From Deltaproteobacteria bacterium (lineage in GTDB: Bacteria > UBA10199 > DSSB01), in assembly GCA_024233625.1 (NCBI GenBank), contig JACKPJ010000004.1, positions 91,905-155,904 of the forward strand: a DNA stretch of 64,000 nucleotides. The letters run 5' to 3'. The translations under genes and the position numbers were made by a program. The notes below the pieces were generated by a model that saw only the letters and a list, made by a program, of their open reading frames with translations, ran no database searches and was not told the origin of the DNA. Positions 1 through 64,000 of the stretch are shown one piece after another (within the stretch, counting starts at the first letter, position 1; each line of letters opens with the position of its first letter).

Positions 1-366
1 AAAATGGGACAGGATGGTCACGACCGTGGTGCAAAAGTCATTGCAACTAGTTTAGCCGACTTGGGTTTTGATGTCGATATTGGTCCACTTTTTCAAACTC
101 CAGCCGAGGTTGCCAAGCAGGCTGCTGAGAGTGATGTGCACGTCTTGGGAGTTTCCAGTTTGGCCGCGGGACATAAAACCTTGGTGCCTCAGGTAGTAGC
201 AGAGCTCAAAAAAATTGGCCGAGGGGATATCTTGGTCGTGGTGGGAGGAGTCATTCCTCGCCAGGATTACGATGCACTCTATCAAGCTGGCGCCGTTGCG
301 ATCTTTGGCCCCGGGACGGTCATTGCCAAAGCTGCACAGGATATTTTGCAGAAGTTGATGAAGTAA
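1..366 (+). CDS. Acyl-CoA mutase small (cobalamin-binding) subunit, N-terminus cut by window edge
   Basis: Frame is open from nt 1. It has the DxHxxG cobalamin-ligand motif (GQDGHDRG), then GVSSLAAGH and VVVGGVIP strands typical of mutase B12 domains. MeaB is encoded downstream. Confidence 0.85.
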
Positions 367-432
367 AAATACTATGAATCAAAAAACTTTCAATAAGTTG
401 AAATACGTAGGGGCGCTAAGCTGCGTGCTGAA

Positions 433-480
433 TTTGCAGCCTGTGCCCAAAATTTAAAAAATGAAAAATGACTACTTGAC
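433..480. repeat. Direct repeat copy 1 (promoter-bearing unit)
   Basis: 'tttgcagcct' plus 'caaaatttaaaaaatgaaaaatga' recur exactly 850 bp downstream at 1283-1330. The 24-mer is identical in both copies. Confidence 0.8.
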
Positions 481-504
481 TTTAATACGGCACAGCCGTA
501 TATT
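476..504 (+). promoter_or_regulatory. sigma70-like promoter, TTGACT-17 nt-TATATT
   Basis: -35 at 476-481 and -10 at 499-504. The ATG at 510 lies 6 nt after the -10, so the transcript may be leaderless or nearly so. Confidence 0.5.
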
Positions 505-509
505 AAGTT

Positions 510-857
510 ATGGAAATGAAACCCATAACAGTCGTTGAAGTAGCTCCATTTCCAGCTCAAGCTGATAAGGCTTGGTCTCAAACTGAGAGAGATGCATTTA
601 TAAATTATATTGCTCATCATCCTCTTGAGGGTGATGAAATTCCTGGTACTGGAGGACTCCGTAAGCTTCGTTGGGGTCGTCAGGGTGTTGGAAAGAGAGG
701 TGGCGTTCGAGTTATCTATTATTTTTATAATGAAACAGCACCCATTTTTTTACTTCATCTTTATAGCAAAAACGAGAGGGTAGATATTAAACCTGAAATC
801 AAAAAGGAACTAGTAGAATTTACAAAATTGGTTAAAGCAAAGTTAAAGGGCAAGTAG
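510..857 (+). CDS. RelE/HigB-2-like toxin (type II TA)
   Basis: Small protein with 'GTGGLRKLRWGRQGVGKRGGVRVIYYF...IFLLHLYSKNE', the pattern of RelE-superfamily HigB-2-type toxins. An HTH antitoxin gene follows 9 nt downstream. Confidence 0.7.
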   Translation: MEMKPITVVEVAPFPAQADKAWSQTERDAFINYIAHHPLEGDEIPGTGGLRKLRWGRQGVGKRGGVRVIYYFYNETAPIFLLHLYSKNERVDIKPEIKKELVEFTKLVKAKLKGK

Positions 858-866
858 GAGAAAGCC

Positions 867-1163
867 ATGTCAAAAGATGGAAAAGAACTTATTTCTGGAA
901 TGAAAAATGTTTTGGAATACTTAGATGGAAATGCAAAAGGCAATCGTAAACATGTGATCTATGTTCCTGTTGATATTGATGTCAAAGCTATTCGAAAAAA
1001 GCTCAAGCTAACGCAAAAAGCCTTTGCTGATGAATATGGTTTTACTGTAGGTGCTGTACGAGATTGGGAGCAAGGTCGTCGAACCCCTGAAAAATCAACA
1101 CGAGTTCTTTTAAAAGTCATTGATTATAATCCAAAGATTGTTGAGCTTGCTCTGACAAAATAA
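867..1163 (+). CDS. XRE-type HTH antitoxin (HigA-like)
   Basis: 'LKLTQKAFADEYGFTVGAVRDWEQGRRTPEKSTRVLL' is a Cro/C1-type HTH. The gene is small and paired with the upstream toxin. Confidence 0.75.
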   Translation: MSKDGKELISGMKNVLEYLDGNAKGNRKHVIYVPVDIDVKAIRKKLKLTQKAFADEYGFTVGAVRDWEQGRRTPEKSTRVLLKVIDYNPKIVELALTK

Positions 1164-1282
1164 ATTGGACTGTTTCAATATTACCTGACATATTTTCTAT
1201 TTCTAATTTTTCTTTGTGTGTATCATTTTCTGAATCGATAAACTTTATAAAAAAAGTTTCTCCATATTCCTTTCCATATGGC

Positions 1283-1330
1283 TTTGCAGCCTACATTCAA
1301 AATTTAAAAAATGAAAAATGAGTTATTGAA
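1283..1330. repeat. Direct repeat copy 2 (promoter-bearing unit)
   Basis: Second copy of the 433-480 unit, sitting immediately upstream of the next two-gene cassette. Confidence 0.8.
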
Positions 1331-1354
1331 ATTTTGCTTAGCGCTAAGTATAAT
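1326..1354 (+). promoter_or_regulatory. sigma70-like promoter, TTGAAA-17 nt-TATAAT
   Basis: -35 at 1326-1331 and -10 at 1349-1354. The ATG at 1361 lies 7 nt after the -10, the same near-leaderless geometry as at 476-510. Confidence 0.5.
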
Positions 1355-1360
1355 CGAAAA

Positions 1361-1615
1361 ATGGAAAACTACCGAAAACTTGCAAAACTATTAGGTCAGC
1401 GGGGCGGAAAAGTGCGCGCGAAAAAACTTTCTGCTCAGCAGCGAAAGGACATTGCTTCACTTGGAGGTCAGAAGCGTGTTCAATCCCTACAAATCAAAAA
1501 GGCCATGATTGAAAATTTCCGCTACCTTGAAGCCATTCGTTTGCTTTCCAAACCCGTCAAGGTAAGGCAGGTGAGTTCTTGTAAACAGCGACTTCCAGGT
1601 ATTTATCTCAAGTAA
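1361..1615 (+). CDS. Small basic protein, possible antitoxin or DNA-binding partner of the downstream nucleotidyltransferase
   Basis: I prefer the ATG at 1361 over the TTG at 1334 because that TTG lies within the predicted promoter, between the -35 and -10 boxes. Repeated 'GG(K/Q)xR..KKLS..QR..IA' basic motifs. Its stop overlaps the next start (TAATG at 1613-1617). Confidence 0.4.
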   Translation: MENYRKLAKLLGQRGGKVRAKKLSAQQRKDIASLGGQKRVQSLQIKKAMIENFRYLEAIRLLSKPVKVRQVSSCKQRLPGIYLK

Positions 1616-2151
1616 TGACTATGTCAGACACTAGCCAATATATTTCAGAAGTCGGAGAAATTTTAGCCGGCTTAAAAAAAATAGGAATTCAACCGATTTT
1701 AGTTGGAGGAATGGCTTTAGTGACTTTGGGTTCTCGACGCGTCACTCGCGATTTTGACTTTGTTATTTCAAATCCCGAGGAGAATTGTGAGAAAATGCTA
1801 GAGCTCTTTTACAAGAAGGGCTTGCAATTAGCTTCTCGTTTAAATGAAAACAAAGAAATTACTGTGACCATTGACAATCCCAAAATAGCTTCAATTCGAT
1901 TGCGTCTCGATGCTCCCCAAAGTGCCTATTTCCTCAATCCCAAAACAGGGCTTCGCATTGATTTACTCTTTGATTTTCCCTTGGCAGCCAGCGAACTTAT
2001 CTCACGGGCTAAGAAAACAAAAATTCAATCTTGTATTTTTTATATAGCTTCTGCTCAAGATCTGCTACGTTTAAAGAAAATAGCTAAGAAGCATCGAAAG
2101 CTGTCGACAGATTCTGAAGATATTGCTTTTTTAGAGAAGCTTCAAAATTAA
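1615..2151 (+). CDS. Nucleotidyltransferase-fold protein (AbiEii/MNT-like, tentative)
   Basis: 'LVGGMALVTLGSRRVTRDFDFVIS' fits the minimal NTase G-[GS]-x(n)-D-x-D signature. It is translationally coupled to the upstream small gene. Confidence 0.45.
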   Translation: MTMSDTSQYISEVGEILAGLKKIGIQPILVGGMALVTLGSRRVTRDFDFVISNPEENCEKMLELFYKKGLQLASRLNENKEITVTIDNPKIASIRLRLDAPQSAYFLNPKTGLRIDLLFDFPLAASELISRAKKTKIQSCIFYIASAQDLLRLKKIAKKHRKLSTDSEDIAFLEKLQN

Positions 2152-2175
2152 TGATTTAAGGCAAAATGTTCACTT

Positions 2176-3168
2176 ATGAAAAATCAAGATTTCCATCCAC
2201 TAGTCACTCCTTTACTCAAAGGCGATCGCTTTGCTTTAAGTCGAGCGATTACTTTAGTCGAGAGCACGCGAGCGGATCACCGTGAGGAGAGCCTGCAAAT
2301 TTTAGAGCAGTGTTTACCGCACAGCGGAAACTCACAGCGGATTGGAATTACCGGTGTGCCAGGAGTGGGTAAGAGCAGCTTTATTGAGGCTTTTGGCCTT
2401 TATTTAGTGGAGCAGGGACATCGTTTGGCAGTGCTGGCGATTGATCCGAGCAGTTCGCGATCTAAGGGTAGTATTTTAGGAGATAAAACCCGCATGACCG
2501 AATTAGCTCATCACCCGAGTGCTTATATTCGTCCTTCCCCTTCGGCGGGATCTTTAGGGGGAGTCGCCAGCAAGACCCGCGAAAGTATTTTACTCTGTGA
2601 AGCGGCGGGTTTTGATATTATCTTTGTAGAAACCGTCGGAGTGGGGCAGTCGGAGACTTTAGTGCATTCGATGGTCGACTTTTTTCTTCTCTTGATGCTT
2701 GCTGGTGCAGGTGATGAATTACAGGGGATGAAGCGCGGCATTATGGAAATGGCCGATGCGGTATTGATTACCAAGGCCGATGGAAAAAACAAAACAGCCG
2801 CCAAGCAAGCGCAGGCGCAGTTTAAAAGTGCACTGCATCTTTTTGCTGCCAGTGAGAGTGGCTGGCAAACGCCCGTGTTAACCTGCTCAGCTTTAGAAAA
2901 AACTGGCCTCCATGAAGCCTGGACCATGACTCAAGATTTTTTTCAAAAAACTCAAGCGGGTGGTTTTTTTGAAAAACGTCGCCAAGAGCAAGCTGAACAA
3001 TGGTTTGAAGAATCTGTGCTCACCTTGCTGCAAGAAGATTTTTTGGCTGAGCCGAAGATTCAAAAAGAAATTAAAAAACTTAAGCCCCAAGTTCTTCAAG
3101 GAAAACTCACGCCTTTTCATGCTGCACATCAGCTTTCTCAACTTTATTTTAAGTTGAAACGAAAGTAA
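2176..3168 (+). CDS. meaB: MeaB/ArgK-type G3E GTPase (mutase chaperone)
   Basis: Walker A 'GVPGVGKSS', 'ETVGVGQSE' and 'TKADG', with the length and order typical of MeaB. It sits next to a mutase B12 subunit. Confidence 0.9.
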   Translation: MKNQDFHPLVTPLLKGDRFALSRAITLVESTRADHREESLQILEQCLPHSGNSQRIGITGVPGVGKSSFIEAFGLYLVEQGHRLAVLAIDPSSSRSKGSILGDKTRMTELAHHPSAYIRPSPSAGSLGGVASKTRESILLCEAAGFDIIFVETVGVGQSETLVHSMVDFFLLLMLAGAGDELQGMKRGIMEMADAVLITKADGKNKTAAKQAQAQFKSALHLFAASESGWQTPVLTCSALEKTGLHEAWTMTQDFFQKTQAGGFFEKRRQEQAEQWFEESVLTLLQEDFLAEPKIQKEIKKLKPQVLQGKLTPFHAAHQLSQLYFKLKRK

Positions 3169-3250
3169 AACTTGACTTTGATCATAAATATATGTACATA
3201 TTTTGCAGGTGGTTTTGTAATTTATTTAGAAAACCTTTTTACGAAAAAAT

Positions 3251-3436
3251 ATGAAGAAAAAAGATCTCGAGAAACAACTAAAAGAGTACGGTTGGTGGTT
3301 TAAAAGAAGCGGAGGTAAACATGATATTTGGACTAATGGAGAGAGGGAAGAGCCTATACCGCGTCATCGAGAAATTAACGAAATATTAGCAAAAAAAATA
3401 TTAAAGAATGCTCGCTTAGCCTCTGATAAAAATTAA
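3251..3436 (+). CDS. hicA: HicA-family mRNA interferase toxin
   Basis: 61 aa with 'GGKHDIW...IPRHREINEILAKKILK', the typical HicA signature. A HicB-like gene follows. Confidence 0.8.
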   Translation: MKKKDLEKQLKEYGWWFKRSGGKHDIWTNGEREEPIPRHREINEILAKKILKNARLASDKN

Positions 3437-3470
3437 TTAAGGCAAAGAGCTTTCAAAGAGAGTCATAAAT

Positions 3471-3911
3471 ATGCTATTAGTCGGAAAAATTTGGAAAGAA
3501 AAAAAACATTATCTTATTGAAATCGAAGAACTGGATTTATTAACTCAAGGTCGCACAAAAAAAGAGGCCTATGAAATGATTAAAGATGCGGTTGAGTCTT
3601 TAGTGAATAAAAAGGATTTTTCGGTGGAGCTTTATCGAGATAAAAAGGATGTTTTTTACATCGAAGCAAATAATCCAGGTTTGCTCATGGCTTTAATATT
3701 AAAACGTCAAAGAGAAAAATACTGTTTAAGCATTCGTGATCTACAAAAGCGTTTAAAATTCAAATCACCTAATGCCTATGCACAATATGAGTCGGGAAAG
3801 CATCTTCCGACATTGGGGAAATTTCAGCAGTTTTTAGAAGCAATGGATCCTAATTTAATTCCTGTGATTAGTCTTAAACATACAGAGATATCTGCTTCAA
3901 ACATACGCTAG
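3471..3911 (+). CDS. hicB: HicB-like antitoxin with C-terminal HTH
   Basis: N-terminal HicB-like fold region ('LIEIEELDLLTQGRTKKEAYEMIKDAVE') plus a C-terminal XRE-type HTH ('LSIRDLQKRLKFKSPNAYAQYESGKHLP'). Confidence 0.7.
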   Translation: MLLVGKIWKEKKHYLIEIEELDLLTQGRTKKEAYEMIKDAVESLVNKKDFSVELYRDKKDVFYIEANNPGLLMALILKRQREKYCLSIRDLQKRLKFKSPNAYAQYESGKHLPTLGKFQQFLEAMDPNLIPVISLKHTEISASNIR

Positions 3912-3994
3912 ACGGTACTTGGTGCTTTGTAAGATTTTTTCCCATTTGCTTTTCACCCTCCTATCCAGTTAAAATATTAAGAGGAGGGAAATCC

Positions 3995-4963
3995 ATGGCA
4001 GAAAGATATACTCTAGTTCAAGCCGTCAATCAGGCCTTGCACGATGCAATGTCCAAGGACTCCAGCACGGTGGTTTTGGGGCAAGACGTCGGAAAGTGCG
4101 GAGGGGTTTTTCGAGCTACAGAAGGCCTACAAGAAAAATTTGGTGAGCAGCGGGTCATGGATACGCCTTTGGCGGAGGCCGCCATTGTTGGCTGTTCGGT
4201 TGGAATGGCTATCAAAGGTCTCAAGCCGATTGCTGAGATGCAATTTTCGGGATTTTCGTATCAAGCTTTTTATCAAATCGAACAGCATGTGGCGCGTTAT
4301 CATAATCGCACGCGGGGTTTGTATCCGATGTCGATGGTGATTCGCATGCCCTATGGTGGAGGCGTACGTGCCTTTGAACATCACTCCGAAAGCCGTGAAA
4401 CCTATTTTGTGCATACCCCTGGACTCAAGGTAGTGATTCCCTCAACGCCTTCGGATGCTTATGATTTGTTGATAGCCTCCATTGCAGATCCTAACCCGGT
4501 TATTTTTATGGAACCGAAGCGGATATATCGCAGCATGAAGTCCGAGCTGGATTTTTCTGAAGCAAAATTGGGTGAAGCGAAAATTCTTCAAGCAGGAAGG
4601 CAAGTCACTTTGATTGCCTATGGTGCGATGATTCCACTTTGTCAGCAGGCTATCGAAAGGCTGCCTCAGTATTCGATTGAACTCATCGATTTAAGAACTT
4701 TGTCTCCCTGGGATGAAAAAACGGTTGTGACTTCGGTGCAAAAAACCGGACGTGCGGTCATTGTGCATGAAGCCCCCAAAACTTTGGGGATGGCCTCCGA
4801 AATTATTGCCAGCCTCAATGAAAAGGCCTTTCTTTATTTGCAAGCCCCTCTTAAGCGGGTAACGGGCTACGATGCTATCATGCCTTATTATCAAAGAGAA
4901 AACGAGTATTTGCCCAATGTTGATAAAATTGTTTCTGCGATCGAGGAGACGGTCGAATTTTAG
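3995..4963 (+). CDS. 2-oxoacid (pyruvate/branched-chain) dehydrogenase E1 beta subunit
   Basis: Full-length match to the transketolase-like E1 beta pattern ('VLGQDVGKCGGVFRAT.GL...FGEQRVMDTPLAEAAIVG', 'MEPKRIYRS'). No E1 alpha or E2 gene is adjacent. Confidence 0.85.
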   Translation: MAERYTLVQAVNQALHDAMSKDSSTVVLGQDVGKCGGVFRATEGLQEKFGEQRVMDTPLAEAAIVGCSVGMAIKGLKPIAEMQFSGFSYQAFYQIEQHVARYHNRTRGLYPMSMVIRMPYGGGVRAFEHHSESRETYFVHTPGLKVVIPSTPSDAYDLLIASIADPNPVIFMEPKRIYRSMKSELDFSEAKLGEAKILQAGRQVTLIAYGAMIPLCQQAIERLPQYSIELIDLRTLSPWDEKTVVTSVQKTGRAVIVHEAPKTLGMASEIIASLNEKAFLYLQAPLKRVTGYDAIMPYYQRENEYLPNVDKIVSAIEETVEF

Positions 4964-4998
4964 TAGAAAAATAAATTTTTTTTATCTAAAAACTACCA

Positions 4999-5790
4999 AT
5001 GTCAAAAAGTGCAAAGCCTTGGGTTCAATTTAGTCACTCGCCTCTAGAAAAAATCAAACTTTTTTGTTTTCCTTTTGCGGGAGGAGACATCTACACTTAT
5101 CGTAAATGGTCAGAAAAACTCGATGACAAGATTGGTGTTTATGCCATTCAATTGCCGGGGCGAGGGGCGCGTTTTAATGAAGCTCTTTTTCGGCGTTTGG
5201 ACTCTCTTATCGAAGAACTGGCTAGTCAGCTGGTTTTAGATCTTCAAGCTCCCTTTGTTTTTTTTGGACATAGTTTAGGAGGGCTGATTGCCTTTGAGTT
5301 AACGCGTTTTCTCAAGAAAGAATTTTCTCTTGTGCCCCAGCGGCTTTGTATTTCTTCTTCACTTCCTCCTCAGCTTTATAGCTCTTGGCATCACACTTAT
5401 CACTTGTTGAGCGATCGGGACTTACTAGAAAAAATTCAGAGCTTTGGTGGAGTCCCCCAAGAGGTCTTGGCTCATCACGATCTTTTAGAAATGCTGCTTC
5501 CCATTGTACGTGCCGACATGGAAATTTTAGAGACTTATGTATTTGAAGATTTTCAAAATAAGTATGCGGGGGCTGATTCCAAACTGCACTGTCCTTTGCA
5601 TGTGATGGGAGCTGTGCAAGATACGCTCATTCTTTATCAAGATTTAAATGAGTGGCAGACTCACTGTGAAAATGAATTTTCACTGCATACTTTTACTGGA
5701 GATCATTTTTATCTCAATTCGCAGATGGAAGCTCTTTGTCAACTACTCAATAAGCTTATTTTGAGTTTTCGTACTTTCAATGAAAAATAG
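4999..5790 (+). CDS. Type II thioesterase (alpha/beta hydrolase)
   Basis: 'LFCFPFAGGDIYTYRKW' and the nucleophile elbow 'GHSLGG', typical of GrsT/TEII-type thioesterases. Confidence 0.8.
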   Translation: MSKSAKPWVQFSHSPLEKIKLFCFPFAGGDIYTYRKWSEKLDDKIGVYAIQLPGRGARFNEALFRRLDSLIEELASQLVLDLQAPFVFFGHSLGGLIAFELTRFLKKEFSLVPQRLCISSSLPPQLYSSWHHTYHLLSDRDLLEKIQSFGGVPQEVLAHHDLLEMLLPIVRADMEILETYVFEDFQNKYAGADSKLHCPLHVMGAVQDTLILYQDLNEWQTHCENEFSLHTFTGDHFYLNSQMEALCQLLNKLILSFRTFNEK

Positions 5791-6415
5791 TCTTTTTTTT
5801 ACTGACCGTTGCAATCCAAAATTGCTCCTCAAAAGGTTTGTCGGTTGGTCGATAATAATGGTCAATCACTTCAAAGCCGCAATCCTTAAGATTTTTTGCA
5901 AAAGGTTCATACTCCATATAAGTTCCAGGATGCTTACCATACCATACGACATGAGGCTTTCTAGGATTTGATGTAAAGAGTGCACCGCCGTCTTTTAAAG
6001 TTGAAAACAATTCTCGTAAAATCCTTGGTAGTTCTTGCTGGGGAATATGAAACAAAGAAGCGTTAGCAAATACGCCGTCGAATTGTTTGTTCGGCAGTTC
6101 CATCGCAAGAAAGTTTTGCTGCCATACTTCGCATTCGGCATACTTTCTTGCCATATGACAAAATGTTTCCGAGCCCTCGAGCCCCACGGGTTCGTGACCC
6201 AGATCTTTAAAATAGCGTAGATCTCTTCCTGGGCCACAGCCCAGATCTAAAATTTTTAGAGGTTTTGTTTTCGGCATGACATTGAGAAATGCCTGGTAGT
6301 TTTGTTCGATGTTATGGTTTTTAGAAGCTTCCCAAAAATCCTCTGCTGTGACATCATAGTGTGAAAGTGTCGATTCGACAATTAAATCCAATTGCTCATC
6401 GCTTAATTTATCCAT
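5777..6415 (-). CDS. Class I SAM-dependent methyltransferase
   Basis: Motif I 'ILDLGCGPGRD' and post-I 'GLEGS'. Converges on the thioesterase gene with a 14-nt 3' overlap. Confidence 0.8.
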   Translation of the reverse strand: MDKLSDEQLDLIVESTLSHYDVTAEDFWEASKNHNIEQNYQAFLNVMPKTKPLKILDLGCGPGRDLRYFKDLGHEPVGLEGSETFCHMARKYAECEVWQQNFLAMELPNKQFDGVFANASLFHIPQQELPRILRELFSTLKDGGALFTSNPRKPHVVWYGKHPGTYMEYEPFAKNLKDCGFEVIDHYYRPTDKPFEEQFWIATVSKKKTIFH

Positions 6416-6690
6416 GATTTTCCTTACCCTTTCCCGATTGGTTTTAGAAAAATGACATTTTAAGTGCGTTTAAAAAAACTGATAAAAATATTTTCTATAA
6501 TTTGATTTTAGCTATTTGCTGCAGAGATTCAATATGCGGAGGGGTGATTAGAAAATTTTAATGATTCCTCTTTGTTATTAAAGAAGAAAATTTTTGATTT
6601 TTTCTAAATTATTTTCATGACTTGCTAGGTTTTTACTTTTAACCCGATTTTTTCACCTCATTTAGTAAAAAACTGACGTTAACAGAATCC

Positions 6691-7680
6691 TCAAGCAGAA
6701 AGCTTGCCGATGGCTCGATAATACTCAAGGGTGTTTTGGAGGCCCTCCTTCAGGCTTGTGGAGGGTTCCCACTTAAAATGGTTTGCCAGTTTTTGATGTC
6801 CACAGATCCAACGCGCTTGTTTCATTTCCTTGAGTTTGTTGAGAGTAAAAACATGGGGCCGGCGTCTCAGCTGTGCCCAAGTTTGATTGAGTCCGGCAGC
6901 CAGAGTGAAGGCAAAACTTGGAAGCGCAATCAACCGGGGTTCTTTGCCGATGACCTTCCCAATCTCAAGGGCGACACTTCTCCACGAATGCTCTGCGCCA
7001 TCGTCCAGACAAAAAATTTCTGAATCGCAGCTCGGGCTTTCGACAAGCGTAGCAATCGCTTCGGCCACATCTTTGACATAACACATCGAAAATTGCTTAT
7101 CGCCTTTTCCCCAAATGGGAGTCAGTCCTTTTTGGACCGATTGAATGAGTGGAAAAAGCTCCCAGTCACGTTCTCCATAAAGGACGGGAGGGCGCAGAAT
7201 CGTCACAGTCATTTCGTCTTTGAGAGGCTCCAGTGAGCGTTCGGCCTGCATTTTGCTTTCACCATAATGACTCAGAGGTTGGCATTGTTCTGGAGGCTGA
7301 CAAAAATCTTTACTTTGACTGGGGTCATGAACGGCAATCGTCGAAATATGAATAAACTTTTGGGGTTTCTTTTTTAAAGAGAGAATTGTTTTGACCAAAT
7401 TTTGTGTGCTCAGGTGGTTGTGATACAGAAAATCTTTTTGTGAAAGTGCTTTGACGACGGCTGCAATGTGAATGATCACATCTTGACCTTCTAAACTTTT
7501 TGCAAAATTTTCACAGTGGGGCAGGGCGCCCAATACCAATGGGATCTTACGCTTTTTGAGATGCTCGGTTTGGCTCGTAGCTCGAACTAGAGCCTGAATT
7601 TCATGGCCTTTGTCATGGAGCAGCTCTGCCGTATGTGAGCCCAAAAAACCCGAAGCTCCTGTCATAAAGATTTTCATCAT
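6691..7680 (-). CDS. NAD(P)-dependent epimerase/dehydratase-family SDR (candidate ceramide reductase CerR)
   Basis: N-terminal 'MTGASGFLGSH' Rossmann motif and a 'YGESK' YxxxK catalytic motif. It is the last gene of the spt operon. Confidence 0.75.
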   Translation of the reverse strand: MMKIFMTGASGFLGSHTAELLHDKGHEIQALVRATSQTEHLKKRKIPLVLGALPHCENFAKSLEGQDVIIHIAAVVKALSQKDFLYHNHLSTQNLVKTILSLKKKPQKFIHISTIAVHDPSQSKDFCQPPEQCQPLSHYGESKMQAERSLEPLKDEMTVTILRPPVLYGERDWELFPLIQSVQKGLTPIWGKGDKQFSMCYVKDVAEAIATLVESPSCDSEIFCLDDGAEHSWRSVALEIGKVIGKEPRLIALPSFAFTLAAGLNQTWAQLRRRPHVFTLNKLKEMKQARWICGHQKLANHFKWEPSTSLKEGLQNTLEYYRAIGKLSA

Positions 7681-7708
7681 TCTTTTTAATTAATATCCCA
7701 ATAATTTT

Positions 7709-7869
7709 TCATATCAGATCTCTTCAAAGGGGTTTTTGGAACGGCTTTGATGAAATTCTTATCAATGACAGCCGAAGTATTCAGAGAATTTCATCAGCCT
7801 GGCTCTGTGGCGGTACTTGAGCCACGAGCCAGAAAGTGAAAAAAACTTCTTTGAAGAGATCTGATATGA
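7709..7869. repeat. 161-bp structured inverted-repeat element (MITE-like or intercistronic RNA structure)
   Basis: Perfect 21-bp terminal inverted repeats (7709-7729 and 7849-7869) enclose two further hairpins: 7743-7799 (15 bp with a 2-nt bulge) and 7801-7830 (10 bp with a 1-nt bulge). Confidence 0.6.
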
Positions 7870-7879
7870 CGAATAAATC

Positions 7880-9016
7880 TTATAATTCCTTTTCGTAAAT
7901 ACGATAGGTCTTGTAGCGCTTTCCTCCCATGAGTTCAATTCCCTGATTGATCGAAGTATTGTCTTCCAAAGTCCAGGAAAGTTCTCCTCTCATGTAGCCG
8001 TTGGCTTTGCCTCGGGTGTGGATTTCGGTGTAGAGCAGCATACTGAGCATGTTAAAGGGATGTTGTCGGAATTCTTTTTTGATACCCAATAAAAGCAAAC
8101 GGGCGTTGTCGCATTTTCGTCTTTTGATTCTCCAAAGCAGTTTTAAAAAGCCCAGAGGAAAGAGCTTGCCGTTGAGGCCCCGGATATATTCGTAAAAATT
8201 GGGAAGCGTCAGACACATGGCTGCGGGTTCGCCTTTGATTTCGGCAATGAGGGCAATCTTGGGATCGATGAAGAGCTTGAGATCTTTGGCCATTTGTTTG
8301 ACTTCGTAGTTTTGCAAAGGAACAAAGCCCCAATTATTCGCCCAGGCCGAGTTAAAAATATCCATGATTTTTTCGAGGTCGGCCTCCAGTTCACTTAGGC
8401 GAATTGGCCTCACCGTCAGGTCGGGATGCTTGGCTAATTCGGCAGCCAGTTGCAGTGGGGTATCAGGAATGTCTCCGGCCAAATAATTCCAGGCATAGAG
8501 GTCTTTGCATTTTTGATAGTTATTTTCTTCGATCAACTTTTCATAATAAGGAGGGTTGTAGGGCATCATCAAAGTGAGAGGCTGATCAAAGCCTTCGACG
8601 AGCAAACCGGATTCTCCATTGATCGAAAAATTAAAAGGTCCAGTCACCGAGACTGCCCGATTTTTTTTTAAATAATCTTCGGCATGTTCAAAGAGAACCC
8701 GAGCCGTTTCGGGATTATTTTCGGACTCAAAAAAACCAAAGTGACCGACGCGTTTGCCGTGACGTTTTTCGTATTCCTCATCGATCTGTGCCGAAATCCT
8801 TCCGACGACTTCTCCATTGCGTTTTGCCAAAAAAAGTTGAACCTGGGCATGTTGAAAGAAAGGATTTTTTTTGGGGTTGAAGAGGCGCTTTCTCTCAAAA
8901 TTGAGAGGCGCAATCCAGTGAGGATCGTTTTGATAAATTTGATGAGGCAGACCAATAAATTGTTTGAGCTCGGACTTGGTCTCTACCGGAACAATTTTAA
9001 GTTCAGCCGAGGGCAT
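7880..9016 (-). CDS. GNAT-like acyltransferase of unknown specificity (candidate bacterial ceramide synthase)
   Basis: I chose the ATG at 9016 (MPSAELKIVPV...) because the longer ORF start at 9109 would overlap spt by 107 nt. With 9016 the start/stop overlap with spt is 14 nt. 'FLAKRNGEVVGRISAQID' and the C-terminal half resemble the roughly 380-aa GNAT-related family. Confidence 0.6.
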   Translation of the reverse strand: MPSAELKIVPVETKSELKQFIGLPHQIYQNDPHWIAPLNFERKRLFNPKKNPFFQHAQVQLFLAKRNGEVVGRISAQIDEEYEKRHGKRVGHFGFFESENNPETARVLFEHAEDYLKKNRAVSVTGPFNFSINGESGLLVEGFDQPLTLMMPYNPPYYEKLIEENNYQKCKDLYAWNYLAGDIPDTPLQLAAELAKHPDLTVRPIRLSELEADLEKIMDIFNSAWANNWGFVPLQNYEVKQMAKDLKLFIDPKIALIAEIKGEPAAMCLTLPNFYEYIRGLNGKLFPLGFLKLLWRIKRRKCDNARLLLLGIKKEFRQHPFNMLSMLLYTEIHTRGKANGYMRGELSWTLEDNTSINQGIELMGGKRYKTYRIYEKEL

Positions 9017-10274
9017 TGCTCGCCTGCTTTTGAAGAAGGTGGTAGCGTTCTCCGACGACTTGAAAGGCATCCAGTGCTTGCTGAATATGTGAATCGTTGT
9101 GAGAAGCAATGGTGCTGATACGCAAAAGTGCCTTGTCGGGGGGCACTGCCGGATACACGACGGGATTGATGTAGACGCCCGCGTTGAGGAGTTCTTTCCA
9201 TAAGGTGAGTGTCGTCAAGTCATCTCCCAAAAATATCGGAATGATTGGGGTTTCACTGGGGCCCACATCCCAACCCATCTCAACCAACCCGTTTTTGAGT
9301 TTTTCGGCATTTTTTTGAACTTGCCGGACGCGTTCGGGTTCCTCTTGCAAAATATGAAATGCCGCGCGGGCAGCTGCCAAATTAGAAGGCGTGATCGAGG
9401 CCGAAAAAATCATCGATCTCCCAAAATGCTTGATGTAATTGATAAGGTCGGAATCTCCAGCAACGTAGCCCCCTGTGGAAGCGAGTGCCTTGGAAAAGGT
9501 TGCCGTGATGAGGTCGACTTCTTTGCTCAAACCAAAGTGACCGGCAGCGCCTTCTCCGCGAGGGCCCAAAGTTCCGATCGCGTGAGCGTCATCGACAATT
9601 AAAAGTGCCTTGTGTTTTTGACAAACCTTGACGATTTCGGGAAGGGGAGCGATGTCGCCCTCCATGCTGAAAATTCCGTCGGTGACTACAATTTTTTGAC
9701 GATCTGCTGGAGTTTTTTCTAAAGATTTGCCCAATGACTCCGCATCGAGGTGTTTATAAAATACTGGACGTGCAGCACTCATGCTGACGGCATCCCACAT
9801 GCTGGCGTGATTGAGTTTGTCCAAAAAGACGGTGGTGTTGGGATCGGTGAGTGCCGTGATGGTTCCAATATTGACTTGGTATCCGGTGGTGAAAATCAGA
9901 GCGGCTTCCTTGCCCAAAAAATCGGCGATTTCTTCTTCAAATTCTTCGTGTAAACTTAAAGTTCCGTTGAGGAGGCGCGAACCCGTCATACTGGTGCCAT
10001 AGGTCTCGATAGCCTTGATGGCTGCTTCACGGACTTTAGGATGTGTGGTTAAACCGAGATAATTATTAGAGCCCATCATGATGACGCGTTGACCATTGAG
10101 CACAGCCTCGGCACCCTGGTTATCATCTAAAGCTTGAAAGTAAGGGTAGGCCTCGAGTTCGCTCGTCAATTGAATGAGCTTTTGAAATTCCTGTGCTCGT
10201 GTGCGAATGTCTTTGTCTCCCATATTATTGAGAGAGAGACGACTGTTAAGAAGCTGATCAAGATTTTTTGTCAT
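9003..10274 (-). CDS. spt: Serine palmitoyltransferase-like alpha-oxoamine synthase (PLP)
   Basis: 'GSRLLNGT' is the SPT-type variant of the AOS glycine-rich loop. It also has 'DDAH', the PLP-lysine region 'TFSKALAS' and 'FSMEGDIAPL'. ATG at 10274, with an alternative TTG at 10283. Confidence 0.8.
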   Translation of the reverse strand: MTKNLDQLLNSRLSLNNMGDKDIRTRAQEFQKLIQLTSELEAYPYFQALDDNQGAEAVLNGQRVIMMGSNNYLGLTTHPKVREAAIKAIETYGTSMTGSRLLNGTLSLHEEFEEEIADFLGKEAALIFTTGYQVNIGTITALTDPNTTVFLDKLNHASMWDAVSMSAARPVFYKHLDAESLGKSLEKTPADRQKIVVTDGIFSMEGDIAPLPEIVKVCQKHKALLIVDDAHAIGTLGPRGEGAAGHFGLSKEVDLITATFSKALASTGGYVAGDSDLINYIKHFGRSMIFSASITPSNLAAARAAFHILQEEPERVRQVQKNAEKLKNGLVEMGWDVGPSETPIIPIFLGDDLTTLTLWKELLNAGVYINPVVYPAVPPDKALLRISTIASHNDSHIQQALDAFQVVGERYHLLQKQASNALG

Positions 10275-10576
10275 AGTGTTCAAGCCAATTTTAAAGCCGT
10301 TAAAATTTCCCCCTCGACTTTGGGTGATGCTTTCAACTTCTGTTGTCGTGTAAGTCTTGGGTTTTTATTGATGCCGCACATTGTCCAGAATATCTCTAAA
10401 AGTCAAATATATAATCAGAAAGTCCAGAATAGCTGGTCTGAACATTTTTAAAGCTTCTTAGGAGTAAAAACGAAAAATTTAGCTTAAGCTATTGAGTTTT
10501 ATATAAAATGTGCTATATGCACTTTAAATAAATGTTATTGAATTTATTATAGTTTTTCGAGTTTGAGGTAAAGTTA

Positions 10577-12259
10577 ATGCCGGGGAGTCATTCTACATCT
10601 GCTTTAGGTGTTCAAATAAGTGTTGCAGAACTTGGGGTTATTCAAAATTTAATGACTGATTACCTTCAGCCGGCTTATTCTCATTTAAAAGGCGGAGAAG
10701 GCATCAATCTGACTCAGCAAGAGTTAGATTTCTACTTTGGAAACGAGTTCAGGGCGAGAGAATTTACCGACTTTCATCAGCAATTTCAAGCTCTGATCAT
10801 GGGTGAGTCTCAGCTGATGTGTTTGGGAGAGGAGTTTCAGGTCGAGTTAAACCCGGCTCAGGCGGCCTTTGCGCGAAGCGTTTTGCTCTTTTCGCAACGC
10901 ATCCAACATTCTACTAATCCTGAACAAGCAAAGGTTCTTGCTCGACTTTTATCTAAAATTGATGTGTCTAGCTATGCAGATTTTGTGGCTTCAGGGCAGG
11001 CGCGCCGTTTTCGACAACACGAAGCTGCTCGGCGTCGTTGGGCAGGCATGGATAGGTCCCAAGCAGTTCAAGATCAATTGCAGGTCATTTCAAGCTTGTC
11101 GATGACAGTGGATTTTTATGAACGGGCTATTGCGTTTACGCTTAAAAAGCTTCTTCCTTTAGAAAACTTGGGGGCATTAGATCGAACTTGGTTGCAAAAT
11201 GAGGGAAGTCAAGTGGTCGAAGATCTTAAAAAGATGGGCATTTATTTGTGGTTAGTCGAAGGAGTACCTTCCCTGCAAGAGGTCGAAGCCGTTATGGAAT
11301 CAGAAGTTGCTCCTCTGCTTCAACCTGGAGAAAGTGTTGAACAAGCCGAGATAGAAATCTTGCGTGTTCGTGAAACAGACGATCGGCAAAGCACTTTAGT
11401 CGTGTTTGTTCAGAGTACAAGTCCTTACAAAAAGATACAGGCAATTGAAATCGATTGGGTGTTTATCACAAACCTGAGTGCCTATTTTAAAGTGATGGAC
11501 TTTCCTTTAAGAACCCAAGAAGAAATTCGTCGTACTCTATATCAAGCTCGGCAAAAAGGGCTCGGATTTTATGTCAAACAAGCCCTTATCGCTAAAGTTG
11601 CTATTCTTCAGCTTCAAGATATTCGTGAAATTTTAAGTAAGGAGGAATTAAGTAGGGAGGAATTGTCGGTTGCAGGTCAGGACCAGAAGTTCAGGCTCAA
11701 GTTCAAAGCTGGTTTGCTGAAAAGGGTTATCTCTGAACTCGAAAAACTGCAACCACTTCATGACTTACTCATGGAGATCGATAGGATGGAAACACATTTT
11801 GGAAGAGCCGATTTATCTGATGGGGGAAGATCGCATCAAGATTCGAGAGTCGGGTTTTCTGGAGCAAATGAAAGGTTTAAAGCTGAAACAAAAGTATTAG
11901 AGAGGCCTCAAAAACCCACTCAAAATGAAAGTTTGGATGTAAGCCCCGATCTAAATGCAGCGTTTCACTCTTTAGTCGATGATATTGCCAACGATAATAG
12001 GCCTGTTGAACAAGCAGTGCTTGACTTTGCAGCACGTTTGATTACTAGTGAAGATCGCCCTGACTGGGCGACTAGTGTCGATATGGTCATTCATGAATTG
12101 CAAAATCAGGGGCCTTATTATGATGAGATTCGCGATCTAACAGGTGATCACGAGCACTTTGATCGTATTATAGTAGAACTGCGTCGCTTTGGTTATTTTG
12201 TTTCAGGAAGTCGACGTCACCGTCGATCAAAGAAGGAAGGTCCACAGTTCCGGCATTAG
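10577..12259 (+). CDS. Orphan paralog P1 (560 aa), family A, basic C-terminus
   Basis: Long ORF with a GAGG RBS 10 nt upstream and 'MPG' N-terminus. No signal peptide or known motif. Clearly paralogous to P2 in the N-terminal, central and C-terminal regions. Ends 'GSRRHRRSKKEGPQFRH'. Confidence 0.75.
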   Translation: MPGSHSTSALGVQISVAELGVIQNLMTDYLQPAYSHLKGGEGINLTQQELDFYFGNEFRAREFTDFHQQFQALIMGESQLMCLGEEFQVELNPAQAAFARSVLLFSQRIQHSTNPEQAKVLARLLSKIDVSSYADFVASGQARRFRQHEAARRRWAGMDRSQAVQDQLQVISSLSMTVDFYERAIAFTLKKLLPLENLGALDRTWLQNEGSQVVEDLKKMGIYLWLVEGVPSLQEVEAVMESEVAPLLQPGESVEQAEIEILRVRETDDRQSTLVVFVQSTSPYKKIQAIEIDWVFITNLSAYFKVMDFPLRTQEEIRRTLYQARQKGLGFYVKQALIAKVAILQLQDIREILSKEELSREELSVAGQDQKFRLKFKAGLLKRVISELEKLQPLHDLLMEIDRMETHFGRADLSDGGRSHQDSRVGFSGANERFKAETKVLERPQKPTQNESLDVSPDLNAAFHSLVDDIANDNRPVEQAVLDFAARLITSEDRPDWATSVDMVIHELQNQGPYYDEIRDLTGDHEHFDRIIVELRRFGYFVSGSRRHRRSKKEGPQFRH

Positions 12260-12332
12260 TAGGCCTATTAAGCTTTTATTCCTGTTTTATAATTGGGACT
12301 AGAGCAGATTAAACAGAGTAAGGATAAAATTT

Positions 12333-14003
12333 ATGCCAGAGATTACTGTCCATTCGGCATCCATTATAAAAACTTGGATACATAATCAGGTGCGTCGTGC
12401 CTATTTAGGTCCTCGTGATAATCAAAAAACAGACGCTTCGTTCGCAGAGGGTTCTCAGGATGCTCTTCATCAGACGGATTTAGAGCATCACATCATCAAC
12501 CGCCAAAGAATCCGCGATTTCTTTTTTTCAGACCTCGAATATCGTGATTTAACAAACTTGGCACGTGATCTGGATTACCTCATGACTGCTGGAAATATGG
12601 AATGTTTGCCAGGGGATCAAAAAATTCCTTTAGATGGACATCAAGCAGCTATCGCCAGTAGTGTTGTTCAATATGTGCGGGCGACGAGTACGTCGGATGC
12701 ATTTACACAGTATTCTCTTAACCCTGATCAGCTCTTAGAACAATTAGGTCAGGCTTATACGCCTCAAAAAAAATCCCGCCAAGAAATTAGAAGACAAGTC
12801 TTTCAGCGCGATCAAAGGCGTTGGGGAAGTTCTAGTCCGCTTTCTCAAACTATGGCTGGAGAAACTATTGATTCAGTGAGTGCTGATTCCGAGAGATATT
12901 CAAGAGAAAATGTTGTGAAGACTCGTTGGGTAAAAGCGGTACCTGTCAAAGATGAGCAGTTGAGTATTTCGGCGACTCGTGCAGCGATGGAGGCTTATTA
13001 TCGTCTTCCCTTGCAAGAAGGACGTTTTGATGTCGCCAAATGGAATAGTGATTATCAAGAGATTCAAAGAGCCTTGGCACTTCAAGGCGTTCAGGTTTGG
13101 GTTTGGGGAGCCGAAATCGGCTCGGAGCAGGTCTTGCAGCAGGTTCATTCAAATCTTTCTGAATATGCTTATTCCGATGCAGAGGTCAGGTCTGGCTTGG
13201 TGGCTTTGACTTTTAAAGTTCTTCCATCTACTCTTACGGGGGAAGATGCTACACCTGACTCAAGTCAGCCGAAAGCCAGGGTGACAGTGGCTGCATTTTT
13301 AGATCCTGTGGAGAGTCCCTCGCTACAAAATAGCATCGATTGGGAGCTCATTGATCAATTGCAAAAAGCGGATTTATCATTGGGTTTAAATTCAAATCAA
13401 AAACAACTTTTGCGAGAAATTCCTCAGCTTCTTGAAAGAGAGCACGCTTTGGACAGCTCTCATATTCGAACTTCGATTTTTATCTTAGAACAAGCCCTCT
13501 CAGGTATTCATCAAGGTCATTTAACTCTTCAAACAGGGAAAGAAACTTATTTATATTATCAAATAAACAAGCTGAACTTACTTTTAAGTCAAGTACCTGA
13601 AGCTAAGATTGAGACTCATTTAGAAGTCGGTCACTTAGAAAGAGAACCCGCAGCACCGCTGTCATTGAAAAGAGGTCTTGAAGAGGCCTACGCTCGCTTT
13701 GAGGGCTTGGTTGTAAGGGATCCGTCTCGAGCAGTCCATAATTTTGCAATTTACCTCGTCGAAAATTCGGGAAATTTTCCGGATTATTTGAATTGGGCCA
13801 CTGATGTCAATGCTGTGCTCTATTACCTCAATGAAGGTGGAGAAAAAATGTATGAACTTGCAAGACTAACCGAAGAAGGCGATTGTTTTTATCAACGCAT
13901 GGACAGTTTACGTCGTTTAGGAGTTTTTAGAGATGCGAGTGCAGAGTTCTTAACTCGTCGGCAGCTGGAGACAATGTCAAAAAAAGGGAGGGTGCTGAAA
14001 TAA
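12333..14003 (+). CDS. Orphan paralog P2 (556 aa), family A
   Basis: AAGGA RBS and 'MPE' N-terminus. Alignable by eye to P1, e.g. 'AVHNFAIYLV..NWATDVNAVLYYLNEGG' against 'AVLDFAARLI..DWATSVDMVIHELQNQG'. Ends 'SKKGRVLK'. Confidence 0.75.
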   Translation: MPEITVHSASIIKTWIHNQVRRAYLGPRDNQKTDASFAEGSQDALHQTDLEHHIINRQRIRDFFFSDLEYRDLTNLARDLDYLMTAGNMECLPGDQKIPLDGHQAAIASSVVQYVRATSTSDAFTQYSLNPDQLLEQLGQAYTPQKKSRQEIRRQVFQRDQRRWGSSSPLSQTMAGETIDSVSADSERYSRENVVKTRWVKAVPVKDEQLSISATRAAMEAYYRLPLQEGRFDVAKWNSDYQEIQRALALQGVQVWVWGAEIGSEQVLQQVHSNLSEYAYSDAEVRSGLVALTFKVLPSTLTGEDATPDSSQPKARVTVAAFLDPVESPSLQNSIDWELIDQLQKADLSLGLNSNQKQLLREIPQLLEREHALDSSHIRTSIFILEQALSGIHQGHLTLQTGKETYLYYQINKLNLLLSQVPEAKIETHLEVGHLEREPAAPLSLKRGLEEAYARFEGLVVRDPSRAVHNFAIYLVENSGNFPDYLNWATDVNAVLYYLNEGGEKMYELARLTEEGDCFYQRMDSLRRLGVFRDASAEFLTRRQLETMSKKGRVLK

Positions 14004-14076
14004 TTATTTAACTGTAATGATAGTTTTTTTATTTTCATAGCAGAAAAATTTTGTGTTTTAAATCATAAAACTAAGC

Positions 14077-14099
14077 AACTTTTTGCTAATTGAAGCGAT
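14077..14099 (+). promoter_or_regulatory. ECF-type promoter-like motif AAC-N16-CGAT upstream of P3
   Basis: 'GCAACTTTTT' then 11 nt then 'CGATA'. The 14-mer 'ctaagcaacttttt' (14071-14084) is repeated at 16462-16475. The architecture matches 58947-58970. Confidence 0.4.
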
Positions 14100-14158
14100 A
14101 ACTATAGAAAAAAATAATGATAAAATTTATTCTTTAAAAACATAGGGGAATCCATTTC

Positions 14159-16432
14159 ATGCCACCACCCATAGGCTCTTCTGGCCAAGCTCAAAACCTC
14201 AACCATGAAGCTTTAATTGAAAAAATTTCGGAGTTTGCAGCTCTTACAACTTATGAGCGAGCTAGTTATATTCGCCGTATGAACAGCTTGGCTGGCGTTT
14301 CGGGTAGGTTTAATACGCAAGGCTTGTTCGATTTAAAAAGAAAATTAGAAAATTTAAAAAAAGGAATTGGAAGGGGGTTAACAGAAGCTGATACCAATAG
14401 GCTCCTGTGGTTGCAAAGGCATTGGGAAATTGAAGACACTTATGAAAAAGCTCCGGTGCCTAATCCAGTGACCAGCCTGTTAGCGACAAGTGCAGACGCG
14501 GCAGTGGCCCTGACTCGTGGAGCAGCGAGGTTTATGGCTTCACCAAGCGATGCCATGGCTGAACTGAGCAGTGCTACAGATTCTACAGGTAATTTAGATG
14601 CAATTCGTCTTGAAACAACAAGGCGGTTGTTAAATTTTTTGAAGGAAGGGGCAATCGAGGTTTCTGCAGCAAGCCCTCTGCATATTTCCATGCTCCTCAG
14701 GACTTTACCTGAGCTTTTGGGTGACAAGAGTTGGCATCAACAAAAAAGGGAAAATGTTATAAGAATTTTGGAAGCTAATTTCCTCCGTGATTCCACAAAG
14801 ACAAGTTCAGAGGCGCAAACTATGGCTAGAGAGGTCGTGGACTGGTTGCGTTCTTTTCAACGAGTTGAAGACTTGAGTTATGATAGGTATCGTCCTGTGT
14901 CTATAGCCTCCCCTGTCTCTGCAGAGCAGCCCGCTTCGACCCTTGAGTGGAAGTCTCCTATTGATTCGGATCGAGTAGAAGCTGTAGACGCTGATCCAGA
15001 TAGCCCCGATGTTCGAGCTTCCAGGCGTCGACCACCCGCGATGCGTGAGGCTGATGAGAAAAAAGTTTCAAAAGTGACTTTGCCTGAACCCCCATCCTTA
15101 GAGAGCTCTTTAACAGATGAACAACAATCTTTTGTCGTGAAAGTTCGTCGACCTTTAGGAATCTCCACTCCTGGCCAAATAGCTAAGCTGCAATTAGAAC
15201 GAGTTACGGAAGTTTATTCAGCTTTATCTGAGCTCGGGGATGCGCTCCGCGGTGAAGATGATGGGGATCCGTTTTTAAGAGAGGTAGAGCATTATCTGTC
15301 TGTCTTGGAAGTCTGGGATGAGGCCTACCTAGAAGGCACTGTTCATGATTTACCGCCAGAATTGGTACGAGCGGAGTTATTATTAGAGTTTTCGCAAGAA
15401 AAAAATCTGATTTTGTATGGGCTCAAGCTTCCTGCGGTCCATGAAATTCCACCTGGTTGGTTGCAAGATCGACTGGCGAATTTGATCAGTCGTATAGAAA
15501 ATATAAGGGATTTTCCCGAGACCAGGCATAATTTGATTGCAGCATTGGCTTTAAGCCCTCAGGTCAAAGAGAGTATTTTAGATCAGAAACTTGTCGGCCT
15601 CAGGGATGAACTCAAATCTGCACAAGCTGAGCTGGAGGGAGCACTCCGTGAAGCAGAGAGTGTTGATGCCAAAGGAAAAGTGTTTGAAAACTGGTCAAAG
15701 AAGCATGCTCGTTTTGTTGCTCTTTCCATTGTATTGACTGGTGAGGGGCGTTCTCCACAAGGGCAAGCCTTATTATCTCGAGTGCAAAAAGAGCTTTCTC
15801 TGCGTGATCTCCATGTTTTTGAGCGTATTATCAAAAGTGTGATGGGAGAATCCAGTTATCTGATTGACCATCACGGTCGTACGCAGTCCGCGCCAGCTGA
15901 AGATTTACACAGGTTAGCTATACAAATTGCTGAGAGAGAAGATCTGAAGCCGTATTTTAGCAGGGCAAATTTAGATTCTAGTCAAGCGATTGCCATAGTA
16001 GAACAAACTTTAGAGCAATTTCCGGGATCACTTTTAGGTGAACCTGCTCTTGACGTCAACTCTACTGCTCCAATAGGGGACCAACTCGCGGCCCAGCATC
16101 TCAATGCCTTGGCGACTCGATCTTTAAAGACTTATCTTGCAAGGCTTGCTGAAGCAAGAAGCGCTGTTTCATCTTTTAGAGCCAGGCGCTCCGGAATCGT
16201 TTCTGATGCTTCAGGTGTTTCCGAAGATGGGGAGGGCGTCATTCAAGGCAGGAAAAGAGGTAAGAGATCGCGTCCTGGTAGTGAGGATATAGCGGGAAGA
16301 ACTCGGGGCAGAACTGCACCAGAGGATCCAAAAGCAGAAGCAGGAAGAGAAGAGTCTTCAGTAAAAGATACGAGCGATAGAAGAAAAATTTCTGCTAAAG
16401 AGGGAAAGTTAGCCCCAAAAGGAGTAAAGTAA
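14159..16432 (+). CDS. Orphan paralog P3 (757 aa), family B, long Arg/Lys-rich tail
   Basis: GGGGA RBS and 'MPPP' N-terminus. Shares the core 'WSKKHARFVALSIVLTGEGRSPQGQALL' with P4, P5 and P8. 'SGIVSDASGVSED' precedes an approximately 70-aa basic tail. Confidence 0.75.
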   Translation: MPPPIGSSGQAQNLNHEALIEKISEFAALTTYERASYIRRMNSLAGVSGRFNTQGLFDLKRKLENLKKGIGRGLTEADTNRLLWLQRHWEIEDTYEKAPVPNPVTSLLATSADAAVALTRGAARFMASPSDAMAELSSATDSTGNLDAIRLETTRRLLNFLKEGAIEVSAASPLHISMLLRTLPELLGDKSWHQQKRENVIRILEANFLRDSTKTSSEAQTMAREVVDWLRSFQRVEDLSYDRYRPVSIASPVSAEQPASTLEWKSPIDSDRVEAVDADPDSPDVRASRRRPPAMREADEKKVSKVTLPEPPSLESSLTDEQQSFVVKVRRPLGISTPGQIAKLQLERVTEVYSALSELGDALRGEDDGDPFLREVEHYLSVLEVWDEAYLEGTVHDLPPELVRAELLLEFSQEKNLILYGLKLPAVHEIPPGWLQDRLANLISRIENIRDFPETRHNLIAALALSPQVKESILDQKLVGLRDELKSAQAELEGALREAESVDAKGKVFENWSKKHARFVALSIVLTGEGRSPQGQALLSRVQKELSLRDLHVFERIIKSVMGESSYLIDHHGRTQSAPAEDLHRLAIQIAEREDLKPYFSRANLDSSQAIAIVEQTLEQFPGSLLGEPALDVNSTAPIGDQLAAQHLNALATRSLKTYLARLAEARSAVSSFRARRSGIVSDASGVSEDGEGVIQGRKRGKRSRPGSEDIAGRTRGRTAPEDPKAEAGREESSVKDTSDRRKISAKEGKLAPKGVK

Positions 16433-16467
16433 GTGTTTAAAAAATATATGTTTTTAAAAATCTAAGC

Positions 16468-16490
16468 AACTTTTTCTCTCTTCATACGAT
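16468..16490 (+). promoter_or_regulatory. ECF-type promoter-like motif AAC-N16-CGAT upstream of P4
   Basis: 'GCAACTTTTT' then 11 nt then 'CGATG', with the same spacing as 14077-14099. Confidence 0.4.
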
Positions 16491-16646
16491 GATTAAAGAG
16501 AAATTGATAAAGTCGTTACGGCATTAATTTATCAAAAATATTATAAAAAATCAAAAACCCTGGTCATTTCATAATGTGCTAAAAGTGTCGCTGAATATCG
16601 ATAAATTTTAGTGTGATGTTGATTTTTTAACAAAAAGGGAATTTTT

Positions 16647-19385
16647 ATGTCAGTAGATGCGGGTAGGTCCTCACAAGAGTTAAATCTGGCGGGTTTTCAA
16701 AAAGAAGCTGAACGGATTTTAGAATTTCAGGGGAAAGAAGTTCATAGAGCTATTGGTAAATTAAATGTAAGAGCAAAACCAGCTATTTTTTTTAAGAAAA
16801 GTGAGTTGCAGAGATTACTTGGTTTAGTCAGCCAAGGTAGAGAGTTAAAACCCCGTGACCGAGAGCGAATTGGAGAGTATCTTAATGCAGCACAACTTGA
16901 TGTTTATGTAGAATCAGCACCTGCAGCCGATGCTGTGTTGAGAAAACCTTCCTCCTCTAAATCACCCACATCATTATTTGGATCAGCTACAGCCGCTAGC
17001 GCTACCATATACGGAACTTCCTCTGAAGGGTCTGGTGATACCTTAATGTCTGTCGACCCGAGTCTAGTTGTAGAGGAAGAACTCCTCGCTTCATTTCCTC
17101 CAGAGCCTGAGTCACATATGTCAGAGGTAGCTTCAGACATAGATCGTGCAGCCGACGGAACCATAGGGCCTTTCTCGACAGATGACCCTCAACAACAGAC
17201 TATATCGGATGCTTGGGAGGCCAAAGATTGGACTCCTCCTAAAGGGAATTGGTGGAAAGAGACTAAGCCTGAGTTGAAGACACTTTTCAGCGTCTTCACA
17301 CTTTTGGCTGAAATCAATCGCCAAGCAGTAAGTGACGGAAAAAGAGTTCCAGTGCCATCACAAGAAATGTCTGTTCATCGTCTGATAATGCAGCGTGTAG
17401 TGAAAAGCGGACAGGCTTTAGCTAATAATCAAAGCGTCGTGCTCAAAGCTTTATTGTATATCGAAGCCAATCTGCATCACGTCGAGGAATCGGACACTTT
17501 AATCATTCGTGCTGTTTTAAAAAAATGGCTCGGTCGTGAGCTCCAAGCACCTGCATCTGTGTCAAACGAAGCAAATGCAAAGCCGGTCGTTGAAGCTTTG
17601 CCAGTTCGGTACGTTCCAAGCGCAAGAAGTGATATCGACTATAATGTTTTAAGTGCCGCTTTAGCTAAGTTCAGTGACTTACTTGATTATCCTAACGATG
17701 CCCTTAACGCAAGTGTTGCGGAGTCTTTTCGTAAATCGAACTTCAGTGTGCCTGGAGATGAGGTTCAAAGACATGTTAAGCATTTGAGTGATCAAATTTC
17801 GGAAGCTCATGCCTCTTTTGAGGAGCTCTTGCACAGTCCAGATATCGAAGCTGAAAGACTCGAAGTCTGGACGCGTGAGCATTCAGGCTTGTCTGCACTT
17901 GCTCTCGTCTTAACAGGTCAAGGGCATCGTCCTCATGCTCGTGCAATCTTAGACTTAACTGAGGGGCATTACAACTCAGCTTGGGCACAGACTCTTGGCG
18001 AGATACTCGAGAGCCCCATGGGAATTCATGTGCATGAGTTACAGGAAATTATGAGAAGAAGCTTTAATCTGCTAGATACTCCTAATATGCGACCAGTCCA
18101 AGAGACAGTCGCCAGGCGAGTATTTGAGCGACCTGATTTGGCTAAAGCTTTTGCGGATGCGGGGGTAACTGAGCATGAGGCCATTAATATTATAGAGACT
18201 GTTTTGGCAAGTGACGCTGCGGCGCTTTTACCTGTGGATGCCCCTGAACTTGCGCAGGCCTCACCCGTCGGTTTGGAAGCATTAAGTGAACAAGAGATTA
18301 TCGAAATTCAAAAAATGATGGATGTGGCTTTAAATGTGCCATCTGATGTTAACTTAAATCTTAGTATTAGCGTGTATGACTTGAGAAAGCGTGCAGGTTG
18401 GATAGGAAGAGGCCTTAGAGTTGTTAAAGCAAATTTTAATCGACGAAATGACTTCTTAGAATCAACAAACCCTAGAACTAGAGCTGCATTATCCTCTGCA
18501 ACCGCTCACATTTGTAATTTGGTCGCAGTGATAAGAGCGGATCGTATTACTCGGTCAAATCAGTCAACACCGCTTTTGTCTTCAATCTTAAGAAAACTCA
18601 TGCCGACATTGGATGATAATAGAGAAGCTCAAGAGCATACCTTAAAAAGCGTCGCAAAAAATTGGACAGAATTAGCCGAACCCGATTCAACAGGTAGAGC
18701 TTATGTCCCTGAGAGAAACACTGATTTGGCTCGAGCCAATGAAATTGCGACTGAAGCTTTAAAAGTTGAGTTGACTCGTCTGGAAAATCAAAAAAAATCG
18801 CGTTTGATCGAAACGAGGCAGAAGGTTGGTGAAACTTACCCAACTCGAGAGCTTTCCCCTGATGCCTACGCAGAAGCGGCTTTGGAATTTACCCAAGCTC
18901 TGTACGATCTTTTTAAGGGAGATCTTGATTTAAGGCATGCTAGATATGCCGGCATAGCTAGGGATATTCAGAGTGAAAGAGGTTTTCTGACATTTTTGAC
19001 TAATTATCAGAATGCAGAATTAATGTCAGAGTGGCTTAGTGAAAGAGGCTTTTCTAATTTTGATCTCGGTCCGAAGCCCATTCAAAGTATTGCATATACA
19101 GGATTTAGTTTTGTTACTGAGCGAAGTGGTCGAGGCCAATCGGGTTTTATTGCGGAAGACGCAGTTGAGGTGAGAGGTTTTGAGGATACAGTTGGAAGAG
19201 ATCGAAGTGACCGCACTCGAAGCCGTGTTGGACGGCCTGCTCGTGGCGCTGCTGAATTTACAGAAGAACGTCAAGAAGCTCCAAAAGCTAAAAGCTCTGG
19301 ACGAAACGAGTCTATTGATGTAGAGGGAAAAGCTAAGTCTAAGCCGCGAGGAAGAGGCCCAGGAGGAATCATTAAAGGGAAGTAA
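16647..19385 (+). CDS. Orphan paralog P4 (912 aa), family B
   Basis: AAGGGA RBS. Core 'WTREHSGLSALALVLTGQGHRPHARAIL'. 'SGFIAEDAVEV' is followed by the tail 'RSDRTRSRVGRPARG...KPRGRGPGGIIKGK'. Confidence 0.75.
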   Translation: MSVDAGRSSQELNLAGFQKEAERILEFQGKEVHRAIGKLNVRAKPAIFFKKSELQRLLGLVSQGRELKPRDRERIGEYLNAAQLDVYVESAPAADAVLRKPSSSKSPTSLFGSATAASATIYGTSSEGSGDTLMSVDPSLVVEEELLASFPPEPESHMSEVASDIDRAADGTIGPFSTDDPQQQTISDAWEAKDWTPPKGNWWKETKPELKTLFSVFTLLAEINRQAVSDGKRVPVPSQEMSVHRLIMQRVVKSGQALANNQSVVLKALLYIEANLHHVEESDTLIIRAVLKKWLGRELQAPASVSNEANAKPVVEALPVRYVPSARSDIDYNVLSAALAKFSDLLDYPNDALNASVAESFRKSNFSVPGDEVQRHVKHLSDQISEAHASFEELLHSPDIEAERLEVWTREHSGLSALALVLTGQGHRPHARAILDLTEGHYNSAWAQTLGEILESPMGIHVHELQEIMRRSFNLLDTPNMRPVQETVARRVFERPDLAKAFADAGVTEHEAINIIETVLASDAAALLPVDAPELAQASPVGLEALSEQEIIEIQKMMDVALNVPSDVNLNLSISVYDLRKRAGWIGRGLRVVKANFNRRNDFLESTNPRTRAALSSATAHICNLVAVIRADRITRSNQSTPLLSSILRKLMPTLDDNREAQEHTLKSVAKNWTELAEPDSTGRAYVPERNTDLARANEIATEALKVELTRLENQKKSRLIETRQKVGETYPTRELSPDAYAEAALEFTQALYDLFKGDLDLRHARYAGIARDIQSERGFLTFLTNYQNAELMSEWLSERGFSNFDLGPKPIQSIAYTGFSFVTERSGRGQSGFIAEDAVEVRGFEDTVGRDRSDRTRSRVGRPARGAAEFTEERQEAPKAKSSGRNESIDVEGKAKSKPRGRGPGGIIKGK

Positions 19386-19390
19386 GTTAT

Positions 19391-21994
19391 ATGCCGGGAA
19401 ATGAATTTAATCCAAATAATATCGATCACCGTGAGCGTTTAGTAGCGTGGATTGAGGCTGCGTTTGTTCAAGATGAAACAAAAATCCCCAAAGAAGGTCT
19501 TTTAAGCATCACAAGTCTAAATAATTTACGTAATGAATTACTTGATCAAGAGGTGGCTTTGGGTCCAGAACAAGAGGCACTTGCCAGTGCTTTGTGGAGT
19601 TCTAAACAAAGGATTGACCAATATGTTAAGAGACCGGTCTCTGCGCCACAAACTACAGAATTTAGAGTGAGCCCTTTTTGGTCTCCCTTTGAACCGCAAT
19701 CCCGAACAGTAGAACATGATCCTCAGCAAGGTATGAGTAGGGACAAGTCTTTTAATTCCGTTGAGGCAGGTTCTGAATCACAAGTGACATTTTCTTCTGG
19801 AGAGCATATTTCAATTAATGAAGCCGATCGTTACCGTGGTCGTACATATGAAGGGACTATAAAGAGAACAATAAGAAAAGCTTTACAGAGGCTGTCAAAG
19901 CCGACTGCACACGAGTGGGATTGGAGTAAAATAGATGAGTTAAGCTCTTTATTGGAAATGAAAGCACCATGGAAAATCAGTTTGAGTTTTATCGAATTGG
20001 CTATCGAGGCCTTAGATCTTGCTTATAATAGATGGCCTGTTAATCCTCGTCCACAACCCAAAAGCATCTCATTAGTGAATGAGATGATTGTATGGCTAAG
20101 AGGCTTGTCTTATCAATTGAGCTCTCAAAGTGCTATTGAGGCAGTCCCTGTAGTTGCTGCAAGTGATTTATTTATACAATATGTTCCCACTTCCGCGGGT
20201 GTAGCAACAAAGCCAGAACCATTGCAAGTTGAGCAGGTCTTGAGAGCCTTGACCTTGATTGTTGAGGAAACAGAGCATATTGCATATAAAGAATTACTAT
20301 CCAATTTAGAAGCATGGTGGCAGGTTAATCATACTTCTGCGGGTGAAGTTCAATATACTAGAGATTTACAGCGAGCAGAGCATGCCATCGCGGAGTGGAA
20401 ATCCGGCGCTCTGAGAGTGAGTTTACCACCTTCTCAAGAAGTCCATTCTTCAGGACTGGACTACTCAATCCTTGAGGAAAGTGCCTACATTTTGCGATCG
20501 CAATTAGAACGGGGTGATCAGGATTTACCGAATACTTTGCAGCAACTTGATCCAGCTCTAGCTGAATCATTTGATCAATCTATTGAAGCTCTGGAAGATT
20601 TTGCAGTAGACAATCCCAGTTTAGATAAGTGGAAACATTGGATTGCTCAACGCCCTGAGCTTAGTTCCATTGTTTTGGTCCTGGCCGAAAATAGTCGTAA
20701 CCCCCATGCTCAGTTAATTTTGCAGGAGATCAGTCCACATGTGAGCGAGTGGACCCTGGCGAGACTTTCTGTGCTTCAAGATTCAACCTTTGGAACAGGC
20801 TTATGGGAAGTCGAGGCGATCAAAGGCCAAGCTGCTGACTTGTATGCAGAGTGTTTTTTGCTGGATAATCATGCCATTCAGCAAAGAGCCGTTGAATTAT
20901 TAACAGATTCTGCTTTAATGAGTGCCTTTGAAGCAGCCGCCATTCCTGTTGAGGAGGCTTTGCAGATCTTGGAGGAAGCTATTGTCGAGTTGGGACATTG
21001 GCCTTCAGCAAAGGGTGTCAATCAAGCAGCTGCACTTCCCTTGCAAGAAGCTCAAGTAGTAGCGGTATCAGAGGCCCTGACTCTTGTTGAATTTTCTAGA
21101 GCTAGTGACCCTGCCTTATCTAGTTCCATAGAAATGGAGAAAGATGCATGGAAGCAGTTTTTAGAGGATTGGAAGCAGCGAACAGATCCCACACGTTGGA
21201 CCTCTCAACATAATCAGCGACTTCAGCAAGTTTTAGAGCTTATTTTAGAGGCAAAAGCTATAAAAGATGAGGCTGCAAGAGAGGTCTTAGCAAAAGTGAT
21301 TTCTGATTTAAAGCTTCAACAACAACTAAATCACAAGGAGCCTGAAGCAAATCGGCAAGCTCTTGCAGCGGAGACCGATTTGGCTTTGCAAGGAGTCATG
21401 AGACGACGACTGGAAAATATTCGTCAGAAGAAAATCTTACGGCTTCAATCTGCTTGGGACCTTTATGAGAACGTCAGGGATAGCAGTCATCGAACATCTG
21501 GTACAAATCACTTTAAACTTATGCGTGCTCGACGTTTTATAGAAGCTCTTGAAGCCCTTTGGCAAGTTAGACATCAAGAAACAACAAGTTATGACTTTCG
21601 AACTTGGTTGCAGGGAGTCTCTTTGGGATCCCCATTAGAAAGGCAATTAGAAACTGAGTTGAAAGACTTATTGGGTAGTAGCATGTCTTATCGAAAACTG
21701 AGAAAAGCGATTACTCATTCGATAGGTAGGGGTGATTTGAGCACTTCTGGATTGATATCAGAGGCAAATGCAGTTGAAGATAATACACCACTGGCCTCGC
21801 GTGGTCGAAGAGTACGAGGATCAGAAATGCGCGCTATTGAGGCAGGCCGAGTGCGTAGTGGAGTGACGTCTGAAGCGGAGAGTCGTAAGATATTATCGAG
21901 AGCAGAGCGACTTCGTGCAGCGCAAAGAAGCGCAAGAGAGCGTATGCGTAGCGAAATACCGGGTGACATTTCAGGAAGAGTATTCACTAAATAA
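19391..21994 (+). CDS. Orphan paralog P5 (867 aa), family B
   Basis: Starts 5 nt after the P4 stop, with 'MPG' N-terminus. Core 'WIAQRPELSSIVLVLAENSRNPHAQLIL'. 'SGLISEANAVED' is followed by 'RGRRVRGSEMR...GRVFTK'. Confidence 0.75.
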   Translation: MPGNEFNPNNIDHRERLVAWIEAAFVQDETKIPKEGLLSITSLNNLRNELLDQEVALGPEQEALASALWSSKQRIDQYVKRPVSAPQTTEFRVSPFWSPFEPQSRTVEHDPQQGMSRDKSFNSVEAGSESQVTFSSGEHISINEADRYRGRTYEGTIKRTIRKALQRLSKPTAHEWDWSKIDELSSLLEMKAPWKISLSFIELAIEALDLAYNRWPVNPRPQPKSISLVNEMIVWLRGLSYQLSSQSAIEAVPVVAASDLFIQYVPTSAGVATKPEPLQVEQVLRALTLIVEETEHIAYKELLSNLEAWWQVNHTSAGEVQYTRDLQRAEHAIAEWKSGALRVSLPPSQEVHSSGLDYSILEESAYILRSQLERGDQDLPNTLQQLDPALAESFDQSIEALEDFAVDNPSLDKWKHWIAQRPELSSIVLVLAENSRNPHAQLILQEISPHVSEWTLARLSVLQDSTFGTGLWEVEAIKGQAADLYAECFLLDNHAIQQRAVELLTDSALMSAFEAAAIPVEEALQILEEAIVELGHWPSAKGVNQAAALPLQEAQVVAVSEALTLVEFSRASDPALSSSIEMEKDAWKQFLEDWKQRTDPTRWTSQHNQRLQQVLELILEAKAIKDEAAREVLAKVISDLKLQQQLNHKEPEANRQALAAETDLALQGVMRRRLENIRQKKILRLQSAWDLYENVRDSSHRTSGTNHFKLMRARRFIEALEALWQVRHQETTSYDFRTWLQGVSLGSPLERQLETELKDLLGSSMSYRKLRKAITHSIGRGDLSTSGLISEANAVEDNTPLASRGRRVRGSEMRAIEAGRVRSGVTSEAESRKILSRAERLRAAQRSARERMRSEIPGDISGRVFTK

Positions 21995-22010
21995 TTTTGA
22001 GGAAGATTTT

Positions 22011-30542: not shown

Positions 30543-31109
30543 ATGGAGAATCTCATGAAATTAAAACTCAATCAAAAAAATATGTTGTCGGGTTTAAGTA
30601 TCGCTTTGCTTATATTTTTTGTTCAGGGAACTCTGCAAGCACGTGGTGATTATAAACAGTTTACGGAAAAAAAGGATAAACTGACTTATGTTGTGGATGG
30701 AATGTTTCAAATATCCAAAGCGACTGATGAATGGGATACCCAAGATTCTCATCAAGATAATTCCCCTGTAAAATGGGTATTGCATGTTTCAGGAGATAAC
30801 CCTGAAGTTCGTTTGCGTTATGACTTTAATCCCAAGGGAAGCGATGCCTTTAAGTATGGTGTTCATGTTAAGGATATGCTAAAAAGTCGCGGCATCAACG
30901 TGGAACGTGTCTATTATCGTAACATCAATGGTCGCAAGGCTTCAATTATTAAAGGAATCGATCGTGACCGTGAAAAGCGTTGGTTGATCGCTGTTTGGCG
31001 AAATAAGAGCCGTGGCTTTTTGTTAGAGTGCTCGGTAGAGCCCGGAAAATTTCATAAGTACCGTGAGCAATTTAACGAGATGATTAATTCGGTTCATATT
31101 TTGAAGTAA
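30543..31109 (+). CDS. Secreted hypothetical protein embedded in the beta-oxidation-like operon
   Basis: N-terminal hydrophobic signal-like segment 'LSGLSIALLIFFVQGTLQA'. No recognisable domain. Start could be 30543 or 30555. Confidence 0.5.
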   Translation: MENLMKLKLNQKNMLSGLSIALLIFFVQGTLQARGDYKQFTEKKDKLTYVVDGMFQISKATDEWDTQDSHQDNSPVKWVLHVSGDNPEVRLRYDFNPKGSDAFKYGVHVKDMLKSRGINVERVYYRNINGRKASIIKGIDRDREKRWLIAVWRNKSRGFLLECSVEPGKFHKYREQFNEMINSVHILK

Positions 31110-31295
31110 TGCTTTTAAAACAGCAAAATTTAATGAGATTTTTTTAAAAAAGCGTTAAAAAAATTCTAGTGCGTTCTGCAGCGCGCAGCTTTAATTAATA
31201 GAAAAATAAAGGTTTTTTTAATTTTTATAACTGCATACCCGATGTTCTTAAATTCAGTTTTAACTTGTTTGCCTGAAAAATTGAGGTTTTAAAAA

Positions 31296-32444
31296 ATGGA
31301 CTTTCAACTCAATGATGAACAAAAAATGATACGAGATATGGCTCGTCAATTTGCCCAAAACGAGTTGGTTCCGGCTGCAGCAGAACTTGATGAGAAGAGC
31401 GAATTCCTTTCTCGTCATTTGCCTAAGATGGCTGAGCTAGGTTTGATGGGAATGATGATTCCAACTGAGTGGGGTGGTTCGGGTTTGGACATGCTCAGTT
31501 ATGTCTTGGCCTTGGAAGAAATTTCCGTGGGATGTGCTTCTACTGCCGTGACCATGTCGGTGAATAATTCCTTGTACTGTAGCTCGATTTTGCGTTTTGC
31601 TAATGATTCCCTAAAAGAAAAATACCTCATACCCTTTGCCAGTGGTCAAAAGTTGGGAGCCTACTGTCTCTCCGAGCCAGGGACAGGTTCGGATGCTGCC
31701 AATCAGCAGACGACAGCCAAGCTTTCGGGTGATAAGTATATCCTCAACGGACGCAAAAACTTTATTACCAATGGCCCTCATGCCGATGCCATGATCGTTT
31801 ATGCGATGACAGATAAAGAAAAACGTCACAAGGGAATTTCGGCATTCATTGTTGATAAGGATTTTCCTGGTTTTTATGTCGGAAAAATCGAGAAGAAATT
31901 AGGAATTCGGGCTTCTTCGACTTCAGAGATCATTTTAGAAAACTGTGAAGTGCCCAAGGAAAATCTCTTAGGTGAAGAAGGTCAAGGCTTTACCCTTGCG
32001 ATGAATACTTTGGATAGTGGCCGTGTGGGTATTGCAACTCAAGCCTTGGGAATTGCGCGTGCGGCTTTTGAAGCTGCTGCCAGATATTCCTTAGAGCGTG
32101 AGGCCTTCGGTCAGGTAATTGGGCAGTTTCAGGCCATTCAGCATTATCTTGCCGACATGGCAAAAGATATTGACGCCGGTCGTTTGCTGACACATCGCGC
32201 AGCTTGGCTCAAAGATCAAGGTAAAGACATCAATCGTGAAGGCGCTATGGCCAAATTATTTTGTTCCGAGGCAGCGATGTGGATCACCAATAAAGCGATT
32301 CAGATTCACGGAGGCTATGGTTATATTACAGAATATCCCGTTGAACGCTTTTTCCGTGATGCGAAGATTACCGAAATCTACGAAGGCACCAGTGAGATTC
32401 AACGACTTGTCATTGCCAGGAGTGTGTTGAAGGAATTTAGTTAA
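31296..32444 (+). CDS. Acyl-CoA dehydrogenase (short-chain/butyryl-CoA type)
   Basis: 'CLSEPGTGSDA', 'GRKNFITNG', 'QIHGGYGY' and the C-terminal 'EIYEGTSEIQRLVIAR' with the catalytic Glu region. Its stop overlaps the next start (TAATG). Confidence 0.9.
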   Translation: MDFQLNDEQKMIRDMARQFAQNELVPAAAELDEKSEFLSRHLPKMAELGLMGMMIPTEWGGSGLDMLSYVLALEEISVGCASTAVTMSVNNSLYCSSILRFANDSLKEKYLIPFASGQKLGAYCLSEPGTGSDAANQQTTAKLSGDKYILNGRKNFITNGPHADAMIVYAMTDKEKRHKGISAFIVDKDFPGFYVGKIEKKLGIRASSTSEIILENCEVPKENLLGEEGQGFTLAMNTLDSGRVGIATQALGIARAAFEAAARYSLEREAFGQVIGQFQAIQHYLADMAKDIDAGRLLTHRAAWLKDQGKDINREGAMAKLFCSEAAMWITNKAIQIHGGYGYITEYPVERFFRDAKITEIYEGTSEIQRLVIARSVLKEFS

Positions 32445-34027
32445 TGAAAAAATATTCCACCCTCTCAGGGATCGAACTCAAAGAACTCTACACTGCTGAA
32501 GATCTGAAAGATTTTTCAGAGTCCGAAAAACTTGGCAAGCCAGGGGAGTTTCCCTACACCCGTGGGGTGTATCCCAATATGTACCGAGGCCGTCAGTGGA
32601 CGATGCGTCAATTTGCAGGTTTTGCGACTCCCGAAGCCACTAATCAGCGCTTTCATTATTTGATTGAGCATGGGCAAACGGGACTTTCGGTGGCTTTTCA
32701 TTTTCCGACCTTGATGGGTTATGATTCGGATTCCCCACGGGCTCGGGGTGAAGTCGGAGTTTGCGGAGTCGCCGTGGATACGCTTCAAGATATGGAGATT
32801 CTCTTCGATAAGATTCCTTTGGATCAAGTGACGACTTCCATGACAATCAATCCTCCTGCATCGGTTTTGCTTTGTATGTACATTGCGGTTGCCGAAAAGC
32901 AGGGCGTGCCTTACGAAAAAATTGGTGGGACGATTCAAAATGATATCTTAAAAGAATACATTGCGCAACATTCCTATATTTTCCCCCCCGACCCCTCGAT
33001 GCGTTTAATTGTCGACTCAATTGAGTTTTGTAGTCAAAAATTGCCGAAGTTCAATCCTATCAGTATTAGTGGTTATCATATTCGAGAGGCTGGTTCGACG
33101 GCAGCACAAGAGCTGGCCTTTACCATTGCCGATGGCATTGCTTACGTTCAGGCCTGTATCGACCGTGGTCTCGATGTTGACGACTTTGCGCCTCGTCTCA
33201 GTTTTTTTTGGGACATTCATAACGATTTTTTTGAAGAGATTGCCAAGCTGCGGGCTGCGCGCCGGATGTGGGCTCACATCATGCGTGATCGTTTTAAAGC
33301 CAAAAATTCCGCTTCTTATCGCATGCGTTTTCATTGTCAAACTGCTGGAGTTAGTCTCACAGCCCAACAACCCTATAATAATATCGCTCGAGTTGCGATT
33401 CAGGCTTTGGCCGGAGTTTTAGGGGGAACCCAATCTCTGCACACCAATTCCTTTGACGAAACTCTGGCCTTGCCCAGTGATGAGTCCGTCCGCATTGCCT
33501 TGCGTACCCAGCAAATCATTGCTCATGAAAGCAAGGTCTCCAATACAGTGGATCCACTTGCGGGTTCTTATTTTGTGGAATCTTTGACCAACACTTTAGA
33601 GGAGCAAGCTGGTGAGTACATTCGCAAGATTGATGAGATGGGTGGCATGGTCGAAGCCGTGAAACAAGGGTTCCCCATGCAAGAAATTGCCGAGGCCTCA
33701 GCCAATTTTCAACAAGCTGTCGAGTCGGGAGAGGAAAAAATCGTTGGCGTCAATGACTTTATTTTAGAGGAGGAAGCTCCTCCCGAAATTCTTAAAATTG
33801 ATCACAGCGTCGAAAAAAAACAGATTGCTAATTTAGAAAAAGTGCGTCAGGAACGCGATTCTCAAGCGGTCCAACAATCTTTAAAACGATTGCGTGAGGT
33901 CGCCAATAGTCAGACAAATCTCATGCCGATTATTTTAGAAGCGGTGAAGACTTATGCCAGTGTAGGTGAGATTATGGGAGTTTTACGGGAAGAGTGGGGG
34001 GAGTATCAGGATCCCTGCATCATTTAG
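32444..34027 (+). CDS. B12-dependent acyl-CoA mutase large subunit, isobutyryl-CoA-mutase-like active-site residues
   Basis: TIM-barrel mutase motifs 'FPYTRGVYP', 'WTMRQFAGF' and 'GTIQNDILKEYIAQHSYIFPP'. Phe57 and Gln175 occupy the positions that are Tyr and Arg in methylmalonyl-CoA mutases (from memory). Confidence 0.85.
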   Translation: MKKYSTLSGIELKELYTAEDLKDFSESEKLGKPGEFPYTRGVYPNMYRGRQWTMRQFAGFATPEATNQRFHYLIEHGQTGLSVAFHFPTLMGYDSDSPRARGEVGVCGVAVDTLQDMEILFDKIPLDQVTTSMTINPPASVLLCMYIAVAEKQGVPYEKIGGTIQNDILKEYIAQHSYIFPPDPSMRLIVDSIEFCSQKLPKFNPISISGYHIREAGSTAAQELAFTIADGIAYVQACIDRGLDVDDFAPRLSFFWDIHNDFFEEIAKLRAARRMWAHIMRDRFKAKNSASYRMRFHCQTAGVSLTAQQPYNNIARVAIQALAGVLGGTQSLHTNSFDETLALPSDESVRIALRTQQIIAHESKVSNTVDPLAGSYFVESLTNTLEEQAGEYIRKIDEMGGMVEAVKQGFPMQEIAEASANFQQAVESGEEKIVGVNDFILEEEAPPEILKIDHSVEKKQIANLEKVRQERDSQAVQQSLKRLREVANSQTNLMPIILEAVKTYASVGEIMGVLREEWGEYQDPCII

Positions 34028-34091
34028 AGAGTGCTCAAAAAAAGGCAATCTACTTTTTCCGCTTCGTATCTTAACCTTTTTGAACACTCTC
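34027..34091. repeat. Palindromic intergenic repeat, copy A (65 bp)
   Basis: Imperfect 17-19 bp terminal inverted repeats 'gagagtgctcaaaaaaagg' / 'cctttttgaacactctc' directly after the mutase stop. Near-identical to the arms of 47341-47464. Confidence 0.8.
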
Positions 34092-34208
34092 GAAACAAAG
34101 ATTTTTAAATGTTATATTGATGTCATCTTTGGACTCAATAAAAGTTAAATTATTGTCCTAGTTTTCTTAGAAAGAAGATTCATACTTCAATTTTATGTAA
34201 AGGATTTT

Positions 34209-36008
34209 ATGAAACAAAACGATCAAATCAGAAACCTCGCTATTATTGCTCACGTTGACCACGGAAAGACCACCTTGATTGATGCCATGTTGCAACAAAG
34301 TGGAACCTTCAAATCTCACGAAGAAATGAACGAAAGGGTGATGGACAATCTCGACCTTGAAAAGGAGCGCGGGATTACTATTGCTTCGAAGAATTGTTCA
34401 GTTTCCTTCAACGGCAAAAAAATCAATCTCATTGACACTCCTGGCCATGCCGATTTTGGAGGTGAAGTCGAACGTGCTCTTAAGATGGCGGACGGTGCGA
34501 TCTTATTAGTAGATTCTGCTGAGGGGCCTTTACCGCAAACGCGCTTCGTTCTTAAAAAGGCCCTGGAATCTCATCTCAAAATTATTTTAGTTATCAATAA
34601 AATTGATCGAAAGGACGCTCGTGCTCAGGAAGTCCTCAACGAAGTCTATGACCTCTTCATTGACCTCGATGCTAGCGAAGATCAGATTGAATTTCCAGTA
34701 TTGTATGCTATCGGTCGCGATGGTATTGCCAAACGCAATATCGATGATGAAGGTACAGACTTGAAGCCACTCCTCGAAACTATTGTAGAGGTGGTACCTG
34801 GTCCTAGTTATCAGGAGCAGGAGCCTTTTCAAATGTTAGTGACCAATCTGGGCTATTCGGACTATTTGGGCCGTTTAGCTATTGGCCGGGTTTTTCATGG
34901 TTCGGCAAAAAAGAATGACCAATTGGTTTGTATCGGCAAAGATCCCAAACCACGCGCTCTCAAAGTCAATCAACTTCAGGTTTATGAGGGTGTTCAAATC
35001 AAGCCGGTGGATCAGATTGATCCCGGTGAAATTGTCTTGCTCTCGGGTATCGAAGAAGTTGAAATCGGGGATACCATTTGTACAGCGATAGCGAGTAAAG
35101 CGCTTCCCCGCATTACGGTGGATGAACCCACCGTAGCGATGAGTTTCGGAATCAATACCTCACCCCTTGCTGGTCGTGATGGTAAATGGGTACAGTCGAG
35201 AAAAATTTGGGAACGCCTCGAAAAAGAAGTCTTGCACAATGTTGCTCTACAAATCGAAAAGACGGGTGGTGGGGAAGAATTCGTCGTTAAAGGCCGAGGC
35301 GAATTGCAAATGGCCATTTTGATCGAGACCATGAGGCGTGAGGGTTTTGAACTGACCGTGGGGCGTCCTAAAATTATTTTCAAAGAAAAAGACGGGGTAC
35401 AAACTGAACCGATTGAGCATTTGTTTTTGGATGTTCCCGAAGACTCGGTGGGAGTGATCACCGAAAAACTGGCGCAGCGTCAAGGAAAGATGACTAACTT
35501 GGTTAATCATGGAACCGGTCGTGTGCGCTTGGAATTTTCGATTCCGACTCGTGGGCTTATTGGCTATCGCAGTGAATTTTTGACTGACACCAAGGGAATG
35601 GGCATCATGAACTCTTATCTTCATGACTATGAACCTGTCCGCGGAGAAATTGTTCACCGTGTGACGGGTTCTCTGGTCAGTGACCGTGGTGGATCAACTT
35701 TAGCCTATGCGCTTTTTAATTTGGAACCCCGAGGTAATTTATTTGTGGTGCCTGGAGAGGAAGTCTACGAAGGCATGATTGTCGGTGAGCATAATCGTGG
35801 CAATGACCTTAATGTCAATCCGACTAAAGCCAAAAAGCTGACGAATATGCGGGCGGCAGGCAAAGACGAAAATGTGGTGCTCTCGCCAGTGCTTCCCATG
35901 ACTTTAGAAAGAGCGATTGAGTTTATTAAAGATGATGAACAGGTGGAAGTGACCCCGAAGAATATTCGATTGCGAAAGAAGGAATTGACTGCCGTCAAAA
36001 GGAAGTAG
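34209..36008 (+). CDS. typA: Translational GTPase TypA/BipA
   Basis: 'AHVDHGKTTL', 'DTPGHADFGGEV' and 'NKIDR', with a 599-aa BipA-type architecture. Confidence 0.93.
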   Translation: MKQNDQIRNLAIIAHVDHGKTTLIDAMLQQSGTFKSHEEMNERVMDNLDLEKERGITIASKNCSVSFNGKKINLIDTPGHADFGGEVERALKMADGAILLVDSAEGPLPQTRFVLKKALESHLKIILVINKIDRKDARAQEVLNEVYDLFIDLDASEDQIEFPVLYAIGRDGIAKRNIDDEGTDLKPLLETIVEVVPGPSYQEQEPFQMLVTNLGYSDYLGRLAIGRVFHGSAKKNDQLVCIGKDPKPRALKVNQLQVYEGVQIKPVDQIDPGEIVLLSGIEEVEIGDTICTAIASKALPRITVDEPTVAMSFGINTSPLAGRDGKWVQSRKIWERLEKEVLHNVALQIEKTGGGEEFVVKGRGELQMAILIETMRREGFELTVGRPKIIFKEKDGVQTEPIEHLFLDVPEDSVGVITEKLAQRQGKMTNLVNHGTGRVRLEFSIPTRGLIGYRSEFLTDTKGMGIMNSYLHDYEPVRGEIVHRVTGSLVSDRGGSTLAYALFNLEPRGNLFVVPGEEVYEGMIVGEHNRGNDLNVNPTKAKKLTNMRAAGKDENVVLSPVLPMTLERAIEFIKDDEQVEVTPKNIRLRKKELTAVKRK

Positions 36009-36020
36009 ACGTTTGACTCA

Positions 36021-38027
36021 ATGACCCAAATACCTTTTCAACTGAAGAGCGATTTTGCGCCTCGGGGAGATCAGCCTGCAGCGATTCAACAGCTTCGTCG
36101 AGGACTGGAGCAAGGTTTGTTTGCCCAAACCTTATTGGGTGTGACCGGAAGCGGAAAAACCTTTTCGATGGCTAATATCATTGCGGAAGTCCAACGGCCG
36201 GCTCTGGTGATGGCTCCCAATAAAACCTTGGCGGCTCAGCTCTATCGAGAATTTAAAGAATTTTTTCCCAACAATGCGGTCGAATACTTTGTCAGTTATT
36301 ATGACTATTATCAGCCCGAGGCCTATGTGCCGAGCCGTGATCTCTACATCGAAAAAGACTCGGCGATCAACGAAGAGATCGATAAGATGCGCCATGCAGC
36401 GACTCGGGCTTTGTTTGAACGCAATGATGTGATCATCGTGGCCTCTGTCAGTTGTATCTATGGTTTGGGTTCTCCGGAAGCTTACCACGGTTTGTTGGTT
36501 TTGATTGAACAAGGACAAAATTGGGAACGCAACCAACTACTGCGTGAGTTGACGCAAATTCAATACACCCGCAATGATTATGATTTTCACCGTGGGACCT
36601 TTCGCGTGCGTGGGGATGTCGTCGAAATTTTTCCGGCTCACGAAGAAGAGCGCGCCATTCGTCTCGAATTTTTTGGAGATGAAGTGGAGAGCATTTCTGA
36701 GATCGACCCGATGCGTGGAACGCTTTTACAAAAATTAGAAAAGATCGCTATTTATCCGGCAAGCCATTATGTGACTTGGGAAGATCGCATGAAGAAAGCG
36801 CAAGTTTCGATTCGGTCAGAGCTCGAAGAACGCCTCAAATTTTTTCGGGAAAACGATCAATTGGTCGAGGCGCAACGCCTTCAACAACGCACGCTCTACG
36901 ATCTTGAGATGATGGAGGAGATTGGTTTTTGCAAAGGTATCGAAAATTATTCCCGTCACCTCACGGGCCGCGGAGATGGACAGCCTCCCCCCACTCTACT
37001 TGATTATTTTCCTAAAGATTTTATTCTCTTTTTGGATGAGTCTCACATCATGGTGCCGCAATTGCGTGCAATGTATAATGGAGACCGAGCCCGCAAAAGA
37101 AATTTGGTCGATTATGGTTTTCGTCTGCCTTCAGCCTTGGATAATCGTCCTCTGCAATTTAAAGAGTTTTGGGATTTGGTTTCGCAGGTGATTTATGTTT
37201 CGGCCACACCTGGTGATTACGAGATCGAACAAAGTCAGGGAGCGGTTGCTGAACAAGTCATTCGTCCTACCGGCCTGATGGATCCGACGGTGGATGTGAG
37301 ACCCGCTACGCATCAAGTTGACGACCTTGTGGAAGAGATTCGTCAACGCATTACTGTGAATGAGCGTGTTCTGGTGACTTGCCTGACCAAACGCATGAGT
37401 GAAGATCTCAGCAAATACTTTCAGGACATTGGGCTCAAGGTTCGCTATTTGCATTCGGAGATCGACACCTTGGAACGTGTTGCCATCTTAAGAGAACTTC
37501 GCAAGGGCAGCTTTGACGTTTTGGTCGGAATCAACCTTTTGCGTGAAGGACTCGACCTGCCTGAGGTTTCCCTCGTGGCGATTTTAGATGCGGATAAAGA
37601 GGGCTTTTTAAGGTCGGAGCGTTCCTTTATTCAGACCTTCGGCAGAGCCGCTCGAAATGTTCACGGTCATGTGATTTTATATGCGGATGAAGTCACACAA
37701 AGCATGGCCAAAGCCATGCACGAAACAAAACGACGTCGAGAACTCCAACAAGCCTATAACGAAGAGCATGGCATTACCCCGCAAAGCATCCAGAAAAATA
37801 TTCAGAATATTTTGGAAAGCCCCGAAGAACATGACTACATTACGGTTCCTAAAGAGATTGATCTGGCGGCAGAGATTCCACTCGAGGAAATTCCCCAAAA
37901 GGTTTCCAAACTTCGCAAACAAATGGAAAAAGCGGCCAAGGATTTGGATTTTGAAACAGCTGCCAAGCTGCGTGACGAAATCAAGTCTTTAGATGAGCTG
38001 GCTTTAACCTTTGGTGTGAAAGCGTGA
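36021..38027 (+). CDS. uvrB: Excinuclease ABC subunit B
   Basis: Walker A 'GVTGSGKTF', beta-hairpin region '[10 protein letters not shown]', 'LDESH' box, helicase motifs and a C-terminal UVR motif '[11 protein letters not shown]'. Confidence 0.95.
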
Positions 38028-38220
38028 TGTTTGGGTTTAGTCCTAATTAGTGTACATCCATAAAATAAAAAATAGTAAAAAAATAAACTCCCCTTTACAA
38101 GCTCTTACTAAAACTCTTACAATTATATAATAAGGGTTCATAGGCTTGTCGTTTTAAGAGAATGAAAGTTCAACATTGAATTCGCATAAGCAAGATTCAA
38201 TATGAAATAGGGGGAAAAGA

Positions 38221-39141
38221 ATGAAAGCTTCCACTTGTCAATTCTGCCGACTTGATTCCTCTCAAAAAAAATCTCATTTTATTACCCGAAGAATGACGCA
38301 TCCGGACAATGTTCACAAAGATCTATTTTTGAGTCTGTTTTTAAGTTTTTTTGTTTTGACTTTTTTCACCATGACACTTTTTCTCAGTAAGCCTCTACAA
38401 GCCAAGTTTGGTGAAGAGAGAAGTTTAGAAGATGTTGTCAAACAAGCCGGTGTCAATTCGGTGTGGGGAAGCCCCTGTACTGTGCTCAATGTGGAGCGTT
38501 CTGTCCATCCCTATGGCATGAAGATTGTGACCATCGCCGTTAACTGTGATATCATCAAGGCGCCGCCGCCTGGTTATGTGCATCCGGCTTTTGGTGAAAA
38601 TTGGGTTGAGGAAGGTGAGGGGCAGACTTTTCGCTTTCATATGTTGGACCCACTTGCCAATCATATGCCTGAGTTGAAGGCGCTGCCTGATGTTGGTAAA
38701 GAATTTACCCTCTGTCTTTCTGGAGCCAGCCAAATCGGGCTTTCCAGTCTTTGTGCGTTATCCGATAAAGCCATGCAAAGCTACCGAGAGTCGGTTTCAA
38801 GTGAGACGAGTACTCTTGGAACTTCTTCTGATCAAGAGAGAAATCAAGAAAATGTCCAAGAGAGTGACTCAGCTCAGAAAAGTACTTTAAAACAAGCTGT
38901 TGATTCAGTTTCGACAAGTTCAAAAGGTGAGCAGAAGAGTCAAACGATCGATAAGAAACAACTGAAGGATCTTGTTCAACGTTTTTATCCCGCAAATTCT
39001 GCAAAGTCACCTAAATCATCCAGTCAAGAAGAGCTTCGAATAGAAGAAAATACAGGAGAAAGTGCAGGAGCTGCGCAAGAACCCATGCCCAGCGTGAGTG
39101 ATTCCGATTCGGATGGAATGAAAAATATCAATGAACGTTAG
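38221..39141 (+). CDS. Hypothetical exported or membrane-anchored protein with acidic Ser/Gln-rich C-terminus
   Basis: Hydrophobic segment 'LFLSLFLSFFVLTFFTMTLFLSKPLQA'; the start may be the internal Met of 'MTHPDN'. No known domain. Confidence 0.45.
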   Translation: MKASTCQFCRLDSSQKKSHFITRRMTHPDNVHKDLFLSLFLSFFVLTFFTMTLFLSKPLQAKFGEERSLEDVVKQAGVNSVWGSPCTVLNVERSVHPYGMKIVTIAVNCDIIKAPPPGYVHPAFGENWVEEGEGQTFRFHMLDPLANHMPELKALPDVGKEFTLCLSGASQIGLSSLCALSDKAMQSYRESVSSETSTLGTSSDQERNQENVQESDSAQKSTLKQAVDSVSTSSKGEQKSQTIDKKQLKDLVQRFYPANSAKSPKSSSQEELRIEENTGESAGAAQEPMPSVSDSDSDGMKNINER

Positions 39142-39181
39142 TACTGGAAGTAAAGTGTTTATAATTTAGGGAGGAAAGGCT

Positions 39182-40570
39182 GTGAAAAAAAAACGAGGGG
39201 AAATGATTGCAATGGTTAAGCTAAGCGTGTTGCTGGTTTTTGTGATCGTTTTGGGAGCTCTGCTGGTTATTTTTTCCAATCAGGATATTCAAGCTGCAGG
39301 TCCAGTGGATGTTGATCCAACGGGAGCTCCCTTACGTTGGGAACAAGGAGCCACGATAGTTTTTAATCCTGAACATGGGGCGCTAAAAGCTGCAGGCGGC
39401 TATGACAATGCGAAGAGTGTCAATCTGGTTAAACAAGCATTTCAAACCTGGATGAATATTTCTAATGTTAATCTCAACTACCAACAAGGTAGCTATCTCA
39501 ACGATGGTGGAGATGTTAATGCTTCAAATTTTCAAAATTTTCTCTATCAAGGCACTCAGGGCTGTTATGCAGATATTTTGGGTTTAACCCCAGAGGAGGC
39601 AGGTCCTTGTTGGGCACCGGTGATTTTTGACGAAGATGGTTCGATTATCGAGTCTCTCTTTGGTTCTTGTAATCAATTCAGTGTTCGTGCAGTAACGAAG
39701 GTCGATGATATTAATAATATGTCTGGAGATCCCGAGCGCCGTATTATTCGCCGCAGTAGCATGATTATTAATGGTGCTTGTATTCCCCCTGTGACGACTA
39801 AGTCCGGTTGTGGAGGTTGCTCGCGCGAGCTCACCGAAGAGGAAGTTTATGATACCATCGTCCACGAGGTCGGGCACTTTTTGGGGCTAGGTCATAGTCA
39901 AGTCAACCCAGATGCCTACGACCGATGTAAGAGTGGGGGTTGTAGTGGGGCTGACGTCGAAGCGATTCCGACAATGTTTCCCACCTCGATGAGTAGTGTT
40001 AATTATTCGACTTTGCATGAAGATGATAAGGCCTATATGAGGCGCCTTTATGCCAATGCTTCTAATCAATACTGCAGTGTTTCCGGGAAGGTTTTTGATA
40101 CCGATGGGGTGACAGAAGTTGCTGCTGTTGAAGTGGTTGCGGTTGATTCGAGTTCGGGTTCGGGTTGGATTGCAGGACTTTCGGGAGCTGAGTCTCCGCA
40201 AAGTTCCCAAGGGGTTTGTACAAGCAACTGTGGATCTTACCTTTTAACCGGTTTGCAGGAAGGTCGCACTTATCAGGTCTGTGCCCAAGCGGTTAATCCA
40301 ACTTTTAAAGGGATCTCTTCCATTGCTAACAAATCGCAATCAGTTATCAACTTTCCTCGGACTTGTCCTGAATCGATGAATATCACCTGTCAATGTTCGG
40401 GAGGAACTTGTGATACTTATGCAGGCTTTGACATCACCATTGGTCAGGGAGCAACCACTTACAATTCTTATGACCCAGGTTCGAGTTCGGGATCTAGTTC
40501 GAGTGGAAGCAGCTCTAGCAATGGAAGTAGCGGGGGCGCTGGTGGTGGCTGCAGTTTGTCGATACCTTAA
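39182..40570 (+). CDS. Secreted metzincin-type zinc metalloprotease
   Basis: GTG start with signal-like 'LSVLLVFVIVLGALLVIF'. Has 'HEVGHFLGLGHS' (HExxHxxGxxH) followed by a Met-turn candidate 'IPTMFP'. The C-terminus is a Ser/Gly tract ending 'GGGCSLSIP'. Confidence 0.75.
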   Translation: MKKKRGEMIAMVKLSVLLVFVIVLGALLVIFSNQDIQAAGPVDVDPTGAPLRWEQGATIVFNPEHGALKAAGGYDNAKSVNLVKQAFQTWMNISNVNLNYQQGSYLNDGGDVNASNFQNFLYQGTQGCYADILGLTPEEAGPCWAPVIFDEDGSIIESLFGSCNQFSVRAVTKVDDINNMSGDPERRIIRRSSMIINGACIPPVTTKSGCGGCSRELTEEEVYDTIVHEVGHFLGLGHSQVNPDAYDRCKSGGCSGADVEAIPTMFPTSMSSVNYSTLHEDDKAYMRRLYANASNQYCSVSGKVFDTDGVTEVAAVEVVAVDSSSGSGWIAGLSGAESPQSSQGVCTSNCGSYLLTGLQEGRTYQVCAQAVNPTFKGISSIANKSQSVINFPRTCPESMNITCQCSGGTCDTYAGFDITIGQGATTYNSYDPGSSSGSSSSGSSSSNGSSGGAGGGCSLSIP

Positions 40571-40617
40571 TTCTATTCCCTTGAAGAAGCCAGCTTTTCA
40601 AGTTAATAATCAAAAAC

Positions 40618-41430
40618 ATGAAAAAAGCTTCTTCTCATTTCCCTATAAATTTGGATCAAAAAAGTAGTGCTGAGCTCTTTGAAGAATTGCTTCAGATCAT
40701 GGTAAGGCTTCGAGGGCCGCAAGGTTGTCCTTGGGATAAAAAGCAAAATCATATCAGCCTAACGCGCTATCTGCTGGAAGAGTGTTACGAAGTCCTGCAT
40801 GCTATTGAGACAGGAGATGAGGATGAGCTCAAGGAAGAATTAGGAGACTTGCTTTTGCAGGTCGTCTTTCATGCCCAGATTGCCAAAGAAGCCAAGCAGT
40901 TTGAGTGTCGAGATGTACTCCAGCTTCTCATCGAAAAACTCGTTCGACGTCATCCCCACGTTTTCTCAGAAACAAAGCTTGAGACCGAGCAAGAAGTTCG
41001 GCAGCAATGGGAAGAGATCAAAAGTCAGGAAAAGCCTCAGCAAAAGTCACTGCTTTCAGGAATACCTCCAAAGCTGCCTGCCTTGCTCTGGGCCTACAAG
41101 CTGGGTTCCAAAGCGAGTCATGTAGGTTTTGACTGGGAGAGGGCTCCAGATGTTTTGGAAAAAGTGGAAGAGGAAATCCAGGAATTAAAAGAGGCCATTT
41201 TACAAAAAAATCCGGAAGAAATGGAGATGGAATTGGGAGATTTGTTTTTTAGTCTTGCACAATTAGCAAGACATTATAAGCTGGACCCTGAAAGGTCACT
41301 CCGGCTTAGCTGTCATAAATTTACTCAACGCTTTCAACATATGGAAGAAGATGTTTCCAAAAAGGGAAAGAGTTTAAAAGAACTCGGGGTGGCAGAACTG
41401 GAAGAACTCTGGGAGCAAGTAAAAAAATAA
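40618..41430 (+). CDS. mazG: Nucleoside triphosphate pyrophosphohydrolase MazG
   Basis: 'GCPWDKKQ', and tandem MazG domains with 'EELGDLLLQVVFHAQ' and 'ELGDLFFSLAQLAR'. Confidence 0.88.
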   Translation: MKKASSHFPINLDQKSSAELFEELLQIMVRLRGPQGCPWDKKQNHISLTRYLLEECYEVLHAIETGDEDELKEELGDLLLQVVFHAQIAKEAKQFECRDVLQLLIEKLVRRHPHVFSETKLETEQEVRQQWEEIKSQEKPQQKSLLSGIPPKLPALLWAYKLGSKASHVGFDWERAPDVLEKVEEEIQELKEAILQKNPEEMEMELGDLFFSLAQLARHYKLDPERSLRLSCHKFTQRFQHMEEDVSKKGKSLKELGVAELEELWEQVKK

Positions 41431-41577
41431 ACAGAAGCTGTGAATAAGTTGTGGGAAAAGGAGTGAAAAAAAAGCTGGGCCAATTTGAGGGTGTGATTAT
41501 TCAAGAGTTTTTTTAAATTTGGGGAGTAAAAAATGTTGAATCAAGTTGTCAATAGCGTGTTGCCTATTTTTTGATCA

Positions 41578-41943
41578 ATGATGAATTTAAGTTCTCAACA
41601 TTCACGAGCGAGGGAAGCTGTGAGCAAAAAAAAGTCGATGGCATTGGGTTTAAATATCTTGGTTTGGCCAGGAGCAGGCCAGCTTTATCTTAATAAAAAG
41701 GGGAAAGGTTATTTTTTTATTGGAGCTGAGCTTCTGCTGGTTGGGGGTACTTTTATTCGCTTCATGTCGGTGATGTTCTATCTGCTTAATGTTAGGTCTT
41801 ATTCTTTGGATTTAAATGTGTGGACATTGATGGGGGAAACTTGGCAGAGTGATCAAGAGGTTCTATTTGTCATGCTAGTTGGGATATTTTTAGTGTGGTT
41901 GCTTGCGGTGCTTGACGTATGGGTGAGTTTTAGAGAGAGTTGA
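41578..41943 (+). CDS. Small integral membrane protein
   Basis: Three hydrophobic segments and a 'WPGAGQLYLNKKGKGYFFIG' motif. No functional assignment. Confidence 0.45.
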   Translation: MMNLSSQHSRAREAVSKKKSMALGLNILVWPGAGQLYLNKKGKGYFFIGAELLLVGGTFIRFMSVMFYLLNVRSYSLDLNVWTLMGETWQSDQEVLFVMLVGIFLVWLLAVLDVWVSFRES

Positions 41944-42020
41944 AAAGGTAATCAAGTTTAATCAATAAGGGTCTTGCAGAAGAAAATTATTTTTCAACAG
42001 GCCCATACAAGGATGATCTT

Positions 42021-42875
42021 ATGAGAAAATTTTCAAAAATCCCTTATTTGACCCTGACTATTTTGTTGTTACTGGGTCTTTTTTCGGCATGTGATTCGGG
42101 AAAGAATATTCAAAAGGAAGCTGTTAAAAAAATTCCAAAAAAATCAAGTAATTCAAATAATTCAAAACTAAACCTCAAGCAAGGGATGAAGTTTGAAATC
42201 TCCACCTGGAGTATTTCTCCAACTACTACAGGTGAAATTTCTGAGCAAAAAAGGGAAATTTCAATTGTCCAGACAGGAGGCGTCGACGGCCTGAGTTTTC
42301 GTTGGCAAGAGAACGAACTCGACCTAGAAAATCAAATATCTTTGCCCAATATCAATGCTTCACGAAAAATGCTGATTCCCTTATTTTGGCCTCGAGGAGA
42401 ACTTTATCTTTCGGATTATGCCAGTATTTGGTTTTCTGATACGGCATTTGAAGAGTTGCGAAGTTCCGGAAAGACCGACTGGTCTTTGGGCATAGAAAAT
42501 AATCCGCTCTTGGGGCCTGCTCAAGAAGATGCATACATCAGGGGATCCATTCATAAATTTAATCAATGGGTGAAGCAGTTAGCCGCTTTGACGAATCCTG
42601 TGACGCAAAAAAAGTTTGAACTCAGCCAGCTTCATGTTTTAGAAGCGAGTCATCCCTATGTTTTAAGTCTCAATGAGAAAAAAGTTACTGTGGATACGGT
42701 TGTCATCGGCAATGATTTATTAAAGTATAAAGTTTTAAATAATCCACAAAACCCACTCGTGATGGAGTTAGAGTTTGCACCCAATTTACCGGTGATGAGT
42801 TTGGCAGCAAAGGGTTTATTTAATTTAAAACCCTTATTAGAATACCATGTTCAAGCAATTCAGATTTTAGAGTAG
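42021..42875 (+). CDS. Putative lipoprotein
   Basis: Signal peptide ending in the lipobox-like 'LFSAC'. No recognisable domain. Confidence 0.55.
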   Translation: MRKFSKIPYLTLTILLLLGLFSACDSGKNIQKEAVKKIPKKSSNSNNSKLNLKQGMKFEISTWSISPTTTGEISEQKREISIVQTGGVDGLSFRWQENELDLENQISLPNINASRKMLIPLFWPRGELYLSDYASIWFSDTAFEELRSSGKTDWSLGIENNPLLGPAQEDAYIRGSIHKFNQWVKQLAALTNPVTQKKFELSQLHVLEASHPYVLSLNEKKVTVDTVVIGNDLLKYKVLNNPQNPLVMELEFAPNLPVMSLAAKGLFNLKPLLEYHVQAIQILE

Positions 42876-42943
42876 AGGTGTCAGGATAAAGGCATCCAAG
42901 TTTTTGATTTTGACAGAGTTCTAGACTTTTGATGGATGAATGA

Positions 42944-43495
42944 ATGAAGCAAAACTATTTACAATCCTCAAGATTGCGGCTGATGGATCTCGAAGAATCC
43001 CATGCGACTTTGTTGATGCAATGGGCGAACGATCCGGTGGTTTCTTCGCATCTTCATGATACCAGCCAACCCACGCGTGTGGAAGACCAGCTTGCTTGGA
43101 TAAGAGATGTCAAACGCGATCCATATCAACGCATCTTTATGATTGAACATTTAGAAGACCAAAAGATTATTGGCTATGGCGGATTGATGCGTCTTAATGG
43201 AGAGGATTTTACTGCGGAGGTGGGTTTGGCTATCGGTGAAAAAGAATACTGGCGAAAAGGGCTGGGCACTGAATCAGCCTGGCTACTTTGTCGTTATGGT
43301 TTTCGTGTTTTGGGATTATTTAACATTCAAGCTGAACACTATGCACTCAATGTCGCTTCCTTACGTACCTTTCAAAAAATTGGCTTTCGCTATTATGGAA
43401 CGCGGCGTTTGTCCCGTTTGCTATCTGGACAACGCTGGGACGTCCATTATTCGGATGTATTATTCCATGAGTTATTAGAACCTGACGAGTGGTGA
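42944..43495 (+). CDS. GNAT-family N-acetyltransferase (RimJ/RimL-like)
   Basis: 'RLRLMDLEESHATLLMQWANDPVV' and the acetyl-CoA motif region 'YWRKGLGTES'. Confidence 0.8.
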   Translation: MKQNYLQSSRLRLMDLEESHATLLMQWANDPVVSSHLHDTSQPTRVEDQLAWIRDVKRDPYQRIFMIEHLEDQKIIGYGGLMRLNGEDFTAEVGLAIGEKEYWRKGLGTESAWLLCRYGFRVLGLFNIQAEHYALNVASLRTFQKIGFRYYGTRRLSRLLSGQRWDVHYSDVLFHELLEPDEW

Positions 43496-43639
43496 TTGTT
43501 TAATTTGACGAGTTTCTATCTTTTCCATTTTAAAACCTAAATTCAAAACGGCTCTTTTTCCTTTCAGTTAATTTGTTATAATTAATTATAAGCTTCTCTA
43601 GTGAGGAGTTGCCTTGTTTATTTATATAAAGGATGAAGT

Positions 43640-44467
43640 GTGCAGGATTTTGGTCTTCAATATGGTCCGTGGGCTCTGGTGACAGGAGCTGAATCAGGAA
43701 TTGGTCAGGAGTTTGCCTGTCAATTAGGGAAGCACGGAATGAATCTTATTTTGGTCTCTGAAGAAACGACTCAGGTAGAAATGATGTCGGAGCGTTTAGC
43801 GCATCATTTCGGAGTTAAGACGATGGTAGTATCTGCCGATTTGAGTAATCCACAAGCCTCTTCTAAAATTATTAAGCAAGTTGAGGGAAAAGAAATTGGT
43901 TTCCTTGTTCCAAATGCGGGAATGGAGGCTCACGGCGACTTCATCCAGGAAGATCCATTGGAAGAAATGCGATTGTTGCAAAATAATATAGTGGGTCCAT
44001 TACAACTTACTCGGCATTTTGCCGGGAAGATGAGTGAACGAGGGCGTGGGGGGATAATATTTATCGCCTCCACATTTGGTTTCGGTGCAGCTCCCTATTT
44101 GGCTAATTATGCTGCTTCGATGGCCTATATTTTAACCTTAGGGGAATCGCTGCATTATGAGTTAAAAAAAGATGGTGTGGACGTTAGTGTGCTTTCTCCA
44201 GGAGTAAATCATGATTTTGAAAATAACTCAAAAATGAATTCTGGCAATGGTTCAAAACCCATCGATATTAAAAAATCATATATGCCTGCGACAGAGCTGA
44301 TTGCTGCAGTTCAAACAGGCCTCAGTTGTTTGGGTAAGAAACCGACGATTATTCCTGGTTTGTTTAACAAGACTTTTACTTTTATGGAAAAACACCTGAT
44401 GTCACGCCGTGCTTGCATGTCTTTTATGGGACACATGTTTGAGAAGGCCTTGAATTCGGAGCATTAA
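43640..44467 (+). CDS. Short-chain dehydrogenase/reductase-fold protein with atypical catalytic motif
   Basis: GTG start and 'VTGAESGIGQ' cofactor motif. The expected YxxxK reads 'YAASM' (Tyr157...Met161). Confidence 0.75.
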   Translation: MQDFGLQYGPWALVTGAESGIGQEFACQLGKHGMNLILVSEETTQVEMMSERLAHHFGVKTMVVSADLSNPQASSKIIKQVEGKEIGFLVPNAGMEAHGDFIQEDPLEEMRLLQNNIVGPLQLTRHFAGKMSERGRGGIIFIASTFGFGAAPYLANYAASMAYILTLGESLHYELKKDGVDVSVLSPGVNHDFENNSKMNSGNGSKPIDIKKSYMPATELIAAVQTGLSCLGKKPTIIPGLFNKTFTFMEKHLMSRRACMSFMGHMFEKALNSEH

Positions 44468-44585
44468 AGACTTTCTTCTTCTTGTCATTTTTTTATTGTC
44501 AGAATCTCTATTAAGCTACATGATGGTATCAATTTATAATTAATTGTAAAAAAATAACAAATTGATAACTAATAGGGAGACAGTC

Positions 44586-45014
44586 ATGCAAAAAACCAGT
44601 CAGGAAGTTCTAGATTGTTTAAATAAAATTTTTCAGGAAGAAATGTCTGGAGTGTTTAGGTACCTGCATTATTCTTTTATGATCATGGGGCATAATCGTA
44701 TTCCCATTCAAAAGTGGTTTCGTGATCAAGCTCAAGAAAGCATCAATCACGCAATTATCATCGGAGAAAAAATTACCAGTTATGGAGGACATCCCAATCA
44801 TCAAGCGTCTCCCATTCCCGATACTCAATCTCATGCCATTGATAAAATACTTGAAGAGTCCATGGAGTTTGAAACCCAGGCTTTGAGCCTCTACAAAGAG
44901 CTTGTCCAATTGGCTGGTGATGACATTGCTTTAGAAGAACTTGCCAGACAGATGGTTCGAGAAGAAACCGAGCATCTCGAAGAAGTCCAAAAAATGATGC
45001 GTCACAGTAAGTGA
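44586..45014 (+). CDS. Bacterioferritin-like ferritin-fold protein
   Basis: ATG at 44586 after an AGGGAGA RBS. Four-helix di-iron pattern ('EEMSGVFRYLHY', 'ESINHA', 'EFETQA', 'EETEHLEE'). Confidence 0.7.
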   Translation: MQKTSQEVLDCLNKIFQEEMSGVFRYLHYSFMIMGHNRIPIQKWFRDQAQESINHAIIIGEKITSYGGHPNHQASPIPDTQSHAIDKILEESMEFETQALSLYKELVQLAGDDIALEELARQMVREETEHLEEVQKMMRHSK

Positions 45015-45610
45015 AACCCATTTCTCTAATACTGGCTTCAACTTCACCCCGTCGCCAAGAATTATTATCCACTTTGGGAGTTTCCTTTCGTGTCGTTCCC
45101 CCTATTTTTATGGAAAGGCCCATTAAATGGCTAGGACCTCGTGAGGAAGCGGCTTATCTAGCTTATCATAAAGCAATGTCCTTGGTGCCTCGTTTTCCTG
45201 CTGCCTGGATTTTGGCCTGTGATACCTTGGTGGCTTTTGAAGGAAAAAAGTGGGGTAAGCCCCGAAACAAAGAGGATGCTGTAAATATTTTGCTGGCGAT
45301 GTCAGGTAAGTGGCATCAAGTCTGGACAGCATTGGCTCTTTATCAAGGTAGAAATCCTGCTGGTTTGGATAGAAGCTGGCAGCATTGGGAAGAAGTCAGC
45401 GAGGTGCACTTTAAAAAATTTTCTGAGCAGGAAGCACGCGATTATGTCGAGACAGGTGAAGCGATGGGAAAAGCAGGGGCTTATGCGATTCAGGGTTTGG
45501 GAGTTTCTTTGGTAGAAGAGATTTGTGGTGAGAAAGAAAATATTATTGGGTTGCCTCTTAAAAGATTATCTTCCATCGTCGGGTTGAGAAACCAATTTCA
45601 TTCTCTTTAA
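45011..45610 (+). CDS. maf: Maf-like nucleoside triphosphate pyrophosphatase
   Basis: GTG start overlapping the previous stop (GTGA). 'LILASTSPRRQELL', 'ACDTLV' and 'GKAGAYAIQG'. Confidence 0.85.
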   Translation: MKPISLILASTSPRRQELLSTLGVSFRVVPPIFMERPIKWLGPREEAAYLAYHKAMSLVPRFPAAWILACDTLVAFEGKKWGKPRNKEDAVNILLAMSGKWHQVWTALALYQGRNPAGLDRSWQHWEEVSEVHFKKFSEQEARDYVETGEAMGKAGAYAIQGLGVSLVEEICGEKENIIGLPLKRLSSIVGLRNQFHSL

Positions 45611-46360
45611 ATATTCCTTAAAAAATCCCTCTTCCTCTTCTTTATTTTCCATACTTTGAATGGCTGCTTCGGTTAGCACGTTTTCTCTTTCTAAATCGAT
45701 GAGGCCTCGCATGACGAGGCTGCGCAGAAAGACAAAGTAAGTATCCATGGTATCACCGAGGCAATAGTCATCGATTTGAAAAAAGTTTTCCTGGTCGTAA
45801 AGTTCTTGTACCATGTGTCCTTTGGTGTCCATTTTTCCAGGTTTATCGATGAGTTTAGCAAAGAGGTCGAGGCCGCCACGATAACGAATGGCTCCATAAT
45901 TAGTTAAAAAATCGTGAAGGTCCAAATGGCTACTTTCGTCAAAACGATAGCGCGGCCCAAACTTGGTGAAAAAACTTGGGTCGATACTGATGCCGAGCCT
46001 AAATGCCCATAGTTCGAGGAGTCGAATGTCAAAACCACGACCATTAAAATCGATTAAAGTAGGCCCAGCTTGATTGTACATTTCCCAAAAATGTCTAACG
46101 ATGGCCTCGGGACTGCGTTGTTCTTTGCCTAACAGGCCTATTTTAAGAATTTCAAAATCTTCATTCAGTCCCATCACGGCAATAGAAATTGGTTGATGAA
46201 AAGCGGGATTGACGAATTCACGATTTTCTTCAGCGAGCTCAGTAAGGTGTTGTTGGTAGGCTGCTTCAGGGTCCTCCAGTTCAGGGTAGAGGACTCTTTG
46301 TAATAATTTTTTATCGGTGACGCTCTCAATATCGTAAACCAGATATTTCATTGAACTCAT
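45566..46360 (-). CDS. Predicted 3'-5' exonuclease (PolB-exonuclease-like, RNase H fold)
   Basis: N-terminal 'YLVYDIESV' ExoI-like acidic motif; length and pattern resemble the DNA_pol_B_exo2-type family. Its 3' end overlaps maf by 45 nt. Confidence 0.55.
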   Translation of the reverse strand: MSSMKYLVYDIESVTDKKLLQRVLYPELEDPEAAYQQHLTELAEENREFVNPAFHQPISIAVMGLNEDFEILKIGLLGKEQRSPEAIVRHFWEMYNQAGPTLIDFNGRGFDIRLLELWAFRLGISIDPSFFTKFGPRYRFDESSHLDLHDFLTNYGAIRYRGGLDLFAKLIDKPGKMDTKGHMVQELYDQENFFQIDDYCLGDTMDTYFVFLRSLVMRGLIDLERENVLTEAAIQSMENKEEEEGFFKEYLKRMKLVSQPDDGR

Positions 46361-46460
46361 GATCCATTCCTCTATAATAAAGTGCTTAGAAATAGACTTA
46401 TAAACTAAGTGATAGAAAGACTCTTGTCAAAGAATTGTGAGCACGCTATGAACTCGGTCT

Positions 46461-47336
46461 ATGGAAGAAAATCAAAATTATTCTCAAGAAAATTCCCACA
46501 CAAAGGAAAAAGAACTGATCGTAAGATGTTTAAAAGGAGATGCCCTTGCTTTTGAAAAGCTCTTTTCAAAGTATCGTCCGCAACTTCTGACTTATTTTTT
46601 AATTCGATATGCAGATTATTTCGAAGCCGAAGATGAAGTGCAAGAGGTGCTTTTAAAGGCCTATCAGTCAATGCCGGAGTTTTCATCGCAGGATGTTTTT
46701 TCTCAATGGTTGTTATCGATAGCGAGCGTTTTTTCCCAAAGCAAGCTTAAAGATAAAACTCCTTGGAGTCCTGATGCCTTGGAAATCCTTAAAGAACATT
46801 TGATGGAAAATGCTGCAAATGAAAAATTGCTTCAGGAAATATATCAAGATTATCAGGAAGACTTTCAAATCATTGATCATGTTTTATTTTGTTTCATTGT
46901 TTTGACAAAAACTCGTTTTGCAGATGAGCAAGAAAGTTTTGTGCTCTCTGAGTTATTTGATTTTAGTCCAGAGGATTTGACGAAGCTAGAATCATTATCC
47001 GAAAAAGAAGGCAAAAATGTCGAAGCGCAATTACGTGAGACGCATGAAGATCTTGCCGAAATTTATGCACAACGTTGTTCTTTAATTAAGAGAGATGCTC
47101 CTTGTACGCAGTGTCATGATATGGCAAGTTGGTTAAAAGGGGATGAGGATGCTGAAGAGCAACGTGAAAAGCTCCCCTTACACTATCATGAAGATGCTTT
47201 GGATAGTTTTGATGAGCGCCTTGATCTGATCCGTGATCGCGTAAGTCAAAAATTATCCTCTCCTAAATTTCATCAAAAACTGTTTGATCTATTAAGACTT
47301 GCGATTGGTGAAAAAGGTGCTGAAGGAGAGTCTTGA
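46461..47336 (+). CDS. ECF-like sigma factor with degenerate region 4 and Cys-containing C-terminal extension
   Basis: Region 2-like 'LIVRCLKGDALAFEKLFSKYRPQLLTYF....AEDEVQEVLLKAY'. Weak region 4-like 'EQESFVLSELFDFSPEDL'. The extension contains 'CSLIKRDAPCTQCHD'. Confidence 0.55.
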   Translation: MEENQNYSQENSHTKEKELIVRCLKGDALAFEKLFSKYRPQLLTYFLIRYADYFEAEDEVQEVLLKAYQSMPEFSSQDVFSQWLLSIASVFSQSKLKDKTPWSPDALEILKEHLMENAANEKLLQEIYQDYQEDFQIIDHVLFCFIVLTKTRFADEQESFVLSELFDFSPEDLTKLESLSEKEGKNVEAQLRETHEDLAEIYAQRCSLIKRDAPCTQCHDMASWLKGDEDAEEQREKLPLHYHEDALDSFDERLDLIRDRVSQKLSSPKFHQKLFDLLRLAIGEKGAEGES

Positions 47337-47340
47337 AAAG

Positions 47341-47464
47341 GAGAGTGTTGAAAAAGGGCAATCTACTTCGTTGGACCAGAAGTTTAATCACTCAACGTAC
47401 ACATTGTACGTTGAGTGATTAAACTTCTGCTCCGCCTCGTATCTTACCCTTTTTCAACACTCTC
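47341..47464. repeat. Palindromic intergenic repeat, copy B (124 bp) with nested palindrome
   Basis: Perfect 18-bp terminal inverted repeats 'gagagtgttgaaaaaggg' / 'ccctttttcaacactctc'. The arms are near-identical to copy A. The interior carries an extra 25-bp-stem, 3-nt-loop hairpin (47377-47429) that copy A lacks. Confidence 0.85.
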
Positions 47465-47510
47465 TAAACTTTATTCTTAATTTTATTTCTGGTATCAAAT
47501 TTTTAGAATT

Positions 47511-47549
47511 AAAAAAAAAACCCCTTTTTGGATGTTTCAAAAAGGGGGG
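47511..47549 (-). terminator. Rho-independent terminator of the TRAP binding-protein gene
   Basis: On the minus strand: 9-bp stem (47521-47529 / 47539-47547, GGGG-containing) with a 9-nt loop, followed by a T10 run (complement of A10 at 47511-47520). Confidence 0.8.
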
Positions 47550-47579
47550 TTAATGATTTCTATATCTTTAATCTTATTC

Positions 47580-48578
47580 TTATCTCATTGCTTTCAGATA
47601 CCCTTTCACCTGATCTAAGAGAGCTTGCGAATATAATTTGCCTACTAGTTTGGTGTAAACAGCTTCAGAAGCTTTGGTGATTTGAGCTTTGGCATCTCCA
47701 TCTACTTCAACAACTTGAATGCCATTACTTTTTAGGCTTTCCAAAGCTTGAGTGTTTTCTGCTCGAATTTTTTGGATAAGCTTTTTAGAGTAGGCTTCAG
47801 TGGTCTCGGAAAGAATTGTTTGGAGATCAGCAGGTAACTTTGCATATTGAGCTTTGGTAATTAAAATAGCACCTGTCGAATTTGCCAATTTAACATTGGT
47901 CATGTATTTTGTTTTGGTGAACCATTGAAGGGCAATCATACCAAGAGGAGGAGCATAGACACCATCGATGGTTTTGGTTTGTAATGCTGGCAAAACATCA
48001 GGTAAACTTAAAGGAATAGGGGTAATTCCTAAAGCGTTATACATTTCTTGAACGAGTGGATCACCTTCCCACGCCCACATTTTTGTTCCATTCATGTCGG
48101 CCATGGTTTTGATGGGTTTATTAGCATAGATGTTAACAAATCCTGCTTCTGCAAAACCAAGGATTTTAAAACCTTTGGCGCTAAAATCTTTTTCAAATTG
48201 AGGGAGCAATTTGGCTTTGACACTATCAACTTCTTGGTAGTTTTGGAAGAGCATGGGGAGTTCTAACACGCGAACAGCTGGAACGATTTTTCCTAATCCA
48301 ACACCGGTAAAGGCCCCTGCATGAAGCTGTCCAATACGCATTTTGCGGATGACGTCGACTTCATCTCCGGAAACTCCTCCAGCATAAAGTTTTAGTGCGA
48401 GTTTACCGCCGCTCTTGGTTTGGAGCTCTTTGTCCATTTCTTGCATGATTTTGACCCAAGTGGATCCTTCAGGTGCAAGAACAGCCATTTTGATTTCATA
48501 TTCGGCTGCGTGTAGGCTTGCGCACATCATCAAAGAGAGTGCAGTTGCTGATAATATTTTAGTTAGACGTTTTATCAT
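47580..48578 (-). CDS. TRAP transporter substrate-binding protein (DctP family)
   Basis: Signal peptide 'ALSLMMCASLHA' and a DctP-like pattern ('KMAVLAPEGSTW', 'GGVSGDEVDVIRKMRIGQL'). Confidence 0.8.
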   Translation of the reverse strand: MIKRLTKILSATALSLMMCASLHAAEYEIKMAVLAPEGSTWVKIMQEMDKELQTKSGGKLALKLYAGGVSGDEVDVIRKMRIGQLHAGAFTGVGLGKIVPAVRVLELPMLFQNYQEVDSVKAKLLPQFEKDFSAKGFKILGFAEAGFVNIYANKPIKTMADMNGTKMWAWEGDPLVQEMYNALGITPIPLSLPDVLPALQTKTIDGVYAPPLGMIALQWFTKTKYMTNVKLANSTGAILITKAQYAKLPADLQTILSETTEAYSKKLIQKIRAENTQALESLKSNGIQVVEVDGDAKAQITKASEAVYTKLVGKLYSQALLDQVKGYLKAMR

Positions 48579-48607
48579 TTGGGTATTCCTCCCGCTATTA
48601 AGGGGTT

Positions 48608-49534
48608 TTAATTAAAATAAGTCGATTCTTTTTTTAAGAGGAGCTGACTGCGTATTTTTGCCAACTCGTTCATGAGCCGTTGTTCAGGTAGAATATCGGC
48701 TTCTTGGTTATTGACTTCGTTAAGTAATTGACGAAACAATTTTTTGTCCTGGATTTGCACAGCATAGAATTGAGCTTCCGCAACAGAGACCATAAGGTTT
48801 TTGTTTTCGCTGATTTGTCGAGCTTGATTAAAGTGTTCAAGAGCTTTTTCGGGATTACCTCCCAGAGCTTTGGGTCGACTGCTATTCATGACTCCGAAAA
48901 ACAAATGTGCACCTCCATAATAATAATTTTCGTCGAGTTCCATCACACGCTGCATCAAAGCTTCGATTCTAGGAATATCAGCCAAAGCCGTTATCGAATC
49001 TTTGTGATAATTTAAATAATTGCCCCAAGCAAATGCTGTCCAAAAAAGGGCCTCTAAATCCTGTTTGCCAAATTGTTGAAGCGCATTTTGATAGCTTTCT
49101 AAATCTTTGGCCTTGGCAAATGCATTATTTTTGCTGAGTAACTCTAAACCATAGTCTTTAGCTCTGGTATAAAAGCGTTGTGCTCTTAGCAGGGCTGTTT
49201 GGTATTCGGGACTCTCGTTTTTATGCCGGAGTAATTCATTTTCTGTAAAACCATAGGCATAACCTGCATAGGATTTGACAAGAAGTGTCAGGACTTTTTT
49301 ATCCCCAGGATTTTGTAAATACAAGCCCTCAAGGAGTTTTAAAGAACCTATCAATGAGCGCTCAGCCAAATCAACGTCAGGTTCTTTGTCTAAAATCTCT
49401 GAACTTTCGTAAAGAACCTCTGCAGAGGTCTTTGCGCCAAACTTTTTCAAACTACATGAAAAAGAACAAATGGATATTAGGGTTACTAATAACGAGTTCC
49501 ATAACGCATTGCGTAATAATGAGCTTTTCTTCAT
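48608..49534 (-). CDS. TatT-like TPR lipoprotein associated with TRAP transporters
   Basis: Lipobox-like 'SFSC' and helical TPR-like repeats. It sits immediately upstream of a DctP gene, as in TPR-protein-associated TRAP systems. Confidence 0.55.
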   Translation of the reverse strand: MKKSSLLRNALWNSLLVTLISICSFSCSLKKFGAKTSAEVLYESSEILDKEPDVDLAERSLIGSLKLLEGLYLQNPGDKKVLTLLVKSYAGYAYGFTENELLRHKNESPEYQTALLRAQRFYTRAKDYGLELLSKNNAFAKAKDLESYQNALQQFGKQDLEALFWTAFAWGNYLNYHKDSITALADIPRIEALMQRVMELDENYYYGGAHLFFGVMNSSRPKALGGNPEKALEHFNQARQISENKNLMVSVAEAQFYAVQIQDKKLFRQLLNEVNNQEADILPEQRLMNELAKIRSQLLLKKESTYFN

Positions 49535-49640
49535 GCTCGTTTTCTAACATACGCACGAAGAGGCTGGCAAGTTTTCTTGTTTATAAAAAAAATGAAAACA
49601 TCGTTGACACCTTTTTTTCCCCAATGCTAGTTCGGCTTTC

Positions 49641-50966
49641 ATGGAAAAACTCGTTTCGTTAGCAAAAAGACGTGGCTTCATCTTTCAATCCAGTGAGATT
49701 TATGGGGGAATCAATGGTTTCTGGGACTATGGTCCTCTGGGTGTCGAGTTGAAGAATAATATTAAAAATTTTTGGTGGCAAAAGATGGTCCGAGATCGGT
49801 CTAATGTTGTTGGAGTCGATACTTCGATTATTTGCCACCCTCAAACCTGGGTGTCGAGTGGGCATGTGAAAAGCTTTTCGGACCCTCTGGTCGATTGTCG
49901 GGTTTGTAAAGGGCGTTTTCGAGCCGACCATATTTCGACGCTTCCTTGTCCAAATAAACCCTCCTTAAGTGTTGAAGCTTGTGCAGTTGAAAAAAAGGGA
50001 GAAGGGGAGCTGACTGAAATTCGCCAGTTTAATTTGATGTTTGAAACATTCGTGGGTGCAGTTAAAGATGACTCTGCTCGGGCTTATTTAAGGCCGGAAA
50101 CTTGTCAGTCCATCTTTACCCAGTTTAAAAATATTCAAACGGTTTCCCGGCAAAAAATTCCTTTTGGTATTGCCCAAATTGGTAAAAGTTTTCGTAATGA
50201 AGTTACACCACGAAATTTTATTTTTCGCTCTCGAGAGTTCGAGCAAATGGAAATGGAATTTTTTATCAAGCCTGAAGGTGATGAAGGCCAAAAGTGGTAT
50301 GAGTATTGGGTAGATCAGAGATTTCAGTGGTTTATTGATCTTGGGATCCGCGCTTCTCATTTAAGAAAAAGACCACATGATCCGGATGAGCTTGCACATT
50401 ATGCTCAGGGCTGTACCGATGTTGAGTATGAATTCCCATTTGGATTTTCTGAGCTCGAGGGAATCGCCAATCGAAGCAATTATGATTTAACTCAGCACAT
50501 CAAAGGAAGCGGTAAGGATCTCAGCTATTTTGATGATCAAACTAAAGAAAAGTTTGTTCCTGCGGTGATCGAAACTTCACTCGGTGTCGATAGAACATTG
50601 TTGACAGTGTTGGCGGATGCTTTTACGGAAGACGAGATCGGAGGAGAAGCCCGTACTTTACTTAAATTATCTCCTCACATTGCTCCAATTAAGATTGCAT
50701 TTTTACCCTTATCGAAAAAGCTTGCTGAACCTGTAGAGCGTATTGAAGAAAAGTTTAGAAAAAAATACGCGACTGATTTTGATGCAGTCGGCAGTATTGG
50801 CAAGCGCTATCGCCGCTATGATGAAATTGGAACACCAATTTGTGTGACCTATGATTTTCAGTCAGAAGAAGATCATCAAGTGACGGTGCGGCATCGTGAT
50901 ACGACTCATCAAGAACGTGTTGCGATTGATCAGCTCGAAAGCTATTTAGAAAAAATTTTTTGTTAA
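49641..50966 (+). CDS. glyQS: Glycine--tRNA ligase (homodimeric class II type)
   Basis: 'RRGFIFQSSEIYGG..GFWDYGPLG' N-terminal signature, motif 2 'FRNEVTPRNFIFRSREFEQMEMEFF' and a C-terminal anticodon-binding domain. Confidence 0.93.
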   Translation: MEKLVSLAKRRGFIFQSSEIYGGINGFWDYGPLGVELKNNIKNFWWQKMVRDRSNVVGVDTSIICHPQTWVSSGHVKSFSDPLVDCRVCKGRFRADHISTLPCPNKPSLSVEACAVEKKGEGELTEIRQFNLMFETFVGAVKDDSARAYLRPETCQSIFTQFKNIQTVSRQKIPFGIAQIGKSFRNEVTPRNFIFRSREFEQMEMEFFIKPEGDEGQKWYEYWVDQRFQWFIDLGIRASHLRKRPHDPDELAHYAQGCTDVEYEFPFGFSELEGIANRSNYDLTQHIKGSGKDLSYFDDQTKEKFVPAVIETSLGVDRTLLTVLADAFTEDEIGGEARTLLKLSPHIAPIKIAFLPLSKKLAEPVERIEEKFRKKYATDFDAVGSIGKRYRRYDEIGTPICVTYDFQSEEDHQVTVRHRDTTHQERVAIDQLESYLEKIFC

Positions 50967-50980
50967 AGGATATGTGAGAC

Positions 50981-53650
50981 ATGGTACAACAATGGGTTTA
51001 CTTTTTTGGAAACGGCCAAGCCGACGGTAATTCGCAACTTAAAAATTTGTTGGGTGGCAAAGGAGCCAATCTAGCAGAAATGAATCGTCTAGGAATTCCC
51101 GTTCCTCCTGGTTTTACAATTACGACTGAAGTTTGTACTGCCTATTATCAAAATCAAAATCAATATCCCCAAGGCTTAGAGGAACAGGTCGAAGCCAAAC
51201 TTCAGCAAACCGCGGATATTATGTCACGTCGATTTGGTGATTCCGAAAATCCTCTTTTACTTTCAGTGCGTTCCGGTGCTCGTATCAGTATGCCAGGAAT
51301 GATGGACACCGTACTTAATTTGGGGCTTAATGATCAAACAGTCAAAGGATTGGCGAATTCTGCAGGAGATGAGCGATTTGCTTATGATTCTTATCGTCGC
51401 TTTATTCAAATGTATTCGGATGTTGTTTTAGATCTCGACCGTTCACACTTCGAGCATCTCATCGAAGAAAAGAAAGCCGCTCGTGAGGTTCGCTTAGACA
51501 CGGAACTTCAAGCTTCAGACTGGAATGAGCTTGTTGATAGCTTTAAAGCCTACGTCAAAAAAATTACCGGAAAGGACTTTCCCCAAGATCCCAAAGAACA
51601 GCTCTGGGGAGCAATTGGTGCCGTTTTTAAATCCTGGATGAATAAGCGTGCCATTGAGTATCGCCGCATTAATGAGATTCCGCAAGAATGGGGGACTGCA
51701 GTCAATGTTCAAGCCATGGTTTTTGGAAATATGGGAGAAGACTGTGCAACCGGTGTTGCTTTTACTCGTGATCCCTCGACTGGAGAAAAACTCTTCTACG
51801 GTGAGTTTTTAGTTAATGCTCAAGGAGAGGATGTCGTCGCTGGGATTCGCACTCCTCAGCCCATTAATTTACAGGCCAAAGAAAGAGACCAATCCAGTCT
51901 TCCTGCGATGGAAGAAATCATGCCACGTTGTTATGAGGAGCTTGTCGATATTTATCAAAAACTCGAAGCACATTATCAAGACATGCAAGATATCGAGTTT
52001 ACCATCGAAAGGAGCAAAGTTTGGTTATTACAAACACGTAATGGTAAGCGTACGGCACAAGCGGCGGTGAAGATTGCAGTCGATATGGCAAATGAAGGAC
52101 TTATCGATAAAAAAACAGCAATTCTACGGGTCGACCCTGCGCAGATTGATCAGTTATTGCATCCTTCACTCGATCCTAAGGCCGAAAAAAATATCATGGG
52201 TAAAGGTTTACCGGCTTCTCCAGGTGCAGCGAGTGGAAGAGTCGTTTTTACAGCAGAAGAAGCCATTGAATGGAGTGATCAAGGTAAGGACGTGATCTTG
52301 GTTCGACTGGAAACTTCACCTGAAGACATCCATGGAATGCACGTTTCAAAGGGAATACTGACAGCCCGAGGTGGTATGACGAGTCATGCGGCTGTCGTTG
52401 CTAGAGGAATGGGTAAATGTTGTATCACTGGTTGTGAAGCACTGCAAATCGACTCAAAAAATAAAAAATTTGTTCTCAATCAGCATCAGATTACACAAGG
52501 CGATGAAATTACTCTCGACGGAACGAGCGGAGAGGTAATTTTGGGAAAAGTACCTACGACCGCAGCCAAGCTTTCGGGTGATTTTGTTGAATTAATGACC
52601 TGGGTCGATGAATATCGTCATCTAAAAGTAAGAACCAATGCGGATACTCCAGAGGATACTGCGGTTGCCAGGCGTTTTGGGGCGGAAGGAATCGGTTTAT
52701 GTCGAACCGAACATATGTTTTTTGAAGAAGACCGCATTGATGCCGTTCGCGAAATGATTTTAGCAGAGAATCAAGCGGGAAGAGAAAAGGCGCTTGCAAA
52801 AATTCTACCGATGCAACGCAGTGATTTTCTCGAAATTTTTCGGGAAATGAAAGGTTATCCTGTGACAATTCGTTTATTGGATCCGCCTCTGCATGAGTTT
52901 TTGCCTCATAGCGAAGAAGAGATTCAGCAGGTTTCTAAAAAATTAGGACGAAGTGCTGAGGAAATCCGCAAAAAGCTGACTACGCTCAATGAGTTTAATC
53001 CTATGTTGGGACATCGTGGTTGCCGTTTGGGAATTACTTATCCCGAGATTTACGAGATGCAGACCCGAGCGATTATGGAAGCCGCTTGTGAACTCGTCAA
53101 AAATGAAGGCTTTGAGATTATTCCAGAAATCATGATTCCTCTCGTGGGTCATGTGAATGAATTAAAACTCATGCGTGAAGTTGTCGAGAAAATATGTTTA
53201 AAGATTTGTGATGAGTTTCAGGTAAAGCTTAAATATTTAATTGGAACCATGATTGAGTTGCCTCGTGCTGCATTAACTGCAGACCAGGTTGCCAAATACG
53301 CTGATTTCTTCTCTTTTGGAACCAATGACTTGACTCAAACGACTTTTGGTTTTTCACGCGATGACGTTGGAAAGTTTTTGCCTGTTTATCTGGAAAAAAA
53401 CATACTTCCTCAAGACCCTTTTGTGACTCTTGACGTTGATGGAGTAGGACGTTTGGTTCGCCAGGGAACTGAATTAGGTCGCCGGAGTACTCCGGATCTC
53501 AAGGTCGGTATTTGTGGTGAGCACGGTGGAGATCCTAAGTCTGTCATGTTTTGTGACAAAATTGGTCTTGATTATGTGAGTTGTTCGCCTTATCGAGTTC
53601 CTGTGGCTCGCCTAGCAGCAGCACACGCAGCCTTGAAAACGAATTCTTAA
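50981..53650 (+). CDS. ppdK: Pyruvate, phosphate dikinase
   Basis: 'GGKGANLAEM', phospho-His loop 'GGMTSHAAVVARGMG' and PEP-utilising C-terminal 'FFSFGTNDLTQ'. 889 aa. Confidence 0.95.
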   Translation: MVQQWVYFFGNGQADGNSQLKNLLGGKGANLAEMNRLGIPVPPGFTITTEVCTAYYQNQNQYPQGLEEQVEAKLQQTADIMSRRFGDSENPLLLSVRSGARISMPGMMDTVLNLGLNDQTVKGLANSAGDERFAYDSYRRFIQMYSDVVLDLDRSHFEHLIEEKKAAREVRLDTELQASDWNELVDSFKAYVKKITGKDFPQDPKEQLWGAIGAVFKSWMNKRAIEYRRINEIPQEWGTAVNVQAMVFGNMGEDCATGVAFTRDPSTGEKLFYGEFLVNAQGEDVVAGIRTPQPINLQAKERDQSSLPAMEEIMPRCYEELVDIYQKLEAHYQDMQDIEFTIERSKVWLLQTRNGKRTAQAAVKIAVDMANEGLIDKKTAILRVDPAQIDQLLHPSLDPKAEKNIMGKGLPASPGAASGRVVFTAEEAIEWSDQGKDVILVRLETSPEDIHGMHVSKGILTARGGMTSHAAVVARGMGKCCITGCEALQIDSKNKKFVLNQHQITQGDEITLDGTSGEVILGKVPTTAAKLSGDFVELMTWVDEYRHLKVRTNADTPEDTAVARRFGAEGIGLCRTEHMFFEEDRIDAVREMILAENQAGREKALAKILPMQRSDFLEIFREMKGYPVTIRLLDPPLHEFLPHSEEEIQQVSKKLGRSAEEIRKKLTTLNEFNPMLGHRGCRLGITYPEIYEMQTRAIMEAACELVKNEGFEIIPEIMIPLVGHVNELKLMREVVEKICLKICDEFQVKLKYLIGTMIELPRAALTADQVAKYADFFSFGTNDLTQTTFGFSRDDVGKFLPVYLEKNILPQDPFVTLDVDGVGRLVRQGTELGRRSTPDLKVGICGEHGGDPKSVMFCDKIGLDYVSCSPYRVPVARLAAAHAALKTNS

Positions 53651-53665
53651 AAAAAGGATATTTCT

Positions 53666-54904
53666 TTGAAAATTTTTAATCAAAGCAGAAAAAAAAATAA
53701 GTGGCTTCTTTTATTATTATTTTTTCTACCCTCATGTACAGAAGACTTTATTATTCCGAGCATTCCTTTAGATTTAGATCCAGTGACTTTAGCTAATCCG
53801 ATTTCTTTAGCAGTGAGTCCTCAAAATCAGCGCTTGTATGTAGTTAATTCGAATGGCCGAGTTCAGTGGTATGATTCTTCATTCATAGTCTTTGACATTA
53901 GTGATCCGACCAACCCCCAGCCAATGGATGTGATTCGTATTAAGAATTTTTCAGGCCAAATCATCTTAGATGAAGCCCGGCAATATGTTTATATTCCTAA
54001 CCGTAAAGGTGATGAAGATAATGATGCGGACACCTCTGAGCAAGTTTTGCGAATTAATATTAATGAGGCTTCTTCGGATTTTTTGAAGGTAGAAGAAGTG
54101 GTCTCAGCTGAAAATCCCTTTGGTGCTTTCTTCGATGGTCAAAATTTATACGTCGCGGCAACAGGTGAAGCCTTGCGTTATGATGTGGATAATATGACAG
54201 GTTACAGTAGCGTTGATCTCGAAGTCAAAACGAATGAAGACCGTGATCTTGATGCTGATGAAACGCGAGAGATTGCAGTTTCTCCTTCGGGTTCACATAT
54301 TTTTGTCACCAATCGAGTCGATAATATGTTAGTTTTGGATGCTCAGGAGTTTTTGGAGCCGACTCCTCCAGGAGTTCGTGCTTTAGGCAGCGAAGCTGTT
54401 GATTATATTGTTGTAGGGACCGTTTCTACGCGTGGAATTACTCGTGACTCAAAATATATTTATATGATCGATGGTACGCCAGCAGTGTTAAAAGTGATGA
54501 CAGATGAAGGCTTAGATCCGGTTGTGGGGGCACCTAAAGAAATTTCTGCCGCCAGTTTGCAAGTAGCTTCGATTCCGGTTGGAGTTGAGCCAGGCCAAAT
54601 TATTGTTGATGAAGCTAAACAACGCGCTTATGTGACTAATGTTGAGAGTAATGATTTGTCTATTGTGGATCTTGTCTTGCAACAGGAGGTTGGGCGAATC
54701 GATCTTTCTACGCGGCCTGCAGGAGTCAAGGATGAAGACTGGGATGGGGACCAACCTTTTGGTCTGGCAATGTTAGAAGAAAATGGGAAGCAGTATTTAT
54801 ACGTTGCTCATTACGACACAAATCTTATTTCTGTTATCGATTTAGAACAACAAAGTGTTGTGAAAATTATCGGAGAGCTGCCTAAGGCAGAGGATTATCA
54901 ATAA
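53666..54904 (+). CDS. Beta-propeller (YVTN-like repeat) lipoprotein
   Basis: TTG start and lipobox 'LPSC'. Repeated 'h-Y-V-x-N...-h-x-V-h-D' blades ('RLYVVNSNG', 'IFVTNRVDNMLVLD', 'AYVTNVESNDLSIVDL', 'LYVAHYDTNLISVIDL'). Confidence 0.6.
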   Translation: MKIFNQSRKKNKWLLLLLFFLPSCTEDFIIPSIPLDLDPVTLANPISLAVSPQNQRLYVVNSNGRVQWYDSSFIVFDISDPTNPQPMDVIRIKNFSGQIILDEARQYVYIPNRKGDEDNDADTSEQVLRININEASSDFLKVEEVVSAENPFGAFFDGQNLYVAATGEALRYDVDNMTGYSSVDLEVKTNEDRDLDADETREIAVSPSGSHIFVTNRVDNMLVLDAQEFLEPTPPGVRALGSEAVDYIVVGTVSTRGITRDSKYIYMIDGTPAVLKVMTDEGLDPVVGAPKEISAASLQVASIPVGVEPGQIIVDEAKQRAYVTNVESNDLSIVDLVLQQEVGRIDLSTRPAGVKDEDWDGDQPFGLAMLEENGKQYLYVAHYDTNLISVIDLEQQSVVKIIGELPKAEDYQ

Positions 54905-54936
54905 GGGAATTAAGATTAATTTTCAAAGGAAGACTT

Positions 54937-56118
54937 ATGCGTTTTTTTGGGCAATATAAAAAAATTACTTTTCTTTTTTTAGCGTTTTTTTCAATTTCAG
55001 TTTTTAATTCTTGTATTGGAAATGAACGTAAGGACCGTCTTAAATTTCCCGCAATTGTCGCGATTGATCAGGCTAAACAGCGTGTTTTTGTTATTGATAA
55101 TCAAAAAAATGGCCTTAATGTCATCGATGTGGCAAAAAATAATGAGGTTCTTACTAAAAAAAACAAAGATGGTGATAAAGAGGGTTTGTTGACCGAAGAA
55201 GATGCGTTGATTTTACCCGAGTTTCCTTCTAATGCAGCACTAGCCTCTTTAGAAAATGATCTTTCCAGACTTTTTGTTTTGGGGGCTAATGAAGGGCCTT
55301 TGCAAAAGATTATTGTGATTGATTTTGATATTGCAGGAGGGTTGAGGCGTTCTGAAATTTCCCCAATCTCTGTAGCGGGAGAAAGTTCTGATGTCTTAGT
55401 GGGAATTCAGGTTGATGAAAAACGTGGTCATGTTTGGGTCACTAATTCGGGTTCAGCAAGCTTATATGCCTATGATATCAAAACGGGAGAGCAAATTGAA
55501 AATTCCCACATCCAACTCAGTGGGATTCCTACACGTTTAAGTATTGATCCTGGGTTGGACCTGATGGCAGTGGCAAATTCTAGCTCGACAGAAATCTCAA
55601 TTATTGATCTCAATAATCTCAACCAAGCTCCTCAAACTTTGGATATTGGAAGAAAAACGCGTGATCTTGCATTGGTGTCCAATAATCAAGGAAGCTTATT
55701 GTTTTGTTCGATTCTTGATGAAAATCGTGCAGAAGCTTATCGGCTTAATTTAAACGATTTGTCTCAGTCATTTTTAATCGGCGAAGTGAATCCAAGTACA
55801 CCTGCGGATGCTTTTGATGAAGATACTGTTATTTTAAATGGTAATATCAATTTAGTGACGGCTGGCAATCTGACAGATGGTCGGGTGGGGGCTTATTATA
55901 CTCAGTCTTCAGGGGACTTATTGGCTCTAAGGGTTGCTCAAGATTTGACTAGTATCGAAGTGCAAAGAGTTGAAGTTGGTGCCGTCAGTGGAGAAGGAAT
56001 AGAGCCTCTATTAGATAATAGTGGTAATATTAGTGATATTTACTTTGCGTCTCCAGGAGTTGGAACCTTAACTGTTGTTGATCCATTTGAAGCAGAGTTT
56101 TCTGATCAAATTCCTTAA
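54937..56118 (+). CDS. Second beta-propeller-like lipoprotein
   Basis: Lipobox 'FNSC' and blades such as 'RVFVIDNQKNGLNVIDV', 'VWVTNSGSASLYAYD' and 'MAVANSSSTEISIIDL'. Confidence 0.55.
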   Translation: MRFFGQYKKITFLFLAFFSISVFNSCIGNERKDRLKFPAIVAIDQAKQRVFVIDNQKNGLNVIDVAKNNEVLTKKNKDGDKEGLLTEEDALILPEFPSNAALASLENDLSRLFVLGANEGPLQKIIVIDFDIAGGLRRSEISPISVAGESSDVLVGIQVDEKRGHVWVTNSGSASLYAYDIKTGEQIENSHIQLSGIPTRLSIDPGLDLMAVANSSSTEISIIDLNNLNQAPQTLDIGRKTRDLALVSNNQGSLLFCSILDENRAEAYRLNLNDLSQSFLIGEVNPSTPADAFDEDTVILNGNINLVTAGNLTDGRVGAYYTQSSGDLLALRVAQDLTSIEVQRVEVGAVSGEGIEPLLDNSGNISDIYFASPGVGTLTVVDPFEAEFSDQIP

Positions 56119-56163
56119 AAATAGAGCGAGAGCAAGCGACGAGTTGATTGCTTGGGTCTAGTC

Positions 56164-56619
56164 ATGAAAATAATAAAAAAATCACACATTCACAAACCAT
56201 GTGTTGGCTGGAGAGAATGGTTGGAATTGCCTGAACTGGGCATTCCAGCAGTTAAGGCCAAGGTCGATACGGGTGCAAGGACCTCTGCCATTCATGCCTT
56301 TAAAGTGGAACCCTTTCAAAAATCAAAAAAGCACTATGTGCGTTTTTGGGTACATCCGTTGCAAAAAGATAAAAAGTATAAAATTTGTTGTGAGGCCCCT
56401 TTAGTTGATTATCGTTCTGTAGTGGATTCGGGAGGACATCGTGAAAAAAGATATGTGATTGAAACCCCTGTGAAGTTGGGTGATTACATTTGGCCGATCG
56501 AAATAACTTTGACTAATCGAGATACCATGCTTTTTCGCATGCTTTTGGGCCGTACAGCGCTAAAAGGTCGTTTTGTAGTCGATCCAGGTTTATCATTTTG
56601 TATAGGTAAGCTTAAATAA
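56164..56619 (+). CDS. Retropepsin-like / 'ATP-dependent zinc protease' family protein (RimK-associated)
   Basis: ATG at 56164. 'VGWREWLELPELG...KAKVDTGARTSAIHA' signature. Located upstream of rimK. Confidence 0.75.
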   Translation: MKIIKKSHIHKPCVGWREWLELPELGIPAVKAKVDTGARTSAIHAFKVEPFQKSKKHYVRFWVHPLQKDKKYKICCEAPLVDYRSVVDSGGHREKRYVIETPVKLGDYIWPIEITLTNRDTMLFRMLLGRTALKGRFVVDPGLSFCIGKLK

Positions 56620-56730
56620 AATAAACTTAAAATTGGATTTAAGCGAGTTAAAGAGTGTGCTAAAGTTTTTTAGTAGAGACGCAAGTAAAAAACTCGTTTG
56701 CTGTTGGATAAAAAAACTCAAGGAGGGGAA

Positions 56731-57633
56731 ATGAAAATCGGGATTCTGTCTCGTAATTCAAGCTTATATTCCACTAAAAGACTTAAAGAAGCTGCACAAG
56801 AGCGTGGACATCTTGTTCGTATTGTCGATTATTTGCGTTGTTATATGAATATCACTTCGCGTCGTCCTTCTGTTCTTTATGCAGGAGAGTCTCTCAAGTT
56901 TGATGCCGTGATTCCCCGTATTGGTGCTTCGCACACATTTTATGGAACTGCTGTCGTTAGACAGTTTGAGATGATGGGAGTTTTTCCGGCAAATGAATCT
57001 CAAGCGATTACGCGTTCTCGTGATAAATTGCGTTCATTGCAATTATTGTCTCGAGATGGTGTTGGTTTGCCGATTACTTCTTTTGCTCACTCTACAAAAG
57101 ATATTGAGGGTCTGATTAATATCGTTGGGGGGGCTCCTCTCATTGTGAAACTCTTGGAAGGAACCCAAGGTATTGGAGTTGTTCTCGCTGAAACCAAAAA
57201 AGCTGCCGAGTCTGTTATTGCTGCCTTTCGCGGTTTGAATGCGAATATCTTGGTTCAAGAATTTATTAAAGAGGCGGAGGGGGCAGATATTCGTTGTTTT
57301 GTTGTGGGTAGTCGTGTGGTTGCTTCTATGAAACGCCAGGCAGCACCAGGAGAGTTTCGATCCAATCTTCATCGGGGAGGAAGTGCTGAAAGTGTAAGAT
57401 TAAGTCCAGAAGAACGCGCAACGGCTGTGCGAGCGGCAAAAACGATGGGACTTAATGTAGCAGGTGTGGATATTATTCGTTCTGCACACGGTCCTTTAGT
57501 TCTAGAAGTTAATTCCTCTCCGGGTCTAGAAGGAATTGAAAAATTTACAGAAAGAGATGTTGCAGGATCTATTATTGAGTTTTTGGAAAAGAAAGTTCAA
57601 ATTGGGAAAACAAAAACTAAAGGATCTGGTTGA
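56731..57633 (+). CDS. rimK: RimK-family ATP-grasp alpha-L-glutamate ligase
   Basis: ATG at 56731 after an AGGAGG RBS. 'MKIGILS', '[15 protein letters not shown]' and '[26 protein letters not shown]'. Confidence 0.9.
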
Positions 57634-57635
57634 AT

Positions 57636-58679
57636 ATGGCCAAAAAAATAAAAATAGGTAGCTCAATTATCGAACCAGGTTCAATTGTTAGTGTTCAATT
57701 ACCACTTCCGGGTCTCTACACTCAGTCAAAGGTTTTTATGCCTGTACAAGTGCTCCATGGAGAAAAATCAGGACCAACTCTTTTCGTGAGTGCGGCAATT
57801 CATGGAGACGAAATTAATGGAATTGAGATCATTCGGCGTGTTCTAAAATTTAAGGCACTCAAAAAAATCGTAGGGACTTTAATAGCAATACCCGTCGTAA
57901 ATATTTACGGTTTGATAAACCATTCTCGATATCTTCCAGACCGACGCGATCTCAACCGCTCTTTTCCAGGATCTCCAAAAGGCTCACTTGCAGCGCGTCT
58001 TGCAGACCTTTTTTTAAATGAAATTGTCAAAAAATGTGATTATGGAATCGACATTCATACCGGTTCATGGCATCGAATCAATCTGCCTCAAATACGCGCT
58101 TGTATGGATGATAAAAAAACTCGACGTATTGCAAAAGCTTTCGGTGCGCCAGTCATTTTAAATTCTAATATTCGAGATGGTTCCTTAAGACAATCTGTGA
58201 ATGATTTAGGAATACCTATGTTGCTGTATGAAGGTGGGGAAGCCCTCCGCTTTGATGAGTTAGCAATACGTGCAGGAGTTCGGGGAGTATTAAATATTAT
58301 GCGTGAACTTAAAATGATTCCAGGTATGTCTTTTAAGCCTAAGAAAAACTCTTTGATCTCAAAAAAAACATATTGGGTGCGTGCGAATGTCAGTGGAATA
58401 CTTCGCACGATTAGGCGCCTTGGAAGTCATGTCAAAAAAGGTGAAACCTTGGGTGTGATCAGCGATCCTTTTGGTATGGCTGAAGAGAAGGTTACTGCAA
58501 TCGTTTCAGGTGTGATTATTGGAAAATCTAATCTTCCTGTTGTTAATGCAGGTGAAGCTCTTTATCACATTGCAAAGTTTAGGGAAGATCAGGAAATTCA
58601 AGATGCTATGAATACTTTTCATGAAGAGTTGAATCCTGAGGAACAGCAAGGAATACTTGGTGAGCCTCCGATAGTGTAA
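57636..58679 (+). CDS. Succinylglutamate desuccinylase/aspartoacylase-family (M14-like) deacylase
   Basis: ATG at 57636, 2 nt after the rimK stop. 'AAIHGDEINGIE' Zn-site motif, 'DLNRSFPG' and 'DIHTG'. Confidence 0.8.
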   Translation: MAKKIKIGSSIIEPGSIVSVQLPLPGLYTQSKVFMPVQVLHGEKSGPTLFVSAAIHGDEINGIEIIRRVLKFKALKKIVGTLIAIPVVNIYGLINHSRYLPDRRDLNRSFPGSPKGSLAARLADLFLNEIVKKCDYGIDIHTGSWHRINLPQIRACMDDKKTRRIAKAFGAPVILNSNIRDGSLRQSVNDLGIPMLLYEGGEALRFDELAIRAGVRGVLNIMRELKMIPGMSFKPKKNSLISKKTYWVRANVSGILRTIRRLGSHVKKGETLGVISDPFGMAEEKVTAIVSGVIIGKSNLPVVNAGEALYHIAKFREDQEIQDAMNTFHEELNPEEQQGILGEPPIV

Positions 58680-58946
58680 CTTGTTATTATAGTTATCATG
58701 AGGTGTTTTTTAACTTACATAGATGCAAAACCATGTGTCTATCTAGATTGAGCAAAGAATAGCTATTAAGATATTATCGTTATTGGAGATAACAATGTTC
58801 TAACGATAATCCTATTTTTTTGGGTATTGATACTCCAATATGCGTGGTATCTATATGAAATAATTTATTTTTTTAGACCTTGTTAAAAATCAACTAGGCA
58901 ATACTGTTTAAGAGAGTAAAATTTTTCTATTTTTTAAAAAAACTAA

Positions 58947-58970
58947 TGAACTTTTTTGTTTTTCTCACGT
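58947..58970 (+). promoter_or_regulatory. ECF-type promoter GAAC-N16-CGTC upstream of the Spy-like/ECF sigma/anti-sigma operon
   Basis: 'TGAACTTTTTTGTTTTTCTCACGTCTTC', 65 nt upstream of the ATG at 59035. Fits the AAC...CGT architecture of autoregulated ECF promoters. Confidence 0.5.
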
Positions 58971-59034
58971 CTTCTATTAGTAGAACTAGTTAATATTTAA
59001 TAAGATTTAACCCTTACTTGAAGAGGAGTAAAAT

Positions 59035-59466
59035 ATGAAAAAGTCATGGATGTCTAAATTGCTCGTCGGGGCTTTTGCTATTGCTATATTGCCTTCCTAT
59101 GTTTCAGCTGAAGGAGGCCAAAGAGGAAAACAATTTTTAGAGTGTTTTGAAAGAGAATATCAACCAACAGCTGAACAGATGCAGCAAATAGAAGATCTCT
59201 ATGAAAAATCAGGTGACTGGAGAGAATCGAGAGAGAAAATGAGAGAAAGTCGCAAGAGTCTTCATGATGCAATGAGATCCGATGCTTCAGAAGCTGAGTT
59301 GCGTAAGAAGTTTAATGAGATGCAAAAAATGAAACAAGAAATGCATCAAAAACATTTTGAAAAGATGTTAAAATTGCGTTCCATTTTAACTCCAGAACAG
59401 CGTGAAAAGATTGGGGCATGTCGTGGTGGACGATGGGAACGTCATGGTAAAGGACCTCGAGAATAA
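59035..59466 (+). CDS. Periplasmic Spy/CpxP-like (LTXXQ) protein
   Basis: Signal peptide 'LLVGAFAIAILPSYVSA'. Helical, charged, with the LTXXQ-type motif 'ILTPEQREKI'. Confidence 0.6.
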   Translation: MKKSWMSKLLVGAFAIAILPSYVSAEGGQRGKQFLECFEREYQPTAEQMQQIEDLYEKSGDWRESREKMRESRKSLHDAMRSDASEAELRKKFNEMQKMKQEMHQKHFEKMLKLRSILTPEQREKIGACRGGRWERHGKGPRE

Positions 59467-59483
59467 TTCGTGGCTTTGTATCT

Positions 59484-60053
59484 ATGATTAGTCAAGCTAT
59501 CACACAAACACTTTTTAAGAAAAATCTTCAAAAGGGAGATAAGTTGAGATCCTTAGAAGACTTTAGTGACCTCTATGACCAGTATCACCGGCAAGTGCGT
59601 TCTGTTCTTTATAGAATGGGAGCAAAAGAAGAGCTAGATGACTTAGTGCAGGAGGTTTTTTTGAAAGTTTGGCAGGCTTTACCGACTTTTAAGGGAAAGA
59701 GTCGTTTTTCAACCTGGATTTATCGCATCGCTATGAATACAGCAATAGATCGATTTCGCAAACTTAAGACTCGAGGTGGGCCTGCCGAGCAGCTTGATGA
59801 AGAAAAAACCTCTGGAAATGAACACTATGACGCTCAAGTAGAAAATACTGAAAATCAGCAATTAATCTCAGATGCTTTGGGTGAACTTAATGAAGAACAA
59901 AGAAGCGTGTTGGTTTTACATCTGATGGAAGGTAAAAAGCTTAAGGAAGTTGCAAAAATTTTGGAACTTCCTTTAGGTACAGTGAAGTCAAGACTTCACT
60001 ATGCAAAACAAAGCATGCAAGGTTATTTATCTGATCGAGGAGTGTGTTTATGA
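59484..60053 (+). CDS. ECF (group 4) sigma-70 factor
   Basis: Region 2 'DDLVQEVFLKVWQAL..F......FSTWIYRIAMNTAIDRFRK'. Region 4 'LNEEQRSVLVLHLMEGKKLKEVAKILELPLGTVKSRLHYAK'. Confidence 0.9.
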   Translation: MISQAITQTLFKKNLQKGDKLRSLEDFSDLYDQYHRQVRSVLYRMGAKEELDDLVQEVFLKVWQALPTFKGKSRFSTWIYRIAMNTAIDRFRKLKTRGGPAEQLDEEKTSGNEHYDAQVENTENQQLISDALGELNEEQRSVLVLHLMEGKKLKEVAKILELPLGTVKSRLHYAKQSMQGYLSDRGVCL

Positions 60054-60382
60054 GAAAAACACTTGAACAATTTATTATAGAAAACAAACCTGAGCTACCT
60101 GCAGCTCCAGTTAATGAGAAAGAACTTCTTCTCAAAAAAGCATCGCTTATTTTAGAAGAAAAGTCTCAGACTTTGGAGAAACAAAAAAGTTTCGTTTGGC
60201 CATGGAAACTTATCGGTACAGGTTTTTCTTTTGCAGCTTTATTTGCCTTTTTGATGATTATGCAGGTCTCGCAAAGGCCCATTATACAAAAAGCTGAGGA
60301 AGATAAAATAGGTGATTTTTTGTTAAGTACGCTTGAAGATTATTCTACGTCGTTCAATGAAGATAACGAAAATTACTTCTAG
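60050..60382 (+). CDS. Putative single-pass anti-sigma factor
   Basis: The ATG overlaps the sigma stop (ATGA). One TM segment 'LIGTGFSFAALFAFLMIM'. Positional inference only. Confidence 0.5.
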   Translation: MRKTLEQFIIENKPELPAAPVNEKELLLKKASLILEEKSQTLEKQKSFVWPWKLIGTGFSFAALFAFLMIMQVSQRPIIQKAEEDKIGDFLLSTLEDYSTSFNEDNENYF

Positions 60383-60507
60383 GGACTCTTGAAAAAGTTC
60401 ATTTTTCAAGACTCTCTTTTAATCCTTTTATTGCGAAGGCTTTAGGCTTATTGTATTCTCTAAAAGTATTTTAATAATTAGATTTTGTAATAGCTTTTGG
60501 AGTATTT

Positions 60508-61905
60508 ATGAGCTTAACTGAAGCCCCTCTTCACTATATCAAGAACAACTTTTCAAAGTTTTGTTCTGATCTTATGGAACATGCCAAAATTCCTAGTATT
60601 GCATTTCCTGGTTTTCCTCAAGGGCCATTAGAGATTTCTGCACAATGGGTAAAAGCTCATATGCAAAAAATTGGTCTTGAAAATGTAGAAATTTTGAGAG
60701 TGGGAGATGCACCACCTTATGTCTATGGTGAGTGGCTCCATTCTCCTGATGCACCAACAGTGCTTTTATATGCTCATCACGATGTGCAACCTCCTGGTAG
60801 AGATTCTGAGTGGCTTTCACCACCTTTTTCTCCTGAATTACGAGATGGACGTTTATATGGTCGAGGTGTTGTCGATGACAAAGCAGGTGGAATCATGCAT
60901 TTTGCGGCTATCGAAGCTTATCTAAAAACTCTGGGTAAATTGCCACTTAATATAAAGTTTATTGTTGAAGGAGAAGAAGAGACAGGAAGCGCACATCTCA
61001 GTGAGTTTCTTGATAAGTATTCGGAGTATCTTCGTTGTGATGTCATGGTGTTGACAGATACTGCAAATTTGCAGATTGGTTTACCGTCGATTACTTATCG
61101 TTTAAGAGGAATTATTGATGCTATCTTAGAAGTTAGAACTCTCGACCATCCTGTTCATAGTGGAATGTGGGGTGGTCCTGTCCCCGATGCTTTGATGGCA
61201 CTAAATCAAATTTTGTATAGTTTACATGATGAGAATGGTTATTTGGCAATTCCTGAAATTATTTCTAATGTGCCTCAAATCAGTGATAAAGAGAGAGGAC
61301 AGTTAAAAAAACTACCTTTTGATTCCGAAGTTTTTCGTCAAGAGTTAGGCGCTGTGTCTAACATCCAATGGATTGGCAAAAAAGATTCTTCAATATATGA
61401 GCGTCTATGGTGTCAACCAAGTTTGACCGTCATTGGAGTAGATGCTCCTTCAATTCAAGGAGCCAGTAATCAATTAGTGGATTGTGTTCGCGCAAAGATA
61501 TCTCTGCGTATTGTTTCGGGTATGGACCCCAGTTTTTGTTTAGAAAAATTATGTCAGTTTTTAGAAAGGCAAACTCCTTTTAACTGTGATGTCAAGGTCA
61601 CTCCTGGGGCTTGTGGAAGTCCATGGAAGGTTCTTCCGGATGGTCCTGCATTTGAAGCTGCAAAAAAAGCTTTGACGAAAGGCTATGATAAAGAACCTGT
61701 TTATATTGGTTGCGGAGGCTCTATTCCCTTTGTTGAACCTTTAGTCAATAAATTCGAAAAGGTGCCGGCTCTATTGATCGGTTTAGAAGATCCCTATTGT
61801 AATGCTCATGGAGAAAATGAAAGTTTACATTTGGGAGATTGGAAAAAAGGCATGATCTCTGCTGTCCACCTTTACCACGAACTAAGTCAAATTTCGATTG
61901 CGTAA
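60508..61905 (+). CDS. M20-family metallopeptidase (dipeptidase/deacylase)
   Basis: 'LLYAHHDVQPPG', 'GRGVVDDKAG' and 'VEGEEETGS' metal-ligand motifs. 465 aa. Confidence 0.85.
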   Translation: MSLTEAPLHYIKNNFSKFCSDLMEHAKIPSIAFPGFPQGPLEISAQWVKAHMQKIGLENVEILRVGDAPPYVYGEWLHSPDAPTVLLYAHHDVQPPGRDSEWLSPPFSPELRDGRLYGRGVVDDKAGGIMHFAAIEAYLKTLGKLPLNIKFIVEGEEETGSAHLSEFLDKYSEYLRCDVMVLTDTANLQIGLPSITYRLRGIIDAILEVRTLDHPVHSGMWGGPVPDALMALNQILYSLHDENGYLAIPEIISNVPQISDKERGQLKKLPFDSEVFRQELGAVSNIQWIGKKDSSIYERLWCQPSLTVIGVDAPSIQGASNQLVDCVRAKISLRIVSGMDPSFCLEKLCQFLERQTPFNCDVKVTPGACGSPWKVLPDGPAFEAAKKALTKGYDKEPVYIGCGGSIPFVEPLVNKFEKVPALLIGLEDPYCNAHGENESLHLGDWKKGMISAVHLYHELSQISIA

Positions 61906-61993
61906 AATTTTTTTTAATAGTGACGTCAATTGATCTTGGCATTGATCTTAAGTTACTAATGCATTTATGCTTTTCTAGCCGTATGACACTTAT

Positions 61994-63409
61994 TTATAGG
62001 ATGTTAAATTGAAAGCGAAAACCACCAACCTGAATTTCGTCACCGTCTTGGAGTAATGCCTCTTCTACTTTTTGGTCGTTGACTAAAATGCCATTTGAGC
62101 TTTTTAAATCAACAATGACATAACCTTCATCTGTCTTAGTAATATTAGCATGTTGACGGCTAATGCGTGATTCCTTTAAGACAACATCGTTACTAGGAGA
62201 ACGTCCCATAGTTGTGCTTTCACCTAAAATAAATTCGTGATCATCGAGAGTTCCTTCGATTAGGAGAAGAGAAGCCTCACTTGCTTCTTGGCCTGTCGGA
62301 GAGCTTGCGGCCAAATCTCCTGTTGGTTCTTCGATGTGTATTTCAATTTCATTTTCCTCTTCTTCGAAAGGAATATCCTTTAAAATATTTGAGATGGATT
62401 CATCAGCTTCAAGTTCCTCATTTTGGGGTTCTGCAGTTTGAGGAGTTGTTTGTATTTTTTCTTCCTCACCGAAATAATCACCGCCAATTTCTAATAAATC
62501 ATCATATTCCTGACTAATTTCTTCAGGTTGAACAGGTTGAAAAGTACTTTCTTCCTCAGTAAAGCTTTCTAAAATTTCACTTTCGGAAATTCCCATGGGT
62601 GGAGTTTCTTCCATCTTAGCATTGACTTGGGCTGGAGTTTCATCGGTTTGAGGAGCTTGCTCCTTATCAAGGTTTAATAACTCTTCTTGTGAAGCTATTT
62701 CTTCTTCAATACTTTCAATTTCTTCTTCTTTGAAGCTCTGTTCTTTAGGAGCATAGGGACGACCTAAAATATCTTCATATTTTTGGATGGAGCTTTGAAT
62801 GGTTTCCAAGATTGTTGAGTATTTTTTTATTTCTTTGTTTTGAACTTTTTGTTCATTTTTAAAGTCTTCGTCAGAGAATTCTTCCAAAAGATGACGAAAT
62901 TTGGCTTCCTCTAAGATACTTTCATGATGAGTAAGTATTGCTTTTTGTTCATCTTTGAGTTCGTAGAGTTTTTCTAATTCTTCTTCTAATTTCTGACACT
63001 TTTCTTCAAAAGATTCACGTACTTTATCAAGTTGTGCTTCATAGTCTCCCTTGACTTTTTTGAAGACATCTTCGGAGACATTCTCTTTGTGCTCGTACAT
63101 TTTTTCGAGTCGGTTTTCTAAGAGCTCCATTTCGCTTTTAATGGTACTCGATTCTTTGACTAAAGTTTTGTTTAATTGATAGGGGTTTAAATCAATCTCT
63201 AAATTGGATTCTTCATCTGATAAAGATGCGCTTTTTGTTTTTTTAGAAGTTTTTGATTTCTTCTTAGATTTTTCTGAGGAGTTGTTTTCGTCTTTTTCGC
63301 CGTTGCTTTCATCTCTATTTTCTGTTTCGTTTTCTAATTCTAAATCTTCTTTGTTAGATTCTGATTTAATATTGTTTTCTTGTTCTTCCGATTTGCTAGA
63401 AATTGCCAT
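61994..63409 (-). CDS. FHA-domain protein with long acidic coiled-coil or disordered N-terminal region
   Basis: C-terminal 'MGRSPSNDVVLKESRISRQHANI...VIVDLKSSNGILVND' FHA signature. The N-terminal roughly 370 aa are Glu/Lys/Ser-rich. Confidence 0.8.
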   Translation of the reverse strand: MAISSKSEEQENNIKSESNKEDLELENETENRDESNGEKDENNSSEKSKKKSKTSKKTKSASLSDEESNLEIDLNPYQLNKTLVKESSTIKSEMELLENRLEKMYEHKENVSEDVFKKVKGDYEAQLDKVRESFEEKCQKLEEELEKLYELKDEQKAILTHHESILEEAKFRHLLEEFSDEDFKNEQKVQNKEIKKYSTILETIQSSIQKYEDILGRPYAPKEQSFKEEEIESIEEEIASQEELLNLDKEQAPQTDETPAQVNAKMEETPPMGISESEILESFTEEESTFQPVQPEEISQEYDDLLEIGGDYFGEEEKIQTTPQTAEPQNEELEADESISNILKDIPFEEEENEIEIHIEEPTGDLAASSPTGQEASEASLLLIEGTLDDHEFILGESTTMGRSPSNDVVLKESRISRQHANITKTDEGYVIVDLKSSNGILVNDQKVEEALLQDGDEIQVGGFRFQFNIL

Positions 63410-63745
63410 CTCTTTTGAGCCTCCTTAAGCCTAATAATGTAAAGAAGAAGTGTGAATTAATCTTTGTTTATTCTAGAAAAGCTAATTGAAAAGGTCAAAC
63501 TAATATAATGGAGATTCAAATTTTGAATAATTTTTTAACTTTTAAAGTTATTAGGTTTATTTAACTCTTTTTTATAAGCATATGATTTTTATTTAATATT
63601 TATAGTTTTATAATCCCATTTATGAACTTGCATATTAATGCTAACATTATAAAAATGAAACTAAGTTCATTCAAACTTGTTTAACTAAAAATTAAGCATT
63701 TACATTATTCTTAAAATAGTCAAACATGACAGGGCCTTAACTCGA

Positions 63746-64000
63746 ATGGGAGATGAATTTGTTATGACTCAGAATAAAAGAAAAACTCCTCGTCCAGTTC
63801 CTCGAAAGCCAATTACAGAAGATCTCGAAAGAACAATCATTGATTTTGATATAAGTGATTTTGAGGACTCTCAAGAAGAGAATGATCAATTAGATATACC
63901 TCCTTTGGGGCAAAAAACTTCAGATGTTATTCAAAATAAAACAGAGGATAGAAAAGGTGCAAAAAAGTCTGAACCGGTCATATCTGATATATTAAATCAA
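63746..64000 (+). CDS. Partial ORF running off the window end (hypothetical)
   Basis: Open frame from the ATG at 63746 (or 63764) to nt 64000. The product is basic then acidic ('MTQNKRKTPRPVPRKP...'). No domain recognised. Confidence 0.3.
   Translation, partial: MGDEFVMTQNKRKTPRPVPRKPITEDLERTIIDFDISDFEDSQEENDQLDIPPLGQKTSDVIQNKTEDRKGAKKSEPVISDILNQ

Follow-up and report, generated by a model that had tools for sequence, protein, structure and literature searches.

The closest described counterparts of the feature studied here are the C-terminal signals of T4SS substrates. The substrates of the Agrobacterium VirB/D4 system (VirF, VirE2, VirE3 and VirD5) carry an Arg-rich C-terminal transport signal (PMC10025392), and in the Bep effectors of Bartonella a BID domain and a positively charged tail make up a two-part signal (PMC10025392, PMC8740702). 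The tails of the VirD4-binding XVIPCD domain of the Xanthomonas X-Tfe effectors terminate in six residues of basic and hydrophobic character, none of them acidic, and deletion of these six abolishes translocation; the Glu-rich Dot/Icm signals end in the same basic-hydrophobic, acid-free manner and translocation is likewise abolished upon deletion of this end (PMC8740702).

The window analyzed, a stretch of DNA of 64 kb, contains an array of seven neighbouring paralogous genes on the forward strand (P1-P5, P7 and P8) in which an unrelated gene, P6, is embedded (Table 1). The original prediction was that these proteins share a motif close to the C-terminus, followed by an Arg/Lys-rich tail, for which a T4SS signal, a nuclear localisation signal (NLS) and an RGG-type tail were offered as alternative readings. 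All the peptides quoted in its support are present in forward-strand ORFs, and the span delimited in P3 (16190-16432) extends exactly from the SG pair of the motif to the stop codon. The motif positions required a minor correction: the peptides are real, but the starts assigned to them mark the SG, and the full strings begin 6 nt earlier and end a little later.

Table 1. Genes of the array and elements identified within or between them (positions are those of the window)
Feature	Position	Strand	Description
P1	10577-12259	+	560 aa family member; short form of the C-terminal module (ORF, translation)
P1 short module	about 12182-12211	+	RRFGYFVSGS, then RRHRRSKKEGPQFRH
P2	12333-14003	+	556 aa family member; short form of the C-terminal module
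P2 short module	about 13911-13940	+	RRLGVFRDAS; C-terminal end KKGRVLK
Intergenic direct repeat, copy 1	14067-14112	+	downstream of the P2 stop
P3	14159-16432	+	757 aa, H7A32_03550; carries the feature under study
P3 central conserved domain	15509-16102	+	aa 451-648 (profile search, alignment)
P3 motif	16184-16237	+	RRSGIVSDASGVSEDGEG; directly behind the final helix predicted by AF2 (residues 656-675)
P3 disordered Arg/Lys-rich tail	16238-16429	+	GRKRGKRSRPG, then GRTRGR; end APKGVK
Intergenic direct repeat, copy 2	16458-16503	+	downstream of the P3 stop
P4	16647-19385	+	912 aa family member; tail end GGIIKGK
P4 central domain	17685-18302	+	equivalent of P3 aa 451-648
P4 motif	19134-19187	+	GQSGFIAEDAVEVRGFED
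P5	19391-21994	+	867 aa family member; tail end GRVFTK
P5 central domain	20447-21082	+	equivalent of P3 aa 451-648
P5 motif	21740-21793	+	STSGLISEANAVEDNTPL
P6	22011-24056	+	681 aa; outside the family; 11 Cys
P7	24246-25424	+	392 aa, shortest family member; tail end VIRFKRGR
P7 motif	25179-25235	+	STSGIVSESSTVDAVEVSD
P8	25498-27294	+	598 aa family member; tail RGRRAVGVRS, then RRRRKLRQ, end RGPFTK
P8 central domain	26137-26631	+	equivalent of P3 aa 451-648
P8 degenerate motif	27055-27078	+	NSGILREE

Judged by sequence comparison, the array proteins other than P6 are one orphan, lineage-restricted family whose members are paralogous along their whole length. An N-terminal module is common to all of them, that of P1 being alignable with every other member, and a central domain is common to four (P3, P4, P5 and P8). 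Paralogy was detected with an E-value of 1e-8 between P1 and P2 and of 3e-12 between the central domain of P4 and P3. A profile search performed with the central domain recovered the four input sequences at E-values of 2e-82 to 3e-52 and a foreign protein, P0005, at 5e-13. The latter is the one outside homologue found in a profile search of 1.84 billion representative proteins; the family is thus seen in two organisms, and the foreign gene likewise lies within a tandem array. Among 5.8 billion protein clusters, P3 and P0005 each found only themselves, the sole match of P3 being an identical NCBI MAG protein. Since the proteins share their N-terminal and central modules, part of the C-terminal resemblance is due to common descent, a point not stressed originally.

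Nothing significant was obtained for the eight array proteins in Pfam, NCBIfam, PHROGs or PADLOC, and neither P4 nor profiles built for the three modules (N-terminal, central and C-terminal) matched a PDB sequence below E 0.1. No match was found among plasmids (tblastn with P4), in a genome collection scanned with P4, in a metagenome collection scanned with P0005 and P5, or in a viral collection scanned with P3 and the C-terminal alignment. The flanking thiolase retrieved 80 loci from the genome collection, none of which included a family member or was near enough for synteny. The AF2 model of P3 is all-alpha with a mean pLDDT of 52.8, and no PDB structure matched it at E < 0.5 in Foldseek.

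The N-termini of the family are polar (MPG...) and the maximum Kyte-Doolittle hydropathy over 19 residues does not exceed 1.51; neither a signal peptide nor a transmembrane segment was found in any member. Export by the Sec or Tat pathways was rejected on the basis of these polar N-termini, which display neither a hydrophobic signal peptide nor a twin-arginine motif. Cysteine represents 0.15% of the residues in the family, as compared to 1.1% in neighbouring genes (7-fold depletion, p 3e-15). Such a depletion is usual in proteins that are exported or translocated in an unfolded state. In the embedded P6, units of about 90 aa are repeated internally, and the C-terminus is hydrophobic and rich in Gly and Ala. 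P6 is an orphan, with no relatives beyond the query itself among the 5.8 billion protein clusters, and its single-sequence AF2 model (pLDDT 34) is unusable. Because P6 starts 16 nt past P5, the genes P4, P5 and P6 look co-transcribed, and P6 may be a membrane partner.

The conserved motif, S-G-h-h-[S/A]-[E/D], was searched for as the regular expression SG[FILVM][FILVM][SA][ED], which matches the real frames of P3, P4, P5 and P7 where about 0.05 matches are expected by chance (5355 aa of the same composition); one extra match, at 8709, falls in an unrelated, stop-interrupted frame. The SG pair precedes the C-terminus by 80 aa in P3, 81 aa in P4, 82 aa in P5 and 79 aa in P7, and by 78 aa in P8, where the motif is degenerate. 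The weaker versions proposed for P1 and P2 were also recovered: both are alignable with RRSGIVSDAS of P3, and this short form, RR-x-G-h-h, sits about 20-25 aa from the end, the tails being equally short. In the foreign homologue, GSGIASSAEV is retained at 71 aa from the C-terminus. The motif codons vary synonymously among copies, both for Ser (TCC, TCG, TCT, AGC and TCA) and for Gly (GGA, GGT and GGG), which indicates that the motif is conserved at the protein level in old paralogues. Recent gene conversion was ruled out, as the codons differ and long DNA repeats are absent. A full-length alignment of six sequences displays six invariant columns, four of which are within the C-terminal module and correspond in P3 to S678 and G679 of the motif and to R705 and E722 of the tail. 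The SG pair is invariant among paralogues of great age as well as in a second organism, with a flanking identity of 18-28% and saturated synonymous sites. These comparisons support the C-terminal module as a genuine, selected feature of otherwise very divergent proteins.

From the motif onward, the tails of the array proteins carry a net charge of +5 to +7, against mostly -17 to -30 for the protein bodies (-1 in P7). Arginine accounts for 17.7% of the last 70 aa, whereas the window's 37 other ORFs average 4.8% (p about 6e-19), in agreement with the predicted Arg/Lys-rich tails. As the copies are paralogues, the p-values given for the motif and the tails overstate independence. At least 10 Arg in this segment were observed in array members only, and the genome otherwise prefers Lys over Arg, unlike these tails with 18% Arg. 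The distribution of the arginines is also patterned: RG/GR occurs 26 times as compared to 12.2 in shuffled tails and RxR 21 times as compared to 10.4, counts that none of 5000 shuffles reached. The main Arg clusters are located about 45-55 aa before the C-terminus and not at it, and the tails are not alignable position by position. In the AF2 model of P3, low-confidence helices without a PDB match precede the tail, and the chain following the motif is coil, devoid of secondary structure, with a pLDDT of about 30.

The net-positive C-termini initially described hold for the array, but the foreign tail has a net charge of 0 (body, -3), and a positive charge over the entire tail is for this reason not a conserved property. 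The similarity of the extreme ends was confirmed in all eight members (seven of the array and the foreign one, which ends in GPLTRGRK): their last six residues include at least one K/R, at least one hydrophobic residue and no D/E, a rule also obeyed by 11 of 39 background ORFs (28%). The last 25 aa of the eight members contain 6-11 H/R/K and display a charge of +2 to +9 (+8 in P1) and a negative hydropathy; 13/39 background ORFs reach a charge of +2 or more in this segment.

By analogy with the T4SS substrates, we tentatively propose that the module could be a C-terminal signal in two parts, for recognition or export, a reading held at clearly less than even confidence. Each member is a soluble, acidic, predicted all-alpha and almost Cys-free protein, the last helix of which leads into the unstructured module. 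The latter opens with the linear motif (R-R/x-x)-S-G-h-h-S/A-E/D and a small acidic patch (V-E-D-like), continues with an arginine cluster in a G-R-x-R arrangement and a mixed-charge spacer (absent from P1 and P2), and terminates with an acid-free, basic and hydrophobic end, G-(R/P)-h-h-x-K. The linear motif would dock on a shared partner, for example an adaptor, a chaperone or a translocase through its receptor domain, and the flexible positive tail with its conserved end would engage the export channel, as in T4SS substrates, where a disordered positive tail comes behind a recognition element. The module itself exists, is Arg-clustered, predicted to be disordered and under selection at the protein level, and the N-termini are not of the Sec/Tat type; the signal role of the module, the exit of the proteins from the cell and the machine used are inferred.

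Several points are in line with such a signal. The motif is non-random, fixed in position and synonymously diverged in its codons, and the foreign protein has kept both the motif and the basic end within a tandem array of its own. In the model, the motif is placed right after the last helix, with predicted disorder beyond. The lack of signal peptides and transmembrane segments, together with the Cys depletion, also argues for this reading, and fast-evolving, tandemly duplicated orphans without an enzymatic domain suit an effector repertoire. The S4TE criteria were used in the following form: three or more H/R/K within the last 25 aa, a charge of +2 or higher over the same segment, and a protein hydrophilic overall (PMC3814349). 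By such criteria, which are of low specificity, basicity, charge and global hydrophilicity are found in 8/8 members and a hydrophobic residue at -3 or -4 in five of the eight, and no background ORF of the window combines four of the five. Against the signal, no secretion-system gene or coupling protein is present among the 46 ORFs of the window or in the 10 kb past its end. The neutral tail of the foreign homologue and the distance of the main Arg clusters from the C-terminus also weigh against it, and the module was found on homologous proteins only, while genuine targeting signals are expected on non-homologous ones.

Comparison with the known systems gives a similarly mixed result. Like the Agrobacterium substrates, the family displays a hydrophilic, disordered and net-positive C-terminus with R-x-R and no N-terminal signal peptide. 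The Agrobacterium consensus, reportedly described by Vergunst in 2005 (cited in PMC10025392), in about the form R-x7-R-x-R-x-R near the C-terminus, is absent from all eight members, however, and the looser R-x-R-x-R is found in 3/8. The Arg clusters of the family are instead located about 50 aa from the end, preceded by the conserved S-G-h-h-S-E, and VirB/VirD4 genes are missing from the window and the following 10 kb. As in the Beps, a conserved element followed by a disordered positive tail extends across a tandemly amplified family, but this element is linear, spans about 10-14 aa and opens the disordered region, whereas the BID domain is a folded four-helix domain of about 100 aa; no Pfam or NCBIfam family matched the array proteins at E up to 1 or 0.1. 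With the X-Tfe effectors, the family has in common a C-terminal module of about 80-120 aa across a set of proteins, a variable tail and the last-six rule. The XVIPCD has an alpha-alpha-beta-beta-beta core, conserved His/Gly/Asp-His-Val and related residues and a Gln-rich tail, whereas no strands are predicted here (AF2) and the tail is Arg-rich; in this respect only the last-six rule is shared. In addition, the carriers here are all paralogues. The Dot/Icm effectors of Legionella and Coxiella are also comparable in being hydrophilic proteins with a positive extreme end, in the hydrophobic residue at -3/-4 (5/8 members here; PMC3814349, PMC8740702) and in forming large, fast-evolving orphan paralogue families, but none of the eight members has the E-block EExxE within its last 30 aa, and Dot/Icm genes are lacking in the window and the 10 kb beyond. 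The suggested T4SS-like character of the tails can be retained for the generic S4TE criteria and the acid-free end, and not for the Agrobacterium consensus or the E-block, the absence of which counts against an export signal.

Other export and targeting routes were considered as well. A type I secretion (RTX-type) substrate, which would have Gly-Asp-rich nonapeptide repeats ahead of an uncleaved C-terminal signal and an ABC/MFP transporter nearby, was rejected, with no HemolysinCabind or other Pfam match and no ABC/MFP genes adjoining the array. So were encapsulin or microcompartment cargo, sortase/CTERM signals and the T9SS C-terminal domain, with no hydrophobic anchor, matching motif or such neighbours.

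It is rather unlikely, in our estimate, that the proteins stay in the cytoplasm and that the disordered tail binds a polyanion (RNA, DNA or polyphosphate), thereby tethering an acidic helical scaffold. Such binding would be consistent with RG/GR and RxR at twice the composition expectation, with Arg-rich tails in a genome that prefers Lys, and with predicted tail disorder in a region without an export apparatus (64 kb window and 10 kb); like RG/RGG and arginine-rich-motif tails, those of the family are disordered and enriched in Gly and Arg. The RGG-type tail envisaged in the original prediction was nevertheless contradicted, as the RGG triplet occurs in none of the eight members, RG-x-RG boxes are lacking, acidic residues are interspersed and the foreign tail is neutral. 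The tails of P1 and P2 are moreover only about 20 aa long, and no nucleic-acid-binding domain was detected in the family using Pfam and NCBIfam. Polyanion binding would also leave unexplained the S-G-h-h-S-E motif, the extreme end, the Cys depletion and the sevenfold tandem amplification.

Equally doubtful is a module without dedicated function, that is, a low-complexity disordered end derived from a common ancestor and serving at most as a protease tag. The C-motif-2 class of ClpX substrates, of which RRKKAI of MuA is an example, is recognized through a basic-hydrophobic terminus. Disordered termini are common, every carrier is homologous, the tails cannot be aligned position by position and a basic, acid-free end is not rare among background ORFs; such an origin would however fit poorly with an SG invariant in very old paralogues and a second organism, with a motif kept at a constant 78-82 aa from the end in five members, and with an Arg patterning above the composition expectation.

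Alternatively, the module could assemble or regulate the family members themselves if their basic tails contact the acidic body of the same protein, a neighbouring paralogue or P6, with autoinhibition or a hetero-oligomeric scaffold as the outcome and the SG motif acting as a docking strand. The opposite charges of bodies and tails, an N-terminal module common to all members that could be the receptor, and the tight co-location of the genes, with P6 between P5 and P7, point in this direction. The charge complementarity is, however, not conserved in the foreign homologue and the structure models of P3 and P6 are poor, and we consider this explanation unlikely. That the Arg/Lys clusters are eukaryotic NLS, borne by effectors directed to a protist or animal host (nucleomodulins), is very improbable: P2, P3 and P7 contain K-[KR]-x-[KR], P8 has four or more basic residues in a row, and the effector-like features of an export signal would apply here too, but such patterns are found in only 3-4 of the eight members (none in P1, P4, P5 or P0005), are matched by chance in Arg-rich tails and presuppose both secretion and a eukaryotic host, while the neighbouring genes cover a metabolism as broad as is typical for free-living bacteria.

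Should the module be a true export signal, the motif, the Arg cluster and the basic hydrophobic end would together be a simple means of listing, from sequence, which effectors an uncultured lineage possesses, and the two-part C-terminal signals known from T4SS substrates would gain a linear-motif variant. It seems improbable, though worth stating, that the motif together with the Arg cluster and the G-x-h-h-x-K end constitutes an undescribed two-part translocation signal marking a private effector repertoire, and hence an uncharacterized host- or prey-directed secretion route in this uncultured deltaproteobacterial lineage; P6 may belong to the same system. Should the module function in nucleic-acid binding or assembly instead, the large acidic proteins would represent scaffolds of a new family, their tails bearing patterned arginines. 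The feature is well defined and belongs to a very rare orphan family, with two organisms across 1.84 billion representative proteins; its wider importance is limited for now.

A horizontally acquired island is unsupported: the GC content and skew of the array match those of its flanks, and neither tRNA nor integrase was found. The intergenic gaps contain no small chaperone genes, the promoter and terminator scan gave nothing above chance and Rfam returned no match. The two copies of the intergenic direct repeat are 72% identical over 46 nt and both include an exact 14-nt core, CTAAGCAACTTTTT; they may be a shared regulatory or terminator element.

The original prediction of a conserved C-terminal motif followed by Arg/Lys-rich tails was confirmed: the module is conserved and predicted to be disordered, a linear motif being combined in it with patterned arginines and an end that is basic and hydrophobic, and its carriers are tandem paralogues that make up a very rare orphan family. 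Eight plus-strand ORFs (P1-P8) are located between an aminotransferase gene and a thiolase-led operon, in a stretch of bacterial chromosome with a GC content of ~42% and a GC skew uniform across the window. P3 is a 100% match to the NCBI entry 'MAG: hypothetical protein H7A32_03550 [Deltaproteobacteria bacterium]', carried by a 156 kb contig. The gaps between the array genes are AT-rich (21-33% GC), narrow to 5 nt between P4 and P5 and 16 nt between P5 and P6, and no small ORFs were found in them. A 46-nt direct repeat, 72% identical (copies at 14067-14112 and 16458-16503 of the window, starting 64 nt past the P2 stop codon and 26 nt past that of P3), contains an exact 14-nt core, CTAAGCAACTTTTT, in both copies and may be a regulatory or terminator element shared inside the array.

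Coordinates of the array ORFs and of their flanking genes in the window
Feature	Position	Strand	Remark
Aminotransferase gene	9003-10283	minus	left flank of array
P1	10577-12259	+	ORF
P2	12333-14003	+	ORF
P3	14159-16432	+	ORF
P4	16647-19385	+	ORF
P5	19391-21994	+	ORF
P6	22011-24056	+	ORF; start is an ATG with a ribosome-binding site ahead of it
P7	24246-25424	+	ORF
P8	25498-27294	+	ORF
Thiolase / 3-hydroxyacyl-CoA dehydrogenase / enoyl-CoA hydratase operon	from 27477		right flank of array

No family match was found for the array proteins in Pfam, NCBIfam, PHROG or PADLOC. Pairwise and profile comparisons indicate that all of them except P6 form one divergent family: a central domain is common to P3, P4, P5 and P8 (P3-P4, E 3e-12), P1 pairs with P2 (E 1e-8), P7 joins weakly through its C-terminus, and an N-terminal module of ~100 aa is common to all seven members. 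Neither signal peptides nor transmembrane segments were found in the members, whose cysteine content is very low (7 in 4642 aa, 0.15%, versus 1.1% in neighbouring genes; p 3e-15).

All peptides quoted in the original prediction are present in the array proteins; the coordinates attached to them are correct for the 'SG', at which they begin, and not for the quoted strings, which begin 6 nt before. The pattern SG[FILVM][FILVM][SA][ED] was searched in the six-frame translation and matched P3, P4, P5 and P7, with one extra match at 8709 in a frame interrupted by stops; the chance expectation over the array (5355 aa) is ~0.05. The distance from the SG to the C-terminus is 80 residues in P3, 81 in P4, 82 in P5 and 79 in P7, and P8 displays a degenerate motif (NSGILREE) 78 residues from its end. 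The weaker versions proposed for P1 and P2 were recovered as well, RRFGYFVSGS (P1) and RRLGVFRDAS (P2) aligning with RRSGIVSDAS of P3; as the post-motif stretch spans just ~20-25 residues in both, the module has a long form and a short form. The codons of the invariant Ser and Gly vary between copies, including a TCN/AGC switch, and no long DNA repeats link the array genes; what is conserved among these old paralogues is therefore the protein sequence. Four of the six invariant columns of the full-length six-sequence alignment fall within the C-terminal module (S678, G679, R705 and E722, P3 numbering). The AF2 model of P3 built from this alignment, of low confidence (pLDDT 52.8), predicts an all-alpha protein whose last helix (residues 656-675) would stop right at the motif start, residues 676-757 being predicted as coil (pLDDT ~30); no structural match to it was found in the PDB using Foldseek. 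The reading of the module as an inherited disordered end, with a role in turnover at most, is considered unlikely.

The central-domain profile was compared to 1.84 billion representative proteins and recovered, besides the four input proteins, a single convincing outsider, P0005 (813 aa, E 5e-13), a homologue from another organism encoded on a 2.8 kb contig (43% GC, SRA run SRR26424859); two further matches were repeat-protein artefacts. P0005 also possesses the N-terminal module, and the ORF following it starts with a paralogous N-terminus, MTPPRSIPHPQRQLLIQRIDEVL (L001 2727-2795, Logan SRR26424859), so that a second organism also has the family in tandem. In P0005, GSGIASSAEVFQD is placed 71 aa before the C-terminus, and the protein terminates in GPLTRGRK; the motif, its approximate spacing and the basic end are thus kept in both organisms. 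No further relatives were found in word-indexed protein searches, and no family members in genome, metagenome or viral scans or by plasmid tblastn.

Arginine accounts for 17.7% of the last 70 residues versus 4.8% in 37 other window ORFs, where Lys is favoured, and at least 10 Arg in the last 70 aa are found, among the ORFs of the window, in array members only. The tail arginines are patterned, beyond mere abundance: 26 RG/GR dipeptides were observed versus 12.2 in composition-preserving shuffles, and 21 R-x-R pairs versus 10.4, neither count being reached in any of the 5000 shuffles. The tails cannot be matched residue for residue; they share an order of parts, namely the motif, then a small acidic patch (VSED, VEV, VED), a G-R-x-R cluster, a mixed-charge spacer and a terminal G-(R/P)-h-h-x-K. 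The predicted likeness of the extreme ends was upheld, the last six positions containing at least one K/R, at least one hydrophobic residue and no D/E in 8/8 members (P0005 included) versus 11/39 background ORFs of the window, and a stricter end rule holding in 7/8 versus 4/39, although these tail and end statistics overstate independence because the proteins are paralogues. The suggestion of an RGG-type tail failed (RGG in 0/8 members), and patterns of nuclear localisation signals occur in only 3-4 of the eight members; binding of polyanions by the module is a rather improbable explanation. Net charge from the motif onward is +5 to +7, and that of the bodies mostly -17 to -30 (-1 in P7). The tail of P0005 is charge-neutral and positive in its last ten residues only, so overall tail positivity is not conserved; a role of the module in electrostatic assembly is quite unlikely.

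Comparison with known signals points, tentatively, to a two-part C-terminal recognition or export signal as the likeliest mechanism, which would work like type IV secretion substrate signals; no described signal class was matched firmly enough to establish membership. Agrobacterium VirB/D4 substrates display an Arg consensus at the C-terminus, and Bartonella Beps a BID domain with a positive tail (review PMC10025392); unlike the former, R-x7-R-x-R-x-R occurs in 0/8 family members. Xanthomonas XVIPCD tails are disordered and variable, and their last six residues, the removal of which abolishes translocation, contain Arg and hydrophobic residues and no acidic ones (PMC8740702), an end rule that all eight members follow. 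The last seven residues of the Glu-rich Dot/Icm signals are likewise basic and hydrophobic (PMC8740702), whereas the E-block of these signals is found in 0/8 members. As to the sequence criteria of S4TE (PMC3814349), the last 25 aa contain three or more H/R/K and have a charge of +2 or higher in 8/8 members, global hydropathy is < -200 in 8/8, and position -3 or -4 is hydrophobic in 5/8; four of the five criteria are satisfied by no background ORF. Secretion-system genes, proposed as a check on export, were found neither in the window (Pfam scan of its 46 ORFs that reach 150 aa or more) nor in the next 10 kb, viewed through same-organism contigs in Logan assemblies.

The flanking genes are devoted to metabolism, DNA repair, translation factors, TRAP transport, sigma factors and a RimK cluster. 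An FHA protein (61994-63409, minus strand, 471 aa) matched the YscD cytoplasmic-domain model via the generic FHA fold alone; its C-terminal FHA domain follows an extremely acidic N-terminal body (net ~ -67). P6 is unrelated to the family, and no homologues were found by word-indexed protein search. It contains 11 Cys, a Gly/Ala-rich hydrophobic C-terminus and at least two internal repeats of ~90 aa (FPSCDEV... / IPACDEV...); a W-[KR]-M-x-[RK]-x-F-x-E helix comes after each repeat. The NCBI start of P6 is an earlier GTG, overlapping P5 by 80 nt; the ATG at 22011 has the better ribosome-binding site. A metalloprotease-like ORF (39182-40570, plus strand) with weak matrixin, reprolysin and M66 matches has a Ser/Gly-rich end, ...SSSSGSSSSNGSSGGAGGGCSLSIP, a possible lipidation or sorting-type C-terminus. 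At 56152-58679 (plus strand), genes for a putative ATP-dependent zinc protease, a RimK ATP-grasp ligase and an AstE/AspA-like deacylase are clustered, with two paralogous lactonase-like beta-propeller genes upstream (53666-56118). Close to the window start, the MeaB gene is flanked by small toxin-antitoxin genes (~3250-3900, and also L084), namely a HicA toxin with an HTH antitoxin and, upstream, RelE/MqsA-like genes.
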